From assembly GCA_963742415.1 (NCBI GenBank), contig CAVULX010000003.1, positions 352,001 to 416,000 of the forward strand: 64,000 nt of DNA, written 5' to 3'. Below, piece after piece: positions 1 through 64,000 of the stretch; position 1 is the stretch's first letter; each line of letters opens with the position of its first letter. The notes below the pieces were generated by a model. It was not told the DNA's origin and made no database searches. It saw only the letters and a list, made by a program, of their open reading frames with translations. This DNA comes from an uncultured Parachlamydiaceae bacterium. GTDB lineage: Bacteria > Chlamydiota > Chlamydiia > Chlamydiales > Parachlamydiaceae. The position numbers were made by a program, and so were the translations under genes.

Positions 1-2
1 TT

Positions 3-269
3 AATAAGGACGTCCCCTTGGAGGGAGAAGCTCGATTTTGGATCGTGATTGCCTTAAACCTTCATGAGGAAGCGTTTGGTGAATTTATTCACAAACTCAT
101 GGGCGATCGTGATTTTTACCAAAGTGAATATAAGATCTCTCTCAAGGGATTAATCAATACTTGTTTTGAGGGATTTCAAGAGCACATTAAGAAAGATTAT
201 TATTCTCGCGCAATGTGCTTACAAAAGATTGCAAAGGATTATATTAAGGAACGATCTAATAGTTTTTAG
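3..269 (+). CDS. 3' part of a hypothetical protein entering from the left edge
   Basis: The frame is open from base 3 to TAG at 267-269 and overlaps the end of the wzc-like gene convergently. No recognisable motif. Confidence 0.45.
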   Translation, partial: NKDVPLEGEARFWIVIALNLHEEAFGEFIHKLMGDRDFYQSEYKISLKGLINTCFEGFQEHIKKDYYSRAMCLQKIAKDYIKERSNSF

Positions 270-3240
270 AAAATGGCCACTGTTTCGATTGTGTGAATAC
301 AAAGGAAAGTGATTTCCCTTGAGTCCCTTCGCAAAGGTCGATAATCGGTTTTAATTCTTCAAGCGTTTCATCATTGACCGAAATGGCAACTCGATCAAAT
401 TGCTTAACAAGATGCTCCGCTTCTCCAGTCGCAGGATCGACGGTGCTTACAACAACAATCCAAGGGTATGTTTCTTGTAGTTTTTTGATGAGTTCTTCAA
501 AACGGGAAGAATGAACTAATTCATCCGAATAACGGGAAAAACCGCCTGAGTAAATTCCATCATACCATTCTTGTGCAAAAATCTTGGGGAAAGACGTTTT
601 CCCTTCAAGGTATTGCAGAAGACCGGGAAGCTCTTTTTCTGAAGCGGAGCATTCAAAAGAGATCGGCATTGACAATATCTTAGATCCGCTTCTGCCCAAT
701 AATGTGCATAGGTTGGCAGAATAATCTTCCCCTTTGTTAATCAAGAGCAGCAATGTTTGGCTTATGCCAGGAATAGTATTAGAGCATAGGTGGGCGACTA
801 ATCTCCTAAGGACGTTCAAGTCTTCATCAAGAAGGGATTCACCCGGCTTCCCGCCGCAGGAATTGGATAGAACGCCTGCCACGTAGCAATGGGAAAGCTT
901 GAGGTTATCTTGCGTTGCAGGAACCCCTTTGACTAAGGCTTTTCCAATGGCAAAGCCCATGGAAGCGAACAATCCCAGCAAAGCCCCCAAAATTGTGAAT
1001 AACACAACATGAGGTCTGATAGGGTGGATAGGAGAAACGGAAACGTCCATGGGAGCAGACTGGGAAATATCTAAGTGCGCCGAACAGTTCTTTGTTTCCA
1101 CAATCCGTGTAATCTCTTCCATAGAGCGGCGGCTCATTTCCAAATGTTGATCGATCAATTTTTCGGAAGCCCATTTTGCGGGCATCTTGGCCATCTCTTG
1201 TTGCAGAATAAGTTGCTGTTGTTCGATCGCTTCCTTTTCCTGTTTGAGGCTGTTGATCCGGCTATCGATAAGGTCCATCAAGTGTTGCTCAAGAACGGAA
1301 ATTCTTTGATGAATTAACTCCAGCTGAACATTTTGGAGAGATAGAATTTTCTCTTGATACAGATTTTTGCGCTGATTGATCAGCTGCATTGTTTGCGCGA
1401 TGTGCATCGACAAAAATCCCTTTTGCTGCCCTATTTCCGTTTTTAAGCGGTCGATCTCTCTTGGACTGCGATTTTCTTGGTCTTTGACCAAGAGAACCAA
1501 ATTGCTGGCTTTAGTAACAATTTCTTGGCTAACAGGGTCGTCAAGGATAGAACTCAATGAACTGGGCTCAAAATGGGGGTCTTTCATTTGGTCTAAAATA
1601 AACGCATAGTGCAGTATTTGGGCCTCGATCTCGTTTAAGGTTTTGCTATAGTTGATGTACAATTGATTGGCTGTAACCAAGTCGATCCCTTGAAATTCAG
1701 ATTGGGGGCATTGTTGATGGGTGAGTCTTTCTTGTATAATCTTCTCTTCAACATCTAAAAGATGGATTAAATTCGTTAAATAAGCTTTATAACTGGATAC
1801 GCAAGCATCTAGCGACTTTTTTACTTCCCGCTTTTCTGTTGGAGGGGCTTTGTTAAAGGCTTTTTTGTATTCATCCACCTTTGTTTGCCATTCAATGACT
1901 CTGTATTTTGAATGATTCTCCAATTTAGCTGATAAAGGAAGGGGCGCAGGTCCCTCCAATGCTGCTAGCACGCGTTTGATCTCTTCAGAACAGGCTTTGA
2001 CATCTTCCAATTCTGCCAGTTGAAGATCGAAAGATTTTTTAAACTTTTCAGGATTTTCTTGATGGATTTTTCGCAACACGATATCGATAGAATCTGCTTG
2101 CTGCCTATGGGAGCGTATTTCATTTAAAAGTTGTCCGACGACAGATGGGTCTCCGGAATCAAACCAATACCTTTCGACAATGTCCCCCTCTTCTCGCCCA
2201 CGCAGGAGGCGGCGCAGTTCCATGTCAAGGAGAAGAAGTTTTTGGGTATAAGACTGCTGCATTTGAAACAGAAAATCAATCGTTGCCATGTTTGAGGATA
2301 GTGCTTGGGCATGCTCTTCCATCATCGTTTTTAATTTGGAAGCCGTTTCAGTCTGGCGTTGTTCCAAATAAGCGATTTGTTCTTTTACAATCTTTTGGTG
2401 ATCTTTTTTCAGTTCCTCTTGGTATAGATGCATTAAGACATTCAGACAATCGCTTGCATCCTGCCGGCTTTGATCCCTGAAAACCAATTTTAAAAGCGTT
2501 TTGTCTTTGCTATCAGTTGTGCAATTAAACCTTTTGCTAATCTTTTTGGCTGCGAGTGGAAGGGGATCCAAGGTCAACTTATAGACAATTTTGCTTAATC
2601 CCCCATCTCGGCTGCGGATCAGCTTAAAACTGTATGAAGGGTTTGAGAAAAGAACATTGAGAGCCCCCTGTCCGACCTCTTTTCCTTTTTGATCGAACAC
2701 GAGGTACGTGTCTTCAGATGTAAATTTGACCTTAAGTTTCAGGGGTATTTCTTCGCCGTATTTGACATCTGCAGCTTTGATGAGTTCTTCAGAGCTTTCA
2801 ATAACAGGCTCATGGATTTCCCTCAAATAAGCCCACTCAACTTTGAGATTGTTTTTGATGTTTTTAAAAGGGTTAAATGACCAGACATCTTTTCTGAGGG
2901 TCGCCTGTAAATTTTTTTCTTTGGCCACTTTTTCACTTAATTTTCGGGACTTCATCAAGGAAACAGCCGCATTTTCATTGGCATCACCAGACCCTGCGAG
3001 CACTGCTAAGCTTAAAGGTTTGCCCGAATCTGAAGCCGTTTTGGCTTTCTCCCTAAACGTAGCTTCCCCCTGATATTTCGGGGTACGAATTAAAGTGAAC
3101 ACCATGGCTAAGGCTGCGATGCACAAAGTCCAAAAGACAATTTTTGATTTTGATTGCTTCAAGATAAGAAGCATATCTGAAAACGTCACAATTTTCCGAT
3201 CGTCGTTTTGTCGTTGCATCTTTTTTGTTTCCCTCTCCAT
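256..3240 (-). CDS. Wzc/GumC-like polysaccharide co-polymerase with a degenerate tyrosine-kinase domain
   Basis: N-terminal TM followed by the PKYQGEAT motif, a long coiled-coil periplasmic region, a P-rich PIHPIRP segment before a second TM, and a C-terminal BY-kinase-like fold. Directly downstream of wza. Confidence 0.85.
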   Translation of the reverse strand: MERETKKMQRQNDDRKIVTFSDMLLILKQSKSKIVFWTLCIAALAMVFTLIRTPKYQGEATFREKAKTASDSGKPLSLAVLAGSGDANENAAVSLMKSRKLSEKVAKEKNLQATLRKDVWSFNPFKNIKNNLKVEWAYLREIHEPVIESSEELIKAADVKYGEEIPLKLKVKFTSEDTYLVFDQKGKEVGQGALNVLFSNPSYSFKLIRSRDGGLSKIVYKLTLDPLPLAAKKISKRFNCTTDSKDKTLLKLVFRDQSRQDASDCLNVLMHLYQEELKKDHQKIVKEQIAYLEQRQTETASKLKTMMEEHAQALSSNMATIDFLFQMQQSYTQKLLLLDMELRRLLRGREEGDIVERYWFDSGDPSVVGQLLNEIRSHRQQADSIDIVLRKIHQENPEKFKKSFDLQLAELEDVKACSEEIKRVLAALEGPAPLPLSAKLENHSKYRVIEWQTKVDEYKKAFNKAPPTEKREVKKSLDACVSSYKAYLTNLIHLLDVEEKIIQERLTHQQCPQSEFQGIDLVTANQLYINYSKTLNEIEAQILHYAFILDQMKDPHFEPSSLSSILDDPVSQEIVTKASNLVLLVKDQENRSPREIDRLKTEIGQQKGFLSMHIAQTMQLINQRKNLYQEKILSLQNVQLELIHQRISVLEQHLMDLIDSRINSLKQEKEAIEQQQLILQQEMAKMPAKWASEKLIDQHLEMSRRSMEEITRIVETKNCSAHLDISQSAPMDVSVSPIHPIRPHVVLFTILGALLGLFASMGFAIGKALVKGVPATQDNLKLSHCYVAGVLSNSCGGKPGESLLDEDLNVLRRLVAHLCSNTIPGISQTLLLLINKGEDYSANLCTLLGRSGSKILSMPISFECSASEKELPGLLQYLEGKTSFPKIFAQEWYDGIYSGGFSRYSDELVHSSRFEELIKKLQETYPWIVVVSTVDPATGEAEHLVKQFDRVAISVNDETLEELKPIIDLCEGTQGKSLSFVFTQSKQWPFSKNY

Positions 3241-3241
3241 C

Positions 3242-4285
3242 TCAATCTGTGCATATTCTATAAATGCCTATTCCCGTCTCTAAGCCTGTCATACTGGGGA
3301 ATAATTGACTGATAAATTGATTCCATTCAGTAATTGGCTTGGCAGAAACGTAAACGGTATCTCCCGGCATTAACAATAAACTATCATTCGGCAAGTGTAT
3401 AATATGTTTCCATGATAAAACGTAAATCTTGGGGCACAGCAAATTGCCGCGAATGACCTGGATATGATCTCTATCCCCAGTAAACGGAATCCCTCTAGCC
3501 ATCACCAAAGCCTCTCTTAAGGAAATGTAACCATAAGCTAAGTTAACGGCTTTAGGTTCTCCCACTTCCCCCATCATCATCACAGTGGCATCGGCAGGGC
3601 TTGCAATAAAAATCTTATCTCCCCCTCTCATCACGATGTTTTGACACATATCACCTTGGTTGATCAATTTATGCAAATCTATCGCGAGGGGACATCCATC
3701 TCTGACAACATAGCTCATAAAGAGATTGGCATTTGGAGCAATATGGGCCTTTGCAAGGACTTCGTATAACCGAATTTTGCCATCCACAGGAACTACAGGT
3801 GTCTGCACCAACCCAATCAAATCCACTTTGCGCGTCAAGCGATCTTTGTAGGTCACAAAAACTTCCACATCTTTGATATGTTTGTTAAATTCTTCTTGCA
3901 ATCGTTCACGCGCCTCGTCAAGAGTTAGCCCCCCAACGAAAACAGTTTGAATATCCGGTATCTCAACTTTGCACTGATAAACTTTGAATCCGCCAACAGT
4001 TTGATTGATGAATTGGATAGATTCCATGAGATCTTTCCGCGAGGGGTGATAAACAGCGATATTTAGGATGTCATCCTCAGCAATGACATCTTTGTACTCA
4101 TCCATCGCGTCTGAAGGCAAATCTTCGACTTCATATCCTTCCATTTCAAGAATTGCTAGCTTTCCTTGCCGAATTTTATAAGAATCAATGACAAATTCAT
4201 CAGCTCCCATCACCGCATAGTCATGGCAAGGGGAAGAGCAAGAGGCTTGAAGGATCAATAGACACAACAGCAAAAGTAATTTCAT
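3242..4285 (-). CDS. wza: Polysaccharide export outer-membrane lipoprotein (Wza/OPX family)
   Basis: Lipobox LQASC, polysaccharide-export motif (DDILNIAVY...VGGLTLDEARERL), SLBB-like segments ending LMPGDTVYV, C-terminal WNQFISQLFP helix. Confidence 0.88.
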   Translation of the reverse strand: MKLLLLLCLLILQASCSSPCHDYAVMGADEFVIDSYKIRQGKLAILEMEGYEVEDLPSDAMDEYKDVIAEDDILNIAVYHPSRKDLMESIQFINQTVGGFKVYQCKVEIPDIQTVFVGGLTLDEARERLQEEFNKHIKDVEVFVTYKDRLTRKVDLIGLVQTPVVPVDGKIRLYEVLAKAHIAPNANLFMSYVVRDGCPLAIDLHKLINQGDMCQNIVMRGGDKIFIASPADATVMMMGEVGEPKAVNLAYGYISLREALVMARGIPFTGDRDHIQVIRGNLLCPKIYVLSWKHIIHLPNDSLLLMPGDTVYVSAKPITEWNQFISQLFPSMTGLETGIGIYRICTD

Positions 4286-4430
4286 TACAAATTCCTTATG
4301 ACTCTATACACTATTGAAATGAATTGTGTATAACTTAACTTTGTACGAGTGTAAAGGTTTACCGATTTTATACACAAGTGAACTCAAAAATTGAAAAAAT
4401 AAGCCCAAAACTCAAGTTAAAAGGATAATT

Positions 4431-5285
4431 ATGGAATCCATTGATAAAGAAAAGGTTGTGAAATACTACGACACCTGTGAAAAAAATTACAAACGGTGGT
4501 GGGATTTAGATCGAAGTCTTGCCATGCATGCGGGTTATTGGGACGAAACGACAACAAACTTGCATGAAGCTTTGATGAAAGAAAATGAGATCCTCGCCAA
4601 AATTGCCGGTATCACTTCCTCAGACAGGGTTCTAGATGCCGGATGCGGCGTAGGGGGAAGTTCTTTATATTTGGCCGACCACTTCAAATGTCAAGTTGTC
4701 GGGATTACCTTAAGCGAAAAACAGGCCGAAACGGCTAGAAGAAAAGCCAAAGAAAGAGGATTGGAAAAACCACCCGAATTTTTTTCGATGGATTACACAA
4801 AAACTTCGTTTCCCTCCGCTTCTTTCGATGTGGTTTGGGCGATCGAAAGTGTTTGCCATGCTGAAAATAAAGAAGACTTCATCAAAGAAGCGCGCCGATT
4901 ATTAAAGCCTAATGGCAGGCTCGTTGTGGCTGACGGATTTCAAGTCCGAAATGAATATACCGAATCTGAAAAAAAGGTCCTCGATAAGGCTGTCAATGGA
5001 TGGGCTGTCAAGTCGATGGAATCGATTCCCAACTTTGAAAAGTTCCTTGAGGAACAAAAATTCAAAAATATCGCCAAGCGGGACATTACAACACATGTTC
5101 TTCCTTCATCCAGACGGCTGTTTCTGTATTCTTTCCCAGCGATTGGTTTATCTAAACTAGGGGAATTTTTTGGGTGGAGCACCAAGACACAAACACAAGA
5201 CTTTATCGGTTACCACTATCAATTTTGGGCTGTGCGCAAGGGATTGTGCCGCTATCTCATTTTTTCTGCGCAGAAAGAGGGATGA
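4431..5285 (+). CDS. SAM-dependent methyltransferase, gamma-tocopherol/sterol C-methyltransferase-like
   Basis: Motifs MHAGYWD, VLDAGCGVGGS, FDVVWAIESVCH and LLKPNGRL; AAGGA RBS upstream. Confidence 0.85.
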   Translation: MESIDKEKVVKYYDTCEKNYKRWWDLDRSLAMHAGYWDETTTNLHEALMKENEILAKIAGITSSDRVLDAGCGVGGSSLYLADHFKCQVVGITLSEKQAETARRKAKERGLEKPPEFFSMDYTKTSFPSASFDVVWAIESVCHAENKEDFIKEARRLLKPNGRLVVADGFQVRNEYTESEKKVLDKAVNGWAVKSMESIPNFEKFLEEQKFKNIAKRDITTHVLPSSRRLFLYSFPAIGLSKLGEFFGWSTKTQTQDFIGYHYQFWAVRKGLCRYLIFSAQKEG

Positions 5286-5305
5286 ATTCCTGAGTAAATT
5301 CAATA

Positions 5306-5335
5306 TTGCGAAAAATGGGAGATCCTTAGTACGAT
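5306..5335 (+). promoter_or_regulatory. Putative sigma66/70 promoter for tRNA-Ser(GCT)
   Basis: TTGCGA-N18-TACGAT about 20 bp before the tRNA. Confidence 0.4.
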
Positions 5336-5354
5336 ATTCCTTTTCATCATTTGA

Positions 5355-5442
5355 GGAAAGATGGCTGAGTGGCCGAAAGCACGTCCCTGCTAAGGACGCA
5401 TACCCCTAAAGGGTATCGAGGGTTCAAATCCCTCTCTTTCCG
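5355..5442 (+). tRNA. tRNA-Ser (anticodon GCT)
   Basis: GGAAAGA/TCTTTCC acceptor stem, anticodon arm CGTCC-CTGCTAA-GGACG, long variable arm, GGTTCAAATCC T-loop, G discriminator. Confidence 0.96.
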
Positions 5443-5445
5443 CAT

Positions 5446-5480
5446 AGGCTTTGGGACTTTGTGCCCAAAGCCTTCTTTTT
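5446..5480 (+). terminator. Rho-independent terminator after tRNA-Ser
   Basis: AGGCTTTGGG...CCCAAAGCCT hairpin followed by TCTTTTT. Confidence 0.8.
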
Positions 5481-5557
5481 GCATGGCTGTATTTTTATTG
5501 TTCTTTGCTGCCTTCACAACTGTTTTGCAAACGAGGTCATAAGCAAGGAATGGATGC

Positions 5558-6043
5558 TTATAATCCCTTGCTCGTATTGTAAAAGCTGTTCCCTGCTTTT
5601 ATAAACATTGCAGAGTCTGAGTGGGTAATATGGTTAATAGATTCGCTCGTGTAAAGAAGATAATTTCGTCTTGTGACAATCTTTTCATCCCAACAAAAAC
5701 TTATTTTGCCGCATTTATTATTCTTTATATTGTTTAAAGCTACCGAAAATTGCTCTGTCATTTTTTCAATCAAAGCGGCAAATTCAGCAATATCCGGCTC
5801 TTTTGAGTTTTGGCTTTTGACGAAATCACGATTCTTTTCAAGAGTACTGACTGCGGATTGAAAATGTTGCATCGTAAAATTATGTTTTTTGATGTTTATA
5901 ATAACAGTTGTAATTCCATTACATTGTATATTGATGTTTTTCTGAATATCAGCATTCGATCCAAAGTCACTTGCACTGAGAACAGGGAGATAAGGGAGGC
6001 TAGCAACGGATGATTCTGTTGAGGTCCCTGGAAAATTTACCAT
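5558..6043 (-). CDS. Hypothetical protein (161 aa)
   Basis: AAGGAG RBS upstream and an S/T-rich N-terminus; no recognisable family. Confidence 0.6.
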   Translation of the reverse strand: MVNFPGTSTESSVASLPYLPVLSASDFGSNADIQKNINIQCNGITTVIINIKKHNFTMQHFQSAVSTLEKNRDFVKSQNSKEPDIAEFAALIEKMTEQFSVALNNIKNNKCGKISFCWDEKIVTRRNYLLYTSESINHITHSDSAMFIKAGNSFYNTSKGL

Positions 6044-6300
6044 ATTGACTCCTTGTTTTATTGTTTTAAGCTTCTAATAATCCTACTAATCTTTTTTGTA
6101 AATCCAACCTCCAATATTGGGGGAAAATTACATGTAAGGTGGTTCTTAATCATATGGCTCGATGAGGCGATCGGCTTCACATTTGTCGAGGGAGTCGATT
6201 TCGCGGGAAAGATCTCTAACATCAATACCTCAGTTTCTTGAGAAATTGAACAAGTCAGTTGCATTGATAGAATTTATCACTATAGAGCCTTAACTTTACA

Positions 6301-6390
6301 TGTTCGCATAAAATGCATTTGTCATTATGGCGAACAAAACATAATATTTAAAATTGTTCGCAGGATTCATGATTTCATATTTAGCGAACA
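6301..6390. promoter_or_regulatory. Two tandem TGTTCGC-N22-GCGAACA inverted-repeat units (candidate operator)
   Basis: Units at 6301-6336 and 6355-6390 have identical 7-bp arms and identical 22-bp spacing. Confidence 0.5.
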
Positions 6391-6396
6391 AAAAAA

Positions 6397-7399
6397 TGTG
6401 GCTCTATATCTACATGGATTGATGAAAACATCTTGAATAACACAGCGTTTTATGGACGTATTTCATGGACCATTAATCTAAAGCCTCTACCTTTGGATGA
6501 CTGCAATCTTATGTTGGAGGCTCAGGGATTTAAAGGATCGATCTATGAAAAATTCAAAATCTTATCCGTTACCGGTGGGGTCCCTTGGTATATTGAGCAG
6601 ATCCAAGGACATTTCAATGCAGACGATAATATCAGGAAGCAATGTTTTACAAAAGGAGGCGCTTTATTCGAGGAGTTTGAAAAGATCTTTTACGAAGTTT
6701 TTGGCAAAAGAGATAAGGTTTACAGAGAGATAGTTGAAGCTCTTTCAAATGGATCGGCTGAATATGAAGAAGTGGTTCTGAAAACGAAATATCAGAGCAG
6801 TGGGCGATTAAGCCAATACCTAGCGGACCTCTCGAATGCTGGGTTCATAAGTCGAGATTATTCCTGGATATTGAAATCAGGCTCTGAATCTACAATTAGC
6901 AGGTTTCGTTTGAGCGATAATTATTTGCGCTTTTATCTAAAATATATAGCTCCGAAATATGCTCAAATAGAAAAAGAGAGATTTAAAGACGGTTCATTAT
7001 CAAGTATTCCCGGTTGGGAAACAATTATGGGTTTGCAGTTTGAAAATCTGGTTCTTAATAACAGGGATCAAGTGCTTAAACTCTTAAATATTCGCTCAGA
7101 GGATGTTATTGCAGACAATCCATTTTTACAAAAGCAAACAACGCGGCAAAAAGGTTGTCAAATTGATTATCTGATTCAAACGAAGTTTAAGAATTTATAC
7201 CTTATGCGAAGTTAAATTTTCTCGTAATCTTATAACGACAAAGATTATTGACGAAGTAAAAGAAAAAGCCATGCGACTCCAATTACCAAGAGGAGCAGCC
7301 GTCTTACCAATATTGATCCATGTTAATGGGGTCGCGAAAGGCGTTTTAGAGAGTGGATACTTTTATGAAATTATAGAATTTGGAGAGCTATTGTCCTAA
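6397..7399 (+). pseudogene. AAA ('archaeal') ATPase/DUF234-type gene, 5'-truncated and frameshifted
   Basis: Family-like sequence starts at CGSISTWI..LNNTAFYGR with no P-loop and an in-frame stop just upstream. Contains TGGVPWY, DNYLRFY and QIDYLIQ. An extra base near 7200 shifts LYL|CEVKFS...; the shifted frame continues to TAA at 7399. Confidence 0.85.
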
Positions 7400-7419
7400 T
7401 TGTCAGAATTAAGACAGAA

Positions 7420-7467
7420 GTCAGGCCTGACCTGGCCTGACCCCGATCACAGGCCTGACCCCGATCA
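7420..7467. repeat. Short GC-rich repeat cluster (GGCCTGACC x3; GGCCTGACCCCGATCA x2)
   Basis: Visible directly between two convergent genes. Confidence 0.7.
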
Positions 7468-7472
7468 TTGCA

Positions 7473-7712
7473 TTAATCCCCTAAAAATTTTATTTTTGCT
7501 TCTTGCAAAATTTGAAAAGCAACATCTATAGGAAATTCCCAATATTTTTGAGATGGGTGTGGATAGAATTGAATCATCATTTCATCCTTTTCTTGAGAAA
7601 TTTCAGCCCATTCGACATGATTATAATAAATTTCGCACACACACTTCTCTCGGTCAGGCAGACTAGCAATAACAATTCTGAAATTGTTTTTAGAAAACTG
7701 ATTATTTATCAT
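7473..7712 (-). CDS. Putative immunity protein for the Rhs C-terminal toxin
   Basis: Small ORF overlapping the Rhs stop (ATGA); IASLPDREK...EIYY...WAEISQE pattern. Confidence 0.75.
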   Translation of the reverse strand: MINNQFSKNNFRIVIASLPDREKCVCEIYYNHVEWAEISQEKDEMMIQFYPHPSQKYWEFPIDVAFQILQEAKIKFLGD

Positions 7713-10700
7713 TTAGGCTCCAAAAATCCAATAAAATCACCATTTCTAGAAAATCTTACACCTCGTTGATTTGGAATTTCTATATCAATAACCTCTCCTA
7801 GTGATCTATGTGTCCAGTAAGAAACTTTAGTATCTGGATTAGTCAAAATATCGTCTAAATGATATTGGCCCTGGGCATTTTTGCTAACAATATTGCCTGT
7901 AGCCTTTGGAAAAACGCTACCAGGACGCCCTCCATGTTTATCCAGTGCTCGTCCAACTTTGGTGAGACCTCCTCGGTCCAAAACCTGACCAGCTTTGGAT
8001 AACTTATTAACACATGGCAAAGATTGTTTTGCAAGGATTTTTGTCGCACTTAATGATCCGATGTTTATCGCATGGTTTAAGCAGGGCAATTCCCCACGAA
8101 CTAAATTATTGTCAAATTGCTTCCTTAAAAGAACATTCTCAGAATATCGTTTGGTTAAATCTGGGGTAATATCTAATGCCCAATCGTAGGCATTACAGGC
8201 AAAACTAATAGGATCAACATCTTCAAAATCTAAATTATTACGACCTCCCAGACACTTATAGTCAAAATATCCAAAAATACCAAGCCGAGCATCCCTATAT
8301 GCTTCAGTAAGGCCCTTACAAGCTCTTTTCAAAAAAGATGTTTTTGGTTCATGGTGAGATTGAGAACATTCCCTTCTTTCTGATCTATCACAGCTGTCTC
8401 GATTGCGGAAATGTTCGATGATGCGGTCGGCTTCATATTCATGGAGGGCGTCGATTTCGGGGGAGAGGCCGAGCTGGTCGAAATAAGCGAGAGGGTTGTT
8501 GAGGACATAAGCATAAAGGTTGGGTCCGCCCTCTTGCGCGATGGGATCGGGGGTGATCCAGACGGAAGATGTGGGATCATAATAGCGCAAACCAAAATAG
8601 ATGAAGCCGCTTTCAGGGTCATATCGCTTGCTAGTATAGCGCCAGGGATTTAGCGAGCTATCTCGCAACTGTTGCGCAACGTCATAAATAAGCTCTTCGC
8701 CAAAGGCTGTGTAGCGATAGGTTTCGATAACAGCTCCAGAAGCATCCAGCAAGCAACTTGCATGGCCTAGATGATCATGAAGAGGAAAATAAACATTGTC
8801 ATGCAACTCCATCGCCACAGCTGGGTTTCCTCGACCGAATCCCAAAACACGCAATTCGTTAATAGCACCATCCGCCCGACATGATCCCAATTCTAGGTTG
8901 TCTACATAGAAAAAGAGGTGTTTGAACTGAAGCTGCCAGGCATCCCCTTGTTTCTTATAAAAGGTCTTGGAAAGACGTCGGTTAGCTTCATCATAGATGT
9001 AAACAACTTTAGTATTCTCACTAAAAATAGCGATCAACCTATCCAGAGCATCATACTGATACTCTACATGTCCTGAAACTACATCGGCTGTGATGCGATT
9101 GCCGTTGAGATCGTATTCATAATTTCCTTGATCGGTCTTGAGCAATTGGTTAAGAGCATTAAAGTTGTAAGAAGCTTCATCTTTTTGAATATGATTATAC
9201 AAGGAATCATTGACATACTTATGTGACACAGTTCCTGATTCTTCAATCAACTGATACAGGTCATCATAAGCATAACTATAAGCCAATTTTCCAATTGAAT
9301 CCTCGATCTCACGCACTTTCAGATGGCCTGCAAGATCTTTTTCTAAAATCTCCTCTTTCCATTGGGAAGCTTCCATCTTTCTTAAAGCCCCATCAGCCTC
9401 ATAGCTATAAGAGATCTCCCCAGCGGGATTGTGGGCTTTTAAAAGCTTCCCAATAAGATCGTACGCATCATAACAATGGTCATAGAGAAACTGCCCATCA
9501 CTCCCATAACGAACAACCTTCTTTAAATGTGCCCCTTGATACATATAGCGGATGCTTGAGCCATCCGGCAGTTGAATTTCGGTGCGCCTATTTTGCAAAT
9601 CATAAGCAAACCTTAATTCCAGACCATTGGCTTGCATCTCTTTGACAACCCTTCCTAAAGGATCATACTCTTTTTGCGTTGCGGTCTGTGAAAAGCTTTC
9701 ATGGACTGAAAGGATGTTGCCATTCGGTTAGATGGCAGCAGTTCCCATTGAGATCATAGCTATAGGCACTTTTTTTAGTGATTTGCCCATATGCATTTTT
9801 ATAAACTTCTTCCGTCTGTCTCCCTAAAGCATCATAAATTTCAAGGATGCTATTGCCATTGGGGTCGATGGTTTCTTTTGAAGGGATGGCATAGTCATAG
9901 CGGATATAAGTTACCCTTCCCATCGGGTCGGTCATCTGAACCGGCTCGTTGCGGAAGTTATAGACTGTGGAGCTGACCGCAGCTCCCTCTTCGCGAAGTT
10001 GCACCGTTTGGATTTTATTGCCTGCTTCGTCGTAGACATAGCTTGTTTGACTGTAAACAATCTCTGCTTGATCTTGGACCTTTTCTTCTACAACTTTTCC
10101 TAAGAAATCATACTGGAAATGGGTGGCTAAATAATCCGTAGCGGACGAGTATTGACGCGTTTCGGCGATGAACCCTTGCCGATCGTAAAAATGCTCTGTC
10201 CATTGCCCCTCTTTGTCTGTTCTAATGAGGCGTCCAGCTCCATCGTAGGAATAATAGGTAGTGATCCCTTCCGGATCTGTTTCGCTAGTCAGATGGAACG
10301 GATTGTAGGTGCGGCTTTCCACCGTGAGCAGTTCACCTGCGGGGGAGTAGGTCTCTTTTTTGAGCAAGCGGGCAAGATAATCGTAGTTATACAAGGTATA
10401 GATGCCATTGGCTGCGACCGATTTGCTTAGCTGCCCTTTGACCGTATATTCGAACCGCTCTTGTGTGCCATCGGGGTGGCAGACATAATAAGGCTTTCCC
10501 AGAATTGTAGAGCGGGTGGTTGCCGTATGGCCGCAAGGATCTGTCACCGAAGTGACATGCCCCAAGGGGTCGTATGTTTTAGACGCCACCGCTGTGACAC
10601 ATTTCCCCTTTTCGTTGAGAACTTCAGGAAAAATCGTTTGAACCACTCGATTGAAATCATCGTACACAAAGTGGGTGGTCTTACCGTGAATATCTGTTGT

Positions 10701-12857
10701 CGACGTGCGGTTACCAAGGAGATCATAAGTGTGAGTGGTTGTCAGCCTTTGGGAGCCCTTCTCTTCCCGGATGAGGCGGTTCATGTAATCGTAGGCATAT
10801 GTGCGGATCATCTCAGGACGCGGGCCCTGTTCACGAATCGTATTGCCGTTGCCGTCATAACTGCGCAGGATTTTGTGTCCTAAGGCGTTAGTCTCTTCGA
10901 GAAGATGCCCCATAGCGTCATACACCCAAGTCAAGGTATAGAGTTCTTGCCATTGGCCATCGTAATGGATCTGACGGATCAAATGCCCTTGATCATCGTA
11001 GGTGTTGACCAATCCCTTTAGAAGACGCTCTTTACCTGTTGCCAAGTTGAGGTATTTTTCTCTGACCTCGCAAGGCAAGCCTACAGGAAAAGTCGAAGTA
11101 TTTTTTATCCTGCGGATTTTTCTCTCAGTAACCCCTGTCAGATTGTCTCTATCTAAGGTGGTGCCATCATCGCTGATTTCCAGGGTCACGGCTCCATTTT
11201 CATCGTAAGAGAAAAATTCCCGCATGCGGATATTTCCCACATCCATCGTATAACGGGCTTCAAGCAGATCGGTGCCCTCGATATAACTGTATTTGAAATT
11301 ATGGGGTTTGTCGGGGCTGTTCTCATAACGGACAAGATTTCTGTCGTCATTGGTGTATAGACGGCCGATGTAAAGGTGATCGCCCCCATTTTCGATCCCT
11401 TTCCCTTGTGGATCTAAAGCCACAGCCGGCTGTTCTTTTCCCGTGAGATTGCCGTAGAGATGTTCATGTAAAACATTTCCCCGGTCATCATATGCATAAT
11501 TGCGGCAAAAGAGGTTGCTTCCTTTGGAAGCAAAAACTTTGGACATGAGGTTGCCGCAATCGGGAGTGCCGGGTTCACCCCAGACGAACCGCTCCTCAGC
11601 ATAAGAAACACGGGGAGAGGTGCCTGCAAAATGTTCAATCTTGGTCAGCCGTTCCCGAGAGCTATAGTGGTAGATTTTGCATCGATCGTAGGCATCATAG
11701 ACTTCGGTGCGCATCGAAGATAGGTCATACAAAAAGCGGTAGATCGGAATCGGCGCCCCATCGGTGCCTGCCGGGGCTCTGAGCTGCATGACACGACCTA
11801 CAACATCCCCTTGAGCGTGGGTGATAGCGTTGGGCCAGACCCGGTTTCCCCCTTCGCTGAAGTAACCGATCTCCAAGCAGCGCCCTTCGGGAAGATCCTT
11901 GCGGATCATTTTTCGGCGCCCAGGATGATGGGTGCGGATGGAGGCATAGGTGTAAGACTCTTCAGGAGATTGCGTTCTCTTTGCTCTGGTCAGGATCCAA
12001 TGAGTGCCTTTTTCCCATGTGTAAGAGAAATCCTCGCCCCAAGATTCATATTTCACAGGGCGATACTCCAGCTGAGCTAGCTGCTTGTCATTTTGCAGCA
12101 CAGAAAAGATGCCGACATGGTCAGCCCCTTTGGTTAGCACGAACTGGAGCTGATTTATGACTTTGCCTTGGCTATTTAAAGCCTGAATCTGATCGAAGTA
12201 ACTGTAGTTAAAGTTTTTGTATGAATCATCCTTAAAAGTGTAGGTCAATTGATTCCGGTTGGGCTTTACCGTCTTTTTGATGTAGCGGGTAGAATGGCTG
12301 TTAGAGGGAGTGGAAAAATAGTGTGCTGTCCCTGTGCCCTCTTTAGCAATGGTCTCTCTTTTTGCAATCGCGAGCCGCTTGTTTTTAAGGTGGTAGCGGC
12401 CGCTCATCACCCCTCTTGGGGTATTGGTGACCCCATTATGGAGAGCTTCCGACTTGACGCCGAGAAAGGCGTTGCCCCGATAGTGATCCCCTTCAAAAGG
12501 AAATTCGGCCCCAAAAGCATCCCGCTAGACGATGGTGATGGGATTTCCGCCACTCCCTTCTCCGTATAGGCTGATGTCGTGGTTAAAGCTCCAGGCTGTA
12601 AAGAAAGTTCTATTTCGCTCATCGGAGCTGCAGTAGAAACGTTGCAGGGTTAAAGGCTCGATGCCAGGCAGTACTACATCGGTTTGCATGTCGACGTAGT
12701 CGCCGGTGATCACATTGACGGAATGGTAGACCAGACTGTTTGGATCCCCTTCCAAGCTTGTCAGGGCATTTTCAGCGCCGAAGAGGGTTCTGTCGTCGTT
12801 TTGGCTAAAAGCTAAGGCATGGATAAACAGAAGGGCAAGTAGACAAATCGGTTTCAT
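7709..12857 (-). pseudogene. Rhs/YD-repeat polymorphic toxin, split into three ORFs (12525-12857, 9699-12410, 7709-9637)
   Basis: Signal peptide and a VNVITGDY N-terminal domain, many YD repeats, core motifs RYYDP...W..PDP and NLYAYVLNNP, then a divergent C-terminus. In-frame TAG at 12525-12527 and a frame change near 9725. Confidence 0.85.
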
Positions 12858-12901
12858 GTGTATTTTCCCATTTGGATAGTTTCGTTATGCAAATGGGCAG
12901 G

Positions 12902-12930
12902 ATGTTAGCGGAAAAGGGTCTCTAAAGCAA
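12902..12930 (-). promoter_or_regulatory. Putative sigma66 promoter of the Rhs gene
   Basis: TTGCTT-N17-TAACAT on the minus strand, about 45 bp before the ATG. Confidence 0.45.
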
Positions 12931-12976
12931 GATATTTTTAAAAAAAATAAAGACCTGCAATGATACTCAGATAGAT

Positions 12977-13801
12977 TTAGACTAATAGCAGGCTAAGAAT
13001 ATAGGCAATTCCCGCGACTAGGGCGATCGTTGCTCCGCCGGGCCAATCTAAATAATAGGCTGAAGCGGTTCCAATAAAACAAAAAATACAACTCAGCACA
13101 ACCGCAATTAACATAATGCGGGAAAGACGGGAGGTAAAAACGTTGGCGATAGCTGCAGGGATTGTCAACATGGTCATCACCAATAATATTCCAACCACCT
13201 GAATCAACAAAACAATCGATACTGCTGTAAGAACTAATAACAATAAATAAAGCGCATTAACAGGAACCCCTTGCAAATGAGCTTGCTCCTCATCAAAACA
13301 GATCGCTAAAAACCTCTTATGCAAACAAGCCACCGTGCCTAAAATAAAAAGATCTAAACCAAACAGAATCGATAAATCTGTAGGAGTAACCCACAAGATG
13401 TTGCCCACTAAAAAGTTCGTCAATTCCACGTTATATCCAGGAGTTTGAGAAATAAATAGCACCCCGATTGCCATTCCAATCGCCCAAAGGGCTGCGATGA
13501 CGGAATCTTCCCTTTGGCTATAATATAAGTGGATCCACCCGATAATTAAAGCCGATAAGACACCTGCTATGAGAGCTCCGTAAAGAGGATTCATCCAATC
13601 CACCCCTTTAGCACGCTCCAACCATAAACAGATGCCGATGCCGCTAAGGACAGAATGGGAAATGCTGCCGCTAATGAAGCCGATCCTTTTCACGACCACA
13701 TAAGAACCTATGATACCGCTCACAACGGAGGCTGCAAGGCCGGCAATAACGGCTGCTAGGAGAAGAGGGTTGGTGCGGAGGGCTTCAAAAAATGAGATCA
13801 T
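12977..13801 (-). CDS. znuB: Zn/Mn ABC transporter permease
   Basis: ISHSVLSG, FDEEQA..QGV and VVGILLV motifs of ABC-3 permeases. Confidence 0.9.
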   Translation of the reverse strand: MISFFEALRTNPLLLAAVIAGLAASVVSGIIGSYVVVKRIGFISGSISHSVLSGIGICLWLERAKGVDWMNPLYGALIAGVLSALIIGWIHLYYSQREDSVIAALWAIGMAIGVLFISQTPGYNVELTNFLVGNILWVTPTDLSILFGLDLFILGTVACLHKRFLAICFDEEQAHLQGVPVNALYLLLLVLTAVSIVLLIQVVGILLVMTMLTIPAAIANVFTSRLSRIMLIAVVLSCIFCFIGTASAYYLDWPGGATIALVAGIAYILSLLLV

Positions 13802-14553
13802 CGTGGGAACGTTTTACCGTGTTTGTTAATTCCAATCTGCAAGGGGATATGATAAAGGCCAAGCGCAAAATGTTCGCATATCTCTTGAGGGAACAAGGAG
13901 ATGACCCCGCCTTGAACGCATAAAACCCTTTCCATCATATCGATCGCCACATTTAAATCATGGGTAACCATCATGATCGTCATCTTGCCATGCAACTCTT
14001 TCAATATCCGAAATATATCGGCGACAGCCTGCGGATCAACGCTAGCTGTAGGCTCATCGAGAAGCAATAATTTGGGATTGGATACCAAAGCCCTCGCAAT
14101 GAGGGCCCGCTGAGCTTGACCACCTGACAAATTTCCAAAAGCATGGTTTTGAAAGGCACGCATCCCCACCTGATCTAAAGCATCATATGCAGCTTGATAA
14201 TCCTCGCGGCTGTAGACCCCGTACCAGGGGAGCCTTGAAAGACGCCCTGACAAGACCAATTCCAAAACCGAAATGGGAAACTGCCTATCGTAATGCAAAT
14301 TTTGAGGAACATAGGCAATCTGGCCTTGGGAGATGGAAGGGGGTTTTCCAAAAACCATCAAACTCCCTTTTTGGGGCCGGATAAATCCCATGATCAGTTT
14401 CAATAAAGTTGTTTTTCCCCCGCCGTTAGGACCGATAAGGCCGATGAGTTCGCCTGGATTAACCTGAAAAGAGACATCCCTCAGGACAGGTTCATCCTGA
14501 TAGGCAAAATAAACATGTTCAAACGTAATAATGGGGGGCCCTTGAGTTGTCAT
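13798..14553 (-). CDS. znuC: Zn/Mn ABC transporter ATP-binding protein
   Basis: GPNGGGKTT, LSGGQ and LLLLDEP motifs. Confidence 0.92.
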   Translation of the reverse strand: MTTQGPPIITFEHVYFAYQDEPVLRDVSFQVNPGELIGLIGPNGGGKTTLLKLIMGFIRPQKGSLMVFGKPPSISQGQIAYVPQNLHYDRQFPISVLELVLSGRLSRLPWYGVYSREDYQAAYDALDQVGMRAFQNHAFGNLSGGQAQRALIARALVSNPKLLLLDEPTASVDPQAVADIFRILKELHGKMTIMMVTHDLNVAIDMMERVLCVQGGVISLFPQEICEHFALGLYHIPLQIGINKHGKTFPR

Positions 14554-14562
14554 AAATATGAG

Positions 14563-15447
14563 TTATTCATCCTGTTCCGCAAACTGATGGGCAATCTCCC
14601 GCATGCTATCGAAATAATGCTCGGAATAGGGATCAAGATTGACCACCTTCCCTCCTATCTCATCGGCAATCAAGCGAGCCCCTTTGTTATTATACTGGAT
14701 TTGAGTAAAAATCGTTTTGATATTGTTTTTGCGCGCATCATCAAGAATGCGGGTCAATTGCCGCGGGGTTGGATCTTTCCCCTCGAATTCAATGGAAATT
14801 TGCTTCAAATCGTAATCCCGGCAAAAGTAAGCGTACGCGGGATGGGAGACCATAATCACCCGTTTGTTCAGGGGTTTTAAAGTAGAGGAAATTTCTTGAT
14901 CTAATTCATCGAGTTCTTTGAGGAGGGTTTGGAGATTTTTTTCATACATAACCCGGTTTTCAGGATAAAGAGAAGATAAGGCTAGAGCTATCGTTTTGGC
15001 TTGAATTTTGGCTTGGCGCGGACTCAGCCAGATATGGAGATCTTGACAATGGGGATGAGAACATCTAGGGGAATGGCCAGCCCCTGAATCTTCTGTGATG
15101 AGTTTAACTCCCTCTTTTAAGTTAACTAGCTGCAGGCTTGGATGATGGCTTTGAATCGCTCTGACAGCCCGAGCTTCGAAAGATTCCCCGATGGTGAACC
15201 AGAGATCGGCTTTACTTGCTGCGAGCATCTCTCTAGGGGTGGGTTCATAGGTGTGGGCGCTGGCTCCTGCAGGCACCATCAATCCAACTTTGACTGTGTC
15301 TCCAGCGATTTTTTCCACAAAAAATTTATAAGGGGCCACACTCACCAGCACATAATGTGATAATGGAGGAGGAGTTTCTTCTCCAGCAAGAGGTAATGCT
15401 CCGCAAATCAGCAAAAAATAAAAAAAAAGGGATCGATAACTTATCAT
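14563..15447 (-). CDS. znuA: Zn/Mn ABC transporter substrate-binding protein
   Basis: Signal peptide, HTYEP, His-rich loop, DLHIWLSP, HPAYAYF. Confidence 0.9.
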   Translation of the reverse strand: MISYRSLFFYFLLICGALPLAGEETPPPLSHYVLVSVAPYKFFVEKIAGDTVKVGLMVPAGASAHTYEPTPREMLAASKADLWFTIGESFEARAVRAIQSHHPSLQLVNLKEGVKLITEDSGAGHSPRCSHPHCQDLHIWLSPRQAKIQAKTIALALSSLYPENRVMYEKNLQTLLKELDELDQEISSTLKPLNKRVIMVSHPAYAYFCRDYDLKQISIEFEGKDPTPRQLTRILDDARKNNIKTIFTQIQYNNKGARLIADEIGGKVVNLDPYSEHYFDSMREIAHQFAEQDE

Positions 15448-15609
15448 TTCTTAGAAATAAAACGGCTATTTTAAGGTATAACCATCATGATGGAACGGGT
15501 TTTTTTTTTCAATGGTTGTCCCCTTGCATTTCGGTTTTTCACCACATGCTTTACACTTTTCTTTATTCATTTTATTTTCTAAATTCAATTAATGAAATAG
15601 GAGTTTAAT

Positions 15610-16545
15610 ATGTTACATATTATAGATCTTTATCCAGAAATATCGAAATGGTCAACATCAACAGATTTATCATTAGAGAAGATCAGCGAAACCGATAAAC
15701 TAATTGGAATAATTCTTGAGAATCAGAAGCCAAATTGGTCTGATTTAAGGAAAATTCAAGTAAGTTTACAAAATTGCTTAAAATCTGAACAACGATCATC
15801 AACCGAAAACGAGAAAATAAATCAAATATTAAAAAAAATATTTAACATATACGAAAAGAAAGCGCAGACAGGAGAATCCTTATATCAATTAGGTTATATG
15901 TGTGATGAGGGATATGGCGTTACCCAAGATTATGCAAAAGCGATGGAGTGGTATCAAAAAGCTGCTGATCAAGGTAATACTTATGCAATGCTCGATATCG
16001 GATTCTTTTATTACAATGGCCACGGGGTGGAACAGTATTACGCGAAAGCGATGGAATGGTATCGAAAAGCTGCTGATAAAGGTAATGACTATGCTACGTA
16101 TAATATCGGAGTGTTGTATGAAAATGGCCAAGGGGTTGAGCAAGATTATTCGAAAGCGATGGAGTGGTATCGAAAAGCTGCTGATCGAGGTAATGTCTAT
16201 GCTATGAATAATATCGGAATTTTGTATGAAAATGGCCAAGGGGTTGAGCAAGATTATTCGAAAGCAATGGAATGGTATCAAAAAGCTGCTGATCGAAGCC
16301 ACGCCACTGCTATGCATAATATCGGAATTTTGTATGAAAATGGCCAGGGGGTGAATCAGGATTATTCGAAAGCGATGGAATGGTATCAAAAAGCTGCTGA
16401 AAATGAGCATATTCAAGCTATGTATAAACTTGGGAATATGTTTTCTCGTGGAATCGGAACGAAACAAAGCGAAATAGATGCAGCAGAATGGTACCGTAAG
16501 GCCGCTGAAAATGGTAGTCGTAAATTGCAACGAAGAAGTCTTTAA
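15610..16545 (+). CDS. Sel1-like repeat protein
   Basis: About six 36-aa repeats (NIGILYENGQGVEQDYSKAMEWYxKAA), also visible as 108-bp DNA repeats; AGGAG RBS. Confidence 0.93.
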   Translation: MLHIIDLYPEISKWSTSTDLSLEKISETDKLIGIILENQKPNWSDLRKIQVSLQNCLKSEQRSSTENEKINQILKKIFNIYEKKAQTGESLYQLGYMCDEGYGVTQDYAKAMEWYQKAADQGNTYAMLDIGFFYYNGHGVEQYYAKAMEWYRKAADKGNDYATYNIGVLYENGQGVEQDYSKAMEWYRKAADRGNVYAMNNIGILYENGQGVEQDYSKAMEWYQKAADRSHATAMHNIGILYENGQGVNQDYSKAMEWYQKAAENEHIQAMYKLGNMFSRGIGTKQSEIDAAEWYRKAAENGSRKLQRRSL

Positions 16546-16677
16546 AAACCCTACAGAGGGTTCTGAGAAATATGATAAAGATATGCAAGATCAGCCAAGA
16601 TAAGTGGGATAGATTTTATTTTGGAAAACTTAGATTCCTCTACTTCCTTATCTTATTACACTAGCTATCAGTTTTTC

Positions 16678-16706
16678 TTGCCCTTTAAAACGAAAATGTC
16701 TATGAT
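16678..16706 (+). promoter_or_regulatory. Putative sigma66 promoter for tRNA-Ser(GGA)
   Basis: TTGCCC-N17-TATGAT. Confidence 0.55.
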
Positions 16707-16738
16707 TTTGCCCTTGACGGCTCTGTCAAATTCGCTAG

Positions 16739-16826
16739 GGAAGAGTGTCCGAGTGGCTTAAGGAGCACGCTTGGAAAGCGTGTGTACGCTAAACACGTAC
16801 CGTGGGTTCGAATCCCACCTCTTCCG
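16739..16826 (+). tRNA. tRNA-Ser (anticodon GGA)
   Basis: GGAAGAG/CTCTTCC acceptor stem, CACGC-TTGGAAA-GCGTG anticodon arm, long variable arm, GGTTCGAATCC. Confidence 0.96.
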
Positions 16827-16954
16827 ATTTTCCCACCACCTTACACTATCGGAATAATGTAACGGGCCCCAGCACCCTCTTCCACGCAAAGTGAAAATTG
16901 TGTCAATTGGTTCATTGATTCAATTAATTGGTTCATTTTTTCATTTGTGAATCA

Positions 16955-18049
16955 TCAATTAAACAATTTATGATATTCAGCTGATAACTTATATTTTCGT
17001 CCTTTATTTGATGGATTAACTATAGTTAAGAAGCCACTTTCAACCCAACTTGCACAGAGGGCTGCACTTGTACGTGGTTTAAATCCGAATAATTCGCCGA
17101 TTTGCCGGCTAGTAATTATTTCAAATTCTTGGAATAATCCAAGTGCTTTGCGTTGTTTGGGATCAAGTTTCCTAATTAGAGCGCTTTGATCTGGTGAATC
17201 TTGAGCTTTAGCTTCATCCATGCGTTTCAAAACATTTTCAAATGAAACAGTCATCCCATCCACAAAATATTCAACCCATTTTGTGATATCTGCTTCCGCG
17301 CGACCCATATAATAATTATGAGATTCTCCGACACTAATTGCTTCGTAGTAAGCACCTAGATTCCTAGCATAATATTCTTCTAAAGAATAGAGTCCTTTTA
17401 GATCATACCCCCCTAAATGTAGAATCAAAGTGGTGAGTAATCTAGCCGTTCTACCGTTACCATCATAATAAGGGTGAATGGTTGCAAACTGATAGTGGGC
17501 AATTCCTGCAATAATAGGACAAGGTAGTAACTCAGCATTTTTATTAATCCAAGCTACCATACCGGTCATCAAACTTTTCACGTCTTTAGCCTCGGGAGGC
17601 ATATAGACGATTACTTTTGTTCTACTATCTCGAATAACATTTTGACCATCCCTATATGCAGTTGGTTTAGCATTTTTTTTGCCATTAGCCATAACAAGTG
17701 CGTGAAGCGTCTGAATCATTTTGTCAGTGATGTTGGCACCGTGTGCTGCCCATTTTTCTACTTGAGTTAATGCAGCATAATAGCCTTTTACTTCATGCTC
17801 ATCCCGTTCACGCCCTGGAAAGTGGCCTTGATGTTTTAAAACTACTTCAACTTGATCTGGATCAAGCCTATTTCCTTCAATCATTGTGGAATAATGGGTG
17901 GTATAAAGACGTGCTGTTTCTCTTAAAGAACTAAGAACTGTTGGCGTTAAAGGTAAGTGCAATATTTTTTGTTTTGCTGCCTCAATGCGAATCAGACAAT
18001 TCATGGTTTTTGATGAAATGGCATAATTTGGCGTAAAATTTATCGGCAT
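16955..18049 (-). CDS. Fic family protein (AMPylase) with C-terminal HTH
   Basis: Fic motif HPYYDGNGRTAR, inhibitory motif STMIEGN, winged-helix-like tail. Confidence 0.93.
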   Translation of the reverse strand: MPINFTPNYAISSKTMNCLIRIEAAKQKILHLPLTPTVLSSLRETARLYTTHYSTMIEGNRLDPDQVEVVLKHQGHFPGRERDEHEVKGYYAALTQVEKWAAHGANITDKMIQTLHALVMANGKKNAKPTAYRDGQNVIRDSRTKVIVYMPPEAKDVKSLMTGMVAWINKNAELLPCPIIAGIAHYQFATIHPYYDGNGRTARLLTTLILHLGGYDLKGLYSLEEYYARNLGAYYEAISVGESHNYYMGRAEADITKWVEYFVDGMTVSFENVLKRMDEAKAQDSPDQSALIRKLDPKQRKALGLFQEFEIITSRQIGELFGFKPRTSAALCASWVESGFLTIVNPSNKGRKYKLSAEYHKLFN

Positions 18050-18060
18050 ATTAATGGCTC

Positions 18061-18109
18061 TTTATCTGCATTAGCTAAATCTAAATTATGCAGATAAAAT
18101 GCAGATAAA
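18061..18109. promoter_or_regulatory. ATGCAGATAAA motif x3 (one inverted) upstream of fic
   Basis: TTTATCTGCAT at 18061-18071; ATGCAGATAAA at 18088-18098 and 18099-18109. Confidence 0.55.
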
Positions 18110-18170
18110 ACAATATTTTCTTTATCATCAAGAGACGAACATTTAAGAAATAATTCACAAATTCTCCAAT

Positions 18171-18320
18171 ACCCAACAAAAAATCTGCTCGTGATAAAGC
18201 GCTTACTATTTTATTATTCCACTTGAATATAGGTGGCAAGGGATTTGTTATAAACGCTTTATATCCACTAGGAAATTTTATAATTTTTCCCGCAGGCGAT
18301 TATATTATGTCCATACTCAT
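18171..18320 (-). pseudogene. N-terminal remnant of a second Fic-family gene
   Basis: Translates MSMDII*SPAGKIIKFPSGYKAFITNPLPPIFKWNNKIVSALSRADFLLG, a Fic N-terminus-like GYKAF.P.PLPP...ALSRAD..LG pattern. It has an internal stop, is truncated, and has an AAGGA RBS. Confidence 0.65.
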
Positions 18321-18345
18321 TCCTTTTTGGCTATGATCACAGACT

Positions 18346-18478
18346 AAACCTTTGTTATTATCGAAAATGTCAATTTTCGATAATAACAAAGGTTTCTGTC
18401 ATCACCTACGAGAATAAGGCTGGCTATTATTCTCGAATTCTTTCCTTGTCGATAATAACGCCCAATCTGCTAGGCGTT
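18346..18478. repeat. Multi-hairpin palindromic element (MITE/REP-like)
   Basis: Perfect 23-bp arms (18346-18368/18373-18395), further hairpins at 18409-18435 and 18457-18478, and another TCGATAATAAC copy at 18449. Confidence 0.7.
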
Positions 18479-18661
18479 CTTACTATCCGCGAAGACGAAA
18501 CCGCAAGATTGAGAGACATACGCCGGATTGATTGACCTGCTGAAATAACCTTAGTGTCATGAAAAAAGAGAAATCAAAAGACTTAATGAATGTAAATACT
18601 ATCGAAAAAGGCCATCCGACGGTTTTCATTTGGATCTTTAGTGGCCATTTTAATGAGGCGA

Positions 18662-20929
18662 TCATTGTCCTAGAGAAAGGGCCAAAAAGGGGCTGCTAAC
18701 TTTGGTGATCTTGGCCAGATCATCTCGAGAAAAGCCATTGTCAAAGGCGTCAAATTTCCTCAAATTGTTGTTGTTTCTAAGCATTTCAATTAGGGGTTCG
18801 ACGACTTCTCCTCCTAAAAAGTTAGCTGATAGGCAAAATTCAGTAATGGAATGATTTTTTCCAACAGCTTGAATCATTTGAACTCCCCAATCAGCGCCCA
18901 TATCGCAAGCGTCCAGGTCTAATTTTTCCAAAGAGGCCTCATGAAGAAATTGCACAAACTTACCCCAACCGTCTGAAATCTTCTTATTACCACTTAAATC
19001 TAAATTTTTTACTGTATGATTCTTTTTGAGCGATTCGATGAGAATTTCCAAGGTGTTATCCTTTAGCCCGCAGTCATACAAGTATAAATTTTCTATACTT
19101 TTATTTTCTTCCAATAATTGCCCTACGGAGATCACTGCCTCTTTTTTTAATCTAATGCCCGAAAGATTAAGTGTTTCTAGGTCGAGCTTGCATAGTTCTT
19201 GGATTAAAGCCGTATCCAAATTATAAAGACGAGCAAAGTTGACTTCTTTTAACGCTGGATGATTTTTGATCGCAGCAATAATTTCGCCAATCTTTTCCTT
19301 AGAAAGCTGATAATTTCTATTTAAAGTTATAGATGTTAAAGCTCTATTTTTTTCTATCATTGCAGCCACGTTCGTTTTTTCAAGCTTATTATGATCAAGA
19401 TTTAAGTGTTGCAGACTTTGGTTTTCTTCGAGAGCCTCGAGAAGAGGGGCAAGTTCTTCGTCAGTTGCATGATTAAAAGAAAAGTCCAGGTTTTCTAAAG
19501 ATTCATTTTTTTTCAGAGCTTGTCCCAAAGCCTCTAAACCCTTTGTTAACATATCTGGCCGGTGGGGATGGTCGGGATAACACTTGCTCAAATTGAGCTC
19601 TTTTATGAATTTATTGTGTTCAACAATGCTTGCAATTTGGATGAGCTCGGTTTCCCCCCTATAAGAATTGCAGCTTAAGTTTAAATTGATAACAGCTTGA
19701 TTTTTATGACTGAGAACTACTGCCAGAGCCTTCGTCCCATTTTGATTAAAATTAAAATTTTCAAGCGTTACTGTTTTGATTGTTTTGTTGCCGTCAAAAG
19801 CATTTGCGAACGCTTGGCTTTGATCGTCATCCCAATTTATGCCAACATCATTACAAAGGCCTAACTCGGATAACGATGTATTGTTTTCGATCATCTTGAT
19901 CACCTTGCAGGCGTCCAAGGGGAGACCATTATTGTAGAAGTCCATGACAAGCCGGCTTTTTTCTAAAATCGCGTGCAAACATTCAATTACATGGGAATTT
20001 TCCGGTTTTATATCATAAACGAACAGTTTTACACCTTGTACACACCACCACCTAGGGGAAATCAAAATATCTTTGATAATTTGCACCGCTTCAGGATCGG
20101 AATTGTAATTGGGATTGATTAAAAAAACGGGAACTTCTTGGTCAATGTAGAGTGAGAGACATTCTAAGCTTTTGGCTATGTTTATAGCAGGGGGAAATTC
20201 AAAAGCTCTTATATCAAAAATGGACCAAGTAATAATAAGAAGGTCTAAAATTTTATGTTGATCTGCGATAGCCGCAACTTCCTCAAGGAAAGATTTGGAA
20301 AAAGTCAGTTTATTTTTTATTAAATATTCTAAGCAAAACGCGGCTAATTTTTTGTCTTTGTATTCCCCCGCAATTTTTAAGCATATGAGAAATAAACGTG
20401 TGTCTACATAGGTTGTTAGATAGGTCAAGCATGCGCCTTTTAAGGCTGGAGAGGGGATTTGCAGTGAAGTTCGTAGTAGCTGTTCAAAATTATCAGAGTT
20501 AACGGAGAAAATTGATTTGGGCGGTTGAGGCGAATTCGAAGAAATTCGAAATGGTATAGTACAAGCTTTTTCCCACCCTTCTGGGTGTAGCTCAAAAAAT
20601 TTTTTATCTATTTTTGGGCAATTACTTAGCTCAACTACTTTAAGCTTTTTTCCTTTGAGAATTATATTTAAATTCTCTTTTGTTAAATCCGGACAATCTG
20701 AAAAAGTTATCTTTAAAAGCTTCGGACAAATGGAAATGAATCGAGCATCTTTAAAGTCGATTTTGCTTGCTCTGATGTTCAAGATTTGAAATGGGCGTCC
20801 CTGAGAAAAAATAATTTTGGTAAGATTGTCAGAGTTTTCAATATATAAAGAATTGTACACTCGAGCACCATGTTTTGAAGTTGCTTGCATAGTGTTTTCC
20901 TTTTTTACATTGGTTTGTTCTTTCTTCAA
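18662..20929 (-). CDS. Leucine-rich repeat protein (ribonuclease-inhibitor-like) with BTB/BACK-like helical segment; putative effector
   Basis: Repeated LxxLxLxxN units (L..NxSLxxLxL); BACK-like segment NSDNFEQLL...ALKGACLTYL. The true start may be the ATG at 20890. Confidence 0.85.
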   Translation of the reverse strand: MKKEQTNVKKENTMQATSKHGARVYNSLYIENSDNLTKIIFSQGRPFQILNIRASKIDFKDARFISICPKLLKITFSDCPDLTKENLNIILKGKKLKVVELSNCPKIDKKFFELHPEGWEKACTIPFRISSNSPQPPKSIFSVNSDNFEQLLRTSLQIPSPALKGACLTYLTTYVDTRLFLICLKIAGEYKDKKLAAFCLEYLIKNKLTFSKSFLEEVAAIADQHKILDLLIITWSIFDIRAFEFPPAINIAKSLECLSLYIDQEVPVFLINPNYNSDPEAVQIIKDILISPRWWCVQGVKLFVYDIKPENSHVIECLHAILEKSRLVMDFYNNGLPLDACKVIKMIENNTSLSELGLCNDVGINWDDDQSQAFANAFDGNKTIKTVTLENFNFNQNGTKALAVVLSHKNQAVINLNLSCNSYRGETELIQIASIVEHNKFIKELNLSKCYPDHPHRPDMLTKGLEALGQALKKNESLENLDFSFNHATDEELAPLLEALEENQSLQHLNLDHNKLEKTNVAAMIEKNRALTSITLNRNYQLSKEKIGEIIAAIKNHPALKEVNFARLYNLDTALIQELCKLDLETLNLSGIRLKKEAVISVGQLLEENKSIENLYLYDCGLKDNTLEILIESLKKNHTVKNLDLSGNKKISDGWGKFVQFLHEASLEKLDLDACDMGADWGVQMIQAVGKNHSITEFCLSANFLGGEVVEPLIEMLRNNNNLRKFDAFDNGFSRDDLAKITKVSSPFLALSLGQ

Positions 20930-20947
20930 TGTATACTTAAGATAAAG

Positions 20948-21952
20948 CTAATTATCCAAGACTTCTTTTAGTTCCTTTTTTAGTTGATCGGCAGCCGCTT
21001 TAACCTCTTCAGTAGGCAAAGCGCGGCCCCAAAACATATTTTTTATAATCGACCAAAAGGTGGTGCTGTCGGGCGTGGAGATTTTTTCAACAAGAATATG
21101 GCGATGAAAATGATCCACTGTGAGGCCTGCGGTGTCCCCTGTCTTGTCAAACAAATGTAATTTACAATCTTTATTAAGATAATACAAGGAAACCTTTCTA
21201 GCCATTTGAGCCATCTCAATCCCCTCTTCAGCTGTTAATTCATGAAAACCCACTCGATGCTCTTTAGGGATGATCAGCAAATCATTTTTGATTTGCCCTA
21301 TCTGTCTGATATTATAAAAAAGCATGACATGTTCCCCTTCGGCAACAAGCTGCTTTTTTTTGTTTTCATCTTTACAAAAAGGGCATTTAGCTTTCTCTTC
21401 GTCAGAAATTTTTCTTTCCTTTTTATTTTCTAAGATGGTTTCAGAATTTTGCAGAGGGGTTGCATAATTTTTTTTTAGTTCTTCCACTTGAGCTTGAGTG
21501 ACCTCTTTGCCGCCAAAGCGAAGACGAACCAAAACTCGAATTTGTTGAATCATCTTCGTGATCGGCTGCAAAAGCCAATGTTCAGGAGTGTAGGGAACAG
21601 CATGGATGGTTTGTTTGAAAAATTTATCTTCCAATCGGGAGTAGAACATATAATGATAGCCATCGTCATGCAATTTTTGAGCAATCGCATTTTGCTTTTC
21701 GAAACATATTTTATCTATCTCTATTGAGTCCTTGGTTTTAAATAAAGTCGAAGTAGGATTCGGAATTCTAATCGCTAATGATCCCCTGGCATATCGCTTG
21801 TCAGGAACAAGTACCGTCACGGATTTGTCAACAGTTTGATATAGCACTGATTTGTCAATAGTTTGATATAGGATCAGACCTTTTTCAGGATTTTTTTGAT
21901 GATACCAACGGGAAAGAGAATCTAAAGGATGATAAATGTCAAATGCGGTCAT
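20948..21952 (-). CDS. HIT-family protein with a long N-terminal extension
   Basis: CPFC, LIIPKEHR and AGLTVDHFHRH histidine triad. Start placed at MTAFDIY. Confidence 0.8.
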   Translation of the reverse strand: MTAFDIYHPLDSLSRWYHQKNPEKGLILYQTIDKSVLYQTVDKSVTVLVPDKRYARGSLAIRIPNPTSTLFKTKDSIEIDKICFEKQNAIAQKLHDDGYHYMFYSRLEDKFFKQTIHAVPYTPEHWLLQPITKMIQQIRVLVRLRFGGKEVTQAQVEELKKNYATPLQNSETILENKKERKISDEEKAKCPFCKDENKKKQLVAEGEHVMLFYNIRQIGQIKNDLLIIPKEHRVGFHELTAEEGIEMAQMARKVSLYYLNKDCKLHLFDKTGDTAGLTVDHFHRHILVEKISTPDSTTFWSIIKNMFWGRALPTEEVKAAADQLKKELKEVLDN

Positions 21953-22038
21953 AAAAATTCCCGTTGTTGCTATTATTAAGATTGTTCGTAACAAAAACAG
22001 TTTTCCCATTAAACCGAACGTATACAATAAACTTTATT

Positions 22039-23016
22039 TTATTGAGAGTTGTTTTCTTCGACCACCACAGGGGCTCGCACCACTTCCGGAACATCTTTGA
22101 AAAGATGGATGCTTGCGTAAATCCCTCCGATAATGATAGCGATCCCTGCAAATTCGATAGCTATAGGCATTCTTTGTTCAACTAAGTACACAAAAATCAA
22201 GCCAAACATCGTTTCAAAAATTGTCAACTGACCTGCAAATGAAACAGGCAATAAGCAGCTTCCTTTGTTCCAAAGATAAAAAGCAAACCAGGAACAGAGC
22301 GATCCTAAAACCAGGCTTCCCGTCAAAAATACTTGCAGCTCAGGGGTCCAAATAATAAATTTGTTAAACTGATGTTCGGGGACGAAAAAGAAGGCAATGG
22401 AGACAAAGAAGGCCACCCAAGCCAAAGTGGCTATGCCTATAACGCTACACCAATCGCACGGATCGAGGGAGCCATCTTCCTGTAAAAGGCGTCCATTGGC
22501 TACTGCATACACTGTCCATGTTCCCAAAGCATAAAAGGCGAAAAGCAGCCCGATCGAATAATAAAAAAGGGAACCTTCAAGAGCGCTCTGTTCCAACGCC
22601 GGAATATTGGCCAAGATTAAGCCAATACCCATGGCTAGGCAGGGCCATAAGAGGTCGATATAACTACATTGCCGCTGTTTCCAATTTCCATAAAAAGCTA
22701 TGGAGATTGGACTCATCCCTAAGATTAAGGCGGCAATAGCGGGATTAGCATACCGCATGGATATTACAATTGCTGGATAACACCCTACATTGGCCAGAAA
22801 TCCAAATAAAAACGCCTGTTTCCAATGTTTTTTCTTCAACTTAAACAAAGCTTGACGACGAAAGAAAAGCATATAAAAGACGGAAACAATTCCATAGCAA
22901 ACATACCGCCCTAAAGAAACTTCGAGCGGATTAAAGGCCGGCATAAACCCGGGGATGACATAGATTAATCCCCAGATAAAACAAGCCGCAATAACGATGG
23001 CTACCCCTCTAAACAC
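22039..23016 (-). CDS. DMT/EamA family transporter
   Basis: About ten hydrophobic segments; WGLIY...GRY and LWN...LP...GQLTIFET motifs. Confidence 0.88.
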   Translation of the reverse strand: MFRGVAIVIAACFIWGLIYVIPGFMPAFNPLEVSLGRYVCYGIVSVFYMLFFRRQALFKLKKKHWKQAFLFGFLANVGCYPAIVISMRYANPAIAALILGMSPISIAFYGNWKQRQCSYIDLLWPCLAMGIGLILANIPALEQSALEGSLFYYSIGLLFAFYALGTWTVYAVANGRLLQEDGSLDPCDWCSVIGIATLAWVAFFVSIAFFFVPEHQFNKFIIWTPELQVFLTGSLVLGSLCSWFAFYLWNKGSCLLPVSFAGQLTIFETMFGLIFVYLVEQRMPIAIEFAGIAIIIGGIYASIHLFKDVPEVVRAPVVVEENNSQ

Positions 23017-23104
23017 TTATTTCCTTTCTTTATTTAATTAAATTAATAATTATTGTAATTTCAAATTGATTAGAAGTCAATTAATTAAGAACAAGGAAAT
23101 ATAT

Positions 23105-24178
23105 ATGCTAACTACGAGCGCTATTCAGGAACATCTGGGCGAGGAAGCTGAGGAACTTCTTAGTTACACATGCAAAGACATTTCTAAAGATCAGTTATAT
23201 CTGCCTGGTCCGGATTGGTTGGATCGGATCTTAACTTTTTCCGACCGCAATATCCGCGTCATTAGAAACCTACAAGCCTTATTTAGCCATGGACGTCTAG
23301 GAGGAACTGGGTATCTTTCAATCCTTCCGGTCGATCAAGGCATTGAACACTCAGCGGGGGCCTCATTTGCTCCAAATCCAATGTACTTTGACCCTGAAAA
23401 CATCGTCAAACTAGCCCTTGAAGCAGGCTGCAACGGTGTCGCTTCCACATTGGGCGTTCTAGGAAATGTCGCTCGCAAGTATAGCCATAAGATCCCATTC
23501 ATCTTAAAAATTAACCACAATGAACTCCTTTCTTATCCCAACCATTTCGATCAAATCCTTTTCGCTGATGTGCAACAAGCCTATGATATGGGAGCGGCAG
23601 CTGTAGGAGCCACGATCTACTTTGGTTCTCCGGAAAGCGATCGGCAAATCCAAGAGATCTCCCATGCTTTTCATGTTGCCCACGATTTAGGGATGGCGAC
23701 AATTCTGTGGTGTTACCTGAGAAATCCTGCTTTTAAGGTAGATAATGTGGATTATCATGAAAGCGCTGACCTGACAGGACAAGCCAACCACTTAGGAGCT
23801 ACCATTGGAGCCGATATTGTGAAGCAAAAGCTTCCAGTCAACAATGGAGGGTACAAAGCTTTGAATAAAGAGAAAAAAGGGTATGGGAAGTATAGCGACC
23901 TAATGTACACAAAATTGTGTACAGATAATCCTATCGATCTTTGCCGTTATCAAGTTTTGAATGGTTACAATGGGCGGGTAGGGTTAATCAATTCCGGCGG
24001 CGCTTCAGGCAAAAACGACCTCGCTGATGCCATTAAAACTGCTGTCATCAATAAAAGAGCCGGCGGCATGGGGTTGATTAGCGGACGAAAAACCTTTCAA
24101 CGCCCTATGAAAGAAGGGATTGAATTATTCCATGCCATCCAAGATGTCTATCTGAATAAAGCAATCACGGTTGCTTAA
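23105..24178 (+). CDS. fbaB: Class I fructose-bisphosphate aldolase (DhnA/FbaB)
   Basis: [48 protein letters not shown] before the ATG at 23105. Confidence 0.95.
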
Positions 24179-24187
24179 AGAGAATTT

Positions 24188-25495
24188 TTAAAACTGTTTT
24201 CCCTCTTCAGAATACTCTGGAATCAGATATTTTTGCCGGAGGATTTTGAATTCCTCCCTTTCCTTTTGATGCAGGGTTCTGAGAGGCCAAACAATGTGGG
24301 GAGTATCTTTGATAATCTGGTAAACTTCATCCGTTCCATTGACCTTGGAAAAGATCTCCCGCTTGTTTGCCGCTGCCAATAAAGCCTGTTTGAATTCTTT
24401 GGGATAAAGGCTTTTGAGAATCCCTATCATCATGTATTGAGTTGTAACAGGAAGATAGACTTTTGGATTTGTGATGACAATCAAAACCCCATGGCAATCT
24501 TCCTGGGCAAATTTTCCATAAAAAGGGCGGTAATGAAATGGTTCGAAGTGCACACCTGGATATTTCTGCTTGTTCAGCATAGCTGCGAATTTTTCGGCAT
24601 CGATCCACGGGGCGCCCACAAGCTTGAATGGGAGGGTGTAGCCAACCCCTATGTTGACCAGGGTCAGCTCCCCAAAAAACCCTGTGGAGGGGTAAAATAG
24701 GGCTGTATTAGCCTCAGGAATGTTCGGGCTGGGGGGGATCCAAGCCAAACCCGTATCATGAAAACCCATGCGCCTGACCCATCCTTGCATCGGGACAACC
24801 GTCAGCTTGCAACCTACTTTATATTCTCCGTTAAAAAATTGAGCCAATTCACCGACTGTCATCCCATGGCAATAAGGCACATTGATATACCCTAAGAAAG
24901 ACCTCCACTCCTCTTTAAGCATAGGTCCGTCGATCGTAAACCCATTGATCGGATTTGGCCGGTCGAGAACGACAACAGGGATATTTCTCTTAGCGGCTTC
25001 CTCCATGACATAAAATAATGTGGTCACATAGGTGTAGGCCCTTGAGCCGATGTCTTGAATATCATAAATCAGCAAATCGACATTTTTGAGCATCTCATCC
25101 GTCGGCCGCTTTGTTTGCCCATGCAAGCTATAGATAGGGATCCCATCGGCATGGATTTGGTCCGGCACCTCTTTGGCAGCATAGAGATCCCCCTTGATTC
25201 CATGTTCCGGAGCAAAAAGGGCCACGATTTTATATCCTTTTCCCGTTGCATTTTTTTTGAGAATTTCGATGGTCGATCTCATGTCGCTTGTAACCGCAGT
25301 TTGATTGGTGACTAAGCCAATTTTTTTTCCACGGAGCAAAGGAGCGTATTCCTCTGTGAATAATTGTTCGCTCCCTACTTTTACTTTGAAGGCTCCCGCC
25401 TGGAGGGACGTTGAGCTTATAAAATAAAAAAAAATTAAAAATTGAATAAAAAATTGAAATTCGGAGTGTCTATTTCTCAAAATTGCGTTATTCAT
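24188..25495 (-). CDS. DUF1343/NamZ-like exo-beta-N-acetylmuramidase
   Basis: GLVTNQT, LFAPEHG, DIQDIGSRAYTY, VLDRPNP, HGMTVGELA. Confidence 0.9.
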   Translation of the reverse strand: MNNAILRNRHSEFQFFIQFLIFFYFISSTSLQAGAFKVKVGSEQLFTEEYAPLLRGKKIGLVTNQTAVTSDMRSTIEILKKNATGKGYKIVALFAPEHGIKGDLYAAKEVPDQIHADGIPIYSLHGQTKRPTDEMLKNVDLLIYDIQDIGSRAYTYVTTLFYVMEEAAKRNIPVVVLDRPNPINGFTIDGPMLKEEWRSFLGYINVPYCHGMTVGELAQFFNGEYKVGCKLTVVPMQGWVRRMGFHDTGLAWIPPSPNIPEANTALFYPSTGFFGELTLVNIGVGYTLPFKLVGAPWIDAEKFAAMLNKQKYPGVHFEPFHYRPFYGKFAQEDCHGVLIVITNPKVYLPVTTQYMMIGILKSLYPKEFKQALLAAANKREIFSKVNGTDEVYQIIKDTPHIVWPLRTLHQKEREEFKILRQKYLIPEYSEEGKQF

Positions 25496-25516
25496 AAAAA
25501 TGGAATTTTTTTATTT

Positions 25517-25590
25517 AAACCCCAGAGACACAGGGACTAAGAGAAAGAAAAACGATGTGATTTCACTGTGCCTTTGTGTCTCTGTGGTTT
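25517..25590. repeat. REP-like inverted repeat (AAACCCCAGAGACACAGGG...CCTTTGTGTCTCTGTGGTTT)
   Basis: Imperfect arms of about 19 bp in the divergent intergenic region. Confidence 0.65.
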
Positions 25591-25677
25591 TCCTTGATGT
25601 AAATTAGAGAGATGCAATCTTTTTGTAAAGAATAGTTTATGTTATAAGCTAAAGTTTGGGACAAAGGGAGGATTTAA

Positions 25678-28600
25678 GTGATGACACAAAAAAAATATTG
25701 TGAGGAAGCAAAAATCCTCGTTGATTCTGTGCGCGGGAAGACTTTATCTCCGGAAGAGAGGTGCCAAACAGCGATTGCACTAGCCGCCTTGATCATGCGA
25801 GAGTCGCTTGAAATCCAAACGCATGCGGAGAGAATTCACCAAAATAAACTCAACCAGCTTATCGGGGACATTAAAGGTAAAGTCTTTACAGCATCTTTTA
25901 CCGATTGTTGCTTTCGAAGCCGCAGCTACATCCGCACAGCTGATCAATTGATTTATATTATCAAAAAGTTTGGGATTCCCCCCTTTTTGTCTTGGTACGA
26001 TAAATTAGCGATGACAATTTTTAAAATATTAGGAAAAACCTTAGGGGCTCCTTTCATCCCTTTTATACAAAACCTCATCAGAAAAGAAACTTCGCAGGTC
26101 ATTTTGTCCACAGAAACAGAAAAGCTCTCTAAACACCTCGAAGAACGTCGCTTGGATAATATCACCGTCAACTTAAATGAATTGGGTGAAGCGATTTTAG
26201 GGGAAGAGGAAGCTGAAGAAAAGCTTCGTGTTTATTTAAAAGACCTCTCCAATTCGGAAATAGAATACATTTCGATAAAGATATCCACCCTCTATAGCCA
26301 AATTAACCTTACGGCTCCAAGCGATACCCTTGAAAGGGTGTCAAATCGGTTGCGCCGGTTGTATAGAGCCGCTAGAGAAAACAGTTGTACCAGTGCTTCG
26401 GGAGAAAAAAAACAGAAGTTCGTCAACCTCGACATGGAGGAGTATAAAGATCTCCAATTAACTCTTGATCTATTTAAGCAAGTTCTCAGCGAACCTGAGT
26501 TCCATCAACTATCAGCAGGCATCGTCTTGCAAAGCTATCTTCCCAATTCATACCCCATCCAACAAGATTTAACAGCCTGGGCTTTACAGAGGGTCCAGCA
26601 AGGGGGAGCTCCTATAAAGATCCGCCTGGTCAAAGGGGCCAATTTAGCCATGGAACAGATCGAAGCTTCCTTACATGGCTGGCCGCAAGCCCCTTTTGCA
26701 AATAAGGTCGATGTGGATGCAAATTTCAAGAAAATGTTGGCTTATGGATCCATCCCTGAACACGCCCGCGCCGTACATTTGGGAATTGGCAGCCATAATC
26801 TTTTCGATATTTCCTACGCCCTTCTGCTTCGATCTGAGAATCAAATTGAAGACTTTGTGGAATTTGAAATGCTGGAAGGGATGGCTGACCCGATGCGCCG
26901 CGCGCTGCAAAAGCTCGTTGGAAAAATGTTGCTTTATTGCCCGATCGCTTCCCCTGAAGGATTTCAATATGCGGTTGCCTATCTTTCCAGACGTTTGGAT
27001 GAGAATACGGCTTCCGATAATTTCCTTCGCTATGCCTTTTCATTGATTCCCGAAAGTGATGAATGGCATAAACAAGCTCTGATTTTCGCAATGTCTTGTG
27101 ATGAAATGAACAAAGTAAAAAATGAAATCCGTCGAGTTCAAAACCGTTTTGAAAGTCCGCTTGCTTTAGAAGAGTGCGCACTTTTCGATAATGAACCCGA
27201 TACGGATTGGTCGCTGATTCAAAATAATCTTTGGGGAACAGAGATTTTAGAAACATGGAAAAATAGGCAGCACGAGACCATCCCTCTCGTCGTTCAAGGG
27301 GAAAATATTTTTAATTCTGGTTCTGAAGACATTGGGCGAGATCCCTCTTTTCCTGAAAAAGGCCTATACCGCTACACTTTGGCAACAATCAAGGAGATTG
27401 AAAAGGCCATTTCAGGAGCACAAAAAGCCTTTCAAACCTGGTCTAAAACATCAATAGGGGAACGCTCAAACAAACTGAGAGCCACGGCCCAAGCCTTGCG
27501 CTGCAATCGGGCTTCTTTAATTGGGGCTATGGTCGCCGATGTTGGGAAAACACTATCTGAAGCTGATTCAGAAGTCTCCGAAGCCATCGACTTTGCAGAA
27601 TACTATAGCCGCAATTTAGATGAACTTCAAGGGTTGCAAGATATCCGATGGCATTCCAAAGGGGTTGTCCTCGTTGCTCCACCATGGAATTTTCCGTGCT
27701 CTATCCCTGCTGGAGGTATTTTAGCGGCACTAGCCGCAGGCAACAGCGTCATTTTTAAACCGGCGCCTGAAGCTGTACTGGTTGGCTGGCATCTCGTCCA
27801 AGCTTTATGGGAAGCTGGCATTGGCAAAGATGTTTTGCAGTTTGTGGCTTGTGAAGATGAACCCGTCGGGAGCGCTCTCATCACAGATCCCAGGATCAAT
27901 TGCATCGTTTTGACTGGGGGAACAGCCACAGCTCAAGCCTTTATGAAAATGCGTCCCGGATTAGATTTATTAGCCGAAACCGGCGGCAAAAATTCGATGA
28001 TCGTAACAGCTATGTCTGATCGGGACCTCGCGATCAAAGATACTGTACAATCTGCCTTCGGCTATGCCGGCCAAAAATGCAGCGCTTGCAGTTTATTGAT
28101 CTTAGAAAAAGAAGTTTATGACGATCCTAAATTCATGAAATCCTTGAAAGATGCTGCCGCAAGTTTACATGTGGGAAGTCCATGGGATCCAAACACAAAA
28201 ATCAACCCTTTAATACGCCTGCCAAATCCTGCTCTCGAAAAAAGCATCGGAACTTTGGAAGAGGGGGAATCATGGTTAGTCGAACCAAGGCCAGATCCAC
28301 GCAATCCTCAATTGTGGAGCCCTGGAATTAAGCTTGGAGTTAAACAGGGAAACTTCACTTATCAGAACGAGCTTTTTGGTCCTGTATTGGGTGTCATGCG
28401 CGCTAACAACTTAGAGCATGCGGTTCAGCTTGCGAACGGCACCCCCTATGGTTTGACAGCGGGGTTGCATTCACTGGACGAGCGGGAGCATAAGTATTGG
28501 ATGGAGCGTATTCAAGCAGGCAATTGTTACATCAACCGAGGCATCACGGGTGCCATTGTGCAGAGGCAGCCTTTTGGAGGGTGCAAAAAAAGCAATTTTG

Positions 28601-29352
28601 GCCCAGGAGCCAAAGCGGGTGGACCGAATTACCTCATGCAATTGATGCGCGCCGAGCAAATAGCCTTGCCTACGGATTTGGAGGCGTTGGCTCCAGACCT
28701 GCAAATGTTGAATAGTTATTTTGAAAAGAGAAATGATAATTCAAAAAATCTGAGCCTCTGGAAGTCTAGTGTGGGAAGCTATGCTTTTTATTGGAAACAT
28801 TATTTTCAAAAAAATCACGATCCTAGCTGTCTTTTGGGGCAAGATAATCTATTTCATTATACCCCTTATGCCCAGCAAACGCTCCGCATTCAAGAGCAAG
28901 ATCAAAGGATCGATGTCTTTCGCGCCATTGCCGCTGCAGCTACATGCGGATCTGCTTTAGAAATCAGTTGTTCTCCTGAAAAAATAAAAAATTGGGTCGA
29001 TGGAGACTGGAGAACAAAATTTCCCAAAATCACATTTCAAGCCGAATCGGAAAAACAATTTTGTGAAAGAGTTTCCAAAGGGAAAATATTGAGGATCCGC
29101 ACCCTTTCCGAGCCTACAAATGCCGCAACAAATGTTGCGGCTGAGGCTGGGGTGACTTTGATCCATGCACCCGTCTTTGCCAATGGGCGCTTGGAACTCT
29201 TACATTATTTGCGGGAAGTGTGCTTTAGCATTGACTACCACCGGTATGGCTACTTGGGAATCCGCGAAGGGGAAAAACGGAAACCTCTCCCCGAGCCACA
29301 CAAAGCTAAACTCTCTCAAGAATGCGGCCAACTCCAATGCTGCAAGGCTTAA
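25678..29352 (+). CDS. putA: Bifunctional proline dehydrogenase / P5C dehydrogenase
   Basis: NLDMEEY, IRLVKGAN, RRLDEN (PRODH); PWNFP, AETGGKN, GQKCSACS, ELFGPVL (ALDH). Confidence 0.95.
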   Translation: MMTQKKYCEEAKILVDSVRGKTLSPEERCQTAIALAALIMRESLEIQTHAERIHQNKLNQLIGDIKGKVFTASFTDCCFRSRSYIRTADQLIYIIKKFGIPPFLSWYDKLAMTIFKILGKTLGAPFIPFIQNLIRKETSQVILSTETEKLSKHLEERRLDNITVNLNELGEAILGEEEAEEKLRVYLKDLSNSEIEYISIKISTLYSQINLTAPSDTLERVSNRLRRLYRAARENSCTSASGEKKQKFVNLDMEEYKDLQLTLDLFKQVLSEPEFHQLSAGIVLQSYLPNSYPIQQDLTAWALQRVQQGGAPIKIRLVKGANLAMEQIEASLHGWPQAPFANKVDVDANFKKMLAYGSIPEHARAVHLGIGSHNLFDISYALLLRSENQIEDFVEFEMLEGMADPMRRALQKLVGKMLLYCPIASPEGFQYAVAYLSRRLDENTASDNFLRYAFSLIPESDEWHKQALIFAMSCDEMNKVKNEIRRVQNRFESPLALEECALFDNEPDTDWSLIQNNLWGTEILETWKNRQHETIPLVVQGENIFNSGSEDIGRDPSFPEKGLYRYTLATIKEIEKAISGAQKAFQTWSKTSIGERSNKLRATAQALRCNRASLIGAMVADVGKTLSEADSEVSEAIDFAEYYSRNLDELQGLQDIRWHSKGVVLVAPPWNFPCSIPAGGILAALAAGNSVIFKPAPEAVLVGWHLVQALWEAGIGKDVLQFVACEDEPVGSALITDPRINCIVLTGGTATAQAFMKMRPGLDLLAETGGKNSMIVTAMSDRDLAIKDTVQSAFGYAGQKCSACSLLILEKEVYDDPKFMKSLKDAAASLHVGSPWDPNTKINPLIRLPNPALEKSIGTLEEGESWLVEPRPDPRNPQLWSPGIKLGVKQGNFTYQNELFGPVLGVMRANNLEHAVQLANGTPYGLTAGLHSLDEREHKYWMERIQAGNCYINRGITGAIVQRQPFGGCKKSNFGPGAKAGGPNYLMQLMRAEQIALPTDLEALAPDLQMLNSYFEKRNDNSKNLSLWKSSVGSYAFYWKHYFQKNHDPSCLLGQDNLFHYTPYAQQTLRIQEQDQRIDVFRAIAAAATCGSALEISCSPEKIKNWVDGDWRTKFPKITFQAESEKQFCERVSKGKILRIRTLSEPTNAATNVAAEAGVTLIHAPVFANGRLELLHYLREVCFSIDYHRYGYLGIREGEKRKPLPEPHKAKLSQECGQLQCCKA

Positions 29353-29376
29353 TGTAACTGTCAAATCAAGACGTCC

Positions 29377-38604: not shown

Positions 38605-39529
38605 AGATACTCCTATAAAATTCTGCTAGTTCATTCCATGCGTGGGTTTCATCCCATTGCAGTTCTTGCGGATTTAAAGGGGAGTCATTGACCCGGATGA
38701 GAGGCTCTGAAAAATCGACTTGTTTTCCGATTTCATATCGGCACGGAAGGGAAAGCCTGTGTGCCATCTCCTGGGCAAAACGAGCTGTAAATGCCCCTTG
38801 AGATTCGAGGTAAAAGCTTGGATTTGTCTTTTCACACCCTGGGGATACGGTTAATCCTCTTGCAAAGGCCGCATACGCCTTTGCCAATAGGGACACAGGA
38901 ATATTATCTCTCACATAATCGGGAGTCCTTACAATTGGAATTTCCCTTTTCAGCCAAGCTTGAATGAGATAGCTGGTGTAACGGACCTCTTCATAAGGGC
39001 CGAAAGGATTGGGAATCACGAATTTGCCTAATTTCATCTTTAACGTTGTGGTGTAATACCGGAAAACCTCCGATGTTAGCCCTTTGGACAAGCCATATGG
39101 TGAAACAGCTCGTAAGTCATCGGACCCTTTCCCCTCATTCTGCTCGAAGACACTTCCTGTGAGGAGGATCTTATGGCAATTTTTGTGGATAAGGGCTTCC
39201 AGAACATGTTTGATGCCATGGCTGTTATTGGCCAAGGCTATAGCAGGGTTAAAATCGGGGCTTTTATAATTGGCCACATCGGCAGCATGGTGGCAAAAGA
39301 GATCCCAATCATTCTGCTGAATGATCTCGAGAAAAAAAGGAGTTCCGAAAGGGCAGTTAAAAACATTTTCACAGACGCTGTTTAAAAGCTCCACACGTTT
39401 TCGACGAAGACCTGTGTAAGAGGGAAAAGGGGATCGAAAACATGCCGTCACCTGATGCCCTGCCTGGACAAGTTCTTTTACAAACCACATACCTGTGAGA
39501 GAACTCCCGCCTGTAAAAAGAATTTTCAT
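38591..39529 (-). CDS. NAD(P)-dependent epimerase/reductase (extended SDR)
   Basis: ILFTGGSSLTG, YGLSK, IPNPFGP. Confidence 0.85.
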   Translation of the reverse strand: MKILFTGGSSLTGMWFVKELVQAGHQVTACFRSPFPSYTGLRRKRVELLNSVCENVFNCPFGTPFFLEIIQQNDWDLFCHHAADVANYKSPDFNPAIALANNSHGIKHVLEALIHKNCHKILLTGSVFEQNEGKGSDDLRAVSPYGLSKGLTSEVFRYYTTTLKMKLGKFVIPNPFGPYEEVRYTSYLIQAWLKREIPIVRTPDYVRDNIPVSLLAKAYAAFARGLTVSPGCEKTNPSFYLESQGAFTARFAQEMAHRLSLPCRYEIGKQVDFSEPLIRVNDSPLNPQELQWDETHAWNELAEFYRSIYGGA

Positions 39530-40092
39530 TGGGTAATAGCCTCATCGACAAGCAAATGGTAAGAAGGGTCGAAGTCGGGGTGGCTTTGATCCCTCTCAGA
39601 AATATTCGTGGGTGCTGAAGGCCAAGAAATCTTAAATGTCGGATCATTCCACCGGACCCCCCGTTCAAACTCTTTTGAGTAGACTGCGGATACAAAATAA
39701 AGCACTTCAGAATCCTCTTCGAGAGTTAAAAAACCGTGGGCGAAACCTTTTGGAACATACATCATTGTGCGATTTTCTGCCGATAGTGTAGCTCCGAAGG
39801 ACTTTCCGAAAGTCGGCGAATCTTTTCTAAGGTCGAGGATCACATCATAAAAGGAGCCGCGGACACAACGCACCAGTTTTGTTTCTGCGTGAGGTCCCAA
39901 CTGATAATGCAACCCCCTTAAAGTTCCTGCGTGAACGCTATGGGAGTTGTTAGCTTGAATAAAGTTTGTGTCCAAGCCATGCCGTGCAAATTCTTCTGTG
40001 CAAAATAGGCGGGAAAAAAATCCGCGAGCATCTTCCCTTTTTTCCAAATCTATTAAATAAGCTCCCGCTAGGGGAAATGGAGTATAGCGCAT
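39526..40092 (-). CDS. rfbC: NDP-4-keto-6-deoxyglucose 3,5-epimerase (RmlC/RfbC family)
   Basis: DARGFF, GTLRGLHYQ, KLVRC, VPKGFAHGF. Confidence 0.92.
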   Translation of the reverse strand: MRYTPFPLAGAYLIDLEKREDARGFFSRLFCTEEFARHGLDTNFIQANNSHSVHAGTLRGLHYQLGPHAETKLVRCVRGSFYDVILDLRKDSPTFGKSFGATLSAENRTMMYVPKGFAHGFLTLEEDSEVLYFVSAVYSKEFERGVRWNDPTFKISWPSAPTNISERDQSHPDFDPSYHLLVDEAITQ

Positions 40093-40117
40093 CGTTTTCC
40101 TTTTTTTACCAATTTAA

Positions 40118-40155
40118 AATTTGAAGTGCGGCGGCTTGGCGCCGCACTTCAAATT
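40118..40155. repeat. Perfect 16-bp hairpin (REP-like) between rfbG and rfbC
   Basis: AATTTGAAGTGCGGCG-GCTTGG-CGCCGCACTTCAAATT. Confidence 0.75.
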
Positions 40156-41272
40156 AATTTCTAACACATACTTTCTCCCTCTCTTTTGCCCAGGGGAGGT
40201 TGAGCTCAGAGGCTTTGACTGCATGGTCTTCAATATGGGAAACCGCCACTTCGTACATATCGTGCCCTGCTGCATAGGCTTTAAACCAATCGATAGTTTC
40301 TTTTACGCTTTCTTCCCAATTGTAGACAGGCCGCCAATTTAAATCGTTTGCAGCTTTATCCCAAGCCAAGCGCAACATTTTCATTTCAGGCTTTATGTTA
40401 GATTTTGAGGCATTGACCCATTCCCCTTCTCCCCATAGTTCAATCGCTTTTTCCACAAGGGTATGAACGGCGATTCCTGGGTTTTCTAAAGGCCCAAAAT
40501 TCCAAGCTTGTGCATAGGGGCGGCCTTCTTCTAACAAACAAACTCCCAACCATAAGTATCCGCTAAGTGGATCTAAAACACTCGTCCAAGGCCTGATGCT
40601 GTGGGGATTTCGTATCTGAATCGGTTTCCCTTCGATTAAGGCTTTCATTGAATCGGGAAGGGTTCTATGGGGGGAAAAATCGCCCCCTCCAATCACATTT
40701 CCGGCGCGCGCAGACGCGACTGCCGGCCCGTTTTCTTTGAAAAAAGATTTTTGGTAGGCGGCAATAGCTAATTCTGCCATAGCCTTGCTTGCGCTGTAGG
40801 GATCTTGCCCACCTAAAGGGTCATTTTCCCTATACCCCCAAATCCATTCCTTATTGTCATAACATTTGTCCGTGGTGATCATGACCATCGCTTGGACAGC
40901 TTCGCAATGGCGCGCAGCTTCAAGGACGTTGACAGTTCCCTGGGCATTGATTTCGAAGGTGGCTTTTGGATCTGCATAGGAGTCCAGTACGATCGCTTGA
41001 GCCGCTAAATGGAAAATGATCTCTGGTTGATAATGTGTGATCGCCTGTTGCAGTTTTTCAAAATCGCGAATATCCCCTTCAATGTGGATGATTTTTTCTT
41101 CTAAACGGGTAGCGGCAAAATGGCTGGGGGTGGTGGGAGGGGGCAGACTATATCCGATGACTTGGGCTCCCAACTCTTTAAGCCACAAGGCCAGCCAAGA
41201 GCCTTTAAAGCCTGTATGCCCAGTGACAAGCACTGTTTTTCCTTCATAACAATTCAGAAATTGATTTTTCAT
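40154..41272 (-). CDS. rfbG: CDP-glucose 4,6-dehydratase
   Basis: VTGHTGFKGSWL, HLAAQ, TTDKCY, DPYSASK, RAGNVIGGGD. The ATG at 41272 overlaps the rfbF stop (ATGA). Confidence 0.93.
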   Translation of the reverse strand: MKNQFLNCYEGKTVLVTGHTGFKGSWLALWLKELGAQVIGYSLPPPTTPSHFAATRLEEKIIHIEGDIRDFEKLQQAITHYQPEIIFHLAAQAIVLDSYADPKATFEINAQGTVNVLEAARHCEAVQAMVMITTDKCYDNKEWIWGYRENDPLGGQDPYSASKAMAELAIAAYQKSFFKENGPAVASARAGNVIGGGDFSPHRTLPDSMKALIEGKPIQIRNPHSIRPWTSVLDPLSGYLWLGVCLLEEGRPYAQAWNFGPLENPGIAVHTLVEKAIELWGEGEWVNASKSNIKPEMKMLRLAWDKAANDLNWRPVYNWEESVKETIDWFKAYAAGHDMYEVAVSHIEDHAVKASELNLPWAKEREKVCVRN

Positions 41273-42111
41273 TTTTTTGCCAATACAGGTGAGGGATCCA
41301 CAAAAGAGACGTTGGGCATCCAAGGGGCTTGTCCATTATTCCAGAGGTTGGTTAAGTGGTCTCGATCCCTTTGGGTATCCATGCAAGCCCAAAAACCTCG
41401 ATGCTTATACATATTCAGCTGCCCATCTTCAGCCAATTTGACGAGCGGCATCCTTTCTAGGACACACGCTGGGTCCTTAGATACATATTTTTTAAAAAAG
41501 GTGCGTTGGAAAAAGAAAAAGCCCCCATTGATCCAATTTTCAATGAATTCTGGCTTTTCGGCAAATTCGGTCACTTCATCTCCGGAAAGACGTATTTCCC
41601 CAAAGCGGGAAGGGGGGTTGACTCCCAAAACTGTCCCGACTTTTCCGTGGGAAAGGTGAAATTCAAACTCTTGCTGTAAATTTGCATTGGTTAATCCATC
41701 TCCATAGGTGACAGCAGCATGTTCCGCATTACCCAAATACTTTTCTGCAGCCATCGCAATCCGTCCCCCTGTCATCGTATCCTCTCCTGTGTAGACCACG
41801 GTGACCTCCCAATCTTCTTCATGGTCAATCGAATGAACAGTCAAATTGTTTGTTTTTAGATCGACAGTAAAATCGCTATTCATGGAAGCATAATTTAAGA
41901 AATAGGATTTGATGATTTCAGATTTAAAGCCGGTGCATAGGATGAATTTGCGAAACCCGTAACGGCGGTAAAGATGCATGACGTGCCATAGGATAGGGTG
42001 GTTGCCTATCGGAACCATGGGCTTTGGACGATATTCTGTTTCTTCTTTAAGACGAGTCCCAAGTCCTCCGCATAGAATAAACACAGGAATTTCGTGTATG
42101 CGCTGCATCAT
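41269..42111 (-). CDS. rfbF: Glucose-1-phosphate cytidylyltransferase
   Basis: LCGGLGTRL.EET..RPKPMV, TMTGGR, TYGDG, GFWACMDT.RD. Confidence 0.93.
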   Translation of the reverse strand: MMQRIHEIPVFILCGGLGTRLKEETEYRPKPMVPIGNHPILWHVMHLYRRYGFRKFILCTGFKSEIIKSYFLNYASMNSDFTVDLKTNNLTVHSIDHEEDWEVTVVYTGEDTMTGGRIAMAAEKYLGNAEHAAVTYGDGLTNANLQQEFEFHLSHGKVGTVLGVNPPSRFGEIRLSGDEVTEFAEKPEFIENWINGGFFFFQRTFFKKYVSKDPACVLERMPLVKLAEDGQLNMYKHRGFWACMDTQRDRDHLTNLWNNGQAPWMPNVSFVDPSPVLAKK

Positions 42112-42198
42112 CTTCGCCTCCGCCGTTTTTTTAACACCTTTAGGGAATCGATTTTAATGCTCGAATAGGATCCTGGCAACTGAAAAAAACTTTAGCGT

Positions 42199-43704
42199 TT
42201 ATAACTCGATGAATTTAAATCCTTCGGGAAAAAAAAACATGATATCGGAAGAGGTCATGCAATAGGATGTTAGTTCTAGAGCGGCATGTTCTCCGGCTAA
42301 GCCATGGATATAAACACTGGCTAAAGCAGCATGATGGGGAGAGAGCCCTTGAGCTAAAAGACCTGCAGCTAAACCAGTTAGAACGTCCCCACTCCCAGCC
42401 GTGGCCATCCCGGGATCCCCTTTGGGATTTATATGGATGATTTCATCGGGATGAAATATGAAGGTTGGCCCTCCTTTAAGGATCAAGGTAATTCGTCGAT
42501 CTTCGGCATAACGTTGGCAAGTTTGTAGTAACTGCTTATCAATGGCAACTTCCCCTTCGATTTTTAATAACCGCTTTAATTCCCCAAGGTGGGGAGTGAA
42601 AATCGTTTGTTGGGGTAGGGGAAAATTTTCTTCCGCTAGGAAAAACAGAGCGTCGGCATCTAAGACGCAAGGTTTTTGCAAACCGGGCAAAATTTTGTGC
42701 AATAATTGTTTAACTTCAGTCGTTCGTCCAAGCCCGGGACCGATGAATGTCGCTGAAGCTTTATTCATCGTCTCGATGATAAGATCGGTGTCTTGGGATG
42801 AATAGGCCATTTTTATGAGCTCATAGGGGCTATGAGCTAATTCAGCCTGCATCCCTTGAGGGTGCAGCAGCCTCATCATCCCTGCGCCACTACGCAAAGC
42901 TGCTGAAGAAGAGAGCAGCGCAGCGCCTGGCATTCCCGGGGAACCCGCTAAACCCACAACATAGCCAGCTTGGTATTTATGCCGGTTGCGCACAAGGCGG
43001 GGAAAAAAAGATTTTACGATATCGCTCGTCAACATGATGAAATCAGCTTCCGATTCCTCAATGTACGAATAAGGTAAACCAAAATCGACAAAGCGGAGCC
43101 TTCCGACGTGATTCCACCCTTGATTTAAGAAAAAGCCCGTTTTTGGGAGCGTTAAAAAGGCTGTTTCAGCCGCCAAAATAGCTTGCCCTTCCACCACTCC
43201 GGTTTCCCCATTTAGTCCAGAAGGGATATCGACGGAGATGATAGGCAGATTGGATTCATTGGCTAACCGAATGGCTGCCGCATATAATTCTTCGGCTTTG
43301 CCGTGAAAACCTGTGCCGAAAATTCCATCTAATATAATCCCGTGGACAGGAAAAATGATATCTTCGGGAGAATTGAGCTCATGGACATGCCCCCCTTCAT
43401 TGAGGAAGCGGAAATAATTATCACGGCATAGAGGAGTGCATTCATCGATGGGAGCAAGTTGGAAAGCGTAAACTTCATATTCCAAATGGAGCAGGTGCAC
43501 ACCTGCTACATAAGCGTCGCCGGCATTATTTCCTTTGCCGCAGAGTAAAACGACATGCCTGTCAATTTGATTTCTTTCGGCAAATTCCTGGACAACGAGG
43601 GCCACCCCGCTCCCGGCTTCCTCCATGAAATCGATTTCGGAAGCTCCGTCCCTGTAAGCTTGCGATTCGAGATGGACCATTTGTTTTGGCAAGACAACTT
43701 TCAT
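42199..43704 (-). CDS. nnr: Bifunctional NAD(P)HX epimerase/dehydratase (YjeF)
   Basis: CGKGNNAGD, DGIFGTG, VDIPSG, GPGLG, TPH.GE, MATAGSGDVLTG. Confidence 0.93.
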   Translation of the reverse strand: MKVVLPKQMVHLESQAYRDGASEIDFMEEAGSGVALVVQEFAERNQIDRHVVLLCGKGNNAGDAYVAGVHLLHLEYEVYAFQLAPIDECTPLCRDNYFRFLNEGGHVHELNSPEDIIFPVHGIILDGIFGTGFHGKAEELYAAAIRLANESNLPIISVDIPSGLNGETGVVEGQAILAAETAFLTLPKTGFFLNQGWNHVGRLRFVDFGLPYSYIEESEADFIMLTSDIVKSFFPRLVRNRHKYQAGYVVGLAGSPGMPGAALLSSSAALRSGAGMMRLLHPQGMQAELAHSPYELIKMAYSSQDTDLIIETMNKASATFIGPGLGRTTEVKQLLHKILPGLQKPCVLDADALFFLAEENFPLPQQTIFTPHLGELKRLLKIEGEVAIDKQLLQTCQRYAEDRRITLILKGGPTFIFHPDEIIHINPKGDPGMATAGSGDVLTGLAAGLLAQGLSPHHAALASVYIHGLAGEHAALELTSYCMTSSDIMFFFPEGFKFIEL

Positions 43705-43711
43705 AGGGATC

Positions 43712-44716
43712 CTATTGACATTCGTCCTTGATTGGGCGCCGCATTAGCATCATGACAGCATCTGTTGGCTTTAATCCTTCGTAGATAATTTTGTAAACCA
43801 TTTCAGTAATCGGCATAGGAACATTGCATTGTTTGCATAATTGGAGAGCTGACATGCATGTATAAGCCCCTTCAACAACTGTTTGAATTTCATCTTGAGC
43901 CGCATTGGGGGAAAGTCCTTTAGCTAATAATTCCCCAAAACGGAAATTGCGGCTGATGTTGCAGCTGCAGGTCATGCATAGGTCCCCCATCCCTGAAAGG
44001 CCGTTGAGAGTTTCGGCTTTGCAGCCCCGCGCCATTGCCAATTTACGGATCTCATGCAATCCTCGCGTCATCAAAGCGGCTTTGGCACTCCAACCTAGAG
44101 CCAGCCCCTCTGAAATTCCGCAGGCAATCGCAATAATATTTTTTAGAGCCCCACCATAGGCCACACCTTGGATATCTGAATTGGGATAGACCCGAAAAGT
44201 TTGGGTAGTGAAACATTCGCAAATCAACTGGGCGACATCTTTACGATATCCCGCACCAACAACAGATGTAGGCAGGTTCCGGATCACTTCTTCCGCGTAG
44301 CCAGGGCCGCTGAGGACCCCTACTTTTGACTTGATTTTTTCCCCTAACACTTCGACCACCACATCGGGGAGCGTCAAACCGGTATTTTGTTCGATCCCTT
44401 TCGATGTGACAACAATGGGGCATGAGGGGGTCATGATATTTTTAACTTGCTCAAAGACAGGGCGAATCCCTGCGGAAGTCACAGATTCAACGATAAGCTC
44501 TGCTCCCTCGAGCACCTTCTCCAAATCCGTTGTGATGGTTAACTTTAGATTGTCCGGTAAAGGGACAGAAGGCAAAAAAGGGTGTTTATGTGTTTTATTC
44601 AGGGTTTCTGCAAGAGCTGGTTTTGTGGTCCATAAGGTGACTTGATGCCCTTTCGAAGCTAGAATAGTCGCTAAGCAATACCCCCAGCATCCTGCTCCTA
44701 AATAGCTTATTTTCAT
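43712..44716 (-). CDS. gpsA: NAD(P)H-dependent glycerol-3-phosphate dehydrogenase
   Basis: LGAGCWG, SKGIE, LSGP, GGALKNIIAIACG, GMGDL..TC...SRN. Confidence 0.95.
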   Translation of the reverse strand: MKISYLGAGCWGYCLATILASKGHQVTLWTTKPALAETLNKTHKHPFLPSVPLPDNLKLTITTDLEKVLEGAELIVESVTSAGIRPVFEQVKNIMTPSCPIVVTSKGIEQNTGLTLPDVVVEVLGEKIKSKVGVLSGPGYAEEVIRNLPTSVVGAGYRKDVAQLICECFTTQTFRVYPNSDIQGVAYGGALKNIIAIACGISEGLALGWSAKAALMTRGLHEIRKLAMARGCKAETLNGLSGMGDLCMTCSCNISRNFRFGELLAKGLSPNAAQDEIQTVVEGAYTCMSALQLCKQCNVPMPITEMVYKIIYEGLKPTDAVMMLMRRPIKDECQ

Positions 44717-44807
44717 GGGTTTAGACTCCAAGCCTAACAATTCGAGTTTTGATTCGGATTATAGCAGAAAAACATTTGGAATCCTAGGAACAAAAAAATA
44801 GGGTGAT

Positions 44808-45848
44808 TTATGATCTATTTTTTAACTGCGCAGCTATTTCCTTTGCGGCATAGGTAAAAACAAAGTCGGCTCCTGCCCGCTTAATGGAAAGCAAGCATTC
44901 TTCCATTGCTTGCAAACCATCAATCCACCCATTTTGGGCCGCAGCTTTAATCATGGCATATTCCCCGCTGACCTGATAAGCTCCTATTGGAATATGGGTG
45001 AGATCCCGTGCTTTTGCAATGATGTCAAGATAGGGCAAAGCAGGTTTAATCAAAAGCATGTCTGCTCCTTCGATATCATCTAAACAGCACTCAAGCAAAG
45101 CTTCACGTGTGTTCGCAGGGTTCACTTGGTAGGTTTTTTTATCGCCGAATTTAGGCGCAGAATTTAACGCATTGCGGAAAGGGCCATAGAACGCTGTAAC
45201 AAACTTGACCGCATAGGAAAGGATGCTCACGCTGGAAAATCCTGCATGGTCTAGGGTATGCCGAAGATAGGCGACCCGCCCATCCATCATATCGCTAGGG
45301 GCAATGACATCTGCGCCAGCTTCAGCAGTAATCAAAGCCATTTTGCTTAATGCCTCTAGGGAAGCATCATTTAAAATTGCACCCTCATCGCTTACAATCC
45401 CATCGTGTCCATGGCTTGTGTAGGGATCAAGTGCAATGTCTACCATCACACACATTTCGGGTAGATGTTTCTTTAAGAGACGAACACTTTGAGAAATGAG
45501 ATTGTCGGGGTTAAGAGCTTCGGAGCCCCACCGATCTTTTTTTTCTGAAGGGACGTAAGCGAATAAGTCGATGGCTCTAATGCCAAGAGCATAAAGTTCT
45601 TCAGTTTCTTTGAGGAGCTGATCCAAAGAAATACGGTAAATGTCCGGCATGCTGGCAATGGGCTGTTTCTGATTTGACCCCTCGACGACAAAGATGGGTG
45701 CAACAAATTGGCTAGGGTGAAGGCGCGTTTCTTGTAGGAGCTCCCTGATAGCAGAACTCTTTCTGTTACGGCGAGGCCGCCGGGTCAAATCGATAGCAGA
45801 AAGGGCTAATTGATTAGTAAAAGAAGAAATAGAAAATGTTTGTGTCAT
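44808..45848 (-). CDS. hemB: Porphobilinogen synthase (Asp-rich, Mg-type metal site)
   Basis: RPRRNR, DIALDPYTSHGHDG, APSDMMDGR, FYGPFR, YQVSGEY. Confidence 0.95.
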   Translation of the reverse strand: MTQTFSISSFTNQLALSAIDLTRRPRRNRKSSAIRELLQETRLHPSQFVAPIFVVEGSNQKQPIASMPDIYRISLDQLLKETEELYALGIRAIDLFAYVPSEKKDRWGSEALNPDNLISQSVRLLKKHLPEMCVMVDIALDPYTSHGHDGIVSDEGAILNDASLEALSKMALITAEAGADVIAPSDMMDGRVAYLRHTLDHAGFSSVSILSYAVKFVTAFYGPFRNALNSAPKFGDKKTYQVNPANTREALLECCLDDIEGADMLLIKPALPYLDIIAKARDLTHIPIGAYQVSGEYAMIKAAAQNGWIDGLQAMEECLLSIKRAGADFVFTYAAKEIAAQLKNRS

Positions 45849-45868
45849 GGGGTCTCCTGGGGAATTTT

Positions 45869-47224
45869 TTAAGGTTCGATATAGCCTTTAGGCAACATAG
45901 TTGATCCTCTCCATTTACGCATTAACTGGAGGGAAGGATAATAAAATTGTTGTGCCAATTCAAAGGGGTTTTCAGCAGACTCTTTCCCTGTGATCTCTTT
46001 CCAGATTTCCCTATCTCTCTGCTGCAAAGCCTCAGCCACCGTCACAGGGCTATCCACTCCTTTTGCGTTTTTAAGCGGGGAAAAGCAAGCTTCTCTAGGG
46101 TAAGCCAAAGCTTTGACTTTTCGAGCAAAGGGCAATATGTCAAAGATGAATTTCTCCCCTTTCCATGCCATTAGCGGACTTGAGTCGGATTTATTTCCAT
46201 TAACAGATTTATAGGCTAAATGAAAAGGCATTTCCCCATATTTTTCAGCCAACGCTTTGATGCTCTCCATGCTAAAGCAAAACAAACTCAAATTAGCGCA
46301 TAGGTGTCTTAAACTTCCATCGGGTACGGCAGCATAACGTTCTTTTTCGGGCATTTCGGAGTATTCAACAACCTTGGCCCGATGTTGATCCTGGACAACA
46401 ACCCCTACCTTTTCTTCTTTATCGCGCCGCATGCAACACTTGATCGTGATTTCATTATTTTGTCGAGCGTGAAAACCCAGTAGATTGGCATCGAAAGGAT
46501 CTGCGAGAGGATTATCAACTAACACGTAATTGACCAATTTGATGCCGGCGTCTTGCCAGGCTTTCCAAATCCCATCCTGGACAAAGTAATGTAGTGAAGA
46601 GCCATTCCCATCCGGTCCCTCAGCCAGAGAGCCTTGAGGATCCAAGAATAAGTTACCCTGCTCATTGAAGAGAGGAGACATTTTTTGCGAGAAAAAATAA
46701 AGTTGCTTTTCTGAAAGGCCAAAATTGCGATTTGAGAAAAAATAATTTTTTGTTTCTTCATCATTTAGAGGAGAAGTCATAATCGCTAAAGGGAGGGGGC
46801 GCCCGGCCAGTTCGCTTGCTGCCAAGGTTTTCTCAGCAAAAAGCTGAAACAAGGTTTTGCGCCTTATGGCTGTGACCGGAAACATCCCTTTAGGTCCTGC
46901 AAAATTTAGTCGAGTCCCTTGTCCCCCGGCTAACAACAGGGATCCACATTTTCCTTCACTTATCAATTGACGTCCCAAAGAGATATCTTGCGAGCTGCCT
47001 GCATTCTCATAGGCCTTGAAGGGTTCAAAGGAACCTGCATAAGGAAGATCTTTTTTTAAAAAAGCCGTTTTCAACACTCTGAAAATGTCTAGGTCAAGTT
47101 GATCAATTTGTTTTAGCAGACGATTTTGTTGATCAGCGGTAAGCTGCGGCCAAAAGTCGAGAAGACTTTGTTGACCTATTGTCGAAAGCTTATCTTTGGC
47201 AAGAGAGTAATTGAAATATGTCAT
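45869..47224 (-). CDS. UDPGP-family UDP-sugar pyrophosphorylase (eukaryote-like UAP/UGPase)
   Basis: LAGGQGTRL..GPKG, PDGNG, VDNPL, VVEYSE, K.EKFIFD, FSPLKN. Confidence 0.9.
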   Translation of the reverse strand: MTYFNYSLAKDKLSTIGQQSLLDFWPQLTADQQNRLLKQIDQLDLDIFRVLKTAFLKKDLPYAGSFEPFKAYENAGSSQDISLGRQLISEGKCGSLLLAGGQGTRLNFAGPKGMFPVTAIRRKTLFQLFAEKTLAASELAGRPLPLAIMTSPLNDEETKNYFFSNRNFGLSEKQLYFFSQKMSPLFNEQGNLFLDPQGSLAEGPDGNGSSLHYFVQDGIWKAWQDAGIKLVNYVLVDNPLADPFDANLLGFHARQNNEITIKCCMRRDKEEKVGVVVQDQHRAKVVEYSEMPEKERYAAVPDGSLRHLCANLSLFCFSMESIKALAEKYGEMPFHLAYKSVNGNKSDSSPLMAWKGEKFIFDILPFARKVKALAYPREACFSPLKNAKGVDSPVTVAEALQQRDREIWKEITGKESAENPFELAQQFYYPSLQLMRKWRGSTMLPKGYIEP

Positions 47225-47229
47225 TAGGT

Positions 47230-47685
47230 CTATTCAAATTGCCGTTTAGTTTTAGGGTATCGCATGGTGGCCAACTCATCCAAGGCGTTCTTTTCTACGT
47301 TAAGGTTAAGAGTTTCCCATTCACCATATTTTTTGTCTCGCAAGTTTTCTATAATTTTCCGTTTTTGCATTGCCTTCATGACCTCTCTCCTTCTTAACTC
47401 TAAAATCGCTTGCGCTTCCCGAACGATAATTCGCTGGTGATCGATTTTCTTTTTAAGCACCTCTAAGTAATCGTAATTCATCGTCAAGGATTGGGGATGG
47501 ACATTGTTTTTTTGCAAAACACGAATGTGATCTGTAACTCGATCAAAGTCGCGATGAAATTTTTCTAATATCATGGACATTTTTTGCAATATTAAATGGG
47601 CCTCAAGCAGGTTTCTGTGAGCGATTTCTTCCTTCAAATGCCTAACTTTAAGCAAGGAGGCGAGATTAAAATTAAATTTTTTCAT
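47230..47685 (-). CDS. fliJ: FliJ-like flagellar export stalk protein
   Basis: MKKFNFNLASLLKVR...RKIIENLRDK...EKNALDELA pattern; overlaps the fliI stop. Confidence 0.8.
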   Translation of the reverse strand: MKKFNFNLASLLKVRHLKEEIAHRNLLEAHLILQKMSMILEKFHRDFDRVTDHIRVLQKNNVHPQSLTMNYDYLEVLKKKIDHQRIIVREAQAILELRRREVMKAMQKRKIIENLRDKKYGEWETLNLNVEKNALDELATMRYPKTKRQFE

Positions 47686-48994
47686 TCTTTACGATTTCTT
47701 TTAAAAGCTTTTGCGTCATCTCAAAAGCAAACGACTCATTTGTTCCTTGCGACAAAAAGGATCTAATTCGGCCAATTAACATCACAGCTTCGTCAATTTT
47801 AGCATTTGATCCAGCCACATAGGCGCCAATGTTGATCAAGTCTTCAGCATCTTTATACACCTGCAAAATATCCCTTAAACGACCGGCCATATAATATTGC
47901 TCGGGTGTCGTAATAGCCAGCATCAGCCTAGAAAGGCTCTGTAAGACGTCTATGGCAGGATATTGGTTGGCTGAAGCTAATTTCCTGGAAAGAACAATGT
48001 GTCCATCTAGTATCGCCCTTACGGTATCTGCAACAGGATCATTCATGTCATCCCCTTCAACGAGGATTGTATAGATCCCCGTAATGACCCCGTGGGCAGA
48101 ATTTCCAGCCCGCTCTAAAAGTTTTGGCAAGGTTGCGAATACGGAAGGCGTATATCCCCGCGTGGCGGGAGGTTCCCCAATGGCTAAACCTATTTCTCGT
48201 AACGCCATAGCATAACGGGTGATGGAATCCATCATGAAGACGACATTTTTTCCTTGATCTCGAAAAAATTCGGCAATAGCTGTTGCAGTGTAAGCCCCTT
48301 TCGTTCTTAGCAGCGCCGCTTGATCAGAGGTTGCGACTACAACCACTGAACGGGATAAACCTTCCGGTCCCAATTCCCGTTCGATAAATTCACGCACTTC
48401 CCTTCCACGTTCTCCGATTAAAGCGATCACGTTTATATCTGCAGTGGACATTTTGGCTATCATCCCCAAGAGGGTTGATTTTCCCAAGCCGGCGCCGGAG
48501 AAAATCCCTAATCTTTGCCCTCTTCCTATGGTGCAAGTGGAATCGATCGCTTTGATTCCGGTCGATAAAACTTCGGAAATTAATTTACGCTTGAGAGGGT
48601 GGGGAGGGGGAGCCATGATAGGATAGTATTTTTCTGCTTTGATCGGCCCTTTGTCATCGATGGGATTTCCCACAGCATCCAGAATTCTTCCACACATTCT
48701 TTCCGATACAGCCACCAAAGGGACTTTTTTTGTCGGATAGACTTCGGAGCCCGGCGCTATATGGGTCATTTCTCCTAAAGACATTAATAAGGATTTATTA
48801 TCTTTGAAGCCAACCACTTCACAAGGGATAGCTTCTCCCTGCCTATTGAAAATGTAGCACAACTCACCCAGGTGGACTGCAGGGCCGGCCGATTCGATAA
48901 GAAGACCGATGATTTGTGTGACAACGCCACTTGTGGATAATCCCGACCATTTTTGGACCGCTTCGATTTCATTTTTTAGTGAGAAAGTAGACAT
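47672..48994 (-). CDS. fliI: Flagellar-type export ATPase
   Basis: GQRLGIFSGAGLGKST, IGERGREV, DSITRYA.A.REIGL..GEPP, LDGHIVLSR. Start placed at MSTFS. Confidence 0.92.
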   Translation of the reverse strand: MSTFSLKNEIEAVQKWSGLSTSGVVTQIIGLLIESAGPAVHLGELCYIFNRQGEAIPCEVVGFKDNKSLLMSLGEMTHIAPGSEVYPTKKVPLVAVSERMCGRILDAVGNPIDDKGPIKAEKYYPIMAPPPHPLKRKLISEVLSTGIKAIDSTCTIGRGQRLGIFSGAGLGKSTLLGMIAKMSTADINVIALIGERGREVREFIERELGPEGLSRSVVVVATSDQAALLRTKGAYTATAIAEFFRDQGKNVVFMMDSITRYAMALREIGLAIGEPPATRGYTPSVFATLPKLLERAGNSAHGVITGIYTILVEGDDMNDPVADTVRAILDGHIVLSRKLASANQYPAIDVLQSLSRLMLAITTPEQYYMAGRLRDILQVYKDAEDLINIGAYVAGSNAKIDEAVMLIGRIRSFLSQGTNESFAFEMTQKLLKEIVKNEKI

Positions 48995-49324
48995 AAAAAT
49001 TTTAAGAGATAAACCCATCACTCAGGCTTATGTAGAAATATTTATATTCTCTTTTACTGTCAACCAAATGTTCAAACTAGGAGGGAGTTTACAAAGTCCT
49101 AAGTTCTTCATTATTAACATTCTTATTTTTTTCAGTTTTTTTAATATTTTAAAAAAAATCAAATCTTTTTTGTAAAGAAAAATCTATAATTTTTAACTAA
49201 AAATGGTTTAAAAATGGGCTTTTTGATTTCAGTTTAAATAAAATATTATTATGTTATAATTATATATAGATTGTAGAGGATATATCGATTTTAAAAGCGT
49301 AAGCTTTTTGGAAGGAGAAAAATT

Positions 49325-49633
49325 ATGAGTTCCAATGTAAATAATACATCATCAAGCACAAGTGATCCACTTGATGATCTCGCAATTTTTTACACAAGTA
49401 ATGCAAATAACAAACAACAACAAGATTCGATGGATCCTACAGATCCTACCAGTATCATGTATGATCCCACTTTGGATCCTTGCAGTCCAAAATTTGGTGC
49501 CGTTAGCGCTGCAATTAATGGCCCGCAAGCTGTTAATGCTGTGAATAACAACACGGTAAATCCTATAGCCGTTGATGATGATAACGATAGGGCTGGCCGG
49601 AGAAATTTACGCCGCGTGGTCGATAGGATCTAA
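49325..49633 (+). CDS. Small low-complexity hypothetical protein inserted antisense between fliH and fliI
   Basis: GAAGGAG RBS; rich in S, N, D and P. Confidence 0.65.
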   Translation: MSSNVNNTSSSTSDPLDDLAIFYTSNANNKQQQDSMDPTDPTSIMYDPTLDPCSPKFGAVSAAINGPQAVNAVNNNTVNPIAVDDDNDRAGRRNLRRVVDRI

Positions 49634-49695
49634 AATAACTTCCACGTGTTGTTGTCCGTATCCATTCCCAAATTATAAGTAGGTGTTTTTTTTGT

Positions 49696-50397
49696 TTATG
49701 ATGATAAAGTTAAAATTTCCAAATCAGATAAAAGACGATTAAGGTCAAAATTGACCAGTCCTAATGTTGTTTCTAAGCGACAACTGCCCCTTTCCATCCA
49801 GGGTGTTGAGATAAAGTTGACATCTTTTAAATCTTCCCGTTTATAGCCGAGCGCAGAAAGGTGGTTTTGCACCATTTGCAGGTCTTCCTGCGATAAAACA
49901 ATATCGATAGGGACATCTTTTAAGAAGGACTTTGCTTGGGTCAATAATTTTTCTAATAAACTGTAAAAGATCTCTGGATTGGTTAAGTGAGCACGAAGTA
50001 TTTTTTCGCAAACTGCCAAAGAAAATTTGATCAGTTCGGGCTTCACCAGCTCAAACATTTCTTCTTTTCTCATTTGAAAAGTTGAAGCGGTGACATTAAG
50101 GAGTTCGGCAGCTGACTTTAATTCGTCCCTAACATTAGCCACACCTTCTTTATATCCAATCTCTAAGCCTTCGCTCTTGCCTGCTTCGTACCCTTGCTCA
50201 TGCCCCTCTTTCAAGCCTTGAGAATGCCCTTTTTTTTCGGCCATTTTTAAGAGTTTTTGAAGTGTTTTTACAGAAGGGGGTTCTGAAGTCTGTTCTGCCT
50301 CTCCGTTCTCTTCTTTTACCCCTGAATCTTGTCCGTAAAAGACAGCCCCTTCAATCTTAGCCCCGTGGATCACTTTTTTAGATTTTGAGACGTTCAT
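49696..50397 (-). CDS. fliH: FliH-like export stator protein
   Basis: GxxxG repeat helix (GHSQGLKEGHEQGYEAGKSEG), GSCRLETTLG; overlaps the fliF stop. Confidence 0.85.
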   Translation of the reverse strand: MNVSKSKKVIHGAKIEGAVFYGQDSGVKEENGEAEQTSEPPSVKTLQKLLKMAEKKGHSQGLKEGHEQGYEAGKSEGLEIGYKEGVANVRDELKSAAELLNVTASTFQMRKEEMFELVKPELIKFSLAVCEKILRAHLTNPEIFYSLLEKLLTQAKSFLKDVPIDIVLSQEDLQMVQNHLSALGYKREDLKDVNFISTPWMERGSCRLETTLGLVNFDLNRLLSDLEILTLSS

Positions 50398-52373
50398 GGG
50401 GCCTCGCCTTGCACTTCTTGCATAGCATGATGGAATTTATGTGAAATTTCAGGATTGAACATTTTTATTTTTTCAATGATGACCCGTTGATGCCTTTCGG
50501 GTAAGCTATTAAAGATAGATGCAGCCACTTTGAAGCTCTCAGCCATTTTAAGTCCATACTCCAAAGAGGTTCCCCCCAAAATCCCTGGAAGAGATCCTAG
50601 TAATAGTTCAATCTGATTCGGATCTGTTTCATCAAACTGAGCCATTTCCACCAGGACGTGAGCTTGCAAATCGATCGGCATCCTATTTAACACAACCGAA
50701 GCTCGCTCTTGAGGTAATGAATACAGGATTAAAGCAATGGTTTGAGGAGATTCCTGACCAAGAAATGCAGCAATTTTAGAAGGTTCCCCTTCAGTCAGAA
50801 TTTGCTTAATTGACAGCGGTTCATCTGAGTGCCCTGTTTTTCCGTCATTCTTGCTCAGAATGTTTGGCCGATCTTCCAACTGGGCTTTAATTGCTTCTAG
50901 AACCCCTTCTAGATCTTCTAATCTTTTTTTCTTAGTTCCTTCTTCAGCGGCTTTTAAAACCGAAACCCTTTTGGAATGTTGTTGCACGCGGAACATCATA
51001 TAGAAAATCCCGAAAACGCCCAAAGTGATGATCGCCACAAGCGCTGTGGTTATCGAATTATTTTCCGACCCTGGGGAAATTGCCTCTATCATGACTGGAG
51101 GGGGAGGGATCGGCGTCCGGTCGAACTTAATAAAATTAACAGACTGCGAAACATGAGCTGTATATCCTTTGAGGATGACTTCGAGCTGACTTTCGATATT
51201 TTTCTTCAATTTTTCTTCATTCGAAGCAATCTGATTTTCGTTTTGCTCTACTCCTTTAGCCGGAGCAAAAATTTGGTCGTCGATTAACACACCTATCGAT
51301 AAGGCATCTATTTTGCCGGGCACACTGGTAATTTTGACATGGTCTACGGGCACTGCCATTTGTCTAAACTGTTGCGTTGCGAATAGCTCGGGTTGATTCT
51401 GAGAGGAAGGATTGCCTCCGTTTTGTTCGGAAGATTTCGATTGCTCTTTTGCTTTAATCGGTTGCTCGCCTGTCTCAGAAATAGACGTGACAACGGACGA
51501 CCCTAAGCTAACTCCGTCAACCGAGCCGGTGTAGACTTTTCTTTCTTCAGAAATTTTATTTCTATTCATTGTCACTTGCACAGTACTATAAAAGTTGCCT
51601 GCGCCCACCACAGTCGTTAGCATCCCATCAATTTTTGCTTTTAAATATCCTTCTGCAGATAACTCCGCATTGCGAATCGAATCCAAGCCCCCTTCAGGAT
51701 CTATGGCTTGATAGAGGTGCCCATTAGTGTCGGAAATCGCCACCATATTCCCGGTAAGGCCTCTGACCGCTCCGGCAACATGAAAGGTAATGGCACGCAG
51801 TTCTTGAGAATTTAAACGAGCGCCCGGTTTCAAGCTTAAGATGACAGAGGCTTTAGCTTTGTAGTTTGCAGCCCCAAAAGGACGGGGAGGGGGAACATCA
51901 AGAATGACGTTAGCGCTTCGTACATTCTCAAATTGGGAAATATCATTTTCAAGCTGCCCTTTAAGTGCCCTTAATTCAAGAACCTGGAGCTCTTTTTCCC
52001 CTTTAATCCACGTGCTGCTATCGAAAAGCTCAAATCCTTTTTTCGTTTGCGTTTTTGGCAATCCGTTGAAAGCCAACTCTGCTCGCACCTGGTGTTCTTT
52101 CTCTTTTGGAATCCATATCCCTTTGTTTTCGGAAATTTTATAAGGAATATTTGCGCTTTCAAAATAGGCTTTAATTTGTGCAATATCAATGCTTTGCATC
52201 CGTTCAGGCGAATACAGCATCACATAGTTCATTGAATTGGACATGATCAGCACGACCGTCCCTAGCAAAATAAGTAGCCCTAGAATAGCAGCAAAAGCGG
52301 TTTTTTGAGAAAGCTTAAGATCCAGCCAAAAAGTTTTTAGCTGCTGTAAAAAATTTGCGAAAAAGGAATACAT
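50394..52373 (-). CDS. fliF: FliF M-ring protein fused to a FliG middle-domain-like segment
   Basis: TM, GLP...GFELFD, RALKGQLENDI, KASVIL, VAGAVRGL...V.ISD, second TM, then FLGQESPQTIALILYSL (FliG EHPQ motif). Confidence 0.88.
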   Translation of the reverse strand: MYSFFANFLQQLKTFWLDLKLSQKTAFAAILGLLILLGTVVLIMSNSMNYVMLYSPERMQSIDIAQIKAYFESANIPYKISENKGIWIPKEKEHQVRAELAFNGLPKTQTKKGFELFDSSTWIKGEKELQVLELRALKGQLENDISQFENVRSANVILDVPPPRPFGAANYKAKASVILSLKPGARLNSQELRAITFHVAGAVRGLTGNMVAISDTNGHLYQAIDPEGGLDSIRNAELSAEGYLKAKIDGMLTTVVGAGNFYSTVQVTMNRNKISEERKVYTGSVDGVSLGSSVVTSISETGEQPIKAKEQSKSSEQNGGNPSSQNQPELFATQQFRQMAVPVDHVKITSVPGKIDALSIGVLIDDQIFAPAKGVEQNENQIASNEEKLKKNIESQLEVILKGYTAHVSQSVNFIKFDRTPIPPPPVMIEAISPGSENNSITTALVAIITLGVFGIFYMMFRVQQHSKRVSVLKAAEEGTKKKRLEDLEGVLEAIKAQLEDRPNILSKNDGKTGHSDEPLSIKQILTEGEPSKIAAFLGQESPQTIALILYSLPQERASVVLNRMPIDLQAHVLVEMAQFDETDPNQIELLLGSLPGILGGTSLEYGLKMAESFKVAASIFNSLPERHQRVIIEKIKMFNPEISHKFHHAMQEVQGEAP

Positions 52374-52490
52374 GATAAAGCTAACCTTATAAATTAAGAA
52401 GATAGCTTTTTATTTACAGCAGATGGAACGGGAAATCAAACTAAATTTTTTAATTACCTTGGTTTCTTTGACTGTGAGGGTGTTTAAGTT

Positions 52491-53546
52491 CTAATGCTTC
52501 AGGATTTTTTGGAGCTCATCGTAGACCTCATCGACTCCGATCCTTTTCATGCAACGAAAGTCGATGGGGCAGACTCTTTTGTAGCATGGAGAGCATTCGA
52601 CCCTCTTGTGGATCACCTTTCCTAAATTATAGGGACCTGTTTGAACGTCGCTTGTCGATCCGAATAAAGCCAAAAGCGGAGTTCCTAGAGCTGCTGAGAT
52701 GTGCATCGGTCCGCTATCGTTCGTCAGTAAGACTTTACACAATTGAATGAGGGCCATTAACTCCCTTAAATTCGTTTTTCCGGCCAAGTTTAAGACTCTT
52801 GGGGGCAAGTCTTTGCATATCTCATTCACGAGCGGCGCCCCGGCGGGATCGCCAAAGAATAAAACGACATTTTTCGGTTCTTCCAATAAACGTTCTGCAA
52901 TGTTGCGAAAACGGTCCGGCAACCAACATTTAGACGAGCCATAAGCGGCCCCGGGATTAATTCCGATGAGAGTATGAGTATCAGGTGAGGCTTTTAAATT
53001 GAGAAGAAGTTCCCGTGCCGCTTCCGTTTCTTCCTTACTCACATAAAGCTTTGGGGGGGTAGTGGAAAGTGGAATCCCCAGCGGCTGAAGCAACATCTTG
53101 TAAGTGATAACAAGATGCTGTGTTTTTCTTTCTTTTGGAAAGGGAACCGCTTTATTGAGAAGCCAACTGCGGCAATTGCAGGTAAAACCAATCCGGTTGC
53201 CGACTTTCCCTCTCCAAAACCACCAAGCTGAAGAAAAGGAATTGGTAAGCAAAACACCCAAATCGTATTCTCCCCGTTGCAATGATTCAATGATTTCTAA
53301 GTGTTGCCAGCGGTGGATCCACCCACTAGGGCGGTGATAGCTATAGATTTCGTCGAGATGGGGGTCATGCTTTAAAAGAGCTGCGACATTGGATTGACAC
53401 ATGGCAGTTATACGAGATTCGGGCCAGCGTTTCCTGAGATCGGCTAAAACTGGAGTAGCCATCACGAGATCACCTAACCAATTCGGCATTCGAACAAGGA
53501 TGTTTTTTGGTTCTTTCGGCGGCCAAGATTTTTCCTGAAATTTCAT
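52491..53546 (-). CDS. waaF: GT9 lipopolysaccharide heptosyltransferase II-like
   Basis: RMPNWLGDLVMATP, INPGAAYGSSKCW, TNDSGPMH..AALG, CSPC..R.CP....CM. Confidence 0.88.
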   Translation of the reverse strand: MKFQEKSWPPKEPKNILVRMPNWLGDLVMATPVLADLRKRWPESRITAMCQSNVAALLKHDPHLDEIYSYHRPSGWIHRWQHLEIIESLQRGEYDLGVLLTNSFSSAWWFWRGKVGNRIGFTCNCRSWLLNKAVPFPKERKTQHLVITYKMLLQPLGIPLSTTPPKLYVSKEETEAARELLLNLKASPDTHTLIGINPGAAYGSSKCWLPDRFRNIAERLLEEPKNVVLFFGDPAGAPLVNEICKDLPPRVLNLAGKTNLRELMALIQLCKVLLTNDSGPMHISAALGTPLLALFGSTSDVQTGPYNLGKVIHKRVECSPCYKRVCPIDFRCMKRIGVDEVYDELQKILKH

Positions 53547-53626
53547 ACTGTTTGCCTTGATTAAATCTTGCCTTCTATCATAATAGTATTATGCTAAAGT
53601 TGAAAGGATAAAAGGAGATATACCGC

Positions 53627-56600
53627 TTGACTAAGACAATTTATTCAGAGGAAGAGATTAAGCAAATTTTGCAAGCCATTTTTCTTGAAAAAAAGCATTC
53701 CAAAGATGTGAAGTTAAAATTGCAAGACAAGACCAATGAATGTGCTCGTTTGCAACATGAGCTTGAAGAACTTCAGAAAAAGATGCAAACGATCCCTTTA
53801 GATGATGTCCGCAAATTGAAAAATCTCCTTTTTGCATTTAAGAAAAAACATGCCCAAGCCCTTTCCTCTATAGATGAAAAAAACAAACAGCTTGCTCAAC
53901 TAACTCAAACAACTTCCGATATAGATGATTTAGAAAGTGAAAACCGTGCTTTAATCTCTCAAATATCAGCTATTAAAGAAAAATTTTACAAAATTCAAAA
54001 CGCAGCCCCCTCGGAAAAAGAGATTAATGTCATCTCAGAAAAGTTCCAAGCAAAGTTGAATGCAGCTAACGAAATCTTAAATAAGGCTCAAGAAGAGCTC
54101 AACGAAGAGCAACAGGAAAAGGTCCATTTTAAAGCTAAGTTGGAGGAGATGACTTCTCTAAAAGAGCATTTCGAAAGACAAAACCTCGACTTAGTCCGGC
54201 AAGTTCATCATCTTGAGCCATTCAAAGAGATGACCTTGACAGCACAACAAAAGATGGCTGAATTTGAACGGATGAGGGAAGAGGATTTCGATGAAATTGA
54301 GAGCTTAAAAGAAAAAATTTCATCTAATACATTGACTGAAGACCAATTACATCTCATTGAAGACCTGAAAGAGCAATTACTTGAAATCAAAGGGGAAAAC
54401 CAAACACTAACCCACCAAGATCTGACCTTAAGGCAACGTTTTGAACAATCTGAAGGGGAACTCACCCTTGTTAAAGAAAAACATTTTCAACTTGCTGATA
54501 AATTAAAACACAGTGAATTGTGCCAAAGCGAAAATCTTCATCGAATTGAAGATCTCTTGATTCAAGTTAAGCAAATGGAGGTATTGAAAGCTTTCCTGAC
54601 CCAAGAAGAGGAGCGAAATAAGGAATTAACCCAAGAACTGAATAAAATAAAAGAGTTCTCGCAAAAAGACCAGAAACAGATTGATGATTTGTTGTTTCAA
54701 ACAAAACAAGTAGAAACATTGAAATCTCTGTTGTCTCAAAGGGAAGAACGAAATAGAGAAATAACTCAAGAACTAAATAGAGTAAAAGAACTCTCTCAAG
54801 GAGACCGGCAGCAGATTGACGATTTAGTGATTCAAACAAAGCAAATAGAGTCCTTGAAGTACTTGTTGGCTCAGCAAGAAGGAAAAAACAAAGAGTTATA
54901 TCAAGAGCTGAATCAACTAAAAGAACTCTTTGAAAATGAACATCTGCAAATTTCAGATTTGTTAATCCAAGCACAGCAAGGGGAAACACTCAAATCCTTA
55001 CTGGCCCAACAAGAAGAAACAAATCAAGAATTGCATCAGGAGCTCAAACGAGCGAGAGAATTCTCTGATAGAGATCGCCAGCAAATTGAAGACTTGTTGG
55101 TCCAAGCAAAACAAGGGGAAACTTTCAAATCGTTGTTGGCTCAGCAGGAAGATATCAACAAAGAATTAAACCTCGAACTGAATCAAGCTAAAGAAATTTC
55201 TGAACGGGATCAACATCATATCGAAGATCTGTTGCTTCATACAAAACAAATTGAGAATTTGAAATCCTTATTTGTTCAACAAGAAGAAGCAAATAACGAG
55301 TTGAATCGGGAGCTGCAACAAGCTAAAGAATTCGCTGAAAGAGATCGCCAGCGAATTGAAAAAATTGCCGCACAACTATTGGAAAAGGACAAAAAGATTT
55401 ATGATTTGCAACATTTGGAAGTACGCCTTAAACGTCTGACTGAGCAAAAGCAAGCCATCGAACAAGAGTTAGAAAAAGTTCAAAATGAAGCCATAAACCG
55501 GGAAAATGTCCTCAAAGAACATCAACAACATCAAGTGCAATTAGAAAGGGTGATCCAATTTCTCAGAGAAAAATCGGAAGGGGCTCGTTTAGAAGTCACT
55601 TCCCTGCAAGAAGAGATTCAGAAATCAGCAGAATCGTTTTTAAAGTTAACAAACGACTTGAAAACAACCAAAGAAGCGCACGATCAACTCGCAGAACAGC
55701 TGAAACACGAACAAGAAGAAAAACAAGAAGTGCATCAGGAGATTACTACCCTGCATTTGCAGGTGGAACAATTGCGAAGCCATCTCACTTCTACACAGCA
55801 AGAACTTAACGAACAACAGTCTGGTTATGAAAAAGCTAAAAAACAGTTGGCTCAACTTGAATCCCAAAATCGGGTATTTTCCGAAACCATTTCCGAAAAA
55901 AACAAAAGTATCGAATTTTTTGAAAAAGAGACAGCTCTGATCAAACAGTCGCTTATCCGTGGTTTGCGAGAAGCTAAAGAGCTTGAGGGGCATTATGCCG
56001 AAGTTGCCAAAGAAAAAGCCTCCATGCAAGCTAAACTGCACCAATCTCAACATCTCTTAGATAAACAAAGAAATGAGATCCACGAACTACAAGAAAAAAT
56101 AAGAAGCGCCGAATCTAATACCTCATCGGCCTATCAGAATATTGAGCAGCTCAATCAACGGCTTGCTGAAAAGCAAACAAATCTTCAGCAACAAGAGGAA
56201 ATAATTAAAGAAAAAGAAGCAACTTTACAAAGTCAGTTGCAACAAATCGAGCTCTTAAAACAGGAGCAATTATCTTTACAGGGAGGATTATCCCACGCTA
56301 AAAATATCATAGAAGAAAAAGAAAATGAGTTGACCCAAGCCCAGCACCATCTCGCCAAAAAAGTCAAAGAAGCAGCCCAGCTTGAAGACAAAAATGAGGA
56401 ACAAAAACATTTAATAGCAGAGCTTCAAGAGACCCTTGTAAAAAATAAAATCCGAATTGCTGAGTTGCAAACAAGCGTCGACATTCAAGAACAGCAATCC
56501 AAACAATCTCAAGAACGGCTTCAAGAAGCCTTAAAAGCAGCTCGTACGCTTGAAACAAAATGGGAAGAAAAATATGGATCCCTTTCCGAAAAATGGGAAG

Positions 56601-56872
56601 CAGCTGAGGGTCGTATCAAAGAACTTGAGAAAATCGAAGAAAAGCAAAAACATTTGCAAGGTTTGCTTTCAAGCCTAGGAAGTTTTTTTGAAGGCCCCAT
56701 TCCGGCAACACCGGTAGAATCCTCTAAATCAACAAGGGGCTCGTTTTTAGAGGAACCCAGAAGGGCACCCCAACCGACAGAAAAGCCGCAAGAGCCTTCA
56801 AAGTCTCCCTATCAAAACCTTTTTAATATGCCCAAACCGCCAGGCCGACCACGCCAAAACTTTTTGGAGTAG
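53627..56872 (+). CDS. Very long coiled-coil protein (1081 aa) with internal 45-aa repeats
   Basis: E/Q/K/L heptads throughout, Pro-rich tail, AAGGAG RBS before the TTG start. Confidence 0.88.
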   Translation: MTKTIYSEEEIKQILQAIFLEKKHSKDVKLKLQDKTNECARLQHELEELQKKMQTIPLDDVRKLKNLLFAFKKKHAQALSSIDEKNKQLAQLTQTTSDIDDLESENRALISQISAIKEKFYKIQNAAPSEKEINVISEKFQAKLNAANEILNKAQEELNEEQQEKVHFKAKLEEMTSLKEHFERQNLDLVRQVHHLEPFKEMTLTAQQKMAEFERMREEDFDEIESLKEKISSNTLTEDQLHLIEDLKEQLLEIKGENQTLTHQDLTLRQRFEQSEGELTLVKEKHFQLADKLKHSELCQSENLHRIEDLLIQVKQMEVLKAFLTQEEERNKELTQELNKIKEFSQKDQKQIDDLLFQTKQVETLKSLLSQREERNREITQELNRVKELSQGDRQQIDDLVIQTKQIESLKYLLAQQEGKNKELYQELNQLKELFENEHLQISDLLIQAQQGETLKSLLAQQEETNQELHQELKRAREFSDRDRQQIEDLLVQAKQGETFKSLLAQQEDINKELNLELNQAKEISERDQHHIEDLLLHTKQIENLKSLFVQQEEANNELNRELQQAKEFAERDRQRIEKIAAQLLEKDKKIYDLQHLEVRLKRLTEQKQAIEQELEKVQNEAINRENVLKEHQQHQVQLERVIQFLREKSEGARLEVTSLQEEIQKSAESFLKLTNDLKTTKEAHDQLAEQLKHEQEEKQEVHQEITTLHLQVEQLRSHLTSTQQELNEQQSGYEKAKKQLAQLESQNRVFSETISEKNKSIEFFEKETALIKQSLIRGLREAKELEGHYAEVAKEKASMQAKLHQSQHLLDKQRNEIHELQEKIRSAESNTSSAYQNIEQLNQRLAEKQTNLQQQEEIIKEKEATLQSQLQQIELLKQEQLSLQGGLSHAKNIIEEKENELTQAQHHLAKKVKEAAQLEDKNEEQKHLIAELQETLVKNKIRIAELQTSVDIQEQQSKQSQERLQEALKAARTLETKWEEKYGSLSEKWEAAEGRIKELEKIEEKQKHLQGLLSSLGSFFEGPIPATPVESSKSTRGSFLEEPRRAPQPTEKPQEPSKSPYQNLFNMPKPPGRPRQNFLE
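54542..55351 (+). repeat. Six tandem 135-bp (45-aa) repeats
   Basis: Consensus QIxDLLxQxKQxExLKSLLxQQExxNxELxQELNxxKExSxxDxQ; units 135 bp apart (e.g. 54677, 54812). Confidence 0.9.
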
Positions 56873-56879
56873 GTATTTT

Positions 56880-57377
56880 GTGATTGTTATTGGCATCGAT
56901 CCAGGCACTAATATCACAGGCTACGGCATCGTGCAAGTCAAGGATTCAATGCTCTGTACTTTGGATTATGGCTGCATTAAGCCCCCCACTCACTTCAAGA
57001 TTTCAGACCGTTATCTGATTATTTTTGATAATATTGAACTTCTGCTGGATACTTACAAGCCAGACGTTTTAGTGGTGGAAACACAGTACGTAAAAAAAAA
57101 TCCCCAAAGCGCAATCAAACTCGGAATGGCACGAGGGATTGTTATCATCGCCGCCAAACGAAAAGGGATAGAGGTCTACGAATATGCCCCTGCAAAAGCA
57201 AAACGAGCGGTAGTCGGCAACGGACGCGCCAGCAAATATCAAGTCCAAGGCATGGTCAAAAATCTCCTTGGGTTGGATTCCATTCCTGAGCCTGAAGATG
57301 CCGCGGACGCCTTAGCATTAGCTTTGTGTCACGTTCACGCTAGCCGAATACCCCATCTATTAGGCACTCAAATGTAA
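56880..57377 (+). CDS. ruvC: Holliday junction resolvase
   Basis: IGIDPG...GYG, VVE, LGMARG, VVGNGRASK.QV, DAADALA.A.CH. Confidence 0.96.
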   Translation: MIVIGIDPGTNITGYGIVQVKDSMLCTLDYGCIKPPTHFKISDRYLIIFDNIELLLDTYKPDVLVVETQYVKKNPQSAIKLGMARGIVIIAAKRKGIEVYEYAPAKAKRAVVGNGRASKYQVQGMVKNLLGLDSIPEPEDAADALALALCHVHASRIPHLLGTQM

Positions 57378-57391
57378 AAAATCATTGATTT

Positions 57392-57607
57392 CACTGCCCT
57401 CTAAATGATTAGACACAGAGAAGAAACAGGATAAGCAAGATCGTAAACGGCAGGATAAGCAAGATATTGAATAAAGAGTAAGAATATGCGGATATGATTA
57501 AATTAAGACTGTTCAAAACATCGTTTTTCTTTTATCTTGCTTATCCTGCCGTTTACGATCATATTTATCCTGTTTCTTCTCTGTGCCTAGTTACTTAGGA
57601 GGTAGTG
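57392..57607. repeat. Long imperfect inverted repeat (arms of about 75 bp), MITE/REP-like
   Basis: Arm 57392-57466 is complementary to 57533-57607; internal direct repeat CAGGATAAGCAAGAT. Confidence 0.85.
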
Positions 57608-57623
57608 GAAAATTCCTTATGCA

Positions 57624-64000: not shown

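Follow-up and report, generated by a model that had tools for sequence, protein, structure and literature searches.

A natural fusion of FliF with the middle domain of FliG was described for Chlamydiaceae (CT719/Cpn0860 type), in a form shorter than the one analysed here (Bergeron 2016, PeerJ, PMC4768692). Complete flagella were reported in marine and other environmental chlamydiae (Collingro 2017, PMC5604735), and in B. subtilis the flagellar export core provides a nanotube platform termed 'CORE' (PMC6456723). Partial chlamydial flagellar gene sets have also been published and the idea of a fusion is already known; what is new is a graded series of architectures across Chlamydiota.

The present locus lies in a 64,000-nucleotide stretch of DNA from an uncultured Parachlamydiaceae bacterium, referred to here as the window. 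We interpret it as an in-place, vertically inherited remnant of a flagellar operon that would yield a non-rotating export core, and to this statement as a whole we assign a probability of roughly 0.6. The identity of the genes and their origin from an ancestral chlamydial fliF-fliG-fliH-fliI-fliJ operon are very probable; as judged from gene content, the odds that they serve an autonomous working exporter are about even. The organism thus appears as a clear half-way stage in the loss of the chlamydial flagellum, with the export core kept and the spinning and swimming parts gone.

Architecture of the fusion gene and its operon

The four genes proposed in an earlier sequence-only reading of this DNA were recovered as open reading frames of 659, 233, 449 and 151 aa, all on the minus strand (Table 1). 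The product of the first is a full-length FliF joined in frame to ARM_M, helix MC and ARM_C of FliG. YscJ_FliF (PF01514) matched aa 46–221 (E 3e-40), YscJ_FliF_C (PF08345) matched aa 252–381 (33.6 bits, cut-off 23.8) and the NCBIfam fliF model TIGR00206 scored 152.6 bits (cut-off 129.75). For the FliG part, FliG_M (PF14841) was found at aa 531–590 with 62.3 bits (cut-off 25), and positions 114–238 of the 338 in TIGR00207 (fliG) aligned with aa 525–651. In the PDB sequence search the RBM1-RBM2 region matched residues 40–287 of Salmonella FliF 6scn (E 6.9e-25), and in the full-length model RBM3 showed strands at 261–282 and 341–365 with disorder at 299–344. The top 13 Foldseek matches of the FliG part in the PDB were all FliG structures, among them 3ajc (E 3e-4, 132 columns) and 4fhr_B (rmsd 3.6 Å over 122 columns), and its alignment to 1lkv reached chain positions up to 131. 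The domain identity follows from the agreement of Pfam, NCBIfam, PDB sequence search, AlphaFold model and Foldseek. The proposed FliF with two TM helices and a FliG middle domain was thus borne out by Pfam, NCBIfam and the models. The further helix noted beyond that domain was also present, but the frame holds helix MC plus the whole of ARM_C rather than one helix.

Table 1. Features of the operon and its surroundings (window positions; aa numbers within the fusion protein)
Feature	Positions	Strand	Evidence or remark
fliF-fliG' fusion gene, 659 aa	50394..52373	-	ORF; Pfam; NCBIfam; structure models; PDB sequence and fold matches
TM helix 1, aa 21-46	52236..52313	-	helix 21-46 in full-length model; hydrophobic stretch in translation
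Periplasmic RBM1-RBM2, aa 46-221	51711..52238	-	PF01514; match to Salmonella FliF 6scn
RBM3 with low-complexity insert, aa 222-438	51060..51710	-	PF08345; model with long collar-like beta strands
TM helix 2, aa 441-461	50991..51053	-	translation; model helix starting at residue 439
Cytoplasmic helix, aa 462-500	50874..50990	-	own H1 profile; sequence comparison of C-termini
Fusion-junction linker, aa 501-520	50814..50873	-	mean pairwise identity 0.14; pLDDT <50
FliG ARM_M, aa 521-585, with E541-S-P-Q544	50619..50813	-	PF14841; pLDDT 87-97; alignment to T. maritima FliG-MC 1lkv
Helix MC and loop, aa 586-610	50544..50618	-	alignment to 1lkv and 4fhr; model helix 585-599
FliG ARM_C, aa 611-655	50409..50543	-	alignment to FliG_C-bearing fusions; 1lkv; pLDDT 93-96; Foldseek 3ajc, 4fhr_B
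fliH, 233 aa	49696..50397	-	PF02108, 41.9 bits
Low-complexity ORF in fliH-fliI spacer, 102 aa	49325..49633	+	opposite strand; interrupts operon
fliI, flagellar-type export ATPase, 449 aa	47672..49021	-	TIGR03497 FliI_clade2, 635 bits (cut-off 629.8)
fliJ, 151 aa	47230..47685	-	TIGR02473, 57.1 bits (cut-off 50.45)
Downstream synteny anchors: UDPGP 45869-47224, ALAD 44808-45848, gpsA 43712-44740	43712..47224	-	Pfam
Upstream synteny anchor, family 9 glycosyltransferase	52491..53546	-	Pfam
Injectisome operon: sctJ, (sctK-like), sctL, sctR, (sctS), sctT	59111..63723	+	Pfam; system apart from the flagellar operon

FliG_N reached 22.8 bits in the fusion protein, below the cut-off of 25 and overlapping the FliG_M match, and was counted as absent. 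On sequence comparison, aa 462–500 is the leftover of helix 1 in the FliF C-terminal tail, the remainder of which is absent: the H1 profile built in this analysis matched FliFs both fused and unfused, and a 'tail' query taken from an unfused FliF had no match in the window fusion protein. The protein stops at aa 659, where FliG_C-bearing fusions run through a hydrophobic F-x-F/A stretch into FliG_C; this end falls where FliG_C begins in fusions of 753–754 aa (PF01706 at aa 651–743 of L039). The natural in-frame fusion that lacks FliG_N and the torque domain therefore stood as proposed. Among five relatives the mean pairwise identity was highest in RBM1-2 (0.65) and fell to 0.24 in ARM_C and 0.14 in the linker. 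ARM_C, weakly conserved and lost in shorter forms, may be under relaxed constraint. Of EHPQR, which we take to be the FliM-binding motif of FliG, only E-x-P-Q is kept; the arginine position is E576, and its lack of conservation was counted against the main reading.

The start of fliH overlaps the stop codon of the fusion gene by 4 nt and fliJ overlaps fliI by 14 nt. The best NCBIfam matches of fliH were FliH models, under their equivalog cut-offs. It had been read that fliH, fliI and fliJ follow the fusion; all are present, but fliH and fliI are not contiguous, being separated by a 674-bp spacer. The 102-aa ORF in this spacer had no Pfam family and no second copy in the genome, and its GC was 0.41 versus 0.22 in the flanking spacer. 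This ORF is absent from the closest relative, and in L029 fliH adjoins fliI. The injectisome operon said to lie next to these genes is indeed in the window, but at a distance of about 6.7 kb, beyond four unrelated genes; the best NCBIfam match of its SctR was NF009438 (250.5 bits, cut-off 179).

The gpsA/UDPGP neighbourhood, expected from Chlamydiaceae, proved common to these (L104) and a flagellated chlamydial MAG (L030). The order fliF(G)-fliH-fliI-fliJ-UDPGP-gpsA was shared by the window, L030, L029 and L104, and a family 9 glycosyltransferase gene was also found upstream of the fusion in L076. L030 has the same operon order with fliF (550 aa) and fliG (378 aa, N+M+C domains) separate and adjacent. 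This synteny of flanking genes from flagellated chlamydiae to Chlamydiaceae points to derivation of the fusion operon in place.

Export genes of the assembly and a possible mechanism

The assembly consists of four contigs and is 84.45% complete by marker genes; absences given here are absences from the assembly. In profile searches FHIPEP, Bac_export_2 and FliP each had two copies. One set, located elsewhere in the genome in flhB-flhA-flhF and fliO-P-Q-R clusters, had flagellar models as best NCBIfam matches (FlhA: 820.9 bits, cut-off 772.1); the other belongs to a complete injectisome with sctU-sctV-copN and sctN-O-Q loci. The genome-wide search for export genes thus supplied FlhA, FlhB, FliOPQR and also FlhF, and this complete flagellar-type gate strengthened the proposal of a second export machine. 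Intact open frames were observed for the fusion, fliH, fliI, fliJ, flhA, flhB, flhF, fliO, fliP, fliQ and fliR, as well as for csrA and ybjN beside the flagellar genes, i.e. for all 13.

The absence of motor, axial and filament genes, noted for the window, held when the search was widened to the assembly. FliG_M occurred in the fusion gene alone, FliG_C and FliM had no match, no FliN was found, and the sole SpoA-domain (FliMN_C) protein was SctQ. Flg_bb_rod, Flg_bbr_C, FliE and MotB_plug had no match each (no rod, hook or stator genes), Flagellin_N gave only a sub-threshold match of 17.9 bits, and the three MotA_ExbB genes all adjoin ExbD/TolR genes. A separate complete fliG with mot and flagellin genes, which would imply ordinary motility, was accordingly not found in this 84%-complete assembly.

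The fusion could have arisen by an in-frame deletion spanning the fliF/fliG junction, with loss of the whole of FliG_N and of the second half of the FliF C-terminal tail, leaving ARM_M covalently tethered to the MS-ring protein, and a second truncation at the ARM_C/FliG_C boundary could have removed the torque-generating, six-helix FliG_C. With FlhA, FlhB, FlhF and FliOPQR, the fusion would form an MS ring housing the export gate, served by the FliH-FliI-FliJ ATPase complex. The product would be a flagellar type III export core that does not rotate and lacks rod, hook, filament, stator and FliM/FliN ring; it might transport proteins across the inner membrane only, or act as a membrane scaffold, alongside the separate injectisome. 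Its assembly, export activity and substrates, like the function as a second exporter, are suggested by gene content. The FliG stump would form, beneath the MS ring, a 1:1 ring of armadillo domains onto which FliM/FliN would dock in lineages keeping them, and possibly FlhA_C here; in C. pneumoniae pull-downs the C-terminal 70 aa of FliF bound the FlhA cytoplasmic domain (PMC2830194). The C-ring-like docking scaffold is a prediction, with no FliM or FliN in the assembly to dock; both could sit in the unassembled part, since fliM-fliN occurs in G215, the nearest relative sharing this fusion (96% complete, two contigs). A further point against the main reading is that, as rod and FliE are missing, nothing explains what would become of predicted substrates in the periplasm.

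Distribution across Chlamydiota and alternative explanations

Among 301 sampled Chlamydiota genomes, a series was observed from separate fliF and fliG, through fusions retaining FliG_C with FliM in the genome, the window form with a nearest relative still having fliM-fliN, and shorter ARM_M-only forms with the second export gate still present, to the Chlamydiaceae minimum. Rod proteins occurred in 6/301 genomes, exactly the six with standalone FliG. These graded architectures and gene sets fit the earlier suggestion of an intermediate step in the reduction of the flagellum. In the FliF tree there are signs that fusion took place more than once.

The flagellar-derived proteins might build no machine of their own and instead join or regulate the injectisome, for instance by docking of the FliG stump to SctQ or SctL or by action of FliI and FlhA on injectisome substrates. 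For C. pneumoniae, two-hybrid and pull-down experiments showed binding of CdsL by both FliI and FlhA, of CopN by FliI and of CdsU by FlhA (PMC2830194); binding of SctQ, here the only SpoA-domain protein, by the FliF-FliG fusion was proposed by Bergeron (PMC4768692). Chlamydiaceae retain the fusion, fliH, fliI and flhA with one FliP only, so that an autonomous gate is impossible there. However, a purely accessory role needs no complete second gate, and such a gate is kept in the window's genome, in G215 (FlhA, FlhB, FliOPQR) and, with a second FliP, in 15/18 genomes of family f3; FliH is also present here, hence CdsL would not have to stand in for it. We consider such hybrid use unlikely.

It is rather improbable that the operon is a functionless relic heading to loss, with fusion and truncation as mere deletion scars. 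No FliG_M was found in 31 of the 33 genomes sampled from the family to which the window belongs, and 29 of these 31 have a single FliP; the other two (G230, G264) gave two weak FliP matches each (E 1e-38 to 1e-40), which may represent a single gene broken up by fragmentation. Close kin can thus dispense with the system, which also weighs against the main reading. Decay would also fit the poorly conserved ARM_C and linker, the operon split by spacer and opposite-strand ORF, the FliM/FliN missing from this assembly and present in G215, and a fliO-csrA junction in G051, which indicates that fliPQR deletion does happen. Nevertheless, all 13 flagellar-type genes are intact, distant relatives share 65% identity in RBM1-2, both gene overlaps are preserved, FliI and FlhA exceed flagellar equivalog cut-offs, and the reduced set has lasted across whole families, the fusion being kept in 18/18 sampled genomes of f3 and 28/30 of f4.

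Ordinary motility, with the missing genes in the unassembled part, would suit the marker completeness of just 84.45% and the existence of flagellated chlamydiae (six sampled genomes; also PMC5604735), but it is hardly credible: the torque domain is missing from the fusion itself, at least eight gene families must be jointly missing although flagellated chlamydiae scatter them over several loci, and in G215 rod, flagellin, Flg_bbr_C and MotB_plug were not found either. An assembly or gene-calling error joining fliF and fliG, for which no evidence was found and which a single base could conceivably cause as the two genes are adjacent in flagellated relatives, is practically negligible, since the FliG_N coding sequence is absent altogether rather than frame-shifted and the same architecture, of conserved length, occurs in independent assemblies (L029, 657 aa; P0002, P0004, P0005, P0008 and P0009, 600–639 aa; and L079, likewise N-terminally deleted and C-terminally truncated in FliG).

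Comparison with known systems

Buchnera basal bodies are a reduced flagellar system that keeps rod and hook, and the Bacillus CORE sits in fully flagellated cells. The present locus resembles both in keeping a flagellar type III export core without a functional swimming organelle; unlike in these, no axial protein was found in the assembly, and FliG is reduced and fused. With flagellated chlamydiae it shares a phylum-specific gene lineage, the fliF-(fliG)-fliH-fliI-fliJ operon with its flanks and the fliR-csrA-ybjN linkage, whereas in those genomes fliF and fliG (N+M+C domains) are separate genes, and FliM and rod or hook proteins are encoded as well.

The Chlamydiaceae fusion is likewise a natural joining of FliF and the FliG middle domain in a host with an injectisome and without motility genes. 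The order fusion, fliH, fliI, small ORF, UDPGP, gpsA is alike, and the ARM_M profile built here matched both fusions. However, the Chlamydiaceae protein has about 340 aa, retains no more of the RBMs than an RBM2-like part and breaks off within ARM_M (FliG_M profile positions 3–45), whereas the 659-aa window protein comprises RBM1-3, the tail-helix remnant, complete ARM_M, helix MC and ARM_C. Only one FliP, and no flagellar FliPQR, occurs in Chlamydiaceae; the window genome has a whole second gate and FlhF.

In engineered FliF-FliG fusions of Salmonella an in-frame deletion similarly takes away the FliF C-terminus together with most of FliG_N, so that the MS-ring protein and FliG are covalently linked at 1:1 (PMC7355467). 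In the laboratory fusion FliG_C is kept, and switching bias and smaller C rings were discussed (PMC7355467), whereas in the window FliG_C is gone from the protein and the rest of the motor from the genome. The natural counterparts of the Salmonella construct are the FliG_C-keeping fusions of 753–754 aa in P0006, P0078 and L039.

The FliF part and the FliG-derived stump

The four minus-strand ORFs that the sequence-only reading had placed at 47230-52373 were all found there (see table), and its claim that the FliF encoded by the first of them has both transmembrane (TM) helices was borne out as well. The whole 659-aa protein scored 152.6 bits against the NCBIfam FliF model TIGR00206 (equivalog cut-off 129.75), and Pfam placed PF01514 (YscJ_FliF) on aa 46-221 (E 3e-40) and PF08345 (YscJ_FliF_C) on aa 252-381. 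The N-terminal 461 aa aligned with residues 40-287 of Salmonella FliF (6scn, E 6.9e-25). A full-length AlphaFold model built from 13 input sequences (mean pLDDT 68) placed TM1 at aa 21-46 and the start of TM2 at aa 439, and predicted three RBM-like units of alpha/beta fold; two long strands, 261-282 and 341-365, pair with each other around a disordered insert. By the Pfam matches, the 6scn alignment and the model, the two TM helices flank a periplasmic RBM1-RBM2-RBM3 region. The helix upstream of ARM_M, LEDLEGVLEAIKAQL, matched the first C-terminal-tail helix of unfused chlamydial FliFs (H1 profile); for the FliG_N-binding tail beyond that helix, a 45-aa query from an unfused chlamydial FliF gave no match in the window protein.

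In the C-terminal part, Pfam FliG_M (PF14841) matched aa 531-590 with 62.3 bits (cut-off 25), and positions 114-238 of the 338 in the NCBIfam fliG model TIGR00207 aligned on aa 525-651, at 59.9 bits and thus below the equivalog cut-off of 226.7 for a whole FliG. FliG_N and the C-terminal torque domain had been described as absent, and neither was found: PF14842 reached 22.8 bits (cut-off 25) with a match that overlies ARM_M, and PF01706, the six-helix FliG_C, had no match in the window protein or the rest of the assembly. The cytoplasmic 198 aa were modelled separately from a 16-row alignment (mean pLDDT 76.6, pTM 0.70; piece residue n is protein residue 461 + n). This model was all-helical, with confident blocks at piece residues 61-121 (pLDDT 87-97) and 149-195 (93-96). 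A phmmer search of the PDB sequences returned FliG entries only, the best match being to chain positions 9-131 of T. maritima FliG-MC (1lkv, E 7.6e-10); in ARM_C, after helix MC, the alignment to 1lkv and 4fhr reached chain positions 123-131. FliG structures also took the first 13 places among the PDB matches of Foldseek; at the head of the list stood 3ajc, with 27% identity over 132 columns (E 3e-4), and 4fhr_B, with an rmsd of 3.6 A. A library-wide phmmer search with the stump gave 574 matches at E <= 1e-3, in which ordinary FliGs of ~330-350 aa were matched at residues ~100-240. By these results the stump is ARM_M (aa 521-585), helix MC (586-610) and ARM_C (611-655). A FliG middle domain followed by one helix had been read from the sequence; the middle domain was upheld by Pfam, the model and the PDB matches, and the extent had been underestimated, as the whole of ARM_C follows helix MC.

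In an alignment of fusion C-termini, the window protein stopped exactly where two relatives of 753/754 aa, P0006 and P0078 (P0078 is almost the same protein as the fusion of genome G301), run on via a hydrophobic F-x-F/A stretch into Pfam FliG_C. EHPQR is the FliM-binding motif of FliG. The stretch ESPQTIALIL had been likened to it, and E541-S-P-Q544 of the window protein did align with EHPQ of T. maritima FliG. The presumed arginine column was occupied by E576, by hand count in the ungapped 1lkv alignment, and the relatives in the C-terminal alignment likewise had no arginine there.

Constraint was gauged as mean pairwise identity per region among five type-C relatives. Amino-acid identity was used instead of dN/dS because the nearest orthologues were 45-53% identical in protein sequence, at which synonymous sites would be saturated. 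Identity was 0.65 in both RBM1-2 and the first half of RBM3, 0.43 in ARM_M, 0.39 in the tail helix, 0.24 in ARM_C and 0.14 in the junction linker. On this measure constraint appears to act on ARM_M and on the periplasmic part that builds the ring, and ARM_C is only weakly conserved.

Export genes and motor genes in the window's genome

All three genes that had been named downstream of the fusion were identified by Pfam or NCBIfam: fliH by PF02108 (41.9 bits), fliI by TIGR03497 (635 bits, cut-off 629.8) and fliJ by TIGR02473 (57.1 bits, cut-off 50.45). fliH overlaps the fusion stop codon by 4 nt and fliI overlaps fliJ by 14 nt; 674 bp separate fliH from fliI. This spacer contains an AT-rich stretch and an opposite-strand ORF of 102 aa, whose GC content is 0.41 compared with 0.22 in the flanking spacer. 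The ORF occurs once in the genome and had no family match, and the insert is missing from the closest-relative locus (L029). Another cluster-splitting ORF, of 138 aa, was seen on contig 4; a comparison of the two showed no relationship (E 0.16). A scan of 46900-53700 for sigma-70 promoter-like sites gave no signal (15 sites, compared with 13.1 +/- 3.6 in shuffles); within it, the fliH-fliI spacer had a back-to-back pair of 10-of-12 sites.

Location of the features discussed (window positions unless a locus is named)
Feature	Position	Strand	Remarks
FliF-FliG' fusion	50394-52373	-	659 aa
fliH	49696-50397	-	
102-aa ORF	49325-49633	+	Asn/Ser/Asp/Pro-rich, low-complexity; Shine-Dalgarno-like GGAG upstream
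fliI	47672-49021	-	
fliJ	47230-47685	-	
1081-aa protein	53627-56872	+	Glu/Gln/Lys-rich; two genes upstream of the fusion gene; no Pfam match
RHS-repeat proteins	7709-12857	-	two, large (642 and 903 aa); DUF6531 ORF before them
Sel1-repeat and Fic-domain proteins	15610-18049		six Sel1 repeats; near Zn/Mn ABC transporter operon
Six successive same-strand ORFs	31395-36899	+	125-511 aa; no Pfam match
138-aa ORF	L015:10170-10586 (contig 4)	+	opposite strand, between flhB and flhA; no family match
fliO-fliP-fliQ-fliR, then csrA, YbjN-family gene, RNase T-like exonuclease	L016:5547-9273 (contig 4)		
fliM and fliN of G215	L103:6449-7772		fliM 289 aa (FliM + FliMN_C), fliN 144 aa; beside aminoacyl-tRNA synthetase gene
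FliF-FliG_M-FliG_C fusion of G301	L039:7956-10220		754 aa

Several other features of the window were observed. Repeated units of ~45 aa (…DDLL.Q.KQ.E.LK.LL.Q.EE.N.EL.QELN..KE…) are visible in the 1081-aa protein. The RHS locus looks polymorphic-toxin-like and is possibly a split gene. The stretch of six ORFs has a low GC content (0.36-0.38), with an AT skew of ~0.2 across 32-36 kb. The Sel1-repeat and Fic-domain proteins are candidates for host interaction of a kind typical of amoeba symbionts.

The assembly of the window's genome comprises 2.69 Mb in four contigs and is 84.45% complete by marker genes, so that absences are absences from the assembly. FHIPEP, Bac_export_2 and FliP were present in two copies each. 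The injectisome set lies partly on contig 2 (sctU-sctV-copN-chaperone) and partly in the window (sctJ..sctT), and a flagellar-type set, flhB-(138-aa ORF)-flhA-flhF and fliO-fliP-fliQ-fliR, was found on contig 4. The best NCBIfam model was flagellar for every gene of the latter; FlhA (820.9 bits, cut-off 772.1), FliI and FliJ exceeded their equivalog cut-offs, and FlhB, FliP, FliQ, FliR, FliO, FliH and FlhF were below theirs. The export-core set of FlhA, FlhB, FliP, FliQ, FliR, FliH, FliI, FliJ and FliO was complete and distinct from the injectisome paralogues.

Mot, rod, hook and flagellin genes had been reported missing from the window, and profile searches of the whole assembly (84% complete) found none either. 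There were no matches to PF00460 (Flg_bb_rod), PF06429 (Flg_bbr_C), PF02049 (FliE), FliM or MotB_plug, and no second FliG_M over the cut-off; the best PF00669 (Flagellin_N) match, at 17.9 bits, was under the cut-off, and all three MotA_ExbB genes adjoin ExbD/TolR genes. With tblastn, the FliM of G215, the nearest genome with the same fusion, had no match in the assembly, and its FliN matched SctQ only. The sole SpoA-domain protein was the 440-aa SctQ, in an sctN-sctO-sctQ-kinase cluster. Since a second flhAB/fliOPQR set was found and the motor and axial families had no match, the window's genome, as assembled to 84%, has the full set of flagellar export-core genes and none for a motor or axial structure.

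The order fliOPQR-csrA-ybjN-RNase T seen on contig 4 was likewise observed at loci L095, L097, L098 and L102, and at least 15 of the sampled genomes, both flagellated and motor-less, have csrA at a distance of 1.3-3 kb downstream from the flagellar fliP. In G051, a genome with one FliP only, fliO is directly followed by csrA-ybjN-RNaseT, a junction that is an apparent scar left by deletion of fliPQR. The idea that CsrA occurs only together with the flagellar core was rejected, as CsrA was found in 38 of 300 genomes, fusion-less families included; only the physical fliR-csrA linkage holds.

Orthology, origin and distribution of the fusions

Flagellated chlamydial MAGs have a fliF of 540-550 aa and, directly after it, a separate fliG (345-378 aa, with N, M and C domains), then fliH, fliI and fliJ; in one of them (L030), UDPGP and gpsA come after fliJ. 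The same gene order and flanks were found in the window, in L029 and in a Chlamydiaceae genome (L104: fusion of 341 aa, fliH 180, fliI 433, a 122-aa ORF, UDPGP, gpsA), in agreement with the gpsA/UDPGP neighbourhood previously said to be common with Chlamydiaceae. Because order and flanks are common to all of these, these loci are orthologues throughout the phylum. For the fusion, the best reading is that an in-frame deletion over the fliF/fliG junction was combined with a 3' truncation.

The distribution was examined in 301 Chlamydiota species genomes, the window's included, 54 of which carried FliG_M in any form. Standalone FliG (open frames of 349-394 aa) was present in six genomes, identical to the six with rod proteins; FliM was found in these and in G215 (7/301). 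Fused frames of 379-458 aa occurred throughout family f3 (18/18), and frames of ~340-430 aa in 28 of the 30 genomes of family f4, which we take, by its genomes of ~1.0-1.4 Mb and the L104 locus, to be the Chlamydiaceae. In the window's own family the fusion was restricted to 2 of 33 genomes, the window's and G215. A second, flagellar-type FliP was found in the window's genome, G215, the six flagellated genomes and 15 of the 18 in f3, and in none of f4. Two FliP matches each with far weaker E-values in G230, G264, G108 and G266 may be fragments of one gene.

G215 has the same fusion, at 657 aa, and a fliM-fliN pair; searches of it for rod, flagellin, Flg_bbr_C and MotB_plug gave no match. Together with the truncated fusion, the pair would be a switch complex without the torque domain. 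G301 has a FliM in addition to its longer fusion, and the sequence available for it gave no match to rod, flagellin, FliE, Flg_bbr_C or MotB_plug. A graded series of six steps was obtained: a full flagellum; a fusion with FliG_C, plus FliM; a fusion without FliG_C, plus FliM/FliN; the window's genome, with a fusion without FliG_C and with FliM/FliN not found in the 84% complete assembly; family f3, where a short fusion with ARM_M alone goes with a full second gate; and the Chlamydiaceae, with a short fusion, FliH, FliI and FlhA only. RBM1-2, ARM_M, FliH, FliI and FlhA are kept longest in this series, and the whole gate FliOPQR/FlhB, with csrA adjoining, goes together. The locus and its relatives are thereby ordered natural intermediates from a full chlamydial flagellum to the minimal Chlamydiaceae set, and the points in FliF and FliG at which the deletions end are defined.

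To sort 133 FliF-like proteins by architecture, purpose-built profiles were used; BLASTP labelling was dropped as insensitive (32 of 120 without label). An unfused tail was seen in 61 proteins, tail helix + ARM_M + ARM_C in 13, the same with FliG_C in three, tail helix + ARM_M in three, ARM_M only in 35 (five of them Chlamydiaceae) and FliG_C only in one (P0111), and 20 were unlabelled; the total of these counts is 136, as three single rows (P0007, P0021 and P0091) are included in the 13 and the 61. P0091 (519 aa) was observed to be a FliF with a tail and a FliG_N-like piece.

For the FliF part alone, a quick tree was calculated by maximum likelihood, without outgroup, from 80 rows and 442 columns up to TM2; the rows were all 54 with ARM_M together with P0111 and P0091 (56) and 24 unfused proteins of >500 aa, the 20 unlabelled being omitted. 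The window protein fell in a clade with P0003 (L029), P0002, P0004, P0005, P0008 and P0009. Unfused P0010, P0011, P0012 and P0015 nested with fused P0007 and P0078/L039 (SH-aLRT 100), and fused P0088, P0081 and P0111 were placed among unfused proteins; the Chlamydiaceae rows have long branches in this tree and most rows are metagenomic proteins. A tree with all 25 unfused rows grouped, a group chosen after the tree was seen, was rejected by the AU test (delta lnL 248, p-AU 9.5e-5). The junctions also differ: P0007 (685 aa) is a fusion with a piece of FliG_N that ends just past the F-x-F stretch, and in P0111 (501 aa) FliF is joined straight to FliG_C with no ARM_M. Tree placement and differing junctions both fit more than one deletion event behind the FliF-FliG fusions.

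Proposed working and comparison with known systems

The sequence-only reading was right in outline, and the feature is real. In the machine that we propose, FliF rings would form via RBM3 and enclose FliPQR/FlhB/FlhA, FliH2-FliI and FliJ would energise export, and the tethered ARM_M/ARM_C units would make a fixed 1:1 cytoplasmic ring. As stator, torque domain and rod are lacking, it would be unable to rotate or to build an axial structure, and substrates would stop in the periplasm unless other parts were borrowed. Published pull-downs with C. pneumoniae proteins (PMC2830194) recovered the cytoplasmic domain of FlhA with the C-terminal 70 aa of FliF, which are its ARM_M stump; FliI and FlhA were both bound by the FliH-like Cpn0859. 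These interactions suggest that the stump may help to position FlhA_C. Complex prediction of the stump (aa 516-659, C-terminal alignment) with the FlhA cytoplasmic domain (aa 325-690, no alignment) scored 0.00 twice, was run without controls and is taken as a call in neither direction.

Chaperone-CsrA partner switching operates in flagella and in the EPEC injectisome. A wider joint reading, to which we give a probability of only about one in five, is that many non-motile chlamydiae (the window's organism, G215 and f3) would run a second, autonomous, non-rotating flagellar-type exporter, in which an MS ring with a covalently tethered FliG armadillo ring replaces the switch complex. It would be genetically coupled to the conserved fliR-csrA-ybjN module, substrate export would control CsrA-dependent translation and could time the developmental cycle, and the fusion would have arisen several times independently. 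If so, nature would have repeated the Salmonella deletion-fusion experiment several times over.

The role of fliF, fliI and flhA, the handful of 'cryptic' flagellar genes in Chlamydiaceae pathogens, has been obscure ever since the first genomes. The value of the present finding lies in the series of natural intermediates and in making these genes testable in environmental chlamydiae; in culturable amoeba symbionts it can be asked whether there is a second ring complex, what it exports and what the stump binds. Natural FliF-FliG fusions could also be used in structural work on MS-ring/FliG stoichiometry.

The Chlamydiaceae FliF-FliG fusion was described, and SctQ binding suggested, by Bergeron 2016 (PMC4768692); among the papers listed in a full-text search on FliF-FliG fusions, going by titles and the openings of abstracts, this alone deals with a natural one. 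Complete flagella in marine chlamydiae were reported, and differential loss argued, by Collingro et al. 2017 (PMC5604735), and partial flagellar gene sets are known from Chlamydiota/Parachlamydiales (PMC12199754, bioRxiv 10.1101/2023.03.17.533158, PMC5826181); an ancestral flagellum has been inferred (PMC9816063). The accessible portions of the literature on chlamydial FliF/FlhB/FliP, motility and Rhabdochlamydia flagellar genes described no long form, retained second gate or graded series, and supplements (PMC5604735, PMC8242063) may list partial sets.

The natural counterpart of the Salmonella deletion-fusion is the 753-754-aa FliF-FliG_M-FliG_C protein of P0006, P0078 and L039. The window protein and the Chlamydiaceae-type fusion have in common a FliG middle domain fused after TM2 and an orthologous locus. 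They differ in that the Chlamydiaceae-type fusion totals ~330 aa with an RBM2-like part only (the 341-aa protein of L104 covers PF01514 profile positions 91-176 only), whereas the window protein has 659 aa and RBM1-3. The window fusion is a new, longer variant of the published fusion, in a fuller export core than the Chlamydiaceae set.
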